From the NCBI GenBank assembly GCA_965261595.1, contig CBDHDG010000007.1, forward strand, positions 1,184,001-1,248,000: 64,000 nucleotides of DNA. Reading direction: 5' to 3'. Shown here piece after piece: positions 1 to 64,000 of the stretch (the first letter of the stretch is position 1; the number at the start of each line of letters is the position of its first letter). A program made the translations under genes and the position numbers. Below the pieces are notes generated by a model, which saw only the letters and a program-made list of their open reading frames with translations, was not told the origin of the DNA and searched no databases. The stretch comes from a bacterium (GTDB lineage Bacteria; UBA8248; JACPRG01; G963555815).

Positions 1-300
1 CGTGACGCGCGACGCTTCCTCATGGGACAGCGTGGAGTTCAGCGCGGCGGCGCGCACGCCGACCTGCCGGAGGGCCTCGACCTGGTCCCGCATCAGGGCG
101 ATGAGGGGCGACACCACCACCCCGACGCCGGGCCGGCAGATGGACGGGATCTGGTAGCAGAGCGATTTTCCGCCGCCGGTCGGCATCAGGACCAGGGCGT
201 CGCCCCCCGTAAGGACGTGGCTGATGATCTCGGCTTGGTTGCCGCGAAAGGTTTCAAAACCGAAAACGTTGCGGAGGACCTCTTTGGGTGGATCCGGCAT
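1..300 (-). CDS. recQ: ATP-dependent DNA helicase RecQ, N-terminal part (runs off the window)
   Basis: The minus-strand frame from ATG at 300 reads MPDPPKEVLRNVFGFETFRGNQAEII...VLMPTGGGKSLCYQIP...VVSPLIALMRDQV (RecQ motifs 0, I and Ia). It is absent from the ORF track because the stop lies outside the window. Confidence 0.93.
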   Translation of the reverse strand, partial: MPDPPKEVLRNVFGFETFRGNQAEIISHVLTGGDALVLMPTGGGKSLCYQIPSICRPGVGVVVSPLIALMRDQVEALRQVGVRAAALNSTLSHEEASRVT

Positions 301-513
301 GCCCGTGATCATACGCGGCGCCCGGCATGGCAATCCAGGCTTCGTGAGGGGAGGAGGGCGTGGAAAGACGTGAGTTCGAACTTTCCGGCGGCGCCTTCCC
401 CCCGGCCGCTCCGGAAGGTGGCATAATGAAGCGGCGGCGGGACTGAGCCACGCGCGCCCGAGCCGAGCGCGCCGCTCCCATCCAATCCTGATGACAGAGG
501 CCAAGTTTCCGAC

Positions 514-1377
514 ATGGGGTTCTTTTGGGCGATTTTATGTGGATTCGCGTTCGGGATGGGGGACACCCTCATCCGGCTGGGCGTCCGGTCCGGCACGCCT
601 TTCACCGGCGCCATCATCTCATCCTCCACCATGGTCCTCTTGCTCCTGTTTCCGGTTCTGTCGCAGGATTTGGGCGGGCGGCCCTTGTGGCCCGCGATCG
701 GCTGGTACCTCGCGATGGGGGCCGCGGCGACCGCGCCCGGCCGGCTTCTGTTCTACTTCAGCCTTCGGCGCATCGGCGTCTCCAGGGCTTCGATTCTGGT
801 CACCATCAGCCCCCTGCTCAGCATGCTCTTCGCCGTGGCCTTTCTGGGGGAGCGGCCCACCGGCTGGGTGGTCCTCGGGGCCATCCTCATTTTTCTCGGG
901 GTGCTGAGCTTTACGATGGAAAAGACCAGTATCCGGATCACCCCCGCCGCCGCTCTGCTGGGCCTTCTGCCCACGGTATTTTTCAGCATGATGCCCCTGT
1001 TCATGCGGATCGGGATGCGGTCCCTCCCGAACCCCGTTTTGGGAACCTTTCTGGCCGGCGTCGGCGCTCTGGCCGTCCTTTTGGCCGTGCAGGGATTTCT
1101 CCCGCGGGCGGACCGCTGGGGTGTGAGCCGGCGCGCTTTCGGCCTATTCGTGGCCGCGGGTTTCTTCTACACCGCGGCGTTTTTCGCCTTTTACGAGGCC
1201 CTCGGCTCGGAGTCGGTCAGCTTCGTCGCTCCGCTTGTATTCACCTCTCCGTTGTTCGCGATGTTGGTGGCCCGCCTTTTCTTCCGGGACCTGGAGCGGG
1301 TCACCTGGAAATTGGCCGCGGGGGGCGTGGTGGTCTTCCTGGGGGTCGTAGCGATTTCCCTTTCCCGAGGGGGGTGA
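514..1377 (+). CDS. DMT/EamA family transporter
   Basis: 287 aa, about 10 hydrophobic helices in two repeated halves, with the typical 'FLGERP' loop. Confidence 0.85.
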   Translation: MGFFWAILCGFAFGMGDTLIRLGVRSGTPFTGAIISSSTMVLLLLFPVLSQDLGGRPLWPAIGWYLAMGAAATAPGRLLFYFSLRRIGVSRASILVTISPLLSMLFAVAFLGERPTGWVVLGAILIFLGVLSFTMEKTSIRITPAAALLGLLPTVFFSMMPLFMRIGMRSLPNPVLGTFLAGVGALAVLLAVQGFLPRADRWGVSRRAFGLFVAAGFFYTAAFFAFYEALGSESVSFVAPLVFTSPLFAMLVARLFFRDLERVTWKLAAGGVVVFLGVVAISLSRGG

Positions 1378-1618
1378 CCCGCATTCCTTCCAAAGAGAAT
1401 CTTCATTCTCGTAAAGGTCGGTGAACGGGTTGCCTTTCAATCCATTATCCGATGCAAGGGAGTCGCCCGGCTGAAACACCCCGCTCTCCGTGCGGGCGTC
1501 TGACAGGCCGGGACCCCCCGACCGATTTCCTGTTTACAATTCGCATGAACTTTCTCTAAGATCCTGATTGTCCAAAGTTCATAGGTTGCAAAGGCTCACG
1601 CATGGGGAGCGGGGTTCC

Positions 1619-3799
1619 ATGAAGTGGTTGCCGTGTCGGGTGTTTGTCGCGCTCTCGGTGTGGGCGTTCGCCGCCTCCACCCCCCCGCCCGCATTCTCGC
1701 AGAGCCCCGCTTTCGCGCAGACCAAGGACATCGGCGTCCTGCCCGCGCGCGTCCGGAAGGAGATGGCCCGGGGCGAGCGCTACGCCCTCCTCATCGGGAT
1801 CGGCCGCCACCAGGACAAGCGCATCCCCGGCCTCAACTACAGCGCCGCCGACGCGAAGGCCATGTACGCGGTCCTCACCGACCCCAATCACGGCCGGTTC
1901 CCGAAGAAGAACGTCCGGCTGCTTCTCGACGAGAGAGCGACGGCCAAGGGCATCCGCAGGGGGTTCACGTGGCTTCGCCGCCGCGCGGGGCCGGAGGACA
2001 TGGCCGTCGGCAACGCCTACATCACTCGCCAGCTTCGGCGGGTCCGCGCCAAGCGCCTCATCACGTTCCTGGACTCGTGCTATTCCGCCGCCATCGTCAA
2101 AAAGGAGGACAGGCCCAAGGCGCTTTTCAATCAGGATTTCTTCGCCAAGTTCAAGGGTGCGGGCCGGGTGACGATCACCGCCAGCGACGGCAAGGAGCTT
2201 TCGCTCGAATCAAAGGACCTTGGGCAGGGGGTCTTCACCTACTACCTTGTCCAGGCCCTCAAGGGCAAAGCCGACGTGAATCAGGACGGCGCGGTAGATC
2301 TCGAGGAGGTCTGGGCGCATGTCCGCAAGCGCGTGACCGACGAGGCCATCCGGCGCGGAAACCGCCAGCGTCCGCAGCTCATCACAAAAAGCCTCTCAGC
2401 GGGGTTCCTCGTAAGCCTGAACCCGGGCGTCCTGCCCCGGTTCCGCAAGCGGCAGGCCCGCCTTCTCGCCCTCCTTCAAAAGCGGCGCGTCTCCGGGTCC
2501 GAGTACGAGGAGGCCCGGAAGGTCCTCGACGGCGAGGGCGACAACCGGCTCCTTCAGGTCGTCCGGGACCTGGCCGACGGCAGGCTCGCCCCCCGGTACT
2601 ACCGTGTCGCGAGGGCCGATGTCCTGCGGGGGAATCGGAAGCGTCCGGCTCAGCCCCCCGCTCAAAAGCCGCGCCGGAGAGAGAGGAAGCCCGAAAGGGC
2701 CGCGTCGGCGGGGACGGGGGACCTCTACATCGTCAGCGAGCCTCCGGGCGCGCGGATCTTCATCGACGGCCGGGACACGGGGAAAAAGACCCCGGTCCTT
2801 CTGGAAGGCATCCCTTCCGGGAATCGCAGGGTCCGGTTGCGGAAGGGCAATTACATGGTGGCGTCGAAAGGTGTGAGCGTTCCGCGGGATGACATCGGCC
2901 AGTTGAAGCTCAAGCTGGAGGTCATGCGGGGCAGGCTCAAGGTCGTCTCCGAGCCCTTGGAGGCAGACGTTTTCGTGGGCAAGAAGAAGGTGGGTCGGAC
3001 GCCCCTGATCGCGTCGGTTCCCGGAGGGCCTCAGGTGATCCGCGTCGTGAAGGCGGGCTACAAGCCATTCGAGCGGAAGATGAATATCTCCGTCCGTCGG
3101 AGCAACCGGCTGATGGCCGTCCTTGTTGTTGACCCAATCCCCCGCGGGATGGTCAAGGTGCCCGTGGGTTGGTTCATCATGGGAAGCAACGAGTCCGATG
3201 ACGAGAAGCCGCGCCACCGCGTTTATTTGGATGAGTTTTTCATCGACAAGTATCCGGTGACGAACGCCCGGTTCCGGAGGTTTGGAACGCCGGACAAGGA
3301 TTTCGGCGCCAAGTTCAACGGCGCTCGCCAGCCTGTGGTGGGCGTGACGTGGACTCAAGCGCGGGATTATTGCAAGTCCGTGGAAAAGCGTTTGCCGACG
3401 GAGGCGGAGTGGGAGAAGTCGGCTCGTGGCGTGGACGGCCGGAAATATCCCTGGGGGAGTCAGTGGGATGGCTCAAAGGTGATCTGGGATAAGAACAGCG
3501 GCGGTAAGACGCACCCTGTGGACCGGACGTACAACACGCACCGGAGTCCGTATGGCGCTGTGGACATGGCGGGGAACACTTGGGAGTGGGTGGCGGACTG
3601 GTACGGAAAGAATTATTACGCCAATGCCCCGGATCGGAATCCAAAAGGACCGGCCTCTGGCAGCGGGCGCGTTTGGCGCGGCGGTTCCTGGTACGGCGGC
3701 GGTACGGCGAACTTCCGCGCGGCGGCTCGCAACAATGGGCGGCCAGTCGACCGGGACTTCAGGATTTCGTTTCATTGCGCCAAGTCTTCAAATAAGTAA
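1619..3799 (+). CDS. Secreted caspase-like (peptidase C14) + PEGA + FGE-sulfatase/C-type-lectin-fold protein; putative DGR target
   Basis: Signal peptide (MKWL...AFA|Q); C14 motifs RYALLIGI, FLDSCYS and GVFTYYLVQALKG; two PEGA repeats (IVSEPPGARIFIDG, VVSEPLEADVFVG); FGE motifs FIMGS, PVTN, RLPTEAEWE, DMAGNTWEWV and RGGSW. Confidence 0.9.
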   Translation: MKWLPCRVFVALSVWAFAASTPPPAFSQSPAFAQTKDIGVLPARVRKEMARGERYALLIGIGRHQDKRIPGLNYSAADAKAMYAVLTDPNHGRFPKKNVRLLLDERATAKGIRRGFTWLRRRAGPEDMAVGNAYITRQLRRVRAKRLITFLDSCYSAAIVKKEDRPKALFNQDFFAKFKGAGRVTITASDGKELSLESKDLGQGVFTYYLVQALKGKADVNQDGAVDLEEVWAHVRKRVTDEAIRRGNRQRPQLITKSLSAGFLVSLNPGVLPRFRKRQARLLALLQKRRVSGSEYEEARKVLDGEGDNRLLQVVRDLADGRLAPRYYRVARADVLRGNRKRPAQPPAQKPRRRERKPERAASAGTGDLYIVSEPPGARIFIDGRDTGKKTPVLLEGIPSGNRRVRLRKGNYMVASKGVSVPRDDIGQLKLKLEVMRGRLKVVSEPLEADVFVGKKKVGRTPLIASVPGGPQVIRVVKAGYKPFERKMNISVRRSNRLMAVLVVDPIPRGMVKVPVGWFIMGSNESDDEKPRHRVYLDEFFIDKYPVTNARFRRFGTPDKDFGAKFNGARQPVVGVTWTQARDYCKSVEKRLPTEAEWEKSARGVDGRKYPWGSQWDGSKVIWDKNSGGKTHPVDRTYNTHRSPYGAVDMAGNTWEWVADWYGKNYYANAPDRNPKGPASGSGRVWRGGSWYGGGTANFRAAARNNGRPVDRDFRISFHCAKSSNK
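3668..3790 (+). other. Putative DGR variable region (VR)
   Basis: Last ~40 codons of the CLec domain. Positions that are AAC/AAT in typical FGE-class template repeats are here NNC/NNT codons (tac ggc ggc ggt; aac; gct; aac aat; gtc gac; gac ttc) between fixed scaffold codons. Confidence 0.7.
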
Positions 3800-3829
3800 C
3801 CCTTGATCACTTTTACCCTTTTGGGGGTC

Positions 3830-3850
3830 CCAGGGGGCGTAGCCCCCTGG
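3830..3850 (+). promoter_or_regulatory. DGR-type target-recognition hairpin/cruciform
   Basis: Perfect 9-bp stem CCAGGGGGC / GCCCCCTGG with a GTA (GNA) triloop, 30 bp after the target stop codon. Confidence 0.75.
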
Positions 3851-3889
3851 TGAACTTTTTTGAGACGGGGGGTATGAAATTTAACGGTA

Positions 3890-4231
3890 ATGGGGCAATC
3901 GCCGGTCATCGTCGAGCGATTCTATGGGTTCCTGGTTTGGATCTTTGAACGGACTTCACAATACCCGAAGACATACCGCTATTCGCTGGGCGGGAAGATT
4001 CAACAGGAAGCCCTCGCGATTCTCGAACACCTGGTTCAGGCCGCTTACCGCAAGCAGAAACGCCCAATCCTGGAAGACATCAATCGAAAGCTCGAATCCA
4101 TGCGGTTCCTGATCCGTTTGAGCAAGGACCTCAAGTGCCTGAGTCTTCGGCAATACGAATACGCCGGCAATGAGTGTATGGAGGTGGGCAACCAGGTGGG
4201 CGGCTGGATCAAAAGCGTGAGGCGGGGATGA
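3890..4231 (+). CDS. avd: DGR accessory variability determinant (bAvd-like four-helix bundle)
   Basis: Basic 113-aa protein with YPKTYRYSLG, LESMRFLIRLSKDL and EVGNQVGGWIK motifs; lies directly after the FGE gene and hairpin. Confidence 0.88.
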   Translation: MGQSPVIVERFYGFLVWIFERTSQYPKTYRYSLGGKIQQEALAILEHLVQAAYRKQKRPILEDINRKLESMRFLIRLSKDLKCLSLRQYEYAGNECMEVGNQVGGWIKSVRRG

Positions 4232-4254
4232 AAACCCACAAGAATCTTTTCCCC
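4228..4254 (+). pseudogene. 5' stub of a probable DGR reverse transcriptase, cut by an IS
   Basis: An ATG overlaps the avd stop (ATGA) and reads MKTHKNLF, like DGR RT N-termini (MKTxKNLF/Y); IS sequence begins at about 4250 and no RT continuation is seen. Confidence 0.65.
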
Positions 4255-4315
4255 CGCTCTAGGGTTTTGTTGGACACTCGATTGATCCATGATTCATGGA
4301 GAAAGGGGTGTCGCG

Positions 4316-4702
4316 ATGAACGAACAAAAGCAAGAGGGGGCTTTGGCGGAGGGCGCCCGCAGGGCGAACGGAGCCAAGGCCCCAGGGCATCGCAGTGAGC
4401 GGGGTCGGTTCTCCTGCCAGCGCAAGCGGGAGGCGGTCCTGCGTCTTTTGCGGGGCGAGAGCCTGGAGACGCTCTGCCGCGAGTTGGGCACGACAGCGGC
4501 TCGGCTTTCCGCCTGGCGCGAGGCGTTCCTTCGCGGGGGCGAGGCGGCGCTCAAAGCCCGCCCGGCGGATGAGCGGGACGAGGAGAACGCCCGGCTCAAG
4601 GCCAAGGTGGGCGAACTCACGATGGAGGGCGAGGTCCTGCGGGAGAAGATCGACCGCCTGGAGGCCGGCCGCCCTTTAGCCGGCAGGAGGTGGAGGCGAT
4701 GA
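4316..4702 (+). CDS. IS3-family transposase OrfA
   Basis: HTH (RKREAVLRLLRGESLETLCRELG) followed by a leucine-zipper-like segment. Confidence 0.85.
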   Translation: MNEQKQEGALAEGARRANGAKAPGHRSERGRFSCQRKREAVLRLLRGESLETLCRELGTTAARLSAWREAFLRGGEAALKARPADERDEENARLKAKVGELTMEGEVLREKIDRLEAGRPLAGRRWRR

Positions 4703-5607
4703 GTCAGGCCCGCTTCACCTCCACGGGCAGAGCCTACGGCCTGAAGCGGGTGTGCGCCCTTTGGGGCTTGGCGCGCTCCACGGTCTACGCGCAACGGCGG
4801 CGAGAGGCGGTCCCCGTTCATGAACGCCCCACGCCCAATAAGCGCGGCCCTGTGGGCCCGTGCACCGATGCGGAACTCCTCGGCCACATCCGGCAGGTCC
4901 TGGAGGACTCTCCCTTCCATGGCGAGGGCTACCGCAAGGTGTGGGCGAGGCTGCGCTTCGCGGGCATCCGCACCAGCAAGGAGCGGGTGCGTCGCCTGAT
5001 GCGGGAGGCGGGGCTTCAGGCCCCCCACCGGGTGGGCAAACCCCGAGGTCCCAAGGCCCACAACGGGACCATCCGCACCGAGCGGCCCGACCGAATGTGG
5101 GGCACGGACATGACGACGACGGTGACCACCGAGGAGGGGGTGGCCTCGGTGTTCGTGGCGGTGGATCACTGCTCGGTGGACTGCGTGGGGATCCATGCGG
5201 CCAAGAGCGGCAACCGCTTCGAGGCCCTGGAGCCGATCCGGCAGGGGGTCGCCGAGCGCTTCGCCGGCTTGGAGGCGGACGTCGCCGAGGGGCTTAAAGT
5301 TCGTCACGACCACGGCCCCGCCTATCTGTCCGATGACTTTCAGCGGGAGATCGCCTACCTGGGCATGACCAGTTCGCCCAGCTTCGTGCGGGCGCCCGAG
5401 GGAAATGGCTACTGTGAGTGGTTCATCCGCATCTTGAAGGAGAATCTCCTGTGGGTGCGCTCTTTCGCCACCGTAGAGGAACTGCGGTGGGCGCTGCTTG
5501 AGTTCAAGAACCTGTACAACCATCATTGGATTCTCGAGGGCTACGGCTACCGAACGCCGGCCCAGGCAAGGCAGGAAAAACTCGCTCAAGTTGCGGAGGC
5601 CGCATGA
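4699..5607 (+). CDS. IS3-family transposase OrfB (rve integrase core)
   Basis: GYRKVWARL, WGTDMT, HDHGPAY and NG..E DDE motifs; ATGA overlap with orfA. Confidence 0.88.
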   Translation: MSQARFTSTGRAYGLKRVCALWGLARSTVYAQRRREAVPVHERPTPNKRGPVGPCTDAELLGHIRQVLEDSPFHGEGYRKVWARLRFAGIRTSKERVRRLMREAGLQAPHRVGKPRGPKAHNGTIRTERPDRMWGTDMTTTVTTEEGVASVFVAVDHCSVDCVGIHAAKSGNRFEALEPIRQGVAERFAGLEADVAEGLKVRHDHGPAYLSDDFQREIAYLGMTSSPSFVRAPEGNGYCEWFIRILKENLLWVRSFATVEELRWALLEFKNLYNHHWILEGYGYRTPAQARQEKLAQVAEAA

Positions 5608-5712
5608 GGTCGAATACCCTCACCCGAGTGTCCAATAACCCAGGGGCGGTCCATCACTTTCACATCCTCAGCGCGCACACCCTTGCACTTCCCTATCTCT
5701 TTAGGGAACGCC

Positions 5713-6718
5713 ATGCGCCTTATTCAAAAGAGCCTCGCAGTTCTCCTACTCGCCGCAGTTCTGCCTGCCCTCTTGTCTTGCTCAGGGACAGAAGCAGACC
5801 GTCTCGATGCTGAAGTGGGTCGCCCGTATCAGGCTGGTCGGTATGCGGAAGCAATTCCCCTGGCGCAACGCTCCCTGGCCATCCGAGAGAAAGCCCTGGG
5901 ACCTGAGCATCCCGATGTCGCAACGGGCCTCAACAACCTAGCCGCGCTCTACGAAGCCCAGGGCGAATACGGCAAGGCTGAGCCGCTTTACAAGCGCTCT
6001 CTTGCCATCGTTGAGAAAACGCTAGGGCCCGAGCATCCCCATTTGGCCACGGTCCTCAACAACCTGGCCCTGGTCTACCAAGCCCAGGGCCGCTACGCCA
6101 AGGCCGAGCCGCTCTACAAGCGCTCCCTGGCCATCCGTGAGAAAGCCCTCGGCCCCCAGCATCCCCAGGTGGCCACGGCCCTCAACAACCTGGCCGTGTT
6201 GTACCGGGCCCAGGACCGAGGCGCGCCGAGCCCCGGTCCAAAGAACACCGGAGAGGGCGCCCCGTGCGGAGACCGCGAAGGCCGAGGCCGGCGGGCTCCG
6301 TTCCTCCAGGGAGATCGTCTCCCACTTCGTTCGCGTGAAGACGATGGGGATCGGCGGGACCCGCGAGGGCAGGCTCACATTCCGGAACATCCTCTTCGAC
6401 TTCAACGCGGCCGAACTGAAACGGGAGTCCCTCGCTCAACTGGCTGAAATGGGAAAGGCTCTATCTTCCCTGACGCGCACACGCGGGATGAAGTTTCGGA
6501 TTGAGGGCCACACCGACGCGAAAGGGAGCGATGCCTATAACCGGAGGCTGTCGCAGGAGCGGGCCAAAGCCGTTGTCCGTCACTTGATCGGAAGATACGG
6601 AGTGCCTCGCTCCAACCTCCAGGCCGTGGGCCAGGGCAAATCCCGACCGGTAGCGTCCAACGAATCGGACGATGGCAGACGCCTCAACCGGCGGGTGGAG
6701 GTGGTGTTGGATGAGTGA
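5713..6718 (+). pseudogene. TPR-repeat + OmpA-domain lipoprotein, frame break near 6215
   Basis: Lipobox LLSC; three 42-aa TPRs (ALGPEHPDVATGLNNLA). The OmpA domain (ILFDFNAAEL, IEGHTDAKGS, NRRLSQERA, NRRVE) is in another frame with no clear independent start. Confidence 0.75.
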
Positions 6719-7139
6719 ACGGCGCTTCGGCCCCTACGGGTGCGCGGGGGATTTCGTCGTAGCGACTGCCTACCCCGTCCCGGCCCGTCACACGCCCGTG
6801 GAAAACAGGATGTTGGAACCCGGGCGATGCCCGTCCGCCGGGCAAACGATTGATAGACAACCCGCTCGCTCGACCTACCCCGTTCGGGCGCTCGCGTTGG
6901 TGAGAAATGCGGGTTAAGTAAGTGTGAAACGCCCATTATTTAATGAAACAGGACAAAGCTTAAACAACGATTTCGCCAATTGACGAAACCTTAAATTAAG
7001 AAAAAATCGAAGATATCCGGAAATAACATGGCACCAACACCACATCTTGGGTCAAAAACTACACAAAAATCTTTCCCGTGAGTGAAATCCGGTTGTCCCC
7101 ATTCGGTTGGCCAGCGAAAACGACCATCCCCGCAACGCC

Positions 7140-7925
7140 TCAAGCCGTCCGCGCAAGGGTGTAGACGTGGACCGATTCCGACCCGGCCCGCTTCAGGACT
7201 TTGGCGCAGGCGGCGGCGGTGGCGCCGGTGGTCAGGACGTCGTCCACCAGGAGAATCCGCCGGCCCTCCGCCTCGCGGGGCTTCCGGACGATGAAGGCGC
7301 CGCGGACGTTCTTCCGCCGCTGGACCTCGGTGAGCTCGAACTGGGGAGCGTCCCATTTTGTGCGATCCAGGAGGTTCGGCCGCGCCGGAATCCCCGAAAC
7401 CCTCCCCAGGACGCGCGCCAGGAACCAGGCCTGATCGAAGCCGCGCTCGCGAAACCGCTTCGGGTGGAGGGGGACGTGCGTGATGACGTCGAAAACCTCG
7501 TCCGGAAAACGGTCCCGAAAATGCCCGGCCATGAGCTTGCCCAGGGTCGCCGACAGGCCGCTCACCCCATCGTATTTGTAGGCGTGGATGATATCCCGCA
7601 GCGCGCCCTCGTACAGACCGGCCGCGCGGGCGGAGTCGAAAGCGGGCTCCAGATCGCGGCATTTTCCGCAAACGTGGCCGGGCGAATCCGTGAGGGCGAA
7701 TGCGGAAGAGAAGGGCACGCCGCAGCGGGGGCACAGGGGCGGTTTAGGGAGGGTGATCGAGTCCCAGCAGCCGGCGCACACCCTGGAGGAGGAGGCGGAC
7801 GCCCGGACGGCCGTCCCGATCCCGTCGCCGCAGGCGGCGCAGGACGCGGGCAACAAAAGACCGAGGGCCCCGTTCAGGAGCCCTCGAAGGTGGGTCCAAT
7901 CAAGCTTCGTTTTCGGCTTTCCCAT
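7140..7925 (-). CDS. comF: ComF family protein (double zinc ribbon + phosphoribosyltransferase)
   Basis: CxxC pairs, ERGFDQ, LLVDDVLTTGAT. Confidence 0.9.
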   Translation of the reverse strand: MGKPKTKLDWTHLRGLLNGALGLLLPASCAACGDGIGTAVRASASSSRVCAGCWDSITLPKPPLCPRCGVPFSSAFALTDSPGHVCGKCRDLEPAFDSARAAGLYEGALRDIIHAYKYDGVSGLSATLGKLMAGHFRDRFPDEVFDVITHVPLHPKRFRERGFDQAWFLARVLGRVSGIPARPNLLDRTKWDAPQFELTEVQRRKNVRGAFIVRKPREAEGRRILLVDDVLTTGATAAACAKVLKRAGSESVHVYTLARTA

Positions 7926-7971
7926 CCGCTCAAGCCGCGCGGAGAAAATTTATCCTCCCCCCTCCCCCGAT

Positions 7972-9123
7972 TCAGACGCCCACCCGTTGGTCCTTCTTGA
8001 CGAGCTTCATCAGGGCCGCGCTCTTCGGCCGGCCCATCAGCTCCGGGTCCCGGATGAGGCTCTGCCTGCGGACAAGCAACAACTCCGCGACGATGGAGAC
8101 GGCGATCTCGCCGGGAACGTCCGCGCCGATCTCCAGGCCCATGGGCGCCCGGACCCGCTGGATGAACTCTTCCCGGGGAACCCCCATCTTTTCTTCGAGG
8201 TGGCGATACGTGGCGAGGATCTTCGTCCGGCTCCCAATCATCCCCATGTACCGGAAGGGCTTGTCCCAGGCCCACTGCAGGATGTCCTCGTCGTACTGAT
8301 GGCCCCGGGTGACGATGATCGTCATGTCCGTCGGATCGATTTCCGGCATCACGCCGTCCAGGTGCTCGAAGTCCTCGACGAGGACGAAATCCTCGGCCTC
8401 GGGGAAGCGCTCCTTGTTGGCGTACGACTCGCGGTCTTCGACAATGATCAGGCGGAACCCGGCGACGTCCGCCACCTTGGCGATGTGCTTGGAGACGTGC
8501 CCGCCGCCGAAGATGTACACCGTAGGCCGGGTGATGATCGGCTCGAAGAACACCTCGAGCGCCACGTCCGAGCCGGGGGCGGTGAACGTCTTGTTGTCCG
8601 GCCTCTCGTTGTGAAGGACCTCGGCGGCGAACCGGACGATTTCCTCTTCGACGCCCCCGATGACCCCCAGGGCGGTCCCGTCTCTGTAGATGAACATCCG
8701 GTCGCCGGGACCGGGCGCTTTGCCGTCGCTCCGGCCGATCACGCTGGCCAGGACGGCCCGGCCGCCTTCCGCGCGAATGCGGACAATCTCGGACAGGATT
8801 TCCGAGGAGTAGTTGGAGAGCGGCTCGACCAGGACGTCCACAATGCCGCCGCAGATGTGGCCGCTTTCTCCGGCTTCGGCCTCGGTGAGGTCGAAGCTCA
8901 TCTTGGCCGCGCCGCCTTTGCGCAACACACGCTTGGCCTCGGCCCAGACGTCCGCTTCCAGGCAGCCGCCCCCGACCGTCCCCTTCATGGAGCCGTCCTT
9001 GTAGATGATCATCTTGGCGTCGGCGCTCATCGGGGCGGAGCCCTTTCGCGCAACCACGGAGGCGACGGCGCCGTCCTCCCCTTTGTCCAGAATCTCCTGG
9101 ATCTCTTTGTAGATGTCGACCAT
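7972..9123 (-). CDS. XdhC/CoxI family molybdoenzyme maturation protein
   Basis: GTVGGGCLE, CGG, IFGGGHVS, YMGMIGSRTK, APMGLEIGA..PGEIAVSIVAEL. Confidence 0.9.
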   Translation of the reverse strand: MVDIYKEIQEILDKGEDGAVASVVARKGSAPMSADAKMIIYKDGSMKGTVGGGCLEADVWAEAKRVLRKGGAAKMSFDLTEAEAGESGHICGGIVDVLVEPLSNYSSEILSEIVRIRAEGGRAVLASVIGRSDGKAPGPGDRMFIYRDGTALGVIGGVEEEIVRFAAEVLHNERPDNKTFTAPGSDVALEVFFEPIITRPTVYIFGGGHVSKHIAKVADVAGFRLIIVEDRESYANKERFPEAEDFVLVEDFEHLDGVMPEIDPTDMTIIVTRGHQYDEDILQWAWDKPFRYMGMIGSRTKILATYRHLEEKMGVPREEFIQRVRAPMGLEIGADVPGEIAVSIVAELLLVRRQSLIRDPELMGRPKSAALMKLVKKDQRVGV

Positions 9124-9270
9124 GCTTTCCTCCGCTTTTCTTCCCCCCGCGTCCGGATCGCGGTCCAGCCCGATGGGCCGCTCACGCGCCGCCCGCGGCG
9201 GGTTTTTTCGGATACTCCGTCGAGTCCGGCCGGATTCGCGCCCATCGCCATACGGCGTTTTCGGCCGCGC

Positions 9271-10065
9271 TCATCCGACCTGCACCCTTTGAATCTCGTC
9301 CCGCTCCAGACTCCCGGAAAAAACCGACTCCAGTTGAACGAGATTACAGCCTCTTAGTATATAACGAATCTCCCCGGCGGGGACAACCCGGCCGCATTCA
9401 TCCGACTGATTGAGAAACCCAATCAGCCGGGCCCCTTCCGGACATCCCCGGAAGATGCCGTCCGGCCGGGCCAGGAGCGCGCCATAGGCGTCCAGCCCGA
9501 TGGCCTCCCCTTCGGCGAGCCCCGTCACGGAAGCCGCCCGTTCGGGCCGGAAGACCGACTCCCGGTCCAGGGGCCGGCCGAGGGCCGAGAGGCCGAGAAG
9601 ACCGATCGCCAAATGGACGGGACGGGGCCACACGGGCTCCCCCTCCCCCGGGGCCTTGAGGGGCCTCCTCTGGGCGCCGTCCGCCTCGGCCAGCAGCCAC
9701 GCCACCTCGTCCATTTCAATGAGGGGACCCGCCCAGTCCGGCGGGATTCCGTCCAGCTTGTCCCGGCCGTAACGGGGATCGGCATGCGACCCCGCGGCCA
9801 GGACGACGCGAACGTCTTTGCGGGCGGCCTTCCGGATTTGCTTCCGGGCTTCCTCCAGGCCGGCGGACACAATGACGGCTTCGGCCTCTTCCTCTGTGGT
9901 CCGGAAGATCTTCGTGGTCGTTGTGATGAGAACGATTCCGCCCGCTTTCGCCGCCTCGGGGGCCATTTCCCGCGCCAGACGGTAAAGGAGGGTCGTTTTC
10001 CCCCCCGCGCCCACGATGGCGACAGAGGACTTTGGAGGAATGTCAAAGGCTTTGAAAAGATTCAT
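9271..10065 (-). CDS. yqeC: Selenium cofactor biosynthesis protein YqeC
   Basis: VGAGGKTT, TTTTKI and EADGA..RPLKAP...EP motifs; adjacent to the xdhC-like gene. Confidence 0.85.
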   Translation of the reverse strand: MNLFKAFDIPPKSSVAIVGAGGKTTLLYRLAREMAPEAAKAGGIVLITTTTKIFRTTEEEAEAVIVSAGLEEARKQIRKAARKDVRVVLAAGSHADPRYGRDKLDGIPPDWAGPLIEMDEVAWLLAEADGAQRRPLKAPGEGEPVWPRPVHLAIGLLGLSALGRPLDRESVFRPERAASVTGLAEGEAIGLDAYGALLARPDGIFRGCPEGARLIGFLNQSDECGRVVPAGEIRYILRGCNLVQLESVFSGSLERDEIQRVQVG

Positions 10066-10069
10066 GATG

Positions 10070-10420
10070 TGAAAACCCTGGGGGACATTTTGAAAACTGT
10101 CCCCCAGACCCCCTCGAAAACTTTCGTTTCGCGATAGCGGGCGGCCCTGAAGGGCCGTCCGCTATCGCAAGAGGCAAATTTCACCGAGGGATGGAGGCAT
10201 GGCCGCGCCAAACAGACGATTTCAATTCACCTAACCTCCAAGCGCGGGTAAGGCCAAGCCAAAGGTTTGACCGGGTAGGCCGGCCATCTTGGCCACCATC
10301 GGATGGCGGGCTGGAAGCCCGCCCTACCAGGGGGTTCCCAACCCCCGGGAGGGGGTCTGGGGGACAGATTTCAAAGCTTGTCCCGCGCGAAGGCGGGGAT
10401 GTCCCCCAGGAATTTTCCCT
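10070..10420. repeat. Structured intergenic repeat (MITE- or ncRNA-like), copy 1, with a REP doublet inserted at ~10273-10328
   Basis: Homologous to 38975-39253; terminal inverted GGGGGACA...TGTCCCCC motifs; long TGAA-loop hairpin; shared core CCTCCAAGCGCGGGTAAGGCCAAGCC. Confidence 0.75.
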
Positions 10421-10438
10421 TATTCCCCCCCCGGCTTC

Positions 10439-12867
<2,429 letters not shown>

Positions 12868-12913
12868 GGGGTTTTGGATGTTCTCCCGGCGCTTAAAGCC
12901 GAACCGCAAGACC

Positions 12914-13074
12914 GGGCGGGCAGGATGCCCGCCCTACCGAGCTGTGGGGCGACTCCCTCCGGTCCAACCGATATCCCCACGGTGGCCAGCGCCCCCCGGG
13001 GCGGGCAAGATGCCCGCCCTACCAAGTCGGAGTGATCACACGTCGCAACGGTAGGCCGGGCATCCTGCCCGGCA
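12914..13074. repeat. Three GTAG-type REP palindromes downstream of the RAYT
   Basis: GGGCGGGCA(G/A)GATGCCCGCCCTACC at 12914 and 12999; inverted copy GGTAGGCCGGGCATCCTGCCCGGC at 13050. Confidence 0.88.
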
Positions 13075-13085
13075 ACCCGAATCTT

Positions 13086-13541
13086 CTACCAAGGGTCAAA
13101 TTCATACTGATCGTTAGCCGATGAGAATTGCCAATCCTCCGGCTTTTCAACCCATCCCTTCCTCAAGGGGTTTTCCCACAGGTAACGAACTTTCCCCTCC
13201 ATGTCCTTCAAACCGCGAATTGCGTAACTGTAATATCCGTCCTGCCAAACTTTACCCGATTTTCCCCTCTCCCGATTCAAGCGAATCGCGCTGTAGCTCT
13301 TCAGGCTGTGCATAATCGAAGGCAACTCAAAGTTTGCCTGGGGAGACAGAATGAGGTGCAAATGATCGGGTATTGCGACAAAAGCATGAAGTTTGAATCG
13401 ACCTTTCTCCCTCAAAAAGTAGATGGCGTCGACAACTCCGGACGCGTGCTGAGGATGCCGAAGAAGAGGCTTCCTTCCTTGGATGATCGTCGTAATAAAG
13501 TAACAGTTCGTCGAGCCTTCTCGATATACGGGCTTGGTCAT
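13086..13541 (-). CDS. REP-associated tyrosine transposase (RAYT, Y1 HUH)
   Basis: YFITT, FVAIPDHLHL (HUH), LKSYSA, VWQDGYY, YLWENP, WQFSS; lower GC than neighbours; flanked by REPs. Confidence 0.92.
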   Translation of the reverse strand: MTKPVYREGSTNCYFITTIIQGRKPLLRHPQHASGVVDAIYFLREKGRFKLHAFVAIPDHLHLILSPQANFELPSIMHSLKSYSAIRLNRERGKSGKVWQDGYYSYAIRGLKDMEGKVRYLWENPLRKGWVEKPEDWQFSSANDQYEFDPW

Positions 13542-13552
13542 TGGCAGCCTGT

Positions 13553-13608
13553 GGCGGGCAGGATGCCCGCCCTACCTCACACGGGCAGGCCGGGCATCTT
13601 GCCCGGCA
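13553..13608. repeat. Inverted REP doublet upstream of the RAYT
   Basis: GGCGGGCAGGATGCCCGCCCTACC followed by GGCAGGCCGGGCATCTTGCCCGGC. Confidence 0.88.
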
Positions 13609-13619
13609 CGAAACGCGAT

Positions 13620-15029
13620 TCAATACGCGTGCTTGTGGATGATCCCCTTCCAGAGCGTCAGCCACAGGATCTTCAAATCGAACCCCAGCGACCAATTCTC
13701 GATGTAGTACAAATCGCACTCGATCCGGTTCTCGATGGGGGTGTTGCCGCGCCATCCGTTGACCTGGGCCCAGCCGGTGATGCCCGCCTTGACTTTATGG
13801 CGCAGCATGTAGCCCGGGATGTTCTTTCGAAAATCCTCGACGAACACCGGGCGCTCCGGACGCGGGCCGACGACGCTCATGTCCCCCCTGAGGACGTTGA
13901 ACAACTGGGGGAGCTCGTCCAGGCTGGCCTTGCGGATGATCCGGCCGACCGATGTGCGGCGCGGGTCCTTCGGGCTCGCCCACACCGCCCCGAATTCCGC
14001 CTCCGCACCTTCCCGCATCGACCGGAACTTGAACATTTGAAACGAAATCCCGTCGAGGCCCATCCGCTCCTGGCGGTACAAAACCGGACCCGCCGACGTC
14101 AGCTTGATGGCCCCGGCGATGAGGACCATGAGCGGAGAGAGCACGAGGAGGGAGGCGAGCGAAAGCACGATGTCGGTGGTCCGCTTCGCCAGCCGGTTCA
14201 CGCCGAACAGCGGGCTCTCCCGGAGACTGATGACCGGAAGCCCGTCGAAATCCTCGATCCCGGCGTTGAGCTTCATGAACTTCAGGAAATCGGGGACCAC
14301 CTTGATGTCGATGAGCGCCTCGCCCAGTCCCTCCAGAACGCGCGGGAGGTGGTCCTGGCCGTCCATGGGCAGGGCGATAAACAATTGATCCGCCTGAAGG
14401 CGGAGGATGACTTCCCGGGCATCTTCCAGCATCCCCGCCACCGGGACGCCGCCGATCAGACTTCCGACCTCCTCCTCCCGATCGGTCACGTAGCCCACCA
14501 CCTCGATCCCCAGGACTTCGTTGGCCCGCATCCGACCGCCCAGATCGACGCCCAACTCCCCGGTCCCGGCGATCAGAATCCGGCGAACCTCATAGCCGCG
14601 TCTCCGTAAATTCTTCAGGACGGCCTGCGCCAGGGTTCGCGCGATCACCGCGTACACCGTAACGATGATCCAGTAATAGGCCATCACCACGCGCGAGAAT
14701 CGGGCGAATGGAAATTCACGATAGAAGAACGTCAACGCCGTCAACAAAACCAGGGAAAGCGTGGCCGCCTTCCAGGCGTTCCAGGCCCGGGCCCTCAGGG
14801 ACCGGCTCAGCTGGGGCCCATAGAGATCCAGCAGCCGGGCCGCCGCCAGCCAGAAAACCAGAACGATCGGAACGAACGACAGGTAGTGGGAAAAAGTCGG
14901 ATAGGTCTTGATCACCGGGATGATATCGACGTTGAACCGCAGAAAAAACGCCGTCGACCAAGCGGCGATCACTGCCAGCACGTCCGCAAGGACGAGGACG
15001 GAGACAGCCAGGTGAGCATACTTCTTCAC
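13620..15029 (-). CDS. Undecaprenyl-phosphate glucose phosphotransferase (WcaJ-type)
   Basis: N-terminal TM helices, CoA-binding-like domain, KFRSM, SLDELPQLFNVLRGDMSVVGPRPERP, GITGWAQVNG. Confidence 0.92.
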   Translation of the reverse strand: MKKYAHLAVSVLVLADVLAVIAAWSTAFFLRFNVDIIPVIKTYPTFSHYLSFVPIVLVFWLAAARLLDLYGPQLSRSLRARAWNAWKAATLSLVLLTALTFFYREFPFARFSRVVMAYYWIIVTVYAVIARTLAQAVLKNLRRRGYEVRRILIAGTGELGVDLGGRMRANEVLGIEVVGYVTDREEEVGSLIGGVPVAGMLEDAREVILRLQADQLFIALPMDGQDHLPRVLEGLGEALIDIKVVPDFLKFMKLNAGIEDFDGLPVISLRESPLFGVNRLAKRTTDIVLSLASLLVLSPLMVLIAGAIKLTSAGPVLYRQERMGLDGISFQMFKFRSMREGAEAEFGAVWASPKDPRRTSVGRIIRKASLDELPQLFNVLRGDMSVVGPRPERPVFVEDFRKNIPGYMLRHKVKAGITGWAQVNGWRGNTPIENRIECDLYYIENWSLGFDLKILWLTLWKGIIHKHAY

Positions 15030-16222
15030 GAGATGGGGACCTGTCCTCTAGCGATCACGCGCCCCGCCGCCTCGCCATGAAACGCGGCGTCGGCTTCCCG
15101 CAGGAATTCGGAGATCGCCGTTCGGAAGTTCTCGGTGTCGAACCGGAGGGCGTGCGCCCGGACGGCGTCCGGGTCGAAATCCCCTTCCCTTCCCTCGAAC
15201 GCCTCGATGGCGCCGGCCAATCCGGCCGCCGTCTCCTCCGGGAAGAATACACCCGTGGCGGGACGCCCTTCGGGATTGTCGGGGCCGACAACGGTTTCCA
15301 GCGCGCCCCCCTTCGCCAGCGCGATGACCGGCCGCCCGGCCGCCATGGCCTCGACGGGGGCGATGCCGAAGTCCTCCTCGCCGGGGAAAAGAAACCCCCG
15401 GCACCCTTCATACAGTTCGACGAGCTCCCGGCCCGTCTTCCAGCCGAGGAACTCGATCTTCGATCCGGGAAAGGAAGCGGCCAGCTTGCGCAGGCGCCCC
15501 TCGTCCTGTCCCGACCCGACCACCTTGAGGGGACGGCCCAGGCGGCCCGCCGCCTCGACGGCCAGGTCAATCCGCTTATAGGGCGCGAACGCCGAGACGA
15601 CGAGATAGTAGTCCCCGCCCTCCGAGGCCCGGAATCGCCCCGTATCCACCGGGCAATGGATCACCTCCGAATCGCGCCTGTAGTATTTCCGGATCCGTCC
15701 GCGGACAGCCTGCGAAATGGCGATGAACCGGTCCACCCGGTTTGCCGAGGCCACGTCCCACGTCCGCAAGTACGTGAAAATCGGGGGCAGGAGCCACCGC
15801 TCCAGGACGCCCAGCCGATCGTCGGGAAAATAGCGGTGATGGCTTTCCCACGCGTAGCGCATCGGGGTGTAGCAGTAACAGACGTGAAGCGTGTCCGGCC
15901 GTGTGACCACGCCCTTGGCGACGCAGTGGCTGGAGCTCAGGACCAGGTCATAGGGCGTGAGGTCCAGTCGCTCGATGGCCGCGGGCATCAACGGGAGCAA
16001 CCGGCGGTATCGCTTCTTCGCGCCGGGAATGCGCTGAAGAAGCGAGGTGTGGATCGGCCGGGCCTCGATACGCGCCGACACCGAGCCTTTCCGGTGAATC
16101 AACGTGAACAGGTCCGCCTGGGGAAACAGCTCGCAGAAGACCTCGAGGGTGTACTCGCCCCCGCGCATTCCCGTCAACCAGTCGTGAACGATGGCGACCT
16201 TCACCGGCTTACTCATCCCCAT
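15026..16222 (-). CDS. Glycosyltransferase family 4
   Basis: HDWLTGMRGGE, EDFGIAPVEAMAAG. Confidence 0.9.
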   Translation of the reverse strand: MGMSKPVKVAIVHDWLTGMRGGEYTLEVFCELFPQADLFTLIHRKGSVSARIEARPIHTSLLQRIPGAKKRYRRLLPLMPAAIERLDLTPYDLVLSSSHCVAKGVVTRPDTLHVCYCYTPMRYAWESHHRYFPDDRLGVLERWLLPPIFTYLRTWDVASANRVDRFIAISQAVRGRIRKYYRRDSEVIHCPVDTGRFRASEGGDYYLVVSAFAPYKRIDLAVEAAGRLGRPLKVVGSGQDEGRLRKLAASFPGSKIEFLGWKTGRELVELYEGCRGFLFPGEEDFGIAPVEAMAAGRPVIALAKGGALETVVGPDNPEGRPATGVFFPEETAAGLAGAIEAFEGREGDFDPDAVRAHALRFDTENFRTAISEFLREADAAFHGEAAGRVIARGQVPIS

Positions 16223-17357
16223 CGGCCGATTCGACTTCGACCGCCTCTTCGTACACCTTCCAGGCGGCCTGGGCCATCCCGCGGGCCGTGAAGAATTGCA
16301 CCCTTTTCAGCCCTTCGCTTCGAAGCCGAATCCTGAGATCCTCCCTCGTGAGCAAATCATAAAGAGCCGAACTGAGGCGGTCAAGGTTGTCGGGCGGGAC
16401 CTGAATCGCGGCGTCGCCCACCACCTCGGGGAGCGACGCGGCGTCCGAGCAGACCACAGGCGTCCCGCATGCCATGGCTTCGAGGGGCGGATAACCGAAT
16501 CCCTCGTATCGGGAGGGGAAGGCGAACACCGCCGCCGCCCGGTAAAGGTCGACCAACAGCCCGCCGTTCACCGGTCCCAGGAAATGGACGCCCTCGAGGC
16601 CGCCGTCCGCCGCGCCGGGGCGAAGCTCCTCCCGGCGAACGGTCGCCGCCAAGGCCGGTTTCTTTCTTCCAGGGTCCTCCCGCTCCATTCTCGCCCTCAA
16701 ATCCCGGTAGGCCCGGAGAAGGCCATCGAGATTCTTATGCGCCTTGGCGTTGCCGACATAGAGAACGTAAGGGCCGTCGAGGCCGACGGCCTCCCGGACC
16801 CGGAGGGCCGCATCTCCGTCCGGGTCGGGGGAAAAGCCCCGCGCGAGTCCGTTGTGGATGACCTTCACCTTTTCGGCCGGCGCCTTCAGGCGGGAAACGA
16901 TGTCGTCTTTGGAATGTTGCGACACGGTGATGATCCGCCTGGCGGCCCGGGCGCTCCGGGGAAGGACGTGACGCGCGTAGGCGTAATGAAGGGGGGTTTT
17001 GTGATCGGACGGAAAACGGAGGTGGATCAGGTCGTGAATCGTCACCACAGCCGGGAACCCTCCCCGGTAGGGGTAAATGTAATGAGGGAAGTGCGCCAAA
17101 TCGAAATCATGGGAACGGAGCGCCCTGCGCAGAGCGGGGATCTCCCAGGGAGAATACACCCGGACGTCGCAGGGAACGGCCCGAACGGCGCCGGGGCCGC
17201 CCGGGATGGGAAACACCGGAAGGTCGGCCGGAGGAACCAGGCAGGCGACCTCATGCCCGCCCCCGTGAAGGATCTCGCCGAACCCTTCCAGCAGGACCCG
17301 TACGTACGTCCCGATCCCCGTCCATCTCCACATCCGGGCGTCTAGGAGGATTCGCAC
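16209..17357 (-). CDS. Glycosyltransferase family 4 (mannosyltransferase-like)
   Basis: TGIGTY, VVTIHDL, EGFGYPPLEAMACG; GTG start inferred. Confidence 0.9.
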   Translation of the reverse strand: MRILLDARMWRWTGIGTYVRVLLEGFGEILHGGGHEVACLVPPADLPVFPIPGGPGAVRAVPCDVRVYSPWEIPALRRALRSHDFDLAHFPHYIYPYRGGFPAVVTIHDLIHLRFPSDHKTPLHYAYARHVLPRSARAARRIITVSQHSKDDIVSRLKAPAEKVKVIHNGLARGFSPDPDGDAALRVREAVGLDGPYVLYVGNAKAHKNLDGLLRAYRDLRARMEREDPGRKKPALAATVRREELRPGAADGGLEGVHFLGPVNGGLLVDLYRAAAVFAFPSRYEGFGYPPLEAMACGTPVVCSDAASLPEVVGDAAIQVPPDNLDRLSSALYDLLTREDLRIRLRSEGLKRVQFFTARGMAQAAWKVYEEAVEVESADGDE

Positions 17358-18556
17358 GCCAGGACCGCCTCTTGAGCCGCTTCCACCGTGAGGGTCTCCA
17401 TGCACTCGTTATCGTGTTCGGTGCAGACCTTGAGGGCGCACGGGCTGCACGCGACGGCTTTACGGATGACGCGGGTCCGCGTCCCCACCGGCGCCCACTC
17501 GGCGACGTCGTTCGTCCCGCTGAAAAGCGCCACGGTCCGCGTTCCCAGGGCCGCAGCGATATGGACCGGCCCGGAATCGTTTCCAACCATCAAATCGGCC
17601 CGGGCGAGGAGGGCCATCAGCTCGCGCAGGGAATTCTTTCCCGTCAGGTCGAGCGCCCCCACGGGCCCGGCTGTCCGAAGGACCTCGGAGACCAGGGCCG
17701 ACTCCTGCCCGGACCCGATCACGGCGATCCGATACCCGCGCGCTTCGGCCAGCCATTTCGCGAGGGCGCCGTACCGGGCCGGCCGCCACCGTTTCGTCGG
17801 ATACCCCGCCCCCGGATGAAGGACGGCAAGCCTTTCCTCCGCCCCGATTTCGGGAGGGTCCGCGCCGACGCCTTTGGGGCCGCCGTTCCAGCCGGCGGAG
17901 GCCAGCCTTCGATCCATCGCGCCGCGCTCGGCCTCCGAAACCCGAAGCCGGGGCGTCGGCCGGAAGCCGTCCGGGCGGCGCCACCCCAGGGCCTGGACCA
18001 CCGCTACGTTCCGCTCCGCCTGGTGGATCCCCGGAATGTGCTCGAGTTCCCGCGAAAGGAGGAAACCGGCCCCTCCCCACCCGTAACCGATCTTGTGCCG
18101 GACGCGGCCGGCGGCGAGCATGGCGATCACCCGGGGGTCGCCCCGCAGGTCCAGCCCGACATCGAACCGCCGGCGCCGCATCCACTGAAGAACGTCGAAA
18201 AGGTCCCGGGCGCCCGAGAGGTTTTCCCGGTCGAACCACGGGCTTCGAAACGAGACGACCTCATCCACGTGGGGGTGATGAATCAACAATGGCGCGGCCC
18301 AAGGGCCGACCAGGGCCGTGATCTCTGCGTCCGGATAGAGGGCGCGCAGGGGGGAGAACGCGGCGGTCGAGAACACCACGTCGCCCAGGTGGTCGGGCCG
18401 GACGACGAGCACCCTTCGGACGTCCCGGGGGCTCGGCGCCGGGGCCTTCGGAGGCCGGCCCCGCTTGTCTCCCAGCAGGCGGTCTCCCAAGGCGTCGACG
18501 ATCCGAGCCGCCGCGCGCCGCCGCGCGGAATGATACGGATAGGGACGGGCGGCCAA
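17342..18556 (-). CDS. Glycosyltransferase family 9 (heptosyltransferase-like)
   Basis: RPDHLGDV, HPGAG..TKRW, GNDSGPVHIAAA. Confidence 0.9.
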   Translation of the reverse strand: MAARPYPYHSARRRAAARIVDALGDRLLGDKRGRPPKAPAPSPRDVRRVLVVRPDHLGDVVFSTAAFSPLRALYPDAEITALVGPWAAPLLIHHPHVDEVVSFRSPWFDRENLSGARDLFDVLQWMRRRRFDVGLDLRGDPRVIAMLAAGRVRHKIGYGWGGAGFLLSRELEHIPGIHQAERNVAVVQALGWRRPDGFRPTPRLRVSEAERGAMDRRLASAGWNGGPKGVGADPPEIGAEERLAVLHPGAGYPTKRWRPARYGALAKWLAEARGYRIAVIGSGQESALVSEVLRTAGPVGALDLTGKNSLRELMALLARADLMVGNDSGPVHIAAALGTRTVALFSGTNDVAEWAPVGTRTRVIRKAVACSPCALKVCTEHDNECMETLTVEAAQEAVLACESS

Positions 18557-18557
18557 A

Positions 18558-20063
18558 TCAGCCTCCCGCGGGGTGGGCGGATTCGCGCCCTTTGACGGCC
18601 CCCCCCGCTTTCCCGGACCCGAGACCCATCGCCGCCAGATAGGCGCACCACTCCTCCCGGCTCACCGCGCGAAAGGCGGCCAGGCACCCGACGTAGACGA
18701 CGGCGGCAAGGGGGACTTTCCCGAGAACACCGATCGGGACGAACAGGACCACAACGCCCATCACCCCCGCGGAAAGCGCGTACTTCATGATCGGCGACAG
18801 CTCGATGTTCTTCAGGTGGCCGCCGAGGAGCCGCAGGCCGACGAGCATCAGCGTGCACTCCGTAATCAACGTAGCGACAGCGGCGCCCATGTACCCGTAC
18901 CGGGGAATCCACATCCAGTTCAGGCCCACGTTCAACACGGTCATGGCGGCCGTCAGGGCCAGGTAGATGCGCTGCCGGCCCATGGCGTTCAGCGCCGAAG
19001 TCAGCAGATAGCTGAGAAAACTGAACGCGACGGCCCAGCTCAGGATCCGAAAGACGCCCGCCGCATCCGCGAACCGCTCGCCATAGACGAGGGCGATGAT
19101 CTCCCGGGAGAGCAAGGTCCCCCCGACGGCCACCGGGAGGGCGAGCATCATGAGCACATACAGACTCTTCTGGAAGATCCGGGGCAGGGCCTCCGGCGCG
19201 GTCCGGGCGTACTGGGAGATCAACGGGAAGATCGAGCCCAGGATCGCCGTGGGCAGGATGGTCAACGATCCGATCAGTCTGTACGCCGCGGCGTAGATCC
19301 CAACCGCTTCATCGCCCCGCATGGCCGCGAGCATCAGGATATCCAGTTTCACATAGGCCAGCGTGAACAGGTTCGCAAGGCCCAGGGGATAAGATTCTTT
19401 GAGCAGCCCGATCAGGGTGGTCCACGACCACGCGGGTCTCAGGCGGATCCGCCCCCGCGTCAGCCGCACCAGACACCAGGCGCCGGGCAGGTAGGCCATG
19501 TTCTGGATGGCCAGGAGCCAAATCAAGCTCAGCCCCCACCAGGCCGCCGCCAAAAGACCCAGGGTGGAGAGAAGCTCGCTGGCCACGCCGAGGGCCACGG
19601 GCACGCGCATCTTCAACCGGACCTGAAAGATCGAATCGAGGATCTGGCGGACCGAGCTGAGCCGGAAGGAAAGGAAAAGCCCCAACGCCGCCCAAGCCAC
19701 GAGACCCGCGGCGGAGGCGTGGGCGCCGGAGAAGCCAATGAGGAAAACGGCCATGCCGGCCGAGACAAAAGCGGCGATCAGTTTGATGGTGAGCGCGGCG
19801 CCCAGCAGGGCATCCGTCTTCTCGGGGCCCCGGGCCATTTCGCGGACGAGAATGGTCTGGAGCCCCAGGTCGGTCAGGAGGTGGAAAAACTCCACGTAGG
19901 TGAGGACGAAAATGTAGAGACCAAAAGACGACTTTCCCAGGGTCCGGGCCAGAACGGCCATCACGACGAGCTTGAGGACGCGTTCCGCCAGCTGCCCGCC
20001 GAGCAGGACGGTGGAATTCCGGAACACCCGAGCCCCTACGTTCAACGCCGGCGCCCCTCTCAT
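18558..20063 (-). CDS. Oligosaccharide flippase (Wzx-like)
   Basis: Multi-TM protein with DLGLQTILVRE, LDILML, VGIYAAAYRL and GAAVAT motifs. Confidence 0.88.
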   Translation of the reverse strand: MRGAPALNVGARVFRNSTVLLGGQLAERVLKLVVMAVLARTLGKSSFGLYIFVLTYVEFFHLLTDLGLQTILVREMARGPEKTDALLGAALTIKLIAAFVSAGMAVFLIGFSGAHASAAGLVAWAALGLFLSFRLSSVRQILDSIFQVRLKMRVPVALGVASELLSTLGLLAAAWWGLSLIWLLAIQNMAYLPGAWCLVRLTRGRIRLRPAWSWTTLIGLLKESYPLGLANLFTLAYVKLDILMLAAMRGDEAVGIYAAAYRLIGSLTILPTAILGSIFPLISQYARTAPEALPRIFQKSLYVLMMLALPVAVGGTLLSREIIALVYGERFADAAGVFRILSWAVAFSFLSYLLTSALNAMGRQRIYLALTAAMTVLNVGLNWMWIPRYGYMGAAVATLITECTLMLVGLRLLGGHLKNIELSPIMKYALSAGVMGVVVLFVPIGVLGKVPLAAVVYVGCLAAFRAVSREEWCAYLAAMGLGSGKAGGAVKGRESAHPAGG

Positions 20064-21262
20064 GAAATCTCCCCCCCCCCGCTCCGTCCCGGCGCCGCCC
20101 GCGCGGACCCGCCGCCTTCCGCCAAGGGGGGAGGGGGGGGGAGGGGGGAGGGGGGGGAGGGATTCTCGTGGTTCAGCATGGAGCGATACAGCGCAAGGGT
20201 CTTTCCCGCGATCCGATCCCAGGTGAAACGTTCCAAGACCCGTTTCCGCCCTCTCGCGCCCAGCGCGCCGGAAAGATCGGGGTCGTCCCGAAGCCGCGCC
20301 AACGCCGCTTTCAGGGCGGAGACGTCCCCTTCCGGAAACAGGAGACCGGCCTCGCCGACCACTTCCGGGATGGCTCCGCTGTTCGACGCGACCACGGGCG
20401 TCTCCGCCGACATGGCCTCGATCAGCACATGGCCGAACTGCTCCGCCCAACTCCGGGTCGTCAAGGACGGCAGGACCAGGACGTCCAAGGTCCGGAGAAA
20501 GGCCGCGACCCCCTCGTGCGGAACCGCCGGCAGAAACTCCACCCGGTCCGAGACGGCCGACTCGCCGGCCAGCGCGCGCAGGCGACTTTGCTCAGGCCCG
20601 GACCCGAGGATTCGCAGCCGCCATTCGCCCCCAAGCCCCGCGGCCGCCCGCAACAGCAGGTGGACTCCCTTTTCCGGCGCCATCCGTCCCGCATAACCCA
20701 TCGTGAATACGTCCGATGGGGGCCGTTCCCCCGGCCGGAACCACTCCGGATCCACCCCTAGCTGGGGCAGGACGTGGACGGTTTCCACGCCCTTTCGCCG
20801 CAACTCGCGCGCCGCGGCCTCGTTGCCGCCGATTCCCAAATCGACCGACCGAAGCGTCTGCCGCTCCATCCAGCCCCGCACCCCGCGAAAGTCTTTACGC
20901 AGGTTTTCCCAGGAAAAAAGCGCATAGCGGAATTCGGCCTTGCGTTTCAACCGGGCGAACTGGAACGCCGACACCGACCACGGTTCTTCTTCAACGTGCA
21001 CGAGATCCGGCTGAAGCCCCATGACCAGGGACGACAAGCCGGCCCGGTAGAAGTATCCTCCGCCCCGGCCCGGAAAGACCGCCGGCAGGCGGACCAGCCG
21101 GTAAGCGGCCGTCTCCGCCGGCGGCGGAACGGGCGCTTCCCACCGGCCGGGAACCAGAAGCGTCACCTCGGCCTCCCCGGAGGCCGCGAGCGCCTCCGCC
21201 TTGATCCGGTTGAACGGCGTCACGTACGCGTGGGAGACCAGGAGAACCCGAAACCGGCTCAC
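20060..21262 (-). CDS. Glycosyltransferase family 4
   Basis: HVEEEP, EQFGHVLIEAM, SGAIPEVV. Confidence 0.88.
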   Translation of the reverse strand: MSRFRVLLVSHAYVTPFNRIKAEALAASGEAEVTLLVPGRWEAPVPPPAETAAYRLVRLPAVFPGRGGGYFYRAGLSSLVMGLQPDLVHVEEEPWSVSAFQFARLKRKAEFRYALFSWENLRKDFRGVRGWMERQTLRSVDLGIGGNEAAARELRRKGVETVHVLPQLGVDPEWFRPGERPPSDVFTMGYAGRMAPEKGVHLLLRAAAGLGGEWRLRILGSGPEQSRLRALAGESAVSDRVEFLPAVPHEGVAAFLRTLDVLVLPSLTTRSWAEQFGHVLIEAMSAETPVVASNSGAIPEVVGEAGLLFPEGDVSALKAALARLRDDPDLSGALGARGRKRVLERFTWDRIAGKTLALYRSMLNHENPSPPSPLPPPPPLAEGGGSARAAPGRSGGGEIS

Positions 21263-22434
21263 GTCCCGGTCCCGCTTTTCAAAAGGTCCCGCCCCGCCCG
21301 GACAACGTCCTCCACCCGCAGCGCGCCTGGAGAAGGGTCTTTGCCCAAACCGGTCAGGATGCGGTGACCTTTCCCCCAAGGCCGCCAGAGCGGGTTGTCG
21401 TTGCGGAGGAGGGCCACCAGCTTGACGCCGACCGCTCCCCCCAGATGCATCAACCCCGTGTCCACGCTCAGGAGAAGGCGGCACCGGCGCATCAGGGAGG
21501 CGGCTTGGAGAACCGTCGTGCATCCGCACAGGTTGAGGGGGCTCGTCCGCATCCGCCCCGCGACGGCCTCCAGCATGGGGCGATCGGATTCCGCTCCCAA
21601 CAGAAGCCCCCTTCCGCCGGCCGACTCGATGATGGCGTCCGCGGCCTCCGCGAACTTCCGGGCCGGCCACTCGCCTTCCGGATTGGCCGACGCGGGGGCC
21701 AGACCCACGAGCCTTCCGGAAGACCTGGACTCTCCGGCGCGCTCTTCGGCGAATGTCTCCTCTTCCGGATCGGCCGTGATGGCCGGCGGCGGATGGCCCG
21801 GCTCCAAGCCCACCTGTCTCAACAGATCCAGGTGGTAATCGGCCATCGGCATGGCGGCTTCGGCGAACCGCCGGTCCGCGACGGGATGGGTCAGGAACGC
21901 ATCGAACCCGCTGGAGTACCCGATGCGGAGCGCGGACCCGACCGATGCCGCCAAGCGCGCAGAGGCGTAATTGCCCAACAGGTCGAACACGACGTGAAAG
22001 TTTTCCCGGCGAAGCCGGTCGCGCAGGGCCCGCCGCTCATCCGGACCTTTTTTCGCCCCGCGCTTGTCGTCTTTGGAGATCCAGTCGTCCTCGTAACGGA
22101 TGACGCGCGAGACGGCCGGATGGCGGCCCAGGACACAGGAAGTCTCTCCGCCGGCCAGGACCGATATCGAAGACCCCGGATAAAGCCTCTCCAGCGCCGA
22201 GAGGAACGGCGTCACCGTCACCGTATCTCCCAAGCCGGGCGGGTAGGCGATGACGAGAATCCTGGGGGATTTCTCCGCCTTCAGCGTTCGCGGGCTCAGC
22301 GCCCGATCGCGGGATCGGGGCGATGTCCCGCTCACCCACGGCGCCTGAACCCTGGCCAGCCACCGTTTGGCCTCCGTCCGCAGATCCATCTTGCCCGTGA
22401 CCGTCCCGTGAAGGGTTTCAAACTTTCTTATCAT
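21259..22434 (-). CDS. Glycosyltransferase family 9
   Basis: GLGDTV, SVDTGLMHL, W.PWG. Confidence 0.85.
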   Translation of the reverse strand: MIRKFETLHGTVTGKMDLRTEAKRWLARVQAPWVSGTSPRSRDRALSPRTLKAEKSPRILVIAYPPGLGDTVTVTPFLSALERLYPGSSISVLAGGETSCVLGRHPAVSRVIRYEDDWISKDDKRGAKKGPDERRALRDRLRRENFHVVFDLLGNYASARLAASVGSALRIGYSSGFDAFLTHPVADRRFAEAAMPMADYHLDLLRQVGLEPGHPPPAITADPEEETFAEERAGESRSSGRLVGLAPASANPEGEWPARKFAEAADAIIESAGGRGLLLGAESDRPMLEAVAGRMRTSPLNLCGCTTVLQAASLMRRCRLLLSVDTGLMHLGGAVGVKLVALLRNDNPLWRPWGKGHRILTGLGKDPSPGALRVEDVVRAGRDLLKSGTGT

Positions 22435-22517
22435 GAAGAATCACGTCCGGCCTGAAACACCGAGTGAATTGGACGCGATCCATCTTGATCCGCGAAAGGG
22501 GGGGCCTCGCCTCCCGC

Positions 22518-22760
22518 TCAAGAGTCCCGGGCGCACCGGAACGCCACCGTAGAATCCTGCCGAAGGGACTGATCGCGCCACCTTCGCGCGCCCGGATTCA
22601 AATAATTCGCGAGAGACATCCAAGAGCCGCCCTTCAGTGGCTTCATCCGCGGCGGGACCCGGCGTTTGCTCTTCAACATAGGATGGGGCAGGCGCCTGTC
22701 CACCCATTCCCAAACGTTTCCGAGCAGGTCGTGGACCCCATAAGGGCTGACTTGGATATC
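22518..22760 (-). pseudogene. C-terminal remnant of an FGE-sulfatase/C-type lectin domain
   Basis: The frame reads SPYGVHDLLGNVWEWV...KGGSW...TVAFRCARDS*; an in-frame stop lies just upstream and the N-terminal part is missing. Confidence 0.8.
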
Positions 22761-22818
22761 TCACAAAGGCAAACGCCCGGACAAAATAAGTGAAGTGTGA
22801 CGGGCCGGGACGGCCGGC

Positions 22819-24360
22819 TCAAGACCGGCCCAACAACGAAGAGCGCGGCGCCCCCGCAGAGGCGGATTCCCGGGACCGCATGTCCATCGTCACGCCGATC
22901 GCCGTTAACGCCCAGAAGATGATGACGATCTTGGAGTACGCGAAGAGCTCATCGGTAAACGCCTGAACGAAAAACCCCACCAGCGCCGCCGCCAGGGCCA
23001 GGCGGAGGGAGCGCTGGTACACAGGCGCGAAAATGTCCGGCTGCCCGGGCGCCGGCCGCTCCTCCGGCGGAGGGGATCTCAGTGAATGCCAACGCGTCGC
23101 CATCACCCATCCGATAAGACCCAGAAACGTCAGGAGACTCGCGAGGCCCCCTTCAATCATCAGGCGCAAAAACCAGTTGTGAGAGGAAACGCTTCGCGGA
23201 AACGCCCGCCATTGGGCCAGGGTTCCGACCAGCCGCTCCCGCCCGTACACCAACTCATAATCCGGAAAGACCCGGGTGAATGAGCCCAACCCGTGGCCGA
23301 AGAAGGGACGCTCCACGAAGACATGCCGCGAGACGCGCAGGATATGCGTCCTTGGTAACACGGAGCGGTCCAGACCGACCGGGTCTCTCGACTGGACCAC
23401 CCACAAGATCGCCACCACCCCCACCGCCGCCGCGAACGGACCGATGATCCGCCAGGAGCGTCTCCCGGTCCACCAGCAGCCGATCAAGGCGGCCACGGCC
23501 AACCCCAGCACCCCGCCGATGCTCTTGGCGACGAACACGGAGCCGCATTGCACCACCAACATGGCGACGAAGAACCACCGCCAACGGCCGCGGGTCTCCC
23601 ACACGGCCCAAGCCGTGAATGGGATGGAGAGGATCTGAAACGCCGAATAGAAATTCGGATGCCCGATGGTCGACCCGAATTCCGTGGCCCACTTGCCCGT
23701 ATCCGGATAGGTCAGGGAGAGGACGTCCCTGCCGAGAAAGATGTGGCTGACGCGCTCGGCCATCCCCAACAACGCGACGGCCCAGCCCGACGCCACGATC
23801 ACTTGAATCGCCGATCGCATCGCTCTCCGGTCTCTCAGCACGTCCAGGCAGACCACGAAGAAGAGGATGTAGGTGAGCTGCTCGGTCAGATACCAGAGTT
23901 GATCGCCCAGGCGATTTCGGGTGGTGAGGACGGTCACGCCTTGGACCACCAGCCAGATCCACCACAGGGAGAGAATGGGGTCCCGGGGGAATTTCCACTG
24001 CCTCAGGGAAATCCGCCTCAGGGCCCATCCGCCGATAAGGACCACCAACATCAACTTGTCGAAAGACAGCGTTTTCTCCGCCAGCCCCAGCTCGAAATGG
24101 ACGTTGACGAGCGGCAGGGAGAACAGCGCCAATGGGAGCGCCGCCTCAGGCCGCCATAAGATGAACCCCAGACACAAGACCACCGGCAGCGTGAACAGGA
24201 AAGCCGGCGCGAAGGGCTGGTTGAAGAGCCAAGGCGACCAGAGGGCGACAGCGAGGGACATGCCCAGGGTGAGGAGGAGCGGACCCCTCGGGGGCGCCCG
24301 CCGGATGGAGCGGGGGGGGGAGGGGGGGGGGAACTCGCCGTTCCTCAGGGATGCGGACAT
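22819..24360 (-). CDS. O-antigen ligase/Wzy-like membrane protein
   Basis: Many TM helices; STIGHPN, PFFGHGLGSF and SHNWFL motifs. Confidence 0.85.
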   Translation of the reverse strand: MSASLRNGEFPPPSPPRSIRRAPPRGPLLLTLGMSLAVALWSPWLFNQPFAPAFLFTLPVVLCLGFILWRPEAALPLALFSLPLVNVHFELGLAEKTLSFDKLMLVVLIGGWALRRISLRQWKFPRDPILSLWWIWLVVQGVTVLTTRNRLGDQLWYLTEQLTYILFFVVCLDVLRDRRAMRSAIQVIVASGWAVALLGMAERVSHIFLGRDVLSLTYPDTGKWATEFGSTIGHPNFYSAFQILSIPFTAWAVWETRGRWRWFFVAMLVVQCGSVFVAKSIGGVLGLAVAALIGCWWTGRRSWRIIGPFAAAVGVVAILWVVQSRDPVGLDRSVLPRTHILRVSRHVFVERPFFGHGLGSFTRVFPDYELVYGRERLVGTLAQWRAFPRSVSSHNWFLRLMIEGGLASLLTFLGLIGWVMATRWHSLRSPPPEERPAPGQPDIFAPVYQRSLRLALAAALVGFFVQAFTDELFAYSKIVIIFWALTAIGVTMDMRSRESASAGAPRSSLLGRS

Positions 24361-24408
24361 CTAGGGTAGTGTCTCCAAAATACATTGACACTTCACAAAT
24401 GGCAGAGA

Positions 24409-24488
24409 CGGCGGGCAGGATGCCCGACCTACCTGGTTTGAAAACACCGGATTTCCACCGTTCGGTAGGGCGGGCATCTTGCCCGGCC
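24409..24488. repeat. Inverted REP doublet (REPIN-like)
   Basis: GGCGGGCAGGATGCCCGACCTACC ... GGTAGGGCGGGCATCTTGCCCGGC, same family as the RAYT-flanking REPs. Confidence 0.85.
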
Positions 24489-24554
24489 TGAAAGGGACTA
24501 CTCGGGTCTCGATATGTAAAACCATTTACGAGACGCTACACTAGGGATTCTTCA

Positions 24555-26390
24555 TCAGGGACCGGGCTGAAGGATGCTCGAGAGTCTCTGAAAAGGCACA
24601 CCGGCATCTTTGCAGAATCGAAGGAAGTCTTCGAGAAGATCCGGCCCGGCCGAAGGGATGGCGACCAGGACCTCATCGATCCGGCGGCGCCGGACCTCCC
24701 GGACGATGACCTCGCGCGGGCCGAGGATCGGAACGCTGGCGATTTCCCGGCCGACCTTGTCCGGATCGTCATCGAGAAAACCGACCGGCAGGTAATCCAG
24801 CCTCGGGTTGTTCCTCAGCTCCCGCAGGAGCATTTCCCCGGCGTCTCCGGCCCCCATGATGAGGATCCGTCTTCCGCCCGGCCGGATACGGGAGGAGTAC
24901 TCCCTCAGGCCCCGGAAAAGGAGCCGGATCCCCGCCACCAGGACAAGCAGCAACCCCCAGTCGATGATGAACACCGCGCGGGAATGCCCTTGAAAACGGC
25001 TCAGATAGATAAAAACAATGATGCTGATGACCGACCCCAGCGTGACGGCCTTGGCGATGGCGGCGAGGTCCTCCACGCTGACGTACCGCCAAACGTTGCG
25101 GTAAAGCCCGAAGTAAAAGAAGGCCCCCAGCTTGATCGCGATCACCACGGGAAGGGATTCGACGAACAGGTCCATGTACCAGTCCGCGGCGATCCCCTCG
25201 AAGCGAAGACGGTACGCCAGGAAATAGGCGACGTAGATCAGACAGAAGTCGATCAGGACTTCCAGGAATGGCCGTTTATACAAGAGCAGGGTGTTCAAGA
25301 GCACCGGGCCGGACGCGCTCCCGGCGGCGGGCCGGGCCCTGCCGTTTCCGGCCTCGGGCGCCGACCCTTCGGGATCGACCTTCACCTCGCTCAGGAACCG
25401 GCCGATCACGACGATGAGAATCGCCGTCAGGACGGTCAGGATGATCACCAGCGAGAGATCGACCCGGGCGTAGAAGAAAGTCACCAGGCCGAAGAAGATG
25501 CTGAACGCGTAGACCAGGAGGACCGCCTTGCGCTCGCTGAGGCCCAGGGTCACCAACCGGTGCGAGGTGTGGTCCCGCCCCCCCTGGGAAATGGCCTGTC
25601 CGCGCAGCCGCCTCAGAAGCGCCACGAAGGCCGTGTCGAAGATGGGAACGCCCAACACCATGGTCGGAACGATCAGGGTGGCGACCAGGTTGGAGACATG
25701 GTTGGCCGTTCCGATGATGGCGAGCACCGAAATGAGGTATCCGATGAACATGCTGCCGGAATCGCCCATGAAGATGCGCGCGGGATTGAAGTTGTAAAAC
25801 AGGAACCCCAGCGCCCCGCCCGCCAGGGCCAGACAGACCAGCGCGATGAAGACCTCGCCGCTCAAGACAGAGTAGGCGAACAGCGTCCCGGAGGCGATGA
25901 CCGCGATGCCGGCGGAAAGCCCGTCCATGTTGTCGATGAGATTGAAGGCGTTGGTGATCCCGACGATCCAGAAGATGGTGAGCGGGATCGAGATGGCCTT
26001 GGGGATGAATTCGAAATAGATCCCCGAGTAAACGGCCGTGCAGGCGCCGATGATCTGGGCCAGCAGCTTCGCGTAGGGCGGGGCCTTGCGGATGTCATCG
26101 ATCAATCCCACCAAGAACATGAAGCTGCCGCCCACCAGGATGCCCAGCAGGCTCTTGTCGTTTTCAATCGGGACGAAATAGAGAAACGTCGCCATCACGG
26201 AGACGAAGATGGCGACCCCGCCGAAGAGCGCGGTCGTTCGGCGGGACCAACGGTCGGGGTGCGGGCGGGCCACCCACCCGTAACGGTTGGACACCCACCG
26301 CACGGCGGGGGTCGCAATCAAACCGAGAATCAAGGCCGCCAGGAACGGCTGGAGGTAAAACCACATCGGAAACGGTTGTTCCTTTACCAA
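24555..26390 (-). CDS. WecA/MraY-family polyprenyl-phosphate sugar-1-phosphate transferase fused to a CapD-like N-terminal/Rossmann domain
   Basis: NAFNLIDNMDGL, IFMGDSGS, RDHTSHRL; C-terminal GLYRNVWRY, GAGDAG, GFLDDD. Confidence 0.88.
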   Translation of the reverse strand: MVKEQPFPMWFYLQPFLAALILGLIATPAVRWVSNRYGWVARPHPDRWSRRTTALFGGVAIFVSVMATFLYFVPIENDKSLLGILVGGSFMFLVGLIDDIRKAPPYAKLLAQIIGACTAVYSGIYFEFIPKAISIPLTIFWIVGITNAFNLIDNMDGLSAGIAVIASGTLFAYSVLSGEVFIALVCLALAGGALGFLFYNFNPARIFMGDSGSMFIGYLISVLAIIGTANHVSNLVATLIVPTMVLGVPIFDTAFVALLRRLRGQAISQGGRDHTSHRLVTLGLSERKAVLLVYAFSIFFGLVTFFYARVDLSLVIILTVLTAILIVVIGRFLSEVKVDPEGSAPEAGNGRARPAAGSASGPVLLNTLLLYKRPFLEVLIDFCLIYVAYFLAYRLRFEGIAADWYMDLFVESLPVVIAIKLGAFFYFGLYRNVWRYVSVEDLAAIAKAVTLGSVISIIVFIYLSRFQGHSRAVFIIDWGLLLVLVAGIRLLFRGLREYSSRIRPGGRRILIMGAGDAGEMLLRELRNNPRLDYLPVGFLDDDPDKVGREIASVPILGPREVIVREVRRRRIDEVLVAIPSAGPDLLEDFLRFCKDAGVPFQRLSSILQPGP

Positions 26391-26479
26391 CGCTCAGGCC
26401 GAAAGGACGGACATCCGGGCGGACGCCCCTCGGACTTCATCTCATGAGAGCGGGTTTCCGGTGGCGCCGGGCGCCCGCA

Positions 26480-28429
26480 TCAGGCCGCCACGGACTCCGG
26501 ACGGGGCTTTCCCCGGCCCTCCAACACGTGTCGGTGCCAGAGCTCCAGCACCAGCAGGTTCCAGATGAGAAAGGCGTGATCCGCCCGCCCGCGCGCGTGC
26601 TCGTCCATCATGGAGGTTACGGCATCCTCCCGGAAGTACCCCCTTCGAAGGGCCGAGGGGTCCAGGAGAATCTCCCGGGCGTACTCGCGCAGCTCCCCCC
26701 GGAACCACCGGGCCAGGGGAACGCCGAATCCCATCTTGCCGCGGCCCAGGATACGGTCCGGAATGATTCCGGCATACGCCCGCTTCAGGATGTATTTCGT
26801 CTTCCCGCGGCGGATCTTCATCCGGGTCGGGATTGAAGCCGCCATCTCGACGAACTTGTGGTCCAGGAAAGGGGATCGGGCCTCCAGGCTGTGGGCCATG
26901 GTCATGATGTCCATCTTCACCAGCAGATCGCCGGGCAGATAGCTTTCCAGATCGAGCGCCATCACGCGCTCGACCGGGTCGTGTATCCCCATGCCGTCCC
27001 GCACCCGGAGGAAGGTCTCGAGGAGCGGATGCTCCGGCGCGCCGTTGAGCGAATCCCGCAATCCGTCGGACAGCAGGTGATGCCGCATATCCTTTTGAAG
27101 AACGGACACCCACCGGAAGTAGCGCTCCTGCGGCGTCAGGAGCAGGGTGTCGGAGAACCGCCGGAGCCGGCGGCGGATTCCCTTTTCGTGCAGGGGGTTG
27201 CCGAGCGCGCCCCGGAGCGTCGCGCGGATCCCCCGCCGCAGGGCCGCCGGAAGCCGGTCGAGGCGGACGCCGAGTCCCGTGGCGACGTAGCGCTCATACC
27301 CCCCGAAGGTCTCATCCCCCGCGTCGCCGTTGAGGGCCACCGTCACGTGCCGCCGGGTCATCTCCGCCAGATAGAACGTCGGCAGGGCCGAGGAGTCCCC
27401 GAAGGGCTCCCCGAAGTGCCGGACCAGACGCGGCAGGATCTCCACGGCGTTGGGCTTCACGATGAATTCGTTGTGATCCGTCCCGAACTTTTCGGCGACG
27501 GTCCGGGCGTGTTCCAGCTCGTTGAAGATTTTCACATCGAAGCCGATGGAGAACGTCTTGACCGGCGTATCCATCAGGCCGGCCATGGCGGCGACCACCA
27601 CGCTGGAATCGATCCCGCCGCTGAGCAAAGCCCCCAACGGGACGTCGCTCACCAGGCGGAGCCGGGTGCATCCCTCGACCCGCTCACGGATGCCCTCGAT
27701 GTACTCCTGCTCGGCGGCGATCCACTTGGGCTCCCGATCCACCGACCAGTACCGCTCGATGCGGCTCTTCCCCTTCTCCCAGACCAGCAAGTGGGCGGGG
27801 GGAAGCTTGCGGATCCCGCGGAAGATCGACGCCGGCGCGGGGATGTAGGAAACCGCGAGAAAATCCACCAAGGCGCCGCGGTCCAGCTCCCGGTCCAGCG
27901 CGGGGTCTTCCAGCAGGGCGGTCAGCTCGGAGGCGAAGCGGAAGACGCCGATCGATTCCGAATAGAACAGGGGCTTTTGGCCGAGGCGATCCCTCGCGAG
28001 GACCAGACGCTGATCGGGCTCATCCCAGATCGCGACGGCGAACATCCCCCGCAGATGGTCCACGAACGACTCGCCGTGCTCCTCGTACAGGTGAACGATG
28101 ACCTCGGTGTCGGTGCGGGAGCGAAAGCGGTGCCCCTTGGCTTCCAGGGCCGGGCGCAGCTCGTGGAAGTTGTAGATCTCGCCGTTCAGCAGGACCCAGA
28201 TCGTCCCGTCCTCGTTGGACATGGGTTGCGCGCCGGCCTCGCTGAGATCGATGATGCTGAGGCGCCTGTGTCCCAACCCGATGGACCGGTCCCGATAATG
28301 CCGGACGAGGACCCCCTCGCCGTCCGGCCCGCGGTGGACCATCCGTCCGCTCATGGCCCGCAGGAGAGGCTCGGTGACCCCCGCTTCCGCGCCCTCGCCC
28401 TCAACCAGTTTTCCGCAAATCCCGCACAT
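26480..28429 (-). CDS. asnB: Asparagine synthase (glutamine-hydrolysing)-family amidotransferase
   Basis: MCGICG, HRGPDG, NGEIYN, LSGGIDSS, SLEARSPFLD; probably amidates the polysaccharide given its position. Confidence 0.92.
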   Translation of the reverse strand: MCGICGKLVEGEGAEAGVTEPLLRAMSGRMVHRGPDGEGVLVRHYRDRSIGLGHRRLSIIDLSEAGAQPMSNEDGTIWVLLNGEIYNFHELRPALEAKGHRFRSRTDTEVIVHLYEEHGESFVDHLRGMFAVAIWDEPDQRLVLARDRLGQKPLFYSESIGVFRFASELTALLEDPALDRELDRGALVDFLAVSYIPAPASIFRGIRKLPPAHLLVWEKGKSRIERYWSVDREPKWIAAEQEYIEGIRERVEGCTRLRLVSDVPLGALLSGGIDSSVVVAAMAGLMDTPVKTFSIGFDVKIFNELEHARTVAEKFGTDHNEFIVKPNAVEILPRLVRHFGEPFGDSSALPTFYLAEMTRRHVTVALNGDAGDETFGGYERYVATGLGVRLDRLPAALRRGIRATLRGALGNPLHEKGIRRRLRRFSDTLLLTPQERYFRWVSVLQKDMRHHLLSDGLRDSLNGAPEHPLLETFLRVRDGMGIHDPVERVMALDLESYLPGDLLVKMDIMTMAHSLEARSPFLDHKFVEMAASIPTRMKIRRGKTKYILKRAYAGIIPDRILGRGKMGFGVPLARWFRGELREYAREILLDPSALRRGYFREDAVTSMMDEHARGRADHAFLIWNLLVLELWHRHVLEGRGKPRPESVAA

Positions 28430-28626
28430 CTTAGCCGGACCTTTCCATTCAGCGTCAAGGCACACAAATTCAGTCTATTACACTACTCCCTTCACCCCGG
28501 AGAGACAAGAGATCAGAAAGTGGATGGAAGCGCAAGATTCAAAAGCGGTGGGGTTTCAGCCCCCCTCCCCCCTCCTCCCCCCCGGCCCGCGAACGGAGGA
28601 CGCCCCACGGAACATCTTCGGCCGCC

Positions 28627-29631
28627 TCAGACCCGCGCCGCGACCTCGAGGGCCCGCAGGCGGTCTTCGGGCGCGCCCTGAAGCGCGAGAACCCCGTAAT
28701 CGAGACCGGCGTCGCCGAACTCGCCCAGGCGCTCCGCGAACTCCGCCTCATCCCCCACGACCGAGTGGGCCCGGACCACGTCGTCGTCGATCATCGCCTC
28801 GGCCCGGTCCCAATCCGCCCGGGACACCGCGTCGGCAAGGGCCTGCCGGTCCAGGGAGGTTCCGGCCAGCTCGCGGTTGCGGTCATGGTGTTCGCCCCGA
28901 AGGATGAACGCCAAGGCCCGGCGGACGGCCGCATAGGCCGCGTTCCGGTCCGATGACAGCGAAGCCACGATGACCGACGCGATGGCTCGTCCTTGCGGAT
29001 TTCTTCCGGCCTTCCCGCCGTCTTCCCTCCCCTCCCCCTCCCCCCCGGTCACAATCCCCTTTCCCCACTTGATGTAAGCCGGAGAGCAGCCGCCTGAGAA
29101 CAGGGCGCCGTCGGCGTGTCTTCCGGCCAGCCGCAGCATGTTCGGCCCGACGGCCGCCAGGTGCAGGGGAACCGGAGAGGCCGGGGGGGGGGGGAAGTCG
29201 AGCCGCCGATCCTCCATCCGGAAGACCTCTCCCTCGTGCGCGAGGGAGTCCCCCGCCAATGCCTTCCGGACGATGGACAGGGCCTCCTTCATGGTCCGGA
29301 GGGGCCGCGCCGGCTCGACGCCGATGGCCCGCAGGTCGTCCGGCTGTCCCGTCCCCAGGACAACGCGGACCCGGCCGGGCGCAAACTCCGCCAGGGTCGC
29401 CAGGGACATGGCGATCATCGCCGGGTTCCGGACGTAGGGACTCACCGCCGTCGGGACGACGGCGATCCTCCGGGTTTCGCCGAGAAAGGCCATGGCCGGT
29501 CCGAAGGCGTCCCGGAAGGGGATGTGCTCGGCGATCCAGACGGAATCGAGGCCGAGATCATCGGCCCGGCGGACGAAATCCATGATTCCCGGCAGCGGGG
29601 AGAAGCCGTCGTACATCACGCCGACGCGCAT
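28627..29631 (-). CDS. Luciferase-like monooxygenase (LLM) family oxidoreductase
   Basis: DSVWIAEH, RNPAMIAMSLATL, LAAVGPNMLRLAG..ADG. Confidence 0.88.
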   Translation of the reverse strand: MRVGVMYDGFSPLPGIMDFVRRADDLGLDSVWIAEHIPFRDAFGPAMAFLGETRRIAVVPTAVSPYVRNPAMIAMSLATLAEFAPGRVRVVLGTGQPDDLRAIGVEPARPLRTMKEALSIVRKALAGDSLAHEGEVFRMEDRRLDFPPPPASPVPLHLAAVGPNMLRLAGRHADGALFSGGCSPAYIKWGKGIVTGGEGEGREDGGKAGRNPQGRAIASVIVASLSSDRNAAYAAVRRALAFILRGEHHDRNRELAGTSLDRQALADAVSRADWDRAEAMIDDDVVRAHSVVGDEAEFAERLGEFGDAGLDYGVLALQGAPEDRLRALEVAARV

Positions 29632-29756
29632 GGGATATCCTTCCTTCGGGGTCTCCGGGAGCGCCGGGACAAGCGCGTCACCGGCCGGCGGCGATCGACG
29701 GGACGGCGGCGGCGGATGCGTCCGTTATCCGGGTCCGGGGCCCGGCGCTCGATCCG

Positions 29757-30179
29757 TCAGTGCGCCGGATCCGCCCGCGGCTCGTGGTCCTCGCCCGTTT
29801 CGGCCATGCGACGGAACTCATTTTCATGCCCGGGGGGGGAGAAACACCAGGTCAGGCTCAGGGGCTCGTCGCCCGTATTCACGATCCCGTGCCACACCCC
29901 GATGGGGAAATAAACGGACGAGCCGGGCGTGATCTCGTATTCCTCATTCTCGATGACGCATTTGCCTTTGCCCTGCCAGAAGAAAAGGATTTCTTCTTCT
30001 TTGTCGTGCACGTGATAAGGGATCTCGCTGCCTACGTCCACGTCCTGAACGCCGAACGACAGACGCTCGGACCCCACGCCGTCCGGGCTGATGACGATCC
30101 CCCAGCCCCGGGGGGCCGTTCCGCTCATCCGAAGGGGCTCCGCTTCGCCGGGACGGAAAAAGAGCTTCTTCTGATTCAT
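29757..30179 (-). CDS. Cupin domain protein
   Basis: HVHDKEEE and PIGVWHGIVN cupin motifs. Confidence 0.85.
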   Translation of the reverse strand: MNQKKLFFRPGEAEPLRMSGTAPRGWGIVISPDGVGSERLSFGVQDVDVGSEIPYHVHDKEEEILFFWQGKGKCVIENEEYEITPGSSVYFPIGVWHGIVNTGDEPLSLTWCFSPPGHENEFRRMAETGEDHEPRADPAH

Positions 30180-30442
30180 GGCCGCACGCTCCTCTTGCAG
30201 ATGTTCGAATCCCCCCTTATCAACAGGCCCCTCATTGTAAGTCATCATTGTACGTCATCGGCTTCTTGTCAGGATGAACGGGCCTCGCCTCCCGGCCCGC
30301 CGGGTGAGGGGTTGACGCGGGGGCGCTGATTCGCGGAACAAACAGCCGGAGATGGACCACTAAATAGATGTCCGCTGTTCTCAAATGTGGTACGATTTTT
30401 GAAGTCTTTTTATTTCCTGAAATTCCTGAAGGGGACAGACTC

Positions 30443-31417
30443 ATGGGCCGTTTCGGGACCCGGCGCCGTCGGGCGCTCCGGGTGTTATGTGCGGTTGCGG
30501 TTCTTCTCGTGCCTTCGGCCCTTTTCGGGCAGACGCCGGATTGGGTCAAGAAGGGACGCGAGAAAGATGTCACAAGCTCCGACATCAATTGGTACGACGC
30601 CTATGCTTATCGCGGCGAAGACGAGACCGATACGCAGGTTTGGGAGAAGGCGAAGACCAAGGCGCTGAGAATGGCCGCCGAGAGGACTCAGGTCTTCGTC
30701 GAAAGCAGCACCGATCTGAAAAACGAGCTGGTTAAGAAATCGGAGGTCAAGACCTCGACGGGCCTGATCGGGATGCGCATCCTCAAGCGTAAAGACTGCG
30801 CGTACGACGACCCCAATCGGCCCCGCAGAACCCACTGCCGATATCAGATCGAGGTCTACTTCGTCTCGAAGCCCAAGCGGCGGGTGCAGGACTTGAATGA
30901 CCCCTCCGCCCAACTGACGGTCCGCTTCTCCTCGGACAAGCGGGTCTACCGCAAGGGCGAAGAGATCGTCCTTCGCGTCGTGGCCAACAAGCCGGCGTAC
31001 GTCCGGATCATCACCATCAACCCGAAGGGGCAAGTGATCCAGTTGTTCCCCAACCAGTACCGAAAGGACAATTTCCTCCGGGAGGGGAGAAAGGAATACC
31101 GACTCCCCGACGAACAATATGACCGGTACCGGCTTCAGGTGACCCATCCTCCGTACGGCCGTGAGCGGTTTGTCTTGTACGCGAGCACGGAAAAGCTTCC
31201 CGATATCTCGCTCGACCGTCTCGCCCAAGGCCTCGGGCGCTACGGCGGAACGCGGGGCGAGCTGGACATCAAGACACGGGACGTCGGGGTTGTCCCCGCA
31301 CCCGCCCCCACGGCGCCGCGCCCGGGAGCGGGGGAGGGACCGGGGGGAGAGGGGGGACCGGCCGGCGGACCGGCGGAGTTTTTCGAATCGGAGATCCAAG
31401 TCGAGACGCGCCCTTGA
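30443..31417 (+). CDS. Secreted DUF4384-domain protein
   Basis: Signal peptide; DKRVYRKGEEIVLRVVANKPAYVRII...G.VIQLFPN...PPYG.E..LYAS pattern. Confidence 0.75.
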   Translation: MGRFGTRRRRALRVLCAVAVLLVPSALFGQTPDWVKKGREKDVTSSDINWYDAYAYRGEDETDTQVWEKAKTKALRMAAERTQVFVESSTDLKNELVKKSEVKTSTGLIGMRILKRKDCAYDDPNRPRRTHCRYQIEVYFVSKPKRRVQDLNDPSAQLTVRFSSDKRVYRKGEEIVLRVVANKPAYVRIITINPKGQVIQLFPNQYRKDNFLREGRKEYRLPDEQYDRYRLQVTHPPYGRERFVLYASTEKLPDISLDRLAQGLGRYGGTRGELDIKTRDVGVVPAPAPTAPRPGAGEGPGGEGGPAGGPAEFFESEIQVETRP

Positions 31418-31475
31418 TGATATCCGTGGAATATTTTCGGGCTTGATTTGTTCTTCGCGCTGCGTAGTTTTGGGC

Positions 31476-31504
31476 TTGACGAATAATCCCCCATGCCCTA
31501 TATT
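31476..31504 (+). promoter_or_regulatory. sigma70-like promoter of the IS1595 transposase
   Basis: TTGACG-17 bp-TATATT just inside the left IR, upstream of a GGGGGA RBS and the ATG at 31536. Confidence 0.6.
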
Positions 31505-31535
31505 ATAAGTATCAGATCACAAAGGGGGATACAAA

Positions 31536-32411
31536 ATGGACTTGGTAAAGATTTTCAGACGCTTCCCAGACCACGAATCCTGCATCGAGCATCTTGAGAA
31601 GGTCCGCTTTGGCGATGAGCCATATTGCCCGAATTGCGGAGGGATGCAGGTTGCACGGAAGGCGGACGGACATCGCATAGGCCGGTGGAATTGCCATGAC
31701 TGCAAGTCCTCGTTCAATGTTCTCTCAAAGACCATCTTTCAAAAGACGAAAATCGACCTGCAGATATGGTTTCTGGCCATTGGTTTACTCCTGAATGCCA
31801 AGAAAAGCGTATCTTCGCATCAACTAGGGCGCGATTTAGGAATCAACCATAAGACGGCTTGGTATCTGGCGATGAGAATCCGAAAGGCTATGACCCTTGA
31901 TGGCGGCTTATTGCAGGGAATCATAGAGGCGGATGAGTGTTATATCGGCGGGAAGCCTCGCAAGGGCAACAAGCGCGATGATGACAAGCCGGGCAAGCGC
32001 GGACGCGGAACGGACAAAATGCCCGTCATCGGCGCGGTGGAACGCGGGGCTTCTGTGGTGGCGAAGGTCGCCAATAATGTATCCGGAAAGGGTATCCTCA
32101 AATTCATACAGAAGGCGGTTGACCCTGCGGGTTCCCTGCTCATCACGGATGAGTATCCCGCCTACAACCGAGCCAGAAAAATCATACCTCATGCGGTCAT
32201 CAACCACCAAGTCCAGTATGTCGAAGGCTACAAGCATACGAACACGATTGAGGGTTTCTGGAGCCTTCTGAAGCGGGCATGGTACGGCTCTCATCACAAA
32301 TACACCCTCAAGCACGCTGACGCCTATATTCAGGAGGCTTGCTTCAAATATAACACGCGCAAGCAACCCGACTTGTTCTCTGCATTCATCAAGCGGGCGG
32401 CCTTGGCATGA
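31536..32411 (+). CDS. IS1595-family transposase
   Basis: Zn ribbon CPNCG..CHDC, HTH, IEADECYIGG, ITDEY, HTNTIEGFWSLLKR. Confidence 0.93.
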   Translation: MDLVKIFRRFPDHESCIEHLEKVRFGDEPYCPNCGGMQVARKADGHRIGRWNCHDCKSSFNVLSKTIFQKTKIDLQIWFLAIGLLLNAKKSVSSHQLGRDLGINHKTAWYLAMRIRKAMTLDGGLLQGIIEADECYIGGKPRKGNKRDDDKPGKRGRGTDKMPVIGAVERGASVVAKVANNVSGKGILKFIQKAVDPAGSLLITDEYPAYNRARKIIPHAVINHQVQYVEGYKHTNTIEGFWSLLKRAWYGSHHKYTLKHADAYIQEACFKYNTRKQPDLFSAFIKRAALA

Positions 32412-33871
32412 ATCGCCTGTATTATGGCGACTGCCTGACCATCATGCAGGAAATGCGCGCCGGAAGCGTAGACCTCATTTATCTCGACCCACCCTTCAAC
32501 TCGAACCGCGAATACAACGCCATTTACAAGGATGAGACTGGACGGCCCTTGCCCGATCAAATAGAGGCGTTCTGCGACCTCTGGACACTTGATGAAGAGC
32601 GACAGCGTGTCATTAGACATATGCCCGTTATGTTGCGCGAGGCAGGCCTTGACGATGAGACGACTCAATTCTGGAAACTATGGATGAACGCCTTGAGAAA
32701 CACACAACCGCGCCTTCTCGCCTACCTCTCCTATATGGTTGAGCGATTACTACAGATGAAGTCTATTCTCAAGCCCACGGGGAGCGTTTATCTCCATTGC
32801 GACCCCACGGCCAGCCACTACATCAAGATCATGATGGATAGTATTTTCGGGCATCGGAATTTCAGGAATGAGATTATCTGGTCATACAAGCGATGGCCCT
32901 CTAAGAGTTCCCGATTTCAGACCATGCACGACGTGATTCTGTTTTACGGAAAAGGAAAAACAAACACGTTTCATGTCGCCTATGAACCTGCCAGTGAGAG
33001 TTACCTGAAGCGGTTCAAGGGGAAAACGCAGTATCTCGATCCGGAAACGAAAACGCGAAAAATCCCCGTGGACGAACCCACGAAGGGCATGCCGCTTCGT
33101 GATGTCTGGGACATTTCGATTCTGGCCGGATCATCAAAAGAACGCCTCGGCTACAGAACCCAGAAGCCTCTCGCTCTCCTTGAGCGCATCATCAAGGCTT
33201 CCTCGAATGAAGGCGACGTGGTTCTAGACCCATTCTGTGGATGCGCCACAACGATGGAGGCGGCCCATAGCCTCGGCCGTAAGTGGATCGGAATCGATAT
33301 CGCCATTCACGCCATCAAGCGCGTGGCGCGGATGCGCCTACAGCATCGCCTGGGCTTGGTAGAGGGCGAGGACTTCACCATCGACGGCGTGCCTCGCAAC
33401 GTGGAAGGCGCGAAAGACCTTTGGGAGCGAGACAAATACCACTTTCAAAAATGGGCCGTCGAGGAGGTGGAGGGCTTCGTTACGACCAAGCGGACGGCGG
33501 ACGGTGGAATCGACGGGCGCCTTTACTTCCCGCTTCCCGATAAGCCCGACCTGCAAAGCATGGCCCTTGAGGTGAAGGGCGGAAAGAACGTCAACATAAG
33601 TGATGTTCGCGCCCTCAAGGGTGTATTGGATAATGACGATGCGCTTATGGCGGGTATCATAACCATGGAGCCTTTAGGCGCGGTGAAAGAACGGAATTTT
33701 AGACGTGATATGGCGCAGGCTGGAGATCTCATCGTGAATCGAATGGAGTATCCCCGAATGCAGATGTTGAGCGTTTCGGACATATTCGATGGGAAGCGAT
33801 TTCATACGCCGGGCGTTGTTGGCAAAGGGCAAGGTTCACAAATAGCTCTGCCCGGAACCGTGAAGCGTTAG
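32408..33871 (+). CDS. Beta-class N6/N4 DNA methyltransferase with a C-terminal PD-(D/E)XK (Mrr-like) domain
   Basis: IYLDPPF precedes VLDPFCGCATT; C-terminal ADGGIDG...LEVKGG. Confidence 0.88.
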   Translation: MNRLYYGDCLTIMQEMRAGSVDLIYLDPPFNSNREYNAIYKDETGRPLPDQIEAFCDLWTLDEERQRVIRHMPVMLREAGLDDETTQFWKLWMNALRNTQPRLLAYLSYMVERLLQMKSILKPTGSVYLHCDPTASHYIKIMMDSIFGHRNFRNEIIWSYKRWPSKSSRFQTMHDVILFYGKGKTNTFHVAYEPASESYLKRFKGKTQYLDPETKTRKIPVDEPTKGMPLRDVWDISILAGSSKERLGYRTQKPLALLERIIKASSNEGDVVLDPFCGCATTMEAAHSLGRKWIGIDIAIHAIKRVARMRLQHRLGLVEGEDFTIDGVPRNVEGAKDLWERDKYHFQKWAVEEVEGFVTTKRTADGGIDGRLYFPLPDKPDLQSMALEVKGGKNVNISDVRALKGVLDNDDALMAGIITMEPLGAVKERNFRRDMAQAGDLIVNRMEYPRMQMLSVSDIFDGKRFHTPGVVGKGQGSQIALPGTVKR

Positions 33872-34028
33872 ATTGGGAAGTGTAGCCCATAACTACGCAG
33901 TGCGAAGAATAATCTCCCACAGTCCTGAGATTTCCGGAAGAGCCGAACCGCGCGCCATCACGGATCAAGCGGACGCGCGTGTCTTCTTGGTGAGCGGACG
34001 GGGGTGGGGAAGGAGGGAAAGGGGACTG

Positions 34029-34352
34029 TCAGTCGGGGGGCGGCTCCCCGAGATGCCGTTTCGCCTCCTTGTACTCCCGGCGGATCGTCGCCATGAGGTC
34101 CTGAGCGAAATCCTCGGGGATCTCCCGGGAGGGGGCCTGTCGGCAGAGGTCTTTCGTCTTCTCCAGGGAGCGGAACAGGTTCCGGCACGGGGGGCAATCC
34201 TCCATGTGCCGCCCCATCTTCGCCATCAGCTCGGGGTCCAACTCCTCATCCATGAACTCCGAGAGCACGGGAAAGGCGTCGCCGCACTTGACCCACCAGC
34301 GGCGCCGTCTCGACGGAACGATCATATCCAGTAAATGCCTCATGAAGCTCAC
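34029..34352 (-). CDS. Zn-finger (zf-HC2) anti-sigma factor
   Basis: C...HxxxCxxC motif (HMEDCPPC); downstream of an ECF sigma gene. Confidence 0.85.
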   Translation of the reverse strand: MSFMRHLLDMIVPSRRRRWWVKCGDAFPVLSEFMDEELDPELMAKMGRHMEDCPPCRNLFRSLEKTKDLCRQAPSREIPEDFAQDLMATIRREYKEAKRHLGEPPPD

Positions 34353-34406
34353 GGCGCGGACCTCGCTTTCTCCCCCGCGGATTCTATCATCCCTGTCCTC
34401 TTCAAT

Positions 34407-35006
34407 TTATGAGGACGTGAGTTTTTCAAGCTCCTCGCGGACAAACAGCCGCGCCCGGTGGAGCCGGGATTTTACGGCGGCGACGGACAGGCCGAGCATC
34501 TCCCCGGTCTCGTTCGCCGAGTGGCCCTCCAAGTCCCGAAGCGCCAAAACCGTCCTGTACTCCTCGGGCAGCTTGGCGATCGCGGCCTCCAGCAGCGTAC
34601 GGCCTTCCTTTTCCTCGAAAACCTCCTCGGGCCTCGGCGGCCGAACGCTGAAGCCCTCCAGCGTCGAAAGCTGAAACTGCTCCAACATCAGGTCGCCCAA
34701 GGGCGCGGTTTGGGGCCCCTTTCGCCTCTGGAGAAACGTGTTGACCGCGATCCGGTGCAGCCACGTCCCGACGGCGGAATCGCCCCGAAACGTTCCAAGA
34801 CTGCGAAACGCCTTGAGAAACGTGTCCTGGAGAACATCGCGCGTTTCGTCCTCGTCCCAGGACATCCGGTATATGACGTTGTAGAGTCGGTCCTGATAGT
34901 GGAGGACGAACTCCTCGAACGCCTCGACCTCGCCCTTCCGAAACCAGTCGAGGGCATCCCGCTCCCAGCCTGACTCCGTTTTCACCGCCGTCGTCTCAGA
35001 TCCCAT
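34407..35006 (-). CDS. ECF sigma-70 factor
   Basis: DVLQDTFLKAF, TWLHRIAVN, LRDLEG, AVKSRLHRAR. Confidence 0.92.
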   Translation of the reverse strand: MGSETTAVKTESGWERDALDWFRKGEVEAFEEFVLHYQDRLYNVIYRMSWDEDETRDVLQDTFLKAFRSLGTFRGDSAVGTWLHRIAVNTFLQRRKGPQTAPLGDLMLEQFQLSTLEGFSVRPPRPEEVFEEKEGRTLLEAAIAKLPEEYRTVLALRDLEGHSANETGEMLGLSVAAVKSRLHRARLFVREELEKLTSS

Positions 35007-35235
35007 GCCGTCATTCTACCCCAACACAGCATCCGAGGGTGCCGGGAAGCTACCACAACGGATTAGAGCACTCTTTATGAAAAAAGGATTCATCCGCTGT
35101 GAAAAGAAATTGCGGGATCTGAGGGAGGGGGATGGGCAACACTGTTGTCGGGGTTGGCCAGATGAAAATTAGATCTGTCCCATTTTCGCTTTCATTTTTG
35201 CTTTTTGTATTGAGGGCCGGTACGGAGCCCGGCCC

Positions 35236-36770
35236 CTACATCGGCTTATCGGCTTCCGGGCGTTTCCCCTCTTTCTCGCGCCTCTTCCCATCGGCCCGCT
35301 CCACGGCTTCGCGCAAATCCCTTATCGCCGGGTCCTCGGGGGTGATCCGCCGGGACTTTTCCATATACGCCAGCGCGCGGTGAAGGTCGCCCGCCCTCAG
35401 CCTGGCACGGGCCCAGCCCAGATACATCCCGGCGATCTTCCCCAGTCGCTTCGTGACCTCGGGGTGGCTCGGCCGCAGGACGCCCGCCGCCATGATGAGC
35501 CGGTAGGCGTTCCCTCCCTTCGGCGTGGTCAAGCGCTTGAGGGCGATGAGGGCGTCCGCCTTGGCCAGGAGGGCGCTGAACTTGTCGGCGGGAAGCGATG
35601 CGGGGGCCGGAGGTCTTACGGGAGAACCGGGCCGCCCGCCGGGCGGCGCCCGTCCGGGGGCGAGGCGGGCTGTCACGCCCGCCAGGGCCAGCCGGTACGG
35701 GCCGGGCATCAGCCGTCCGTCCGCAAGCTGCCGGACGAGGGGCAGGAGGAGCGCGCCGCGCTTTCCTCCGATCTCGCCGTCCAGGATCCCGACAGCCTCC
35801 TCGAACTCGACGCCGGTGATCCGCTTGTCCCGGAGGAGCCGCGTCAGCGCGTCGCGGCGGGCATTCTCCCGCGCGAGGGCGGCCGGGTTCAGGCTGATGA
35901 GGAAGCCCGCCGAGAACGAGCCGATGATCCGGGGCTCCTGCGTGTTGTTCCGCCGCCGGGCCTCGTCGGTGACCTTCCGGCGAACATGCGCCCAAACCTC
36001 CTCGATCTCCACGGCGCCGTCGCCGTTCCGGTCGGCCTTTCCCCTCAGGGCTTCCAGCAGGAAATACGTGAAGATCCCGTGGCCGAGCTCCTCCGATTCC
36101 AGGGAGAGCTGCTTGCCGTCGCTGGCCGTGATGGTCACCCTCCCGGTCCCCTGATAGTTCGTGAAAAAATCCTGGTCGAACAGGGCCTTGGGAGCGTCCC
36201 GCTTCTCGACGATGGCGGCCGAGTAACACGAATCCAGGAAAGAGGCCAGCCGCTTCGCCTTGATCCGTTGGAGGCGGCCGGTGATGTAGTTGTTCTCCAC
36301 CGCCGTGGAGGCGATGTCGTCGATGTCGGCGTCGTAACTGACCCAGAACGTCTCGTCACCCTCGGGCGCGCCGTGGCCGGAGTAGTAGACGACGACGGTG
36401 TCGTCCTCTCCCGCTTCGCGGACGAGCCAGTTGAGCCCCTTGCGGATGTTGACGAGCGTCGCACGCTCATCCAGAAGGAGCCGCACGTTCCCTTTCGGGA
36501 ACCGGCCGTGACGGGGGTCGGTCAGGACGTCATACATCGCCCGGGCGTCGGCGACGGTGTACCGAAGGGGAGGAATGCGCCCATCCCGATACCGGCCGAT
36601 CCCGATGATGAGGGCGTACCGCTTGCCCTCGGCCAGTTTGGATTGGATCCGGGGCGTGACGGAGATCGACTTCGTGGCCGCGAGCGAGTCTCCCCGCCCG
36701 CCCGGCGCGAGAAAAACAGGAGCCAGTGTAAAGGAAGAGGACTGCAACGAGGAATGATTGCCGGGGCAAG
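35236..36770 (-). CDS. Caspase-like (peptidase C14) protein with an intact His-Cys dyad and helical C-terminus; signal peptide apparently out of frame near 36730
   Basis: YYSGHG and FLDSCYS; close paralog of the N-terminal half of 1619-3799. Removing one T at cc-ttt-ac joins LPRQSFLVAVLFL to TLAPVFLA..., giving a signal peptide. Confidence 0.85.
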
Positions 36771-36984
36771 GCCTGCTCCTCCGGGAGGGAGAGAGGGGGG
36801 GGTCCCGGGCTCGGCGGAGAGTATGCCTTACAGGACGGCTCGGGAGCCTTTTTTATCGAGGGGATTATAAAAGATCCCCCCGTTAAAGAGAAACCGGCGC
36901 CAGGGATAGGGGGGGGGAGGCGGAAAGCCGGACGGATCCGGGCGGTATCCGCGCGCACCCGAAGAGAAAACCCCCTCCGGAACC

Positions 36985-38061
36985 CTACGGATGGATAATC
37001 ACCCGAATGGCGCCGTCGATGCGCTCTACCGCCGTCTCCAAACCCGTGGCGAACTCCGTCAGGGGGAAGGTGTGCGTGATGAGCGACTTCAGGTCGATCT
37101 TCCCCTTCACGATGAGCGCAATCGCCTCGGGGCAGGTGTTGGGATTGGCGCGCAGGCCGTACACGTCGATCTCATTCAGCGTGATCTCCCCGAGCGGAAG
37201 CGGGACGTCGCCGAGCATCACGCCCGCATAACAGATCCTCCCGCCCTTCATCACGACGCCGACGGCCTGTTTGCAGGATTCGGGCTTCCCGGCCGTCTCG
37301 ATGACCGCCTCCGCGCCGATGCCGCCCGTCATCTCCCGGATCGTCTCGACCGGGTCCACCGCCTCGAAGTCCACGGTCTCCGCGCCGAGCTCGGCAGCCT
37401 TTTTCAATCTCTCGCCCCGGCCAACAACGATGACCCGGCCCGCGCCCATGGCGGCGGCGCATTGAAGGGAAAGCAGGCCGATCCCCCCCGGGCCGAAGAC
37501 GACGACCGTGTCCCCCGGGCCGACTTTGGCCCGCTTGGCGGAGTGCAGCGCGATGCCGGCGGGGTCCACCAGGCTCGCCTCGTCGTAGGAGAGCGAATCG
37601 GGTATCGGGTAAACGCTCTTGACCGAGATCGAAAAATACTCCGAATACGCGCCGGCCGAGCAGTGGCCGTACTGCTTGTGGCCCCGGTCCTCGTTGCCGT
37701 AATTCAGGCATAGGGTGTACCGGCCAAGGCCGCAGTTCCGGCAGTACCCGCAGCCCTTGTGGGAAGCGGCGCAGATGCGGTCGCCCGGCTGGAAGTCGAA
37801 CACCCCCTCGCCCTGCGCGATGACCTCGCCCGCCCACTCGTGCCCGATGGTGATGGGATAGTAAGGGGGCCAGCCCCAGGCGTCTCAGAACACGCCGGCT
37901 ATCAGCTTGGAGTCCGTCCCGGTGTCGATGGCGATGGAGTGCACCCGGCAGAGGATTTCCATGGGGCCGGGCTCGGGGACGGGGACCTTGCGGAGCTCGA
38001 ACGCCCCGGGGCCGGTGAGAACGAGGGCGTCCATCTCGGAAGGCAGGGTTGCGGTCGGCAT
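36985..38061 (-). pseudogene. Zn-dependent alcohol dehydrogenase (MDR) with an in-frame TGA at 37885-37887
   Basis: Single frame: MPTATL...KLIAGVF*DAWGWPPYYPITIGHEWAG...CGYCRNC...C...GPGGIG. Confidence 0.85.
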
Positions 38062-38145
38062 GAGAACCTCCTGGATTTGGCGGAAAACAAAAAGCGCCGG
38101 GCGCCTCAATCGGCGCGGCCGATTCCGTGCGAGAACGGGTTCACC

Positions 38146-38460
38146 TCAATATCCGCGGGCCAGATAGTAGACGGCCACCGACAGGCCCAGTATGCCCAGA
38201 CCCGCCGAAACCGCCGCGGGCATGGAGGCGACCTCGGGCCAGACGCGCCACGCCAGCGCGGCCAGCATCGCCCCGACCAGATAGACCCACAGGGTGAGCA
38301 GGATCCGAAACAGGGCCCGCAGGACGCCGGGAGGCGGGGGCAAGCCCACGGCGCCGTATCGGACGGCCAAGCGTCTGAACCCGAGATGGCCCGCCCAGGC
38401 CGACAGGCCCATGCCCCCCAAAGAGAGTCCCGCGAACCAAACGGTTAAATAGGGGTTCAA
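38146..38460 (-). CDS. Hypothetical membrane protein
   Basis: Three hydrophobic segments; co-oriented with its neighbours. Confidence 0.55.
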   Translation of the reverse strand: MNPYLTVWFAGLSLGGMGLSAWAGHLGFRRLAVRYGAVGLPPPPGVLRALFRILLTLWVYLVGAMLAALAWRVWPEVASMPAAVSAGLGILGLSVAVYYLARGY

Positions 38461-38488
38461 TCTTCGCTCCCGCTGGAGGGGGCGGCGC

Positions 38489-38959
38489 TCAAAACCGAAA
38501 CATCCCGGAAAGAATGATGATCACCGTCATGACCTCGTTGAAAAGACCGAACGGCTTTCGCCGCTCCACCAGGGCGCGGACCGCCTCGGGGACCGGCGGA
38601 CCGGAGACGAACGACAACTCCCGCCCCAGGAGCCGCATGATGAACAGCAGGTGCGCCGTGTTCAGGATCATCGCGAAAAAGGCCACATGCTTGACGGTGA
38701 GCCAGGTCGTCCCGAAAAACCCGTACCCGCTGAGAATGGACATCGCCAGGCCGCTCGACAGAAGCAGGACGAGCCCCCAGATGGCCATTACGAGGACGCG
38801 GAAGGGCATGCGGCTGTTGGCCAGCTCCTCGGCCCCGTCGCCGGCCTCCCGGGCGGCCTGAATCCGGCCGCTCAACAGGTAGGTCACGGCGTGAAAGCCG
38901 ATGTAAAGCCCCAGGCCAATCAAGTGGAAGAAGAGAAGGCCCTTTTGCACCCAGTACAT
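38489..38959 (-). CDS. Hypothetical four-TM membrane protein
   Basis: ATG at 38959 with a GGAGG RBS; four hydrophobic helices containing His residues. Confidence 0.6.
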   Translation of the reverse strand: MYWVQKGLLFFHLIGLGLYIGFHAVTYLLSGRIQAAREAGDGAEELANSRMPFRVLVMAIWGLVLLLSSGLAMSILSGYGFFGTTWLTVKHVAFFAMILNTAHLLFIMRLLGRELSFVSGPPVPEAVRALVERRKPFGLFNEVMTVIIILSGMFRF

Positions 38960-38974
38960 GGGAGCGACCTCCAG

Positions 38975-39253
38975 GGGAAAGTCGCGGGGGGCGCTTTTTG
39001 AAAGGCGCCCCCCCGCACCCCCCAGCAAAACTTTCGTTTGGCGATGGATTGCCGCCCCTGAAGGGGCGGCAATCCATCGTGGAAGCAAATGGAATTTGAT
39101 CGATACAGTCCCTCTGGCCGCGCCAAGCAAACGAGCTTAAACCATCTCACCTCCAAGCGCGGGTAAGGCCAAGCCGAAGGCTCGACCGCAGAAAGTTCTA
39201 AGGGGGTTCTCAACCCCTGGGGAGCGTCTTTCAGGAAGCCCCCCAGGAAATTT
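38975..39253. repeat. Structured intergenic repeat, copy 2
   Basis: Homologous to 10070-10420 with compensatory changes in the hairpin stems. Confidence 0.75.
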
Positions 39254-39302
39254 ATCGTTTATTACTTTTCGCACTGCGTAGTTATGGGCTACACTTCCCA
39301 AT

Positions 39303-40766
39303 CTAACGCTTCACGGTTCCGGGCAGAGCTATTTGTGAACCTTGCCCTTTGCCAACAACGCCCGGCGTATGAAATCGCTTCCCATCGAATATGTCCGAAA
39401 CGCTCAACATCTGCATTCGGGGATACTCCATTCGATTCACGATGAGATCTCCAGCCTGCGCCATATCACGTCTAAAATTCCGTTCTTTCACCGCGCCTAA
39501 AGGCTCCATGGTTATGATACCCGCCATAAGCGCATCGTCATTATCCAATACACCCTTGAGGGCGCGAACATCACTTATGTTGACGTTCTTTCCGCCCTTC
39601 ACCTCAAGGGCCATGCTTTGCAGGTCGGGCTTATCGGGAAGCGGGAAGTAAAGGCGCCCGTCGATTCCACCGTCCGCCGTCCGCTTGGTCGTAACGAAGC
39701 CCTCCACCTCCTCGACGGCCCATTTTTGAAAGTGGTATTTGTCTCGCTCCCAAAGGTCTTTCGCGCCTTCCACGTTGCGAGGCACGCCGTCGATGGTGAA
39801 GTCCTCGCCCTCTACCAAGCCCAGGCGATGCTGTAGGCGCATCCGCGCCACGCGCTTGATGGCGTGAATGGCGATATCGATTCCGATCCACTTACGGCCG
39901 AGGCTATGGGCCGCCTCCATCGTTGTGGCGCATCCACAGAATGGGTCTAGAACCACGTCGCCTTCATTCGAGGAAGCCTTGATGATGCGCTCAAGGAGAG
40001 CGAGAGGCTTCTGGGTTCTGTAGCCGAGGCGTTCTTTTGATGATCCGGCCAGAATCGAAATGTCCCAGACATCACGAAGCGGCATGCCCTTCGTGGGTTC
40101 GTCCACGGGGATTTTTCGCGTTTTCGTTTCCGGATCGAGATACTGCGTTTTCCCCTTGAACCGCTTCAGGTAACTCTCACTGGCAGGTTCATAGGCGACA
40201 TGAAACGTGTTTGTTTTTCCTTTTCCGTAAAACAGAATCACGTCGTGCATGGTCTGAAATCGGGAACTCTTAGAGGGCCATCGCTTGTATGACCAGATAA
40301 TCTCATTCCTGAAATTCCGATGCCCGAAAATACTATCCATCATGATCTTGATGTAGTGGCTGGCCGTGGGGTCGCAATGGAGATAAACGCTCCCCGTGGG
40401 CTTGAGAATAGACTTCATCTGTAGTAATCGCTCAACCATATAGGAGAGGTAGGCGAGAAGGCGCGGTTGTGTGTTTCTCAAGGCGTTCATCCATAGTTTC
40501 CAGAATTGAGTCGTCTCATCGTCAAGGCCTGCCTCGCGCAACATAACGGGCATATGTCTAATGACACGCTGTCGCTCTTCATCAAGTGTCCAGAGGTCGC
40601 AGAACGCCTCTATTTGATCGGGCAAGGGCCGTCCAGTCTCATCCTTGTAAATGGCGTTGTATTCGCGGTTCGAGTTGAAGGGTGGGTCGAGATAAATGAG
40701 GTCTACGCTTCCGGCGCGCATTTCCTGCATGATGGTCAGGCAGTCGCCATAATACAGGCGATTCAT
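39303..40766 (-). CDS. DNA methyltransferase-endonuclease passenger (copy 2)
   Basis: Protein identical to 32408-33871. Confidence 0.88.
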   Translation of the reverse strand: MNRLYYGDCLTIMQEMRAGSVDLIYLDPPFNSNREYNAIYKDETGRPLPDQIEAFCDLWTLDEERQRVIRHMPVMLREAGLDDETTQFWKLWMNALRNTQPRLLAYLSYMVERLLQMKSILKPTGSVYLHCDPTASHYIKIMMDSIFGHRNFRNEIIWSYKRWPSKSSRFQTMHDVILFYGKGKTNTFHVAYEPASESYLKRFKGKTQYLDPETKTRKIPVDEPTKGMPLRDVWDISILAGSSKERLGYRTQKPLALLERIIKASSNEGDVVLDPFCGCATTMEAAHSLGRKWIGIDIAIHAIKRVARMRLQHRLGLVEGEDFTIDGVPRNVEGAKDLWERDKYHFQKWAVEEVEGFVTTKRTADGGIDGRLYFPLPDKPDLQSMALEVKGGKNVNISDVRALKGVLDNDDALMAGIITMEPLGAVKERNFRRDMAQAGDLIVNRMEYPRMQMLSVSDIFDGKRFHTPGVVGKGQGSQIALPGTVKR

Positions 40767-41638
40767 GCCAAGGCCGCCCGCTTGATGAATGCAGAGAACA
40801 AGTCGGGTTGCTTGCGCGTGTTATATTTGAAGCAAGCCTCCTGAATATAGGCGTCAGCGTGCTTGAGGGTGTATTTGTGATGAGAGCCGTACCATGCCCG
40901 CTTCAGAAGGCTCCAGAAACCCTCAATCGTGTTCGTATGCTTGTAGCCTTCGACATACTGGACTTGGTGGTTGATGACCGCATGAGGTATGATTTTTCTG
41001 GCTCGGTTGTAGGCGGGATACTCATCCGTGATGAGCAGGGAACCCGCAGGGTCAACCGCCTTCTGTATGAATTTGAGGATACCCTTTCCGGATACATTAT
41101 TGGCGACCTTCGCCACCACAGAAGCCCCGCGTTCCACCGCGCCGATGACGGGCATTTTGTCCGTTCCGCGTCCGCGCTTGCCCGGCTTGTCATCATCGCG
41201 CTTGTTGCCCTTGCGAGGCTTCCCGCCGATATAACACTCATCCGCCTCTATGATTCCCTGCAATAAGCCGCCATCAAGGGTCATAGCCTTTCGGATTCTC
41301 ATCGCCAGATACCAAGCCGTCTTATGGTTGATTCCTAAATCGCGCCCTAGTTGATGCGAAGATACGCTTTTCTTGGCATTCAGGAGTAAACCAATGGCCA
41401 GAAACCATATCTGCAGGTCGATTTTCGTCTTTTGAAAGATGGTCTTTGAGAGAACATTGAACGAGGACTTGCAGTCATGGCAATTCCACCGGCCTATGCG
41501 ATGTCCGTCCGCCTTCCGTGCAACCTGCATCCCTCCGCAATTCGGGCAATATGGCTCATCGCCAAAGCGGACCTTCTCAAGATGCTCGATGCAGGATTCG
41601 TGGTCTGGGAAGCGTCTGAAAATCTTTACCAAGTCCAT
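40763..41638 (-). CDS. IS1595-family transposase (copy 2)
   Basis: Protein identical to 31536-32411. Confidence 0.93.
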   Translation of the reverse strand: MDLVKIFRRFPDHESCIEHLEKVRFGDEPYCPNCGGMQVARKADGHRIGRWNCHDCKSSFNVLSKTIFQKTKIDLQIWFLAIGLLLNAKKSVSSHQLGRDLGINHKTAWYLAMRIRKAMTLDGGLLQGIIEADECYIGGKPRKGNKRDDDKPGKRGRGTDKMPVIGAVERGASVVAKVANNVSGKGILKFIQKAVDPAGSLLITDEYPAYNRARKIIPHAVINHQVQYVEGYKHTNTIEGFWSLLKRAWYGSHHKYTLKHADAYIQEACFKYNTRKQPDLFSAFIKRAALA

Positions 41639-41720
41639 TTTGTATCCCCCTTTGTGATCTGATACTTATAATATAGGGCATGGGGGATTATTCGTCAAGC
41701 CCAAAACTACGCAGCGCGAA

Positions 41721-41931
41721 AATTTATTTCACGAACGATCCGGCGCTTGCGGCGCTGGCACCGTACAGCACGCTCGCGCATTGGCGCTGCGAAGGGCGCG
41801 GGCCAGCATTCATCAAATTGGGGACCAGGGTCGCCTACTCGGGAAAAGTGTTAAACGCCTGGCTACGCGAGCGGACCGTTGAACCAAATGACCGCCCTCG
41901 CACAACCGGCCGGGACGGCGAATCCAAATGA
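41721..41931 (+). pseudogene. 5'-truncated excisionase-like winged-HTH protein
   Basis: YSTLAHWRCEGRGPAFIKLGTRVAYS...LNAWL; the start is replaced by the IS1595 end. Confidence 0.7.
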
Positions 41932-43175
41932 AAGCACGGCGGAATGAAAATGATGGTCCCGTCGTCAGGGAGCTTCAAAAACCGGCTTCGCCAAAAACCC
42001 CCCACGGTAGCTCTGGCGAAGCCGGCGGAGCTGGCGAAGCTGGCCTGCTGGGATTTGCAAATGTCCCGCTTCACGGCGTCGATTGGCTTTGGTCGGACTG
42101 GTTGCCGCGCGGCAAGACTACACTCCTCGCCGGCGCGGGTGGTTCGGGAAAAGGCACGTTCGCCGGGCACGTTGCAGCTTGTACAACAGGCGGGCGGCCA
42201 TGGCCTGATGACACGCGGACTGAGCCAGCATATGCGGTTATCGTCTCCCCCGACGACGCCCTTGCCGACACCCTTAAACCGCGACTGCTGCACTCCGGTG
42301 CGGACCTCGACCGATGCCTGCGCTTGTGTGCTGGCGACATCCAGGGCGGAATCGAGCGGATCGCAAACACTTTGCTCCGGTCCGACGTAGACATCGCGCT
42401 TGTCGTCGTCGATATGGTCGAGGCCGGAATGCGACACGGGATGGACGGAAACGCTGCCGGCGATGTGGCCCGCCACTTGTCCGCCTTCAACCGCCTGGCC
42501 GAACGATTAGATGCGGCCGTGCTCGTTTGTCATCACCTGAATAAATGGGTCCGCGTGAAAGTTTTAGAAGGGACACTTTCAAATCTGGTGCGCGGGTCTG
42601 GGGCGTGGACGGACGCCGTCCGCATGTTGTGGCTGATGACAGCGGACGAGAACGACGAAGATGGCTCGCGCATACTCATCCGCGCAAAGTGTAATCTGGG
42701 CGGCGTACCCTGGCTTAAAGGGGGGTACAGGATCACCGCCAGGGACGCTTCCTACGACGGCGAGAACGGGCGGCCCGGAAAAACGACTGTTGTGAAAAAG
42801 GTGACTCAGATCGGCGGGAGCGCGCATGCAATTTTCGCCGCCGCCGTTACACCCGCCGAGTCCGCGGCGCCGGTGAAGGCGGGAAGGCAAGGCGCCGCCC
42901 GCGATGCGATTGTGGAATTTCTTAAGCCCGGCGTGCCCGTGCTTAAAACTCACGTTATCGGCGTCCTGACGGGACGCGGGCATGCGCAGCGCACATTGGA
43001 GCGGGCTGCTGATGAGCTTGAACACGGACGCAAACTAATCGGGCGCAAGAAGCACCGGGACGAGTTTTCCGAAGCTAATAACAATGCCGTGGTTTGGGAG
43101 TTGCCAGCTTTGCCAGCTCCGCCGGCTTTTCCATGTGCGGAAATTGGCGAAGCCGAAGGCGACTCCGATATATGA
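41928..43175 (+). CDS. AAA (RepA/DnaB-like) primase-helicase-type ATPase of an integrative/satellite element
   Basis: VDWLWSDWLPRGK, Walker A GAGGSGKGT, Walker B LVVVD, HHLNK, RGSGAW. Confidence 0.8.
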   Translation: MKARRNENDGPVVRELQKPASPKTPHGSSGEAGGAGEAGLLGFANVPLHGVDWLWSDWLPRGKTTLLAGAGGSGKGTFAGHVAACTTGGRPWPDDTRTEPAYAVIVSPDDALADTLKPRLLHSGADLDRCLRLCAGDIQGGIERIANTLLRSDVDIALVVVDMVEAGMRHGMDGNAAGDVARHLSAFNRLAERLDAAVLVCHHLNKWVRVKVLEGTLSNLVRGSGAWTDAVRMLWLMTADENDEDGSRILIRAKCNLGGVPWLKGGYRITARDASYDGENGRPGKTTVVKKVTQIGGSAHAIFAAAVTPAESAAPVKAGRQGAARDAIVEFLKPGVPVLKTHVIGVLTGRGHAQRTLERAADELEHGRKLIGRKKHRDEFSEANNNAVVWELPALPAPPAFPCAEIGEAEGDSDI

Positions 43176-43210
43176 AATAGGGTGGCAGACGGTGGCACGG
43201 GAGTATTGAC

Positions 43211-43600
43211 ATGAGAGTCCGGCGTCTCATCCTGGGGGTGGTGTGTTGTGTTCTGATCCCATCCATCGGGGCGACCCAGCAGAAGAAAAAGGAAGACGAT
43301 TACAACAGGGGATTTTGCGCCCGTGTGGGAGGGAGAACCGAGGTGCGGCACGAATACACCTATCCCAACGGCAAAGGGTACGTGAGAGTGGACTGTGAAA
43401 CCGATACCACAGTGTACGAAGGCGGCCTGGACAAGCGGAGCAGTCTGGACAGCGTGCAACAAGCCTTGTTCTTCGCTTCGCTGACTGGCAAGAAGCCTGC
43501 TGTGGTGATTTACGACACAGACGGAAGGGTGGGGAAATAGGAGCACCGCATCGAGGTGGCGTGCGAGGCGGCGGGCGTTGAATTTTTGAGGGGCCGATAG
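43211..43600 (+). pseudogene. Small secreted protein (possibly PD-(D/E)XK-like) with an internal TAG at 43538-43540
   Basis: Signal peptide, RVDCET..VYEGG, SVQQALFFA.LTGKKPAVV; the frame continues after the TAG as EHRIEVACEAAGVEFL. Confidence 0.55.
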
Positions 43601-43850
43601 GTCCGATGCACCGCCGCGTTTGAAAGGAGGTAAGCACGTTACCATCCGAGACCTGCGCGCCATGCAAGGCGTTCTGGACAATGACGAGGCGCTTTTGGCG
43701 GGTTTGATTCGCGATTATACACTTGACCCCTCGACCCACTACATGTAGGAATCCGGCCCTGAATCCTAGACCACAAGATGTAGTGGGGGGACAATATATC
43801 GTGATTCTGCCATTGACCCATATGACCGCAAGCTGTAGTGTCGGGGGATT

Positions 43851-44285
43851 ATGGATCAATCGCCAGGAACTATCAGCTACCTTACGGCATTATTGCGAGA
43901 CGAATTGGTCGTACACGGAATCCGATATCTTATTGTCGGAGGTATCGTCGTGATTGGGGTGCTTCGTTTTGGGCGTGGGTATAAGCGGAGGATTGATAAA
44001 CTGGAGAAAATTCAACTGCGGTCCGAAGCAGGGCCTGACACGAAGGAATCTGCCTCTGCGGACTACATCGAAGCCTGTGGTATTGTGGATGCTTATATTC
44101 ATACCGCACTTCATGCAAAGAGTGACAGTGTGAAATTGATCATAAGAAAGGACTTCATGGAGAGATTTGAAAAGACTACCGGTGCTATTATTGGGCTGGA
44201 TCAGTATAACCGGGAATTGCTGCATCAATGGATGCAATCTAATGCCGCAAGGTTCCTGGTCGGTCATAGGGGAGATATGTCTTAA
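43851..44285 (+). CDS. Hypothetical single-TM protein (cassette A passenger)
   Basis: 144-aa ORF with a GGGGGA RBS and one N-terminal TM segment. Confidence 0.55.
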   Translation: MDQSPGTISYLTALLRDELVVHGIRYLIVGGIVVIGVLRFGRGYKRRIDKLEKIQLRSEAGPDTKESASADYIEACGIVDAYIHTALHAKSDSVKLIIRKDFMERFEKTTGAIIGLDQYNRELLHQWMQSNAARFLVGHRGDMS

Positions 44286-44350
44286 ATCGGGCAAGAAGCC
44301 CGCATGCGTTTGTATTGAATCGCCTACGAAATTGAATTTGAGGGTAGGAA

Positions 44351-45296
44351 ATGTCACCAATAGAAGTCTCTATAACGACGGAGCGACCAGAATTGCCGCA
44401 CGCTGATTTTGCATTTTACATTGATTTACAAGAGAGGCGAAGGGCGGGCCTCTCGTATCTTTTCGGCGACACACGAATTTATCAAGGCATGTGAAAAAAT
44501 AGACCGCGAACTCATCACCTCTATCGATGCCAACATAGAAACAGTGATGATGTTGGAAGATATCGAGGCGAGTTCTTTGAAGACTTGGTTTCGCAATGAA
44601 TTAAGGGCTTTCGATGACCAAGCACTGAAAGAACTTGATTGGAAATCAGCAGTTGGGGAATACCTAGTTCATGCGAAATATATTATATTGCGTTGGATGG
44701 ACCAGGACAGAGACGGGAAAAACATATCGGCTTCGAGTGACCTACCGACTCTTAGACGAGAAATCCAAAAGCTCGCTTCGGAAACTGATGTACGACACAT
44801 TCCCGATTATGGCCCAGTTAATCCGTCTGCGTTAATTCGCGCAATCAAAGATTTTGAGGGTGTCAAGGACCACCTAGTAGAAGGCGATAAGGCATCAATG
44901 GTTTTGCCGAACGAAGAAACGGTGGGTTTTAATTTATCGGTTCGTTTGGACGTAGCAAATATTGAGGCGTTGGCAATCCGAGAAAAGCAGGAGTATTCCG
45001 TTCCATCAATGGTTTTAATTGTCAAGAAACCAGACTACCTTGGTAGCAGTATGTGGGACCTGCGACACGGCAACAAGCCTATCACCGCACGGATTGAACA
45101 TGAAGAATGGCTGCGCGAGTTTCAGAACCGGAGGGTCGATGTTCGCCCCGGCGATGCGTTGCGATGTAAAGTCCGAATAGAAATGAATTATGGCCACGAT
45201 AACGAATTGATTTCAGAGAAGTATTATGTGGAGAACGTGCATGGAGTTCTTGAAAATAAATTCCAACAAGATTCTCTTTTCGATCCAGACGAATAA
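44351..45296 (+). pseudogene. Hypothetical protein (cassette A passenger), probable frameshift near 44424
   Basis: The ATG 44351 frame (…ADFAFYID) joins the long ORF (YKRGEGRASRIFS…) if one T is removed. Confidence 0.6.
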
Positions 45297-46488
45297 GGAT
45301 GAGCGGGAATCACGCTACCAATTTGCGATATTGAAGCGGCTCGGTGTTCATAATACACTTGATAAGATCCTACATCTTGTGGTTCTGGCTTTTTGGGCCA
45401 TTTTCCTATATGTAGTGGTCGTCTGCGTCAAGACATAACCTCGGTTTGATTATTATGGACCCTCTGGGGCCAACGAAGGACGGGAATTTTCACAGGGATA
45501 TGGGCGCAGGAGGGGGACCTGGAAGTTGATGGGGTCAAATACAGTCCGGACGCAGATACTGATGGTGGGGAGATACTGGAGGGGAGGAGGACAAAGGGTA
45601 ACCACCTAAAAGCCCATAACTCATAATTCCGATTCTCTTGAGTGAGATGCACTTAACCCGCATTTCCCATATGGATCATAAGTTTTGTCGGACCGAATGC
45701 CATTTTCTCGTGTAAGATCAAGGTGTTGGCCTCTCCCTGCCATCATCTTGCGAGGGGACCCAATGGGTGAAGCGAAGAAGGGGGCTTTGAAGATCCGTTT
45801 TGACCGTCGGCTGAGGCTTGAGTTTCACGGAACCAGAATCACTTCGGATGCAGGATTGCTGGCCTGCCGGGAGCTGGATGATGCGCTGGGTTTGACGGTG
45901 AGAGCGCCAGTGCAATTGCAAGAGATCCGTCATGGCCGGAACATCCAGCATGAGTTGGCGCCGCTATTGCGCCAGTCGGTCTATAGCCGCTTGGCAGGGT
46001 ATGAAGACACCAACGATGCCGAGCGGTTGGCCCAGGACCCCGCGATGCAAGCCGTGGTCGGCCGCCGAGCGCTTGAGAAGCAGGCGGCGGGCGCCAACAC
46101 CCTGAGCCGGTTCGAGACCGAGGTTCTCACCAGGGAGGAAAATCTCAAGGGGCCGGAGCGAGCTGAACCGGGAGTGGGTGGACCGGGCCATGGCACACTC
46201 ACCCCATCAGCGAATCATCCTGGACATGGACAGCTCGGAAAGCCCCGTCCATGGGGAGCAGGAAGGTACGGCCTACAACGGCCACTTTCGTTGCACCTGT
46301 TATCACCCTCTTTTTTGCTTTAACCAGTTCGGGGACTGCGAAGGGGCGATGTTGCGCCCCGGCAACGTGCACAGCGCCGATGGCTGGCGCGAGTTGCTTT
46401 CGCCCATCGCGGCCCGGTATGAGCGGGCGGGTGTTCGCCGTTACTTCCGAGCCGATGCCGCCTTTGCGCGCCCGGAGGTCTATGAGTG

Positions 46489-47446
46489 CGTGATTATGCC
46501 CTTGACGCAGTAAGACACAAGATATGGTGGTCCCTCGAAAATTGAATCCGACCCACTACATGTGGTATATGGAACTTCAAAGGGTGGAAGCCCCGAGGGA
46601 ACCCCGGGGCGTTGCTACAAGAGAGGACCTCACAGACCCTCCTTGTAGCAAATCCCCAAGCCCGTGTCAACCTCGATTTTCTGGGGGTCTGCCCATGCGT
46701 ACTATCGGCGGTTGCATACTTACAACTGCCCTCATCGCATCTTCCGCCGTCATGGCTGGAGAATCCAACAAGGCCTGTTTTATCGGAAAAGGTGCGGTGT
46801 ACAGCCCCGCTTATGTGGATTTGGAACGAAGAAAACTCATACTTCGCATGTTGGACGATCGCGATTTGGTAGCTTTGTATAAACTTGGATACCGAAACGC
46901 AAAGGAGAAATGGCGTATTTTCATGGTGAGTGAGCATCCAAAAGGATTCCAATACCTGAAGAGCATCCCTGGCTCTACGACTTTCCGTTTTGAAGGGGAA
47001 TTCAAGGTTTTTGAGACGTTGTGCGAGTTCATCTCGTGCAAATAAGTGGAAAATAAGATTTACAAGTGCAGCGCCAGGGGATCCCGCCCCTGGCGCTGCG
47101 GTTCCATCACCACCCAACCTTGAAGGAGGACTGGGGCAATGGAAGCAAAATGCGAAGGATTTGACGTTTTTGAATGGTTCATCTCCGAAGCAGCCTCTAG
47201 GGTTATTGATCTTCTCTTCTATGCGGGTTTCTACTTGATGGGGATAAGGAATAAGAAACCGCCGAAGAAACGCATCCCACTCGAAATTCGGGGCTCTTAC
47301 GTCGGGCCACCAGCCATCATCAATGGGAGGATATGTGGTTCCACGGGTCCCTAAAAGTGACCCCCTCCTGTTGGATAACCACAACATGTAGTGTCTCAAA
47401 ATCGCACCTATATCTTGTGTCTTACTGCGTCAAAGGCATAATCACG
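46489..47446. mobile_element. Non-autonomous IS1595-like cassette B (958 bp) nested in the IS1380
   Basis: 8-bp TSD TATGAGTG (46481-46488 and 47447-47454); 37-bp IR with one mismatch, CGTGATTATGCC(C/T)TTGACGCAGTAAGACACAAGATAT. Confidence 0.92.
46695..47045 (+). CDS. Small secreted hypothetical protein (cassette B passenger)
   Basis: Signal-peptide-like N-terminus MRTIGGCILTTALIASSAVMA. Confidence 0.55.
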   Translation: MRTIGGCILTTALIASSAVMAGESNKACFIGKGAVYSPAYVDLERRKLILRMLDDRDLVALYKLGYRNAKEKWRIFMVSEHPKGFQYLKSIPGSTTFRFEGEFKVFETLCEFISCK

Positions 47447-48447
47447 TATGAGTGCCTGGAAGCGCACAGCTTCCTTTACGCCATCCGCCTTCCCGCCAAC
47501 GACGTGGTGCAGCGAGAGATCGACTTCCTCCTCACCCGCCCGGTCGGTCGCCCGCCCAAGAGACCCATCATCTTCTATTACGACTTCCGGTATCAGGCTG
47601 GAAGCTGGGACCGTTCCCGGCGGGTCGTGGCGAAGGTGGAATGGCACTCAGGCGAACTCTTCCCTCGCGTCGGATTCATTGTCACGAACCTGACGGCTCG
47701 ACCCGAGGGGGTCGTGCACTTCTACAACCAGCGAGGCACAGCCGAGCAATGGATCAAGGAAGGCAAGTACGCCCTGAACTGGACACGCCTTTCCTGTCAC
47801 CGGTTCGTGTGCAACCAGGTGCGGCTCCTTCTCTTCGTCCTGGCGTACAACCTGGGCAATTTCCTGCGCAGGCTAGCCTTGCCCAGGGGGCTCAAGCACT
47901 GGTCGCTGCGAAGCCTCCAGGTCAAGCTCATCAAAATGGGCGGGAGGATTGTGCGGCACGCCCGGCAGATCATCTTTCAATTGGCCGAAGTAGCGGTATC
48001 CAGGGAAGAGTTCGCCATCATCCTGGACCGAATCAACCGATTACGGCCGGTGCCGGTCTAACCTTGTGCAGAGGGTTCCCGGCAGCATGAGGTGATTGGT
48101 TAACGGGTTGAACCGCGAACAAAGGGGACCGAAGGGCGAGGGTCCGCCTTTTGGGGCAGTCGATGGCCGTCAGCACCTTGTTGCGGAGGGTTGGAAGGCT
48201 CTTGACAAACCCATCGGAAGGGGATCAACTGGTTTTCATCGGGAAAGGGGACCGGAAACCACCCAAGCAAGTTGATATGGGAAATTCCGGGTACACCCAA
48301 TGTGGATGGACATTCTTCGCCCGCCCGTCGGGTGAGCATGTTAACTTTGTTTTCCCGAATGTGAGGAGAAAAGCCGCATCGCACGGGACGGCCTTCGACG
48401 TCTCCGCGGGCGATTGGCCTCATGCGCAACCGAGAGGGGAGGGAACG

Positions 48448-49521
48448 ATGATGGCTGAGACTTCTCCGCAAGGATGGGAAGGGCCCATCGAGGATTATCC
48501 GCTGACCAACTATCCGGATTTCGAGCCGGGTGTGCCGCCCCGGGTCGAGGTCCTTGAGCAATTCGGCTTCCTCGACGAGGTGGAAAACATCTGGGGCTCC
48601 CGTTGGGGGGGCGGACAGGGGATCGGCAGGCTGCGGGAGGTCGCTCTCATCTGGCCGACCGAGCACGAGGTGGATCCCCTGTGGGAAAAGGACCGCAACT
48701 TCTTCTTCCTCCGCCGGGTCCGCATCGACCTCGAGCGGCTTCAGCGCGGGTTCGAGGACTATGCCAAGCTCCTCGAGAGCCTGGGCGTCAAGGTCCGCTG
48801 GATGAAGGCGCCCCATAGTTGGGGGGCCTACGGGCCCATGCGGAAGCTGTTCATGGCGGCCTTCCCACTTGTGATCAAGGGTGGCGCCATCGTCTCCCGC
48901 CAGGGGCACGCTTCCTACATCCGGGGGCTGGAGGTCAACTTCACGAAATTCTTCGCCGAGATCAATTGCCCGATCCTCCACACGATCCACGGCCACGGGA
49001 TCTGCGAAGTGGGTGTTTTCGTTCCGGTGGCCGAAGACGTGATCATGGGCTACCGGTCCTGTTCGTCCAATGAGGACGGCCTGGCCCAGGTCCTCTCGGT
49101 GTTCGAGCGCAGCGGCGTGAAAGAGACCCCCATTGCCAACTGCGGGACCGTCATCAATGATTTCGAGGCGGGCGGGGAGTTCCATCTGGACATGGTCTTC
49201 GGCGTGGCCGATCTCCGGGTGGCGGTCGTCTACCCCGGGTATCTGGATTACAGCGTCTACCGCTGGCTGAAGGAAAAGGGCTTCCGGATCATCGAGGTCC
49301 CGAAAGACGAGCACCACAAGGTTTATCCGGCCAACTTCATGATCATCGAACCGGGGAAGATCATCATCGACGCACAGGCCAAAGAGACCATCAAGCGCCT
49401 GCGCGCGACCGAAGTCGAAGTCATCGAGTTCGACACCACCGGGCTTCAGGCGGGGACGAACGGGATCCGCTGCGTCACCCTTCCCCTCGTCCGCGACCCC
49501 GGCCCCGGCCTCGATGACTGA
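48448..49521 (+). CDS. Amidinotransferase/arginine deiminase/DDAH (pentein) family protein
   Basis: GRLREVAL..P, FHLDMV, YPANF and the C-terminal nucleophile motif GTNGIRCVTLPL. Confidence 0.85.
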   Translation: MMAETSPQGWEGPIEDYPLTNYPDFEPGVPPRVEVLEQFGFLDEVENIWGSRWGGGQGIGRLREVALIWPTEHEVDPLWEKDRNFFFLRRVRIDLERLQRGFEDYAKLLESLGVKVRWMKAPHSWGAYGPMRKLFMAAFPLVIKGGAIVSRQGHASYIRGLEVNFTKFFAEINCPILHTIHGHGICEVGVFVPVAEDVIMGYRSCSSNEDGLAQVLSVFERSGVKETPIANCGTVINDFEAGGEFHLDMVFGVADLRVAVVYPGYLDYSVYRWLKEKGFRIIEVPKDEHHKVYPANFMIIEPGKIIIDAQAKETIKRLRATEVEVIEFDTTGLQAGTNGIRCVTLPLVRDPGPGLDD

Positions 49522-49569
49522 CCGGGAGTCATCCAGGTTCAGACATTCAAGGAGGACGAAGACGTGAGT

Positions 49570-49940
49570 GGAGATCCCCGTTCCAGCAGCTTGAGCGCCT
49601 GAAGAAGAATTGGCCCCTGTGACCAGGGCGGACACATGTATAGCGTAAAGTCTTTATACCGCACAGAGACAGGCGCCTCGACCTTCGGGAGGAACCGGGC
49701 GAGATCATCCGCCGCCAGGAACCCACCGCGTTCCCTAAAAAATGACGCAATCTTCCGCGCAATCGGTCCAACGTAGAACGCATCTCGCGCGGCTTGAAGG
49801 CCGGCGAGTCGCCCGCGACTTCGGGCCTTCCGTTCGGCGTTGACCATTCGGCGAATCACACCGGCCAAATCCCGCTGTACAAACTTTTCTCCGATCTTGG
49901 GTGCAGCCCCGCCGGGTAGGAGTACATCCGCCCCTAGAGG
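49570..49940 (-). pseudogene. Internal fragment of a gamma-glutamyltransferase
   Basis: GEKFVQRDLA...AARDAFYVGPIA...GGFLAADDLA...PPWSQGPILLQALKLLE; both termini missing. Confidence 0.8.
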
Positions 49941-50172
49941 TCCGGCGCAACTTACGCGAGCGGGTTTGGCAAATACTTGAAGAAACCGGAGCCGCGCAAG
50001 GCTGACATGTGGCGACAAATCGAAAAGCTGAAACGGGCGATTGAAGCCTATCGGGGGGAGGGAAGGTACTCCGTATCGTCCGGGGGCCGGACCGGCTACG
50101 GCGGGTCTATTACGCATGGCGGGCTTCGCAACTCGATTACCGGACAGGGCGGAGCGTTCGACAAGACCGAAT

Positions 50173-50259
50173 CTGGAGTTACCCCGTTTCAGTGGACAGT
50201 TTAGGGCTGTCGTCCCCCGCCCTGAGGTGGGCGACAGCCGGTGGACGTAAAGTCTTCTC
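50173..50259 (+). repeat. 87-bp structured direct repeat, copy 1
   Basis: 77 of 87 bases match 61885-61971; starts with an IS3-end-like TGGAGTTACCCCGTTT..GTGGACA followed by a hairpin. Confidence 0.85.
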
Positions 50260-50669
50260 GCCGGCTCCATTTTGGGGGATGGAGGTGAAAAGGCGCAATG
50301 CTCCCCTTTCCGCTTTATGCACACCATGTAAGGTCTGCATGTTGCCTCCGATCAAGAGGAGCCCGAAAATTCGGACCGCGTACTCGGTTCCCCTGCCTGC
50401 CGACCATCAGGCCCTAGAAGTATCGATCAGTCCACTTCCAGCCGCTGCCCTTACGGGCGACCGCAGCGCGGCCCATGCAAAGCACCGGGATGCAAGGGGT
50501 TGCGCAGAACGTGTCTACGCAGGCCGGATTTGCCAGCAGAGCCCGGAATTTTCGTGCCCGCCTTGCTGTCAGCGGGCGCTCCCGAATATTTTGTCCATCG
50601 CCTCCGGTGTCGGCGGGTTTTCTCGCCTGGCGCGTCACGTCTGGAGCATCCCCAGACCGGGAAAGAAGT

Positions 50670-51347
50670 TCATGCCTTCTGTATCCCAAATTTTGTCGCA
50701 AGAATGTGAGCGTGTGATTTGTCGGCCAGCAGAGCCCGCTTGATTGCGGCCAACCGCCGTTTCAGTTTCCGGGTTTCCCTTCGTGCGGTTTCCAAGAGAT
50801 CATACGTTTCCGCCGATTTCTTTTTCTCGCGCATGAGCGACAGTTCGATCTCGTTTTGCTTGTCCTGGCTGGCGGCACGATCCACCGGACCGGCAGAGGC
50901 AAGTTGCTCCCTTGTTTCCTTAAGCTCCTTCCTCATCTGAGCCGTTTCGACTTCAGCGCGTTCGGCCCGGACGCGATCCGTTTCTACCTCGATTTCCACA
51001 ACCTCTTCCCTGGATGGTTCCTCCGATTCTGGATCGCGCTTCTTTGGAGGCTTCGGAGGAAGAGATTTTAGGGCCGAATCGATGGTTTCAAATTCCCCAA
51101 TTTGGGGAATTTGAATTCGAGCCAGACTCATCAAGCGATGTGACGTACCCTTAGAAATTCCCTCAGTCTCAAGAAAATCCATCCATGAGCCGTGGGCCTT
51201 GAGGTTCTTGATCTCGGTCAGTGCGCGCCCCGCCGTCCATGCCAGCTCGACCGTCATTCGACCTAGCCTTGTAACTTCTGCATAAGTCACCCGGAATTCC
51301 GTTTCCAGGTCGGCGAGGCTCTTTCCTGTTGGCTGTACACCGTTCAT
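50670..51347 (-). CDS. Phage/satellite-type protein (DUF3102-like N-terminus + coiled coil)
   Basis: AW.AGRALTEIK..KAHGSWMDFL...GIS..TSHRLM; overlaps the AlpA stop. Confidence 0.6.
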   Translation of the reverse strand: MNGVQPTGKSLADLETEFRVTYAEVTRLGRMTVELAWTAGRALTEIKNLKAHGSWMDFLETEGISKGTSHRLMSLARIQIPQIGEFETIDSALKSLPPKPPKKRDPESEEPSREEVVEIEVETDRVRAERAEVETAQMRKELKETREQLASAGPVDRAASQDKQNEIELSLMREKKKSAETYDLLETARRETRKLKRRLAAIKRALLADKSHAHILATKFGIQKA

Positions 51348-51553
51348 TTGCCGCGTCCCAGTTCTCCGGTCGCACGGGGTCGGCTGTCGATGTAGTCGCG
51401 TATTTCGGATTCTCGCCAGCGCACGGCCCTGCTGGAAATCCGGATCGGCAATGGAAATTTTGGCGGTTTCGATCTGATTAGTCTGTAAATTGAGGATCGG
51501 GAAAGTTTGGTGAGCGTTTCGACTTCGGGTCGCGTCAACAATCGATATTTCAT
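51344..51553 (-). CDS. alpA: AlpA family phage regulatory protein
   Basis: RLLTRPEVETLTKLSRSSIYRLI...FPLPIRISSRAVRWRESEI. Confidence 0.9.
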   Translation of the reverse strand: MKYRLLTRPEVETLTKLSRSSIYRLIRSKPPKFPLPIRISSRAVRWRESEIRDYIDSRPRATGELGRGK

Positions 51554-51657
51554 CACATCCTCCAGGAAAACATTTGATTCGCTACTTCCTGAAAGATGCA
51601 ACTTTTTCCCAGATGCTTCAAAACCTAACGAAAGGGGGGTGCGTTTTAGGGTGTTAA

Positions 51658-53061
51658 TGGACCGCCCCTGGGTTATTGGACACTCGGGTGAGGGTATTCG
51701 ACCTCATGCGGCCTCCGCAACTTGAGCGAGTTTTTCCTGCCTTGCCTGGGCCGGCGTTCGGTAGCCGTAGCCCTCGAGAATCCAATGATGGTTGTACAGG
51801 TTCTTGAACTCAAGCAGCGCCCACCGCAGTTCCTCTACGGTGGCGAAAGAGCGCACCCACAGGAGATTCTCCTTCAAGATGCGGATGAACCACTCACAGT
51901 AGCCATTTCCCTCGGGCGCCCGCACGAAGCTGGGCGAACTGGTCATGCCCAGGTAGGTGATCTCCCGCTGAAAGTCATCGGACAGATAGGCGGGGCCGTG
52001 GTCGTGACGAACTTTAAGCCCCTCGGCGACGTCCGCCTCCAAGCCGGCGAAGCGCTCGGCGACCCCCTGCCGGATCGGCTCCAGGGCCTCGAAGCGGTTG
52101 CCGCTCTTGGCCGCATGGATCCCCACGCAGTCCACCGAGCAGTGATCCACCGCCACGAACACCGAGGCCACCCCCTCCTCGGTGGTCACCGTCGTCGTCA
52201 TGTCCGTGCCCCACATTCGGTCGGGCCGCTCGGTGCGGATGGTCCCGTTGTGGGCCTTGGGACCTCGGGGTTTGCCCACCCGGTGGGGGGCCTGAAGCCC
52301 CGCCTCCCGCATCAGGCGACGCACCCGCTCCTTGCTGGTGCGGATGCCCGCGAAGCGCAGCCTCGCCCACACCTTGCGGTAGCCCTCGCCATGGAAGGGA
52401 GAGTCCTCCAGGACCTGCCGGATGTGGCCGAGGAGTTCCGCATCGGTGCACGGGCCCACAGGGCCGCGCTTATTGGGCGTGGGGCGTTCATGAACGGGGA
52501 CCGCCTCTCGCCGCCGTTGCGCGTAGACCGTGGAGCGCGCCAAGCCCCAAAGGGCGCACACCCGCTTCAGGCCGTAGGCTCTGCCCGTGGAGGTGAAGCG
52601 GGCCTGACTCATCGCCTCCACCTCCTGCCGGCTAAAGGGCGGCCGGCCTCCAGGCGGTCGATCTTCTCCCGCAGGACCTCGCCCTCCATCGTGAGTTCGC
52701 CCACCTTGGCCTTGAGCCGGGCGTTCTCCTCGTCCCGCTCATCCGCCGGGCGGGCTTTGAGCGCCGCCTCGCCCCCGCGAAGGAACGCCTCGCGCCAGGC
52801 GGAAAGCCGAACCGCTGTCGTGCCCAACTCGCGGCAGAGCGTCTCCAGGCTCTCGCCCCGCAAAAGACGCAGGACCGCCTCCCGCTTGCGCTGGCAGGAG
52901 AACCGACCCCGCTCACTGCGATGCCCTGGGGCCTTGGCTCCGTTCGCCCTGCGGGCGCCCTCCGCCAAAGCCCCCTCTTGCTTTTGTTCGTTCATCGCGA
53001 CACCCCTTTCTCCATGAATCATGGATCAATCGAGTGTCCAACAAAACCCTAGAGCGGGGGA
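51658..53061 (-). mobile_element. IS3-family insertion sequence, copy 2 (orfA 52609-52995, orfB 51704-52612)
   Basis: Inverted copy of 4250-5653 with at least two amino-acid differences (A/V in OrfA, A/T in OrfB). Confidence 0.9.
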
Positions 53062-55852
53062 CGGGGAGCTTGGCATACACCTTGATGGCTTCGTTCATCT
53101 CCAGCTGCTCGGCAAAGGTGCGTTCGGTGCCGGACTGGTAGATCACCTGCTCGTGAACCGATTTATTGGCGTCGAGCATGGATTTGAGGTAGCCGACTAG
53201 CTCTTCAGTCTCGAACAGTTGCTGGGCGTAGTAATCCCCGACGCCGATGCGCTGGTACTTAATGCCGTCCACGAGCGCGAGACGCTTCGAACGGTTGATG
53301 ACCTCTGCCGCGAGATCGATGAACTGCTGCGGGTTGCGTTTGAAGTCATCGAGCCGGCCGCTGTCCACGAGGATGCGGTGAATGCTACGCCGCGTGAGCT
53401 GGGTCTTGTCCTGGAGATCTGTCAGGATGTCGGGCAACTCGATGTCGCCCTCATCGAGCGTCACTGGGGCAGAGGTAACAGTCGCCTTCGCGTCTACCCC
53501 GGAGCGCCCGATGGCGAGATCGGCCTTGCGCCATTGCAGGCGCGTCTTGGTGATAGCGAAGTTCGGGACTTTGATCGCCTGGATACAGGTCGCGAGCAAG
53601 GCCTCGTTGTCGAACTGGATGCGGTACGTGGTCTTGTACTTGATGCGCTCCCACAGCGCCTTGAAGTCCTCGCCCTGCAAGACGGCCTGACGGGTCTTCA
53701 CCTGCTTGCGCTCGTCGGCGTTCTTGATCTCCAAGCGTCCTGCCAATTTGCGGAGGATCTCTTTCACCTGCGGGAGTTGGGCAACGAACGGCTCTGGCAG
53801 GGTCAGCGTGCCGTCCTTCAGTTGTTGCCGCAGCGCGTCCTGCACCTTGCCTTGGGCGTTCACGAGACCCGCAGTTTTCAAATGCTCCCACAGCACCTTC
53901 GACTGCTCGAAGCCCAGCGGCGCAGGCTGGCCATCGGTTCCAGAGGCGGTGACCCCGGCGAATTGGTGCGCCTCCACGATGCCGAAGCGAATACCCGTTT
54001 CTTCTTCGATCTCCTTCTGGAGTTTCTCGGCGAACTGTTCGTAGATCTCGGTCGCAATCACAGTCAGCGTGTTGATCTCGAAGCCGCGCAGGCGTTCGCC
54101 TTTCTGGTTTACGCAGAGACGCAGACCACGTCCGATGGTCTGGCGTCGCTGCTGCTCTGAACCCATCTCGCGCAATGCGCAGATTTGAAAGACGTTCGGG
54201 TTGTCCCAGCCTTCGCGTAGAGCGGAGTGGGAAAAGATGAACTTCAGCGGTGTGTCGAAGCTCAGCAACTTCTCCTTGTCCCGCATGATCAGGCCATAGG
54301 TGTCGTCGTCGGCCTGGGTGGTCCCTTTGGTGTCCTTGAACACCTCCACCGTCTTGGTGCCGACCTTCTTCTTATCGATGGAGAAATAGCCGCTGTGCAC
54401 GTCCTCGGCGGCGGTGGTCAGGTCCACTTCCTTGAAGAGGGTCTGGTAGTCGGGATGCTTGGCGAGCCGACGGTATTCCTCCTCGAAGATGCGGGCGTAG
54501 TCGCCCTTCACCGAGTTGCCGTCGGCGTCGTACTGCCGGTATTTCTCGACGGCATCGATAAAAAACAGGCTGAGCACCTTGATGCCCTGCGGGCGGAGAC
54601 GCTTCTCCTTGTCCAGGTGCTCCTTGATGGTGCGGTGGATCATCTGGCGCTGCACAGCCAGCGCGTCCACGTCGCCGTAGGCTTGGCCGGGACGGAGGTA
54701 TTCCTCGCCGCCGGGATAGCGGAGTTCCATGAACTTGTCGTCCTTGGCATCCCGGATGTCCTGCCCGATGATGTGGTCCCGGTAAATCTCCCGCTTGGTC
54801 ACTTCTTCGAGCTTGTCGAGCGGTGCCACGGTGACCGTCTGTCGGTCCACCCCGTGTGCCTTGGCGATGTCCAGCTCCACTCTGGCGCCCACGACGCCCT
54901 TGCCACGGGATACCGGCGCGATGAACCGCACATACGCCTTGTTGTACCCGCCCTCCACGGAGGCCGCCGCTACCTCAATCTGCTTCACCAGTTTCCGCTC
55001 GTAGGCATCCACCGCATCGAGCTTGAACACCATGTGGTGCGCCTCTTTCGGCGTCGCGGAATAGCGCAGGTTGCACAGCGGATTCATCCGCTCCATGGCC
55101 TTCTTGCCCTTGCCGTTGAGCCCGCCTTCCACGCTCTGCGGCTCGTCCACGATGAGGAGGGGGCGCGTCGCCCGGATCAGATCGATGGGCTTCTCCCCGC
55201 CCGTCTTTTCGCTGGGGCGATACATCACGTTCTTCGATTTCTCGCGTCGGGCGGCCTCGTCCGCTTCCTCCGTCTGCGCTTGCTGCTCGTCGCCGAACTT
55301 GTTGATCGCGCCCACCGTCATCACCATGATTTGAATCTGCGGGCTGGTCGCAAAGTTGCGCACCTGGCCGAGCTTCGCCGAGTCGTAGATGAAGAAGTCG
55401 ACGGGCGCGCCCGCGTAGAGCCCCTTGAGGTGCTCCGCCGCGGTCTCAATGGTGTGATAGACGCCTTCCTTGATCGCCACCGAGGGCACGACGATGACGA
55501 ACTTGGTGAAGCCGTAACGCTTGTTCAACTCAAAGACGGTCCGCAGATAGACATAGGTTTTGCCGGTACCGGTCTCCATCTCCACGGTGAAATCCCCGGA
55601 CGTGAGCGAGACTGACGGGGCAAGGCCGTGGCGGAGTTGGATGGCGTGCAGATTAGCGAGGAGTTCTTCGTCAAGAAGAGTCAGCCGATTGCCGATCCCG
55701 AGGTCGTTTTCGAGCAACGACATTTGCCCAGCGGCAGCGTCCCGCGTGACCGTGAATTCAGTCCGACAGGTCTCCTGACCGTGGAAAAGACCGCAGACGG
55801 CTTCGATGGCTTGAAGCTGGTAGTCGAGGTCGGGTTCGAAGTGGAGTTTCAT
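53062..55852 (-). pseudogene. res: Type III restriction endonuclease Res subunit, 3'-truncated by the IS3 copy
   Basis: EMETGTGKT, IVDEPQ, LRYSAT, LREGWDNPNVFQIC, QTIGRGLR; stops at KVYAKLP, before the expected PD..EXK nuclease motif. Confidence 0.9.
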
Positions 55853-55861
55853 GCTGCTCGA

Positions 55862-57916
55862 TTACAAGCTGCGGACGGTTTCGAGGCCGTGTTGCTGGAG
55901 GATGGCCGTCAAGTTGGTCTTAGCCACGTCGTCGGTGAACGCGCTGTCGCGGAAGACCACAACGCTCTCGCCAGCTGGGGCTTGTTCTTTGTGCCACGCG
56001 ACTACGCCAAGAGCCAGGGGCTCCGCCTCGGCCTGCGTGATGGAGTCGGCGAGGCAGACGAGGAGAACACCGCCGCCAATACTGTGGATGGCCTTGCCGG
56101 CAATGGTGCGCTGAACGATCGGCACGGTGAGGTCGAGGCCGAGCTTGAGCAGGAGTTCAAAGAGAATGTCCTGCTCGGTGCGGTCCTCTTTCAGGTTCTT
56201 CGTGTGCGCCTCCAGACTGGCGGCGAGGTCGGCGCGGTTAGGATCCCACGCCTGGATGTTGCTGCTATCCAGCTTGAACACGCGGAAGCCGAGGTCACCC
56301 GCGTACGTCGAGTTTTCCTCTTTAATCTTCGTTCGCAGCCGGCGAAGATGTTCCTTGGTCACCTCAGCGATGTTCCGTGGATGCTTCAGCGCGTCGCAGA
56401 ACGCCGCCGCAACCTGCTGATTTTTGTCTTTTGGATCGAGAGGTTCTGGAAGCTGGACCAATACGTATCGTCGAAGCTTTTGGTCAGCCACATTTTGCAG
56501 CAAGAGCGCGTGAGCTGTTGAACCGCTTCCTGCAAAGAAATCGACAAGGAGTCCGTCTGACTCCAGACCAATCTGGATCAGATAACGAAGCAGTTCTTTC
56601 GGTTTTGGATACTGGAAAGGTATACCCATGCTCTCAAGTTCCGAGCGCATCTTTTCGGTGGTCCCCATGTCGCGGAGGATGGAAAGAATGTTGCGGGCCT
56701 TTTCGCGATCTCGCCGGTAGTACACGACCCCGTTTCCTGAGAGGAAAAAAGACACCTTGTCGCCGGCGTCATCGATTGGTTGACAGCCATTCTGAATGAA
56801 TGCACGAAGCTTGTTTACGTTGGCCCACCCGCTGAAGAGTCGGCACTCCGAGACGAGCGCCATACCCTTGACTGCCAGTGGTTCCAACCTAATCGGATAG
56901 TTCACTGAAAACCTGTCTGTCAGCTCTCTGGTGATATAGCCCTGAGTCGCAACTGCTTCGAAGAAGGCAGGGGACACGTCGCTCGCAGGCAAGCGGAGGT
57001 GGTCTACTAGACACGGAAACCCAATTGGGAGCGTGACCTCACTGGGTGGATTACCTGGGCCATTCTTTGTAATTGAGTTCTCCGCAAATCCTTTCCACAA
57101 ATTGCTTTCTTCACAAGTGTTGGGATCTACGACGTGGCCAAGAGACGCTCGTGCACCATTGCGTGCGAACAGCAGGACATACTCGTGGCTAACTTTCACA
57201 TCGAACTGGTTGTCGGTGTGCCCCTCGGTATTCCACACGAACTGCGCGATGAAGTTCTCTTCACCGAACACCTCCGCGCAGATCTTTCTAAGGTTGTCAC
57301 TTTCATGGTCATCCGTGCTCACGAAGATGACCCCGTCATCACGCAGTAGATTCCGCGCCAGCTTGAGGCGGGGATACATCATGCTCAGCCAGTCGGTGTG
57401 GAAGCGGCCGGAGGCTTCAGTGTTGCTATTGATCTTCCGCCCGGCCTCGATCTGGCCGGTCAGTTCCAGATAATGTTTGATGCTGTCCTGGAAGTTGTCG
57501 GGATAGACGAAGTCCTTGCCGGTGTTGTAGGGCGGGTCGATGTAGATGAGCTTGACCTTCCCAGCGTAGGACTTCTGGAGGAGCTTGAGGACTTCAAGGT
57601 TGTCGCCCTCGATCATGAGGTTCTGGGTGGTGTCCCAGTCCACGCTGTCTTCCGGGCAGGGGCGCAGGGTGCCGGTGGAGGGGGTGAGAGCAAGCTGGCG
57701 GGCGCGGCGTTTACCATGCCAGTTGAGGCCGTATTTCTCCTCGGCATCGGTGACAGTCCGGTCGCCCACGAGCTGCTTGAGCACGTCGAGATTCACGGCC
57801 ACGCTGTCCGGCCCCTCGGTGACGAGTTCGGGGAAGAGCGCCCGGAGCCGGGAGACGTTCTCGGCGACGAGGTCGGGTGACTTCGTTTCGGGGTCGTTGG
57901 CGGTGAGTTTCTGCAT
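55862..57916 (-). CDS. mod: Type III R-M methyltransferase (Mod)
   Basis: IEGDNLEVLKLL, IYIDPPYNTG, DFFAGSGST; lower-GC central TRD. Confidence 0.93.
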   Translation of the reverse strand: MQKLTANDPETKSPDLVAENVSRLRALFPELVTEGPDSVAVNLDVLKQLVGDRTVTDAEEKYGLNWHGKRRARQLALTPSTGTLRPCPEDSVDWDTTQNLMIEGDNLEVLKLLQKSYAGKVKLIYIDPPYNTGKDFVYPDNFQDSIKHYLELTGQIEAGRKINSNTEASGRFHTDWLSMMYPRLKLARNLLRDDGVIFVSTDDHESDNLRKICAEVFGEENFIAQFVWNTEGHTDNQFDVKVSHEYVLLFARNGARASLGHVVDPNTCEESNLWKGFAENSITKNGPGNPPSEVTLPIGFPCLVDHLRLPASDVSPAFFEAVATQGYITRELTDRFSVNYPIRLEPLAVKGMALVSECRLFSGWANVNKLRAFIQNGCQPIDDAGDKVSFFLSGNGVVYYRRDREKARNILSILRDMGTTEKMRSELESMGIPFQYPKPKELLRYLIQIGLESDGLLVDFFAGSGSTAHALLLQNVADQKLRRYVLVQLPEPLDPKDKNQQVAAAFCDALKHPRNIAEVTKEHLRRLRTKIKEENSTYAGDLGFRVFKLDSSNIQAWDPNRADLAASLEAHTKNLKEDRTEQDILFELLLKLGLDLTVPIVQRTIAGKAIHSIGGGVLLVCLADSITQAEAEPLALGVVAWHKEQAPAGESVVVFRDSAFTDDVAKTNLTAILQQHGLETVRSL

Positions 57917-57930
57917 CGTGTCCTCGTGCT

Positions 57931-58689
57931 TCACAGGTTTGCGCGAGCAGCAACCTGAGCTGCCTCCACGCGCTTGAGTTCCAGGTTCAGTTCCACGCGC
58001 CGCGCCATCTGCTTTTCTTTGGCGGCGGTGGCGCGCAGGCGGGCGATCTCCGCATCGAGCCTTGCGCATTCCTGTAGGGCGTCGCGCCGGGCGGCGGCGT
58101 GGTCGGAGTTCGCCGCGACCGCGAAGGCACCGGTCACGCGGGCAGCTTGCAGCGCCAGCAGGGTACCGATCCAGCCATGATACAGGGTATGGAGCGTTGT
58201 GCCTGGCTGCTTGCCGAGCGCCAGCGCATCACAGAAGGTGGGCCAGTGTTCGCCATCGTGCTCCGCGTCCCACTCGACGGTGATCACGTCGCCCTCCAGC
58301 ACCGTCATACCCGCCTCAGCCTGCGACCAGCGTTTGTGGGCGACGGAAAGACCGGGCCGTTCGCCTTGCTCCGTCAAGAGCAGCAGCGGATAGGGCACGG
58401 CCCGGTGCACCAGCTCCACCAGCCGCGTCGCCTTGGCCGCGGCCCGCAGGGTGAGGCGCAGCACTGCAATCTCCAGATATTCCCGCACGTCGTCTCGATA
58501 CTCGGGTACACCGATAGTCGTGGGCTTGAGCGCCGCCAGCCAGAGCACCGCCTCTACGCCTTCGTTGATGAAGCGCTTGCCAGCCGCGGTAGGCGCACCG
58601 TGCTCAAGCAGCAGTTTCTTGGGCACGCGCTGATCCACCCGGCTACTGGCGGGCAGGTCGAGGGCGGCGAGCAGCGCATCGCCGGTCAT
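57931..58689 (-). CDS. DUF4391-type protein of SNF2/type III R-M loci
   Basis: RVPKK, YLEIAV, LVHRAVPYP, KEKQMARRVELN; position between the helicase and mod. Confidence 0.75.
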   Translation of the reverse strand: MTGDALLAALDLPASSRVDQRVPKKLLLEHGAPTAAGKRFINEGVEAVLWLAALKPTTIGVPEYRDDVREYLEIAVLRLTLRAAAKATRLVELVHRAVPYPLLLLTEQGERPGLSVAHKRWSQAEAGMTVLEGDVITVEWDAEHDGEHWPTFCDALALGKQPGTTLHTLYHGWIGTLLALQAARVTGAFAVAANSDHAAARRDALQECARLDAEIARLRATAAKEKQMARRVELNLELKRVEAAQVAARANL

Positions 58690-61600
58690 CCGGTCACTTC
58701 TGGCAGCACCGCGAGCCAGGCCACCACTTCGAAGTCGTTGATGCCCCCGAACTCGCCCTTCATAGCGTGGGTGCCGCCGGGGGTGAACAGGCTCGCCACG
58801 GCGCGCTCGTCGTTCTTGCCGACCACCGAGGCCACGGCCGCGGCGAGCAGCCGCTGCGCGGCGCGCATGTCCTCGCCTTGCTTGGTCGCCTTGTCGAAGC
58901 GTGCGCAGGCACCGGCGTTTAGCAAGTCGCGCCCAAGGCAGAGGCGCTTGAGGCGGTCGAGGATCTGCTTGGCCTGCGTGTATGGCAGCAGCACCGTGCC
59001 GTCGTCGCCCACATGCACGAGATACTGGGCACCGAGCGGATAGCCGGTCTCGGCGCTGCGCTTGGCAGCTTCACCCTCTGCGCGCAGGCAAAAGATGATG
59101 CCTGGTGCGATCTCTGCTTCGGAGGTCGTCGTGACCGCGCAAGTGCCGAGGGGCAGATTCTCCAGCACGCCGGGGTGCGCCCTGAGGTATTGCGCCAAGT
59201 CGATGCGAAGGTCGGTGAGTGTCAGATCGGCAATGGAGACGCCGGTGGAGAGGTCCTCTAGTTCGATCACCGCGTCCTGGAGCTTCAACAGCTGCTTGCG
59301 GCGGTACTCCAGATCATTCATCTGGTTGCCGGAGTCCTGCTCAATCAGGTTCTCTTCGCCGGTGGCGGAGATGTCGAGCAGCACCATGCGGCCGCTGACC
59401 CGCTGTTCCAGCTTGATGTACTCCTCCAGTTCCATGTTCGGCCAGAAATTGACGAGCTGGATGCGCTCGTTGGGCGAGCCGATGCGATCGATGCGGCCGA
59501 AGCGCTGGATGATGCGGACCGGGTTCCAGTGGATGTCGTAGTTGATCAGCCAGTCGCAGTCCTGGAGATTCTGACCTTCGGAGATGCAATCTGTGGCGAT
59601 GAGCAGGTTGAGATCACCTTCGTTCGCGAATTCATCGGGTCGCTCTTTGGCCTTCGGTGCGAACGTGGCGAGAATCGAGGACAGGTCCTTACGCAGGCCG
59701 GCAATCGTCGTCTGGTTGCTGCCCGTGCCGGTCACCAGCGCCGTGTCGATGTCAAGGGTTGTCTTCGCCCACGGGGCGAGCTGGTCATAGAGATAACGGG
59801 CCGTGTCGGCGAAGGCGGTAAAGACGATCACCTTGCGGTTTCCGGGGTTGATCGGGTTCTGGCACTTCTGGTCAATCATCTCGCGCAGGGCCGTGAGCTT
59901 GGCGTCCCGTGAGGCATCCACCTTGGCCGCCGCCGCGTGCAGCGTCGCCAAGCGGTTGCGATCCTCGATCAGCTCTTGCTTCCAGTGGATGAGGTCCACG
60001 TCCTTCAGCAGCACCTTCACCCTACGCCCTACGAGCAGACTCTCGAAGGCGGGATCGTCGAGGTCCACGTCCTCGATGTCGATCTCCTCCAACTCCTCGG
60101 CGTGATTTTCGATGCGGGCCAGCGTGGCCTCCACGTCGCGCAACTGGCGCTGCACCGTCAGGGCGAATGACGGCACGGCGCTTTCCATGCGCTTGAGCAC
60201 GTTGACGCGCAGCAGGTGGATCAGGCTCTCCTCCCGGTCGGCCTGGCGGAAGAAGCCCTCACCGCCGCGAATCTCCGTGCTGTATTTCTTGTCGTACGCC
60301 GCCTGTCTGTGCGGCAGCACGTACCGGAGCGGGGCGTACGAGGCGAGGTTCAGACGTCGGATCTCGTTGTTGATCTCCCGGATCGATTGGAACTCGCCGG
60401 CAACGTCCACGTCAGCCTTGATGTTGATCGGCTTCAGGCGGTCAGGGAAGCGCCCGGTCTCGGCGGTGCCATAGTACTTCCCCACATGCTTGCGCGACCG
60501 GGCGATGGTCAGGCGATCGAGCAAGGTGAAGTAGTCGAACCCGAGCATCTCAACCAGCCGCGATGGTGTCCGTTCGACGTTATCGAGGTCCATCCAGCGG
60601 TTGAACTGCTTCTGCGCGAGGCGCGTCGTGCTGTCGATGCTACTGATGCCGTGATCGAGCAATGCCGTGTCGTCACCCTCGGTGGCGAAGGCGATCTGGT
60701 TGCGCATGTCAGCCATGCGATTGTTGACCGGGGTTGCAGACAGCATGAGCACGCGGGTCTTGACGCCTTCCTTGATGACCTTGCGCATCAGGCGGTCATA
60801 GCGCGTCTCGTTGCCGACTCGTGGCGTCTTCTTGTTGCGGAAATTGTGCGACTCGTCGATCACGACGAGGTCGTAGTTACCCCAGTTGACGTGAGCAAGA
60901 TCGACGTCTCCCGACTGGCCACCGTCTCGCGATAGGTCGGTGTGATTCAGGACGTCGTAATTGAAGCGATCGGGCGCAAGGAAGTTCCGGCGGTCGTTGG
61001 CCTTGTACAGCGTCCAGTTGTCGCGCAGGAGCTTTGGCACCAGCACGAGCACACGGTCGTTCCGGAGTTCGTGGTATTTGATGATCGCGAGCGCCTCGAA
61101 CGTCTTGCCGAGGCCGACGCTGTCGGCGATGATGCAGCCGCCGTAGCGCTCGAGCTTGGCAATCGCACCGACCACGCCATCACGCTGGAACCTGTAGAGC
61201 TTCTTCCAGACCACTGTGTTGCGGATGCCGGTTGCCAACTTGATCACGCGCTCTTCGTCGAGATCCTCGCCACGGTCGCGGAAGAGGTGATGCAGGATGA
61301 GCGTGTAGACGAGGAACGGGTCACGGTGTGCCGCGAGCGACTGCAGGTCGCCGATCAAGACGGTCTTTGCACCGGGGTCCGCCACAAGGCTTGACCACTG
61401 GACATCGAACCATTGACTGAGCAGGTGAGCTTCTTCGGGCGTCTCCGATGCCTGGATCAAGCTTAATGGATTGCCGGGCGTCAGCCCGAGGCCATCGGTA
61501 CTGAATGCGAGCGACCCGAGAAGAGCCTGGAGAGGGTGCCCCTCCCCGTCTCGCAGAACAACAGCGCCTTGGGGAACCGCGCCGGGGGCTCGCCGGATTT

Positions 61601-61883
61601 CGGCCCTGTCAGCCAGCCACTGGGAGAGCCGTTCGGCAAGCCAGCGCGTTTGCAAACGGTTGCGAGCGGCGCGGTCGGCGTCCGATCCCAAGACCGCCAA
61701 GTCTGTACTGGTCGGTGGCAGTAGCAGGCGGAAACGCGCCAGCGAACCGACTTCATTCTGCAGTTCTGAGAAGGCGAACACGGACAGGGAGGGAGTCACC
61801 ACGTCGAGCTGGCCGCCTACCGTGAGACTCGGGCGAAGAAGATCGACGACGCAGTCCGTACCTGCGTTGCGGACAATCTTCAT
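58686..61883 (-). CDS. SNF2-family helicase with a degenerate N-terminal PLD-like domain
   Basis: IADSVGLGKT, VIDESHNFRN, LSATPVNN, SEGQNLQ, QRFGRIDRIG. Confidence 0.9.
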   Translation of the reverse strand: MKIVRNAGTDCVVDLLRPSLTVGGQLDVVTPSLSVFAFSELQNEVGSLARFRLLLPPTSTDLAVLGSDADRAARNRLQTRWLAERLSQWLADRAEIRRAPGAVPQGAVVLRDGEGHPLQALLGSLAFSTDGLGLTPGNPLSLIQASETPEEAHLLSQWFDVQWSSLVADPGAKTVLIGDLQSLAAHRDPFLVYTLILHHLFRDRGEDLDEERVIKLATGIRNTVVWKKLYRFQRDGVVGAIAKLERYGGCIIADSVGLGKTFEALAIIKYHELRNDRVLVLVPKLLRDNWTLYKANDRRNFLAPDRFNYDVLNHTDLSRDGGQSGDVDLAHVNWGNYDLVVIDESHNFRNKKTPRVGNETRYDRLMRKVIKEGVKTRVLMLSATPVNNRMADMRNQIAFATEGDDTALLDHGISSIDSTTRLAQKQFNRWMDLDNVERTPSRLVEMLGFDYFTLLDRLTIARSRKHVGKYYGTAETGRFPDRLKPINIKADVDVAGEFQSIREINNEIRRLNLASYAPLRYVLPHRQAAYDKKYSTEIRGGEGFFRQADREESLIHLLRVNVLKRMESAVPSFALTVQRQLRDVEATLARIENHAEELEEIDIEDVDLDDPAFESLLVGRRVKVLLKDVDLIHWKQELIEDRNRLATLHAAAAKVDASRDAKLTALREMIDQKCQNPINPGNRKVIVFTAFADTARYLYDQLAPWAKTTLDIDTALVTGTGSNQTTIAGLRKDLSSILATFAPKAKERPDEFANEGDLNLLIATDCISEGQNLQDCDWLINYDIHWNPVRIIQRFGRIDRIGSPNERIQLVNFWPNMELEEYIKLEQRVSGRMVLLDISATGEENLIEQDSGNQMNDLEYRRKQLLKLQDAVIELEDLSTGVSIADLTLTDLRIDLAQYLRAHPGVLENLPLGTCAVTTTSEAEIAPGIIFCLRAEGEAAKRSAETGYPLGAQYLVHVGDDGTVLLPYTQAKQILDRLKRLCLGRDLLNAGACARFDKATKQGEDMRAAQRLLAAAVASVVGKNDERAVASLFTPGGTHAMKGEFGGINDFEVVAWLAVLPEVTG

Positions 61884-61884
61884 G

Positions 61885-61971
61885 CTGGAGTTACCCCGTT
61901 TTGGTGGACAGGTTTGGGCTGTCGCCCCCAGCTCTGAGATGGGCGATGGCCGGTGGACGTAAAGTCTTCTC
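61885..61971 (+). repeat. 87-bp structured direct repeat, copy 2
   Basis: Matches 50173-50259; ends 1 bp from the SNF2 ATG on the minus strand. Confidence 0.85.
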
Positions 61972-62366
61972 CATACCCTGGGGATAGGGTATCCCCGGAG
62001 GGTATGTCTTTCCCTTTGGCTCGCCGATCCGGGACGCATCGGGGACGGCTCGAGCCGGACGATGAGCGTTGCGAGCATGCCGTGCCACTTTTCCTGCGGC
62101 AGCTGCCAAAGGCCCAAGCCTGAGCTTGCTCACGGCTCTCGCAAACCGGCTTTGACTTTCGATGATCCGCCTTACCGCCGATTGCTGCTCACGCACCTTG
62201 AGATAAGGCGCCCGGACCGCTTGAATCTGCCTTTGCAGATCGGCAAAGGGCTGCATCGCCTTTTGCAGCCCTTCGCAAATATCGAAAACGGGCTTCATTC
62301 CTTCCAGAAATTGCGCCCCTGCGGTTGCCGTTCTCAAAATTCCGTCGTCGCGTTTCCCATTCATGT

Positions 62367-63648
62367 CTATACCCAATCGAACGGCTGCGGCGCCTCGCTG
62401 ACCCAGCGCTCCAAATCGTCCGTCGTAACCTCCCGCTCTTCGCGACCCACGATCCCAATCCAGCGGTCCCGGTTCGGCGAGGCGGTCGAGATGCCCGCAT
62501 CGATCACGTCTGCCAGATTGTCTTGTGAGGCGAACAGCACAAGGGAGCCGCCGCCCGCATGACGCGCGCTCTGGTACCGGATGCCGGCGAGCGGCCCGCC
62601 ATCATGCGCGAATTCCGTGCGGAAGTATTCCGTGACGACCTGCGCGGGTAGGTATTCGACGTGAACGCTACTGTCTCTCGCAATCGGCATGGACAGCTCG
62701 GCGGCGAAATAGTTGAGAAAGATCAGCGGCGGCCGTGGGTCGTACTCGAGTGAATCGGGGACGGGTTCGAAGATGCTCGGAATGCCCGGGATATCGATCA
62801 GGTCCAGTATCCGGACCTGTCGAAGCGTCCGGAACGTCCCGATTGCATAGACTCCCGCATCGCGTGCCGGGTCCTTCGCGACCTCCCGAAGCGCCGTTTC
62901 CGCTTCATCGCTGGCATCGAACATGACAATGCCGGGCGGGCTCATTCGGTTTGCCATTGTCGCCTTGTCCTGCGGCGGCGATCCCAATGCTGCAGCGGTT
63001 TCCAGCTTCTCCCCGGGCTTCTGGAGCCGCGCCCGATAAAGCAGACAGTTGGCCGGAAGAGTTTCGATCAACTCAAAGCATTTGCACCAGCTCTCAAGTT
63101 CCTCCAGGAGCGCGAAAGGACTGAATAATTCCTGATACCCGGGCTCGCGCAGGAAGAAGTAACGCCTGTGATGCTTGATCAGCTCGCAAAACGCTTCCCA
63201 ACTGTAGGTCAGCTTCTCGTCTTTCGTCATGGAAAGGGGATGCAATCGACACCAAGCGCGCTCCCCCAGCCCGTCGCACAACGTCTCCATCAGCGCGCCT
63301 TCGTCGTTTGGCAGGGCGTCGCCAAGATGGGTCTCCAATAGTTCCATCGTCGTCCATATCTGGGCCATGTAGCCGCCCAGCTCACTGTCGTAGGACAGCT
63401 TGTTCTCCGCGACATCGTATTCCCCGGCGATACACATCATTGATGTGAAGAAGCACCTCAACCAGCGGCGCCGCGATGGGATCGGCCGATTCCGCGCCGC
63501 AGAACGTGCAACAGTTCGCGCGGGCCTCGCTCTCGATCAATCCGCGCAAGCCGTCATCGTCGACACAGGCGGCGCAAACATAATCGTGCGCGTGCGCTTC
63601 CGGATTGCCGCCTCCCAATCGGCCCCGCACGTCCTTCCAATACCCCAT
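62367..63648 (-). pseudogene. HEPN/RES-NTD1 + RES domain protein, frameshift near 63437
   Basis: The N-terminal CxxC..CxxC ORF (63382-63648) joins the RES ORF (LYRAR, NRMSPPGI, ETALRE, EYLPAQVVTEY, GIRYQS) if one base is removed. Confidence 0.75.
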
Positions 63649-64000
63649 TCCCGGTGTCTCCGATATGGATACTCTTTCCAGCCATGAAATCTCATTATCA
63701 TATTGATATTATTGGATAATACACATTCTTTCTGCTCTCGTTCGGAACCCGACTTCTGTAGTCTGTAATCAAAATGAAAGCGGATTCGTTAAAACTCCTG
63801 CGCATTTCGGCGAGTCCCTGTCGTACCATTGCACCTCCGTCCTCCAAAGTCCGACCCGCAACAGCTTGCTTACGGTTATGCTCCGGTGCCCGGCAACGTT
63901 CATTCAGGAACCACCGGTTACGCCCCCTGACGGTGCCCGATTTGCGCCCGCGGCGCAGTCGACCACAGCGACGATGATCTTCTGAGCGACGCGGGAGCAG

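What the first reader, a model, noticed from the sequence alone, without database searches (positions are those of the whole stretch)
1619..4254. DGR that appears to diversify a secreted caspase-PEGA-lectin protein
Seen in sequence: a signal-peptide/C14/PEGA/FGE gene whose last ~40 codons show NNC/NNT codons at would-be AAC/AAT positions, a 9-bp GTA-loop hairpin 30 bp downstream, an Avd-like gene, and a translationally coupled MKTHKNLF start. Established: a CLec-fold VR, a GNA hairpin, avd and RT define a DGR. Inference: adenine mutagenesis generated a hypervariable ligand-binding domain attached to an exported caspase-like module. This would be a diversifiable sensor-protease rather than the usual adhesin or tail fibre. 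I cannot tell without a search whether this fusion is already described.
Basis: partly seen in the sequence, partly recalled or inferred. Interest (0 to 1): 0.9.

Follow-up and report, generated by a model that had tools for sequence, protein, structure and literature searches.

The report
Broken DGR beside caspase-lectin gene
This is the leftover of a bacterial "diversity-generating retroelement" that once rewrote the tip of an exported caspase-PEGA-lectin protein, but its reverse transcriptase has been cut off beside an insertion sequence, so it looks like a frozen relic and not a working system.

Summary
They are an exported protein gene (1619-3799) with a caspase-like domain, two PEGA domains and a C-terminal FGE-sulfatase/C-type-lectin domain; a 9-bp GC hairpin (3830-3850); an intact avd gene (3890-4231, passes NCBI's Avd model); and an ATGA-coupled start MKTHKNLF (4228) that resembles DGR reverse-transcriptase N-termini.

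The element is not functional as it stands. The RT reading frame stops after 8-11 codons at an IS3-family insertion sequence (about 4253-5649). No RT body and no template repeat exist anywhere in the 64 kb. The caspase domain has an in-frame 31-residue deletion that removes the catalytic-His segment. A 99%-identical relative has the same variable region, and two sister sequences have frameshifted avd.

Past diversification is well supported. Across the 21 closest relatives, variability is concentrated in residues 692-716 (2.28 against 0.82 bits).

Caspase-lectin and PEGA-bearing DGR targets, and degraded cassettes, are already in print. The verdict is a decayed member of a known kind, of modest interest. 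AlphaFold prediction did not return.

The parts
1619..3799 (+). Former DGR target gene, 726 aa: signal-like N-terminus, caspase-like domain, linker, two PEGA domains, FGE-sulfatase/CLec domain
   Evidence: ORF. Pfam hits, NCBIfam. Relatives with the same architecture.
1619..1672 (+). Putative Sec signal peptide (MKWLPCRVFVALSVWAFA, approximate end)
   Evidence: Read by eye. Relatives share a hydrophobic N-terminus ending ..FAQ/TK. No signal-peptide predictor was available.
1772..2404 (+). Caspase-like (Peptidase_C14) domain. An in-frame 31-residue deletion lies at the 2002/2003 junction (PEDM|AVGNAY). The Cys motif DSCYS at 2072-2086 is retained.
   Evidence: only profile positions 115-229 of 233 match. 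P0001 carries AVVYYSGHG...LEAT at this point; the in-window paralog carries VVVYYSGHG... at the same gap. One search gives the coordinates; the PADLOC caspase model scores 26 bits here against 72.7 for the paralog.
2717..3133 (+). Two PEGA domains
   Evidence: Pfam PF08308, 3.4e-26, 2 stretches. Motif positions.
3146..3781 (+). FGE-sulfatase-type C-type-lectin-fold domain, not an FGE enzyme
   Evidence: Pfam 2.6e-42. PDB matches: FGE 3.1e-29, and the Treponema denticola variable protein 2y3c 5.2e-16. In the alignment, the FGE segment LCHDSYC falls on Y--GGGT, so the Cys pair is absent.
3692..3766 (+). Variable region (residues 692-716), now frozen
   Evidence: Column entropy is 2.28 bits here against 0.82 in the FGE core, across 22 aligned sequences. 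Against P0073, 13 of 25 positions differ here and 30 of 202 outside. Against P0002, 0 of 25 differ. The region aligns with the VR/TR of intact DGRs L006 and L069.
3830..3850 (+). 9-bp GC-rich hairpin with GTA loop followed by a T-run. It could be a DGR target-recognition hairpin, an intrinsic terminator, or both.
   Evidence: The published DGR hairpin pattern is a 7-10 bp GC stem, a 4-nt GRNA loop, and a position 4-34 bp after the VR (PMC3240598, passages read).
3890..4231 (+). avd (DGR accessory variability determinant), intact, 113 aa
   Evidence: Pfam bAvd 4.1e-19. NCBIfam NF033474 99.3 bits against cut-off 80. 34-37% identical to the Avd of intact DGRs L006 and L069.
4228..4260 (+). 5' stub of the DGR reverse transcriptase gene (MKTHKNLFP..). 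The start overlaps the avd stop.
   Evidence: It resembles the RT N-termini of L006 (MKTYKHLYPEV) and L001 (..SHANLWPRV). tblastn with two DGR RTs finds no RT body in the window at E<=1.
4253..5649 (+). IS3-family insertion sequence (ends approximate). orfA is 4289-4702 and orfB is 4690-5607. The inverted-repeat core TTGGACACTCG lies at 4270-4280 and 5625-5635.
   Evidence: Pfam HTH_Tnp_1, HTH_21 and rve. NCBIfam transpos_IS3 3e-46. Inverted repeats. Sequence.

Best explanation
This locus is a decayed diversity-generating retroelement in a probable Nitrospinota genome.

In its working state, an RT with Avd copied a template repeat with adenine-specific errors. The copy was written into the last ~25 variable codons of an exported protein made of a caspase domain, PEGA domains and a C-type-lectin domain. 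A GC hairpin just after the gene marked the target.

In the window that machinery is gone. The RT gene ends after 8-11 codons at an IS3-family element. The RT body and the template repeat are absent. The variable region is therefore a frozen record of its last rewrite.

The target protein has also lost the His-bearing core of its caspase domain, so at most it is a non-catalytic exported binding protein.

Shown: the domain content, the Avd, the RT stub, the IS, the absence of RT and TR in 64 kb, the deletion, localized family-level hypervariability, and VR identity with the nearest relative.

Inferred: that the stub was a DGR RT, that the VR was written by adenine mutagenesis, that the protein is exported, and that no trans-acting DGR exists elsewhere in the genome.
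For: Element identity:
- Avd equivalog, 99.3 bits against cut-off 80.
- ATGA-coupled MKTHKNLFP start, like the RT N-terminus of intact DGR L006.

Truncation and loss:
- An IS3-family element follows directly: orfA/orfB and inverted repeats.
- After its right end come about 30-40 nt and then a TPR lipoprotein gene, with no RT-like reading.
- No TR: a 20-mer with up to 3 mismatches gave 1 match, itself. The repeat finder found none. blastn with word size 7 on the 230-nt VR region gave only self plus hits of 37 nt or less.
- No RT: tblastn with two DGR RTs gave nothing at E<=1. No RVT hit among the 39 large ORFs scanned.

Caspase decay:
- The 31-residue gap is seen against P0001 and against the in-window paralog, 57% identical over 340 aa.

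Variable region:
- Family-level entropy is 2.28 bits in the VR against 0.82 in the core.
- 13 of 25 VR positions differ from P0073, against 30 of 202 outside. 11 of those 13 window codons are NNY.
- The VR is frozen: 24 of 24 identical to P0002, while 2 of the last 11 residues differ.

Decay in relatives:
- Sister sequences P0067 and P0068 read the alternate frame of 3924-4112 and then switch into the Avd frame, which means frameshifts.
- The same target architecture in L001 and L002 is also followed by truncated RTs. In L001, RT residues 1-97 are fused to a DDE_Tnp_1_4 tail. In L002 the RT is in frameshifted pieces.
Against: - Only 64 kb of the genome could be seen. An RT and TR elsewhere could still serve this VR in trans.
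- avd, the hairpin and the 726-codon ORF are all intact, which argues that the loss is recent or that some function is retained.
- The RT identification rests on 8-11 residues plus gene position.
- Without a TR, adenine-specific mutagenesis cannot be shown directly for this VR.
- The frameshifts in P0067 and P0068 and the truncated ORF calls in P0002, P0006 and P0073 could be assembly or gene-calling errors.
- The IS junction could in principle be a metagenome mis-join.
- Two possible target-site duplications (TCC at 4250-4252 / 5650-5652, or CTTT at 4246-4249 / 5657-5660; my reading) would mean the RT was already cut before the IS arrived. The order of events is therefore open.
Confidence: 0.75

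Rival explanations
1. The gene is still a live DGR target. It would be served in trans, as a 'remote variable protein', by a second RT/TR pair elsewhere in the genome. The local avd and hairpin would supply the cis and accessory functions.
For: - avd is intact and passes the equivalog cut-off.
- The hairpin and the VR reading frame are intact.
- Remote targets recognised by TR homology are described in cyanobacteria (PMC7517822, passages read) and TRs located elsewhere in the genome are reported (PMC7159879, passage read).
Against: - The VR is identical to that of the 99%-identical P0002, while residues just outside it differ.
- avd looks frameshifted in two sister sequences.
- No second DGR part exists in 64 kb.
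- The rest of the genome could not be searched.
Confidence: 0.1
2. The break is an assembly artefact. In the real genome an intact RT and TR follow avd, and the IS junction is a mis-join at a repeated element in a metagenome-assembled contig.
For: - All the close relatives come from metagenome bins.
- IS copies are common mis-join points (general knowledge).
- No unambiguous target-site duplication was found.
Against: - The IS is complete within the contig, with both inverted repeats and unique flanks on both sides.
- An independent sign of decay, the caspase deletion, exists in the same gene cluster.
- Relatives L001 and L002 show comparable RT truncations.
Confidence: 0.07
3. The locus has nothing to do with a DGR. 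It would be an ordinary exported FGE-sulfatase-domain protein with a rho-independent terminator, followed by an unrelated small four-helix protein.
For: - The hairpin plus T-run fits a terminator pattern.
- Only 2 of the 80 related FGE-domain loci carry an intact DGR: a full-length RT in 2 of 80 and an adenine-biased TR/VR pair in the same two. FGE domains alone therefore do not imply a DGR.
Against: - Avd scores above NCBI's equivalog cut-off.
- The coupled RT-like start is present.
- Sharply localized hypervariability sits on a conserved scaffold, W-x7-FRAA-x-R-x4-P-x2-R-x4-GFRC.
- The tail aligns to the VR/TR of intact DGRs.
Confidence: 0.03

Closest known systems
Cyanobacterial DGR variable proteins with N-terminal orthocaspase-like peptidase domains (Vallota-Eastman et al. 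2020, PMC7517822; passages read)
   Same: - A caspase-family domain is grafted N-terminal to a DGR-diversified C-type-lectin domain.
- Paralogs of the caspase module occur in the same genome.
- Transposases lie near the cassettes.
- A degraded cassette is mentioned.
   Different: - The protein here has a signal-like N-terminus and two PEGA domains. Most of the cyanobacterial proteins were predicted cytosolic.
- The phylum differs (probable Nitrospinota).
- Here the RT is a stub, no TR is present, and the caspase His segment is deleted.
Treponema denticola variable protein TvpA (PDB 2y3c)
   Same: It has an FGE-sulfatase-type C-type-lectin fold carrying a C-terminal DGR variable region. It is a direct sequence match at 5.2e-16. 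That TvpA is an exported or surface protein is recalled, not tested here.
   Different: TvpA has no caspase or PEGA module, and its DGR is intact (recalled).
Bordetella phage BPP-1 DGR (mtd-avd-TR-brt) and its target-recognition hairpin (Guo et al. 2011, PMC3240598; passages read)
   Same: The gene order is target, hairpin, avd, then RT. A GC-rich 9-bp stem lies 31 nt after the gene, within the published ranges of 7-10 bp and 4-34 bp.
   Different: The loop is 3 nt (GTA), not the 4-nt GRNA consensus. No TR lies between avd and the RT. The RT is truncated. This is a cellular element, not a phage one.
PEGA-bearing DGR targets (Roux et al. preprint 10.1101/2020.04.01.020958; one passage read)
   Same: PEGA domains were reported on more than 5 predicted DGR targets.
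   Different: The passage I read does not mention caspase-PEGA-FGE triple architectures.
Loci L001 (Rokuibacteriota bin) and L002 (Methylomirabilia bin) fetched here
   Same: They have the same Peptidase_C14-PEGA-FGE architecture with export signals. Each is followed by a truncated DGR RT.
   Different: Identity is 45-46%. There is no avd between the target and the RT. Their caspase His and Cys motifs are intact.

Membership tests
Diversity-generating retroelement (complete, functional cassette) | A DGR-clade reverse transcriptase gene | tested here: not met
   Only 8-11 codons remain (4228-~4260) before an IS3-family element. tblastn with the RTs of L006 and L069 finds nothing in the window at E<=1. 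No RVT hit among the 39 large ORFs scanned.
Diversity-generating retroelement (complete, functional cassette) | A template repeat matching the VR, with mismatches confined to TR adenines | tested here: not met
   There is no second copy of 3601-3830 in 64 kb on either strand. The rest of the genome was not available. For comparison, the positive controls L006 (24 of 27 mismatches at TR adenines) and L069 (14 of 20) were found by the same kind of scan.
Diversity-generating retroelement (complete, functional cassette) | The accessory protein Avd | tested here: met
   NCBIfam NF033474 99.3 bits against cut-off 80. Pfam bAvd 4.1e-19.
Diversity-generating retroelement (complete, functional cassette) | A target gene with a C-terminal variable region in a C-type-lectin fold | tested here: met
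   FGE-sulfatase 2.6e-42. TvpA 2y3c 5.2e-16. Hypervariability is localized to residues 692-716 across 22 aligned sequences.
Diversity-generating retroelement (complete, functional cassette) | A GC-rich hairpin with a GRNA loop shortly after the VR | tested here: inconclusive
   A 9-bp stem (8 GC pairs) sits 31 nt after the stop codon, but its loop is the 3-nt GTA. A T-run follows it, so it also fits a terminator.
Diversity-generating retroelement (complete, functional cassette) | Ongoing VR diversification between or within strains | tested here: not met
   The VR is 24 of 24 identical to the 99%-identical P0002. Within-population variation would need read mapping, which is not possible with these tools.
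Peptidase C14 (caspase/orthocaspase), active enzyme | A His-Cys catalytic dyad in an intact caspase fold | tested here: not met
   The Cys motif DSCYS is present, but the ..YYSGHG.. segment is deleted as part of a 31-residue gap. That these residues are catalytic is established family knowledge, recalled and not tested here.
Formylglycine-generating enzyme (catalytic) | The active-site cysteine pair | tested here: not met
   In the alignment to PDB FGE 6muj, the segment LCHDSYC falls on Y--GGGT in the window protein. The role of that Cys pair is recalled.
IS3-family insertion sequence | Overlapping orfA (HTH) and orfB (rve DDE) reading frames, and terminal inverted repeats | tested here: met
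   NCBIfam transpos_IS3: orfA 1.1e-10; orfB 3e-46 at 158.3 bits, just under the 160 cut-off that applies to the fused protein. The inverted repeats are 84% complementary over 19 nt.
IS3-family insertion sequence | A 3-4 bp target-site duplication | tested here: inconclusive
   The exact tips are uncertain. TCC or CTTT could be duplications, or chance.

The most novel reading that the evidence does not exclude
Exported caspase-PEGA-lectin proteins may form a cross-phylum family of extracytoplasmic, DGR-tuned sensor proteases (Nitrospinota, Rokuibacteriota, Methylomirabilia). In that reading, the repeated independent loss of the RT next to them reflects a 'diversify, then lock' strategy, in which a useful binding specificity is fixed by destroying the mutator. 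The observation behind it: the window, L001 and L002 are the only 3 caspase-FGE loci here that keep any RT trace, and all 3 RTs are truncated.
Probability: 0.12. Interest if true: 0.6.

Novelty: new member of a known kind. Interest (0 to 1): 0.3.

Why it matters
As it stands this is a cautionary example. A locus can show nearly every hallmark of a DGR (lectin-fold variable region, hairpin, avd, coupled RT start) and still be dead. An annotation based on those hallmarks alone would over-call activity.

It adds a Nitrospinota-type, export-signal-bearing caspase-PEGA-lectin architecture to the list of DGR targets. Together with L001 and L002, it gives three cases of RT truncation beside this architecture.

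If a working copy of this family were found, it would offer a way to ask what an extracellular caspase-like protease coupled to a programmable binding domain does. This particular copy cannot answer that, because both the mutator and the protease are broken.

Tried and rejected
- Searched for a template repeat in the window in three ways. None was found.
- Searched for an RT anywhere in the window by tblastn. One search used one query in the wrong frame; this was corrected. A Pfam scan of 39 large ORFs also found none.
- Scanned the 80 related loci for adenine-biased repeats. Only L006 and L069 are clear. L033 gave short weak pairs (8 of 12 and 11 of 17 at A) that I did not pursue. The 158-nt repeat in L018 is not A-biased.
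- The idea that overall NNC/NNT codon usage in the tail marks a VR was rejected as uninformative (28 of 44 against 371 of 682). It was kept only for the positions that vary against P0073.
- Rfam and tRNA scans of the window returned nothing.
- phmmer of the N-terminal 314 residues against the PDB gave no hit at E<=0.01.
It had not finished after 17 polls, so no structural evidence is used and no fold search was run.
- Literature searches for 'diversity-generating retroelement' with caspase plus FGE-sulfatase and with Peptidase_C14 returned 0 papers. Broader searches led to the papers cited.
Full report
**What is at 1619-4254**

The ORF list and sequence show a 726-codon gene at 1619-3799 on the + strand. 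Its product begins MKWLPCRVFVALSVWAFA.., which I read by eye as a Sec-type signal; no predictor was available.

- Pfam finds FGE-sulfatase (2.6e-42) and PEGA (3.4e-26, two stretches) on the whole protein.
- Peptidase_C14 appears only when the N-terminal 294 residues are scanned alone (7.7e-9), and then only for profile positions 115-229 of 233.
- The stop codon is followed after 31 nt by a 9-bp hairpin, CCAGGGGGC-GTA-GCCCCCTGG (3830-3850), and a T-run.
- Next comes a 113-codon gene (3890-4231) that matches Pfam bAvd (4.1e-19). It passes NCBI's equivalog model for the DGR protein Avd (99.3 bits, cut-off 80).
- The avd stop overlaps an ATG at 4228 (ATGA) that opens MKTHKNLFP. The intact DGR reverse transcriptase of locus L006 starts MKTYKHLYPEV, and the RT fragment of L001 reads ..SHANLWPRV.

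From about 4253 the sequence is an IS3-family insertion sequence.

- orfA (4289-4702) carries HTH_Tnp_1.
- orfB (4690-5607) carries HTH_21 and rve, and matches NCBIfam transpos_IS3 at 3e-46.
- Inverted repeats have a shared core TTGGACACTCG at 4270-4280 and 5625-5635.
- After the right end there are about 30-40 nt and then a TPR lipoprotein gene. The reading frame there has nothing RT-like.

The RT therefore keeps only 8-11 codons. The exact IS tips are uncertain. Depending on where they are placed, TCC (4250-4252 / 5650-5652) or CTTT (4246-4249 / 5657-5660) could be a target-site duplication, or chance. If either is real, the RT had already been deleted when the IS arrived. If neither is real, the IS caused an adjacent deletion. 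I could not decide between these.

**No RT body and no template repeat in 64 kb**

- A 20-mer from the VR with up to 3 mismatches matched only itself.
- The repeat finder found no partner.
- A sensitive blastn (word 7) of 3601-3830 against both strands gave only self plus matches of 37 nt or less.
- tblastn with the RTs of two intact DGRs (L006, L069) found nothing at E<=1, while the Avd queries found 3890-4231.
- A Pfam scan of 39 further large ORFs gave no reverse transcriptase.

The rest of the genome was not visible.

**The caspase module is broken too**

P0001, 99% identical to the window protein over the aligned residues (265 of 266 in residues 35-300), reads PEDM-AVVYYSGHGAPEEGGTYWVPYDADIDDLEAT-AVGNAY. 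The window reads PEDM-AVGNAY. The junction is at nt 2002/2003.

A caspase paralog in the same window (35236-36747, minus strand; 57% identical over 340 residues) also carries VVVYYSGHGAPEGDETFWVSYDADIDDIASTAV opposite the same gap. The PADLOC caspase model scores 26 bits on the target and 72.7 on the paralog.

The deleted 31 residues include the SGHG histidine of the His-Cys dyad; that assignment is family knowledge, recalled. The Cys motif DSCYS remains (2072-2086). The 'sensor-protease' reading therefore does not hold for this copy.

Three database relatives (P0002, P0006, P0073) are called as ORFs that start inside or after the caspase domain. This hints at further N-terminal decay in relatives, or at gene-calling artefacts.

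**Was the C-terminus really a DGR variable region?**

The domain is an FGE-type C-type-lectin fold. It matches solved FGEs (3.1e-29) and the Treponema denticola DGR target TvpA (2y3c, 5.2e-16). In the alignment the FGE segment LCHDSYC falls on Y--GGGT, so the enzyme's cysteine pair is absent.

A search restricted to residues 500-726 gave many relatives. I aligned the window fragment with the 21 listed hits of 57% identity or more, leaving out the frameshifted P0003.

- Column entropy is 0.82 bits over the FGE core and 2.28 bits over residues 692-716.
- The scaffold is conserved: W-x7-FRAA-x-R-x4-P-x2-R-x4-GFRC.
- Against P0073 (81% identical), 13 of 25 VR positions differ, against 30 of 202 outside. 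11 of those 13 window codons end in C or T (p=0.024 against the gene's 371 of 682).
- Over the whole tail the codon bias is unremarkable (28 of 44).
- The DNA aligns with the VR and TR of the intact DGRs L006 and L069. Many of the window's variable codons sit where those TRs have AAC.

Past DGR writing is thus well supported. It remains inferred, because this lineage's own TR is unknown.

**Signs that diversification has stopped**

- P0002 is 99% identical and has the same VR (24 of 24), yet differs at 2 of the last 11 residues (H719R, S723A).
- Of the 6 Avd relatives found, one is the window's own protein.
- Two others, P0067 and P0068, begin with the peptide of the alternate frame of 3924-4112 and then switch into the Avd frame at two different points. 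That means two independent frameshifts in sister sequences, or sequencing errors.

**Comparators**

- Only 2 of the 80 have an intact DGR. L006 has a kinase-FGE target with 24 of 27 TR/VR mismatches at TR adenines. L069 has 14 of 20.
- Four loci tested by Pfam have caspase-FGE targets: L001, L002, L033 and L035. L001 and L002 also have PEGA and export signals.
- L001 and L002 are each followed by a truncated RT. In L001, RT residues 1-97 are fused to the tail of a DDE_Tnp_1_4 transposase. In L002 the RT is in frameshifted pieces up to about residue 164.
- L033 and L035 show no RT or Avd.
- L018 (TIR-FGE) keeps an Avd fragment.

In this sample I saw no caspase-FGE target beside an intact DGR.

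**Comparison with what is known**

- Orthocaspase-like N-termini on DGR variable proteins, remote targets, transposases near cassettes and a degraded cassette are described for cyanobacteria (PMC7517822, passages read).
- A CHAT/TIR target and caspase-type effectors near DGRs are in PMC10907252 (passages).
- FGE-domain fusions in conflict systems are in PMC7159879 (passages).
- PEGA domains on more than 5 DGR targets are in the preprint 10.1101/2020.04.01.020958 (one passage; its supplements were closed).
- DGR hairpins are described as 7-10 bp GC stems with 4-nt GRNA loops, 4-34 bp after the VR (PMC3240598, passages). The hairpin here fits in stem and distance but not in loop, and it also fits a terminator.
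- My searches for the exact triple fusion returned no paper. They cover open full texts only.

**Verdict**

This is a decayed DGR cassette. The target, hairpin and avd are kept. The RT is cut to a stub beside an IS3-family element, the TR is gone from view, the caspase His segment is deleted, and the VR is frozen.

It is a new member of a known kind and of modest interest. Confidence is about 0.75. The main open alternative is a trans-acting DGR elsewhere in the genome.

The organism is probably a Nitrospinota bacterium, judged only from the names that sources give to relatives P0009, P0012 and P0113. A structure prediction was requested but never returned, so no structural claim is made.

Noticed in passing
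window 31454-33913 (+) and 39261-41720 (-): Two 100% identical 2460-bp inverted copies. Each encodes an IS1595-type transposase (291 aa) plus an N6/N4 DNA methylase (487 aa). They bracket 5347 bp that hold an ECF sigma factor, the intact caspase paralog (35236-36747) and a zinc-ADH piece. The arrangement looks like a composite transposon with a methylase as passenger.
   Followed up: partly
window 35236-36747 (-): A 503-aa caspase paralog, 57% identical to the target's N-terminal 340 residues. It has an intact YYSGHG segment and no PEGA or FGE part. It shows that the caspase module exists as a stand-alone gene in the same genome.
   Followed up: yes
window 52913-63461 (-): A defence-island-like run. 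It holds a Type III restriction enzyme (979 aa, PADLOC REase_III 1114.8 bits), a Type III methyltransferase (735 aa), DUF4391 (252 aa), an SNF2-type helicase (1143 aa, best PADLOC hit 'HKD+Snf2'), and a HEPN_RES_NTD1+RES domain protein (364 aa).
   Followed up: partly
window 45685-46323 and 47333-48061 (+): A DDE_Tnp_1_4 transposase in two pieces (profile positions 3-115 and 231-434 of 435), about 1 kb apart. It is probably an interrupted IS. The same transposase family truncates the RT in locus L001.
   Followed up: no
window 5683-6718 (+): A TPR lipoprotein ORF (5683-6447) and an OmpA-domain ORF (6137-6718) overlap in different frames. The third 126-nt TPR repeat is degenerate. This could be a frameshifted TPR-OmpA gene or a sequencing error.
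   Followed up: no
window 10200-10273 / 39115-39188 and 50173-50259 / 61885-61971: Two pairs of dispersed direct repeats: 74 nt at 84% and 87 nt at 89%. They have no Rfam match. Their nature is unknown.
   Followed up: no
L006 6422-8302 and 8717-8986: The intact-DGR comparator L006 carries a second kinase-FGE gene. It is followed by a 90-residue RT fragment, 87% identical to the locus's full RT. This is another partial duplicate or relic.
   Followed up: no
protein P0003 (941 aa, database relative): Its C-terminus departs from the FGE frame just before the VR and reads ..AARGTTTE... That is what GGSWNNN would give one base out of frame. It suggests a frameshifted target whose VR still looks template-like (AAC-rich). 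No DNA was available to check this.
   Followed up: no
window 2264-2308 (target residues ~216-230): The caspase-like domain contains a DVNQDGAVDLEE loop that gives a weak EF-hand_5 hit (E 0.04). The D-x-D-G core is invariant in the 10-sequence alignment. It may be a calcium-binding loop.
   Followed up: no
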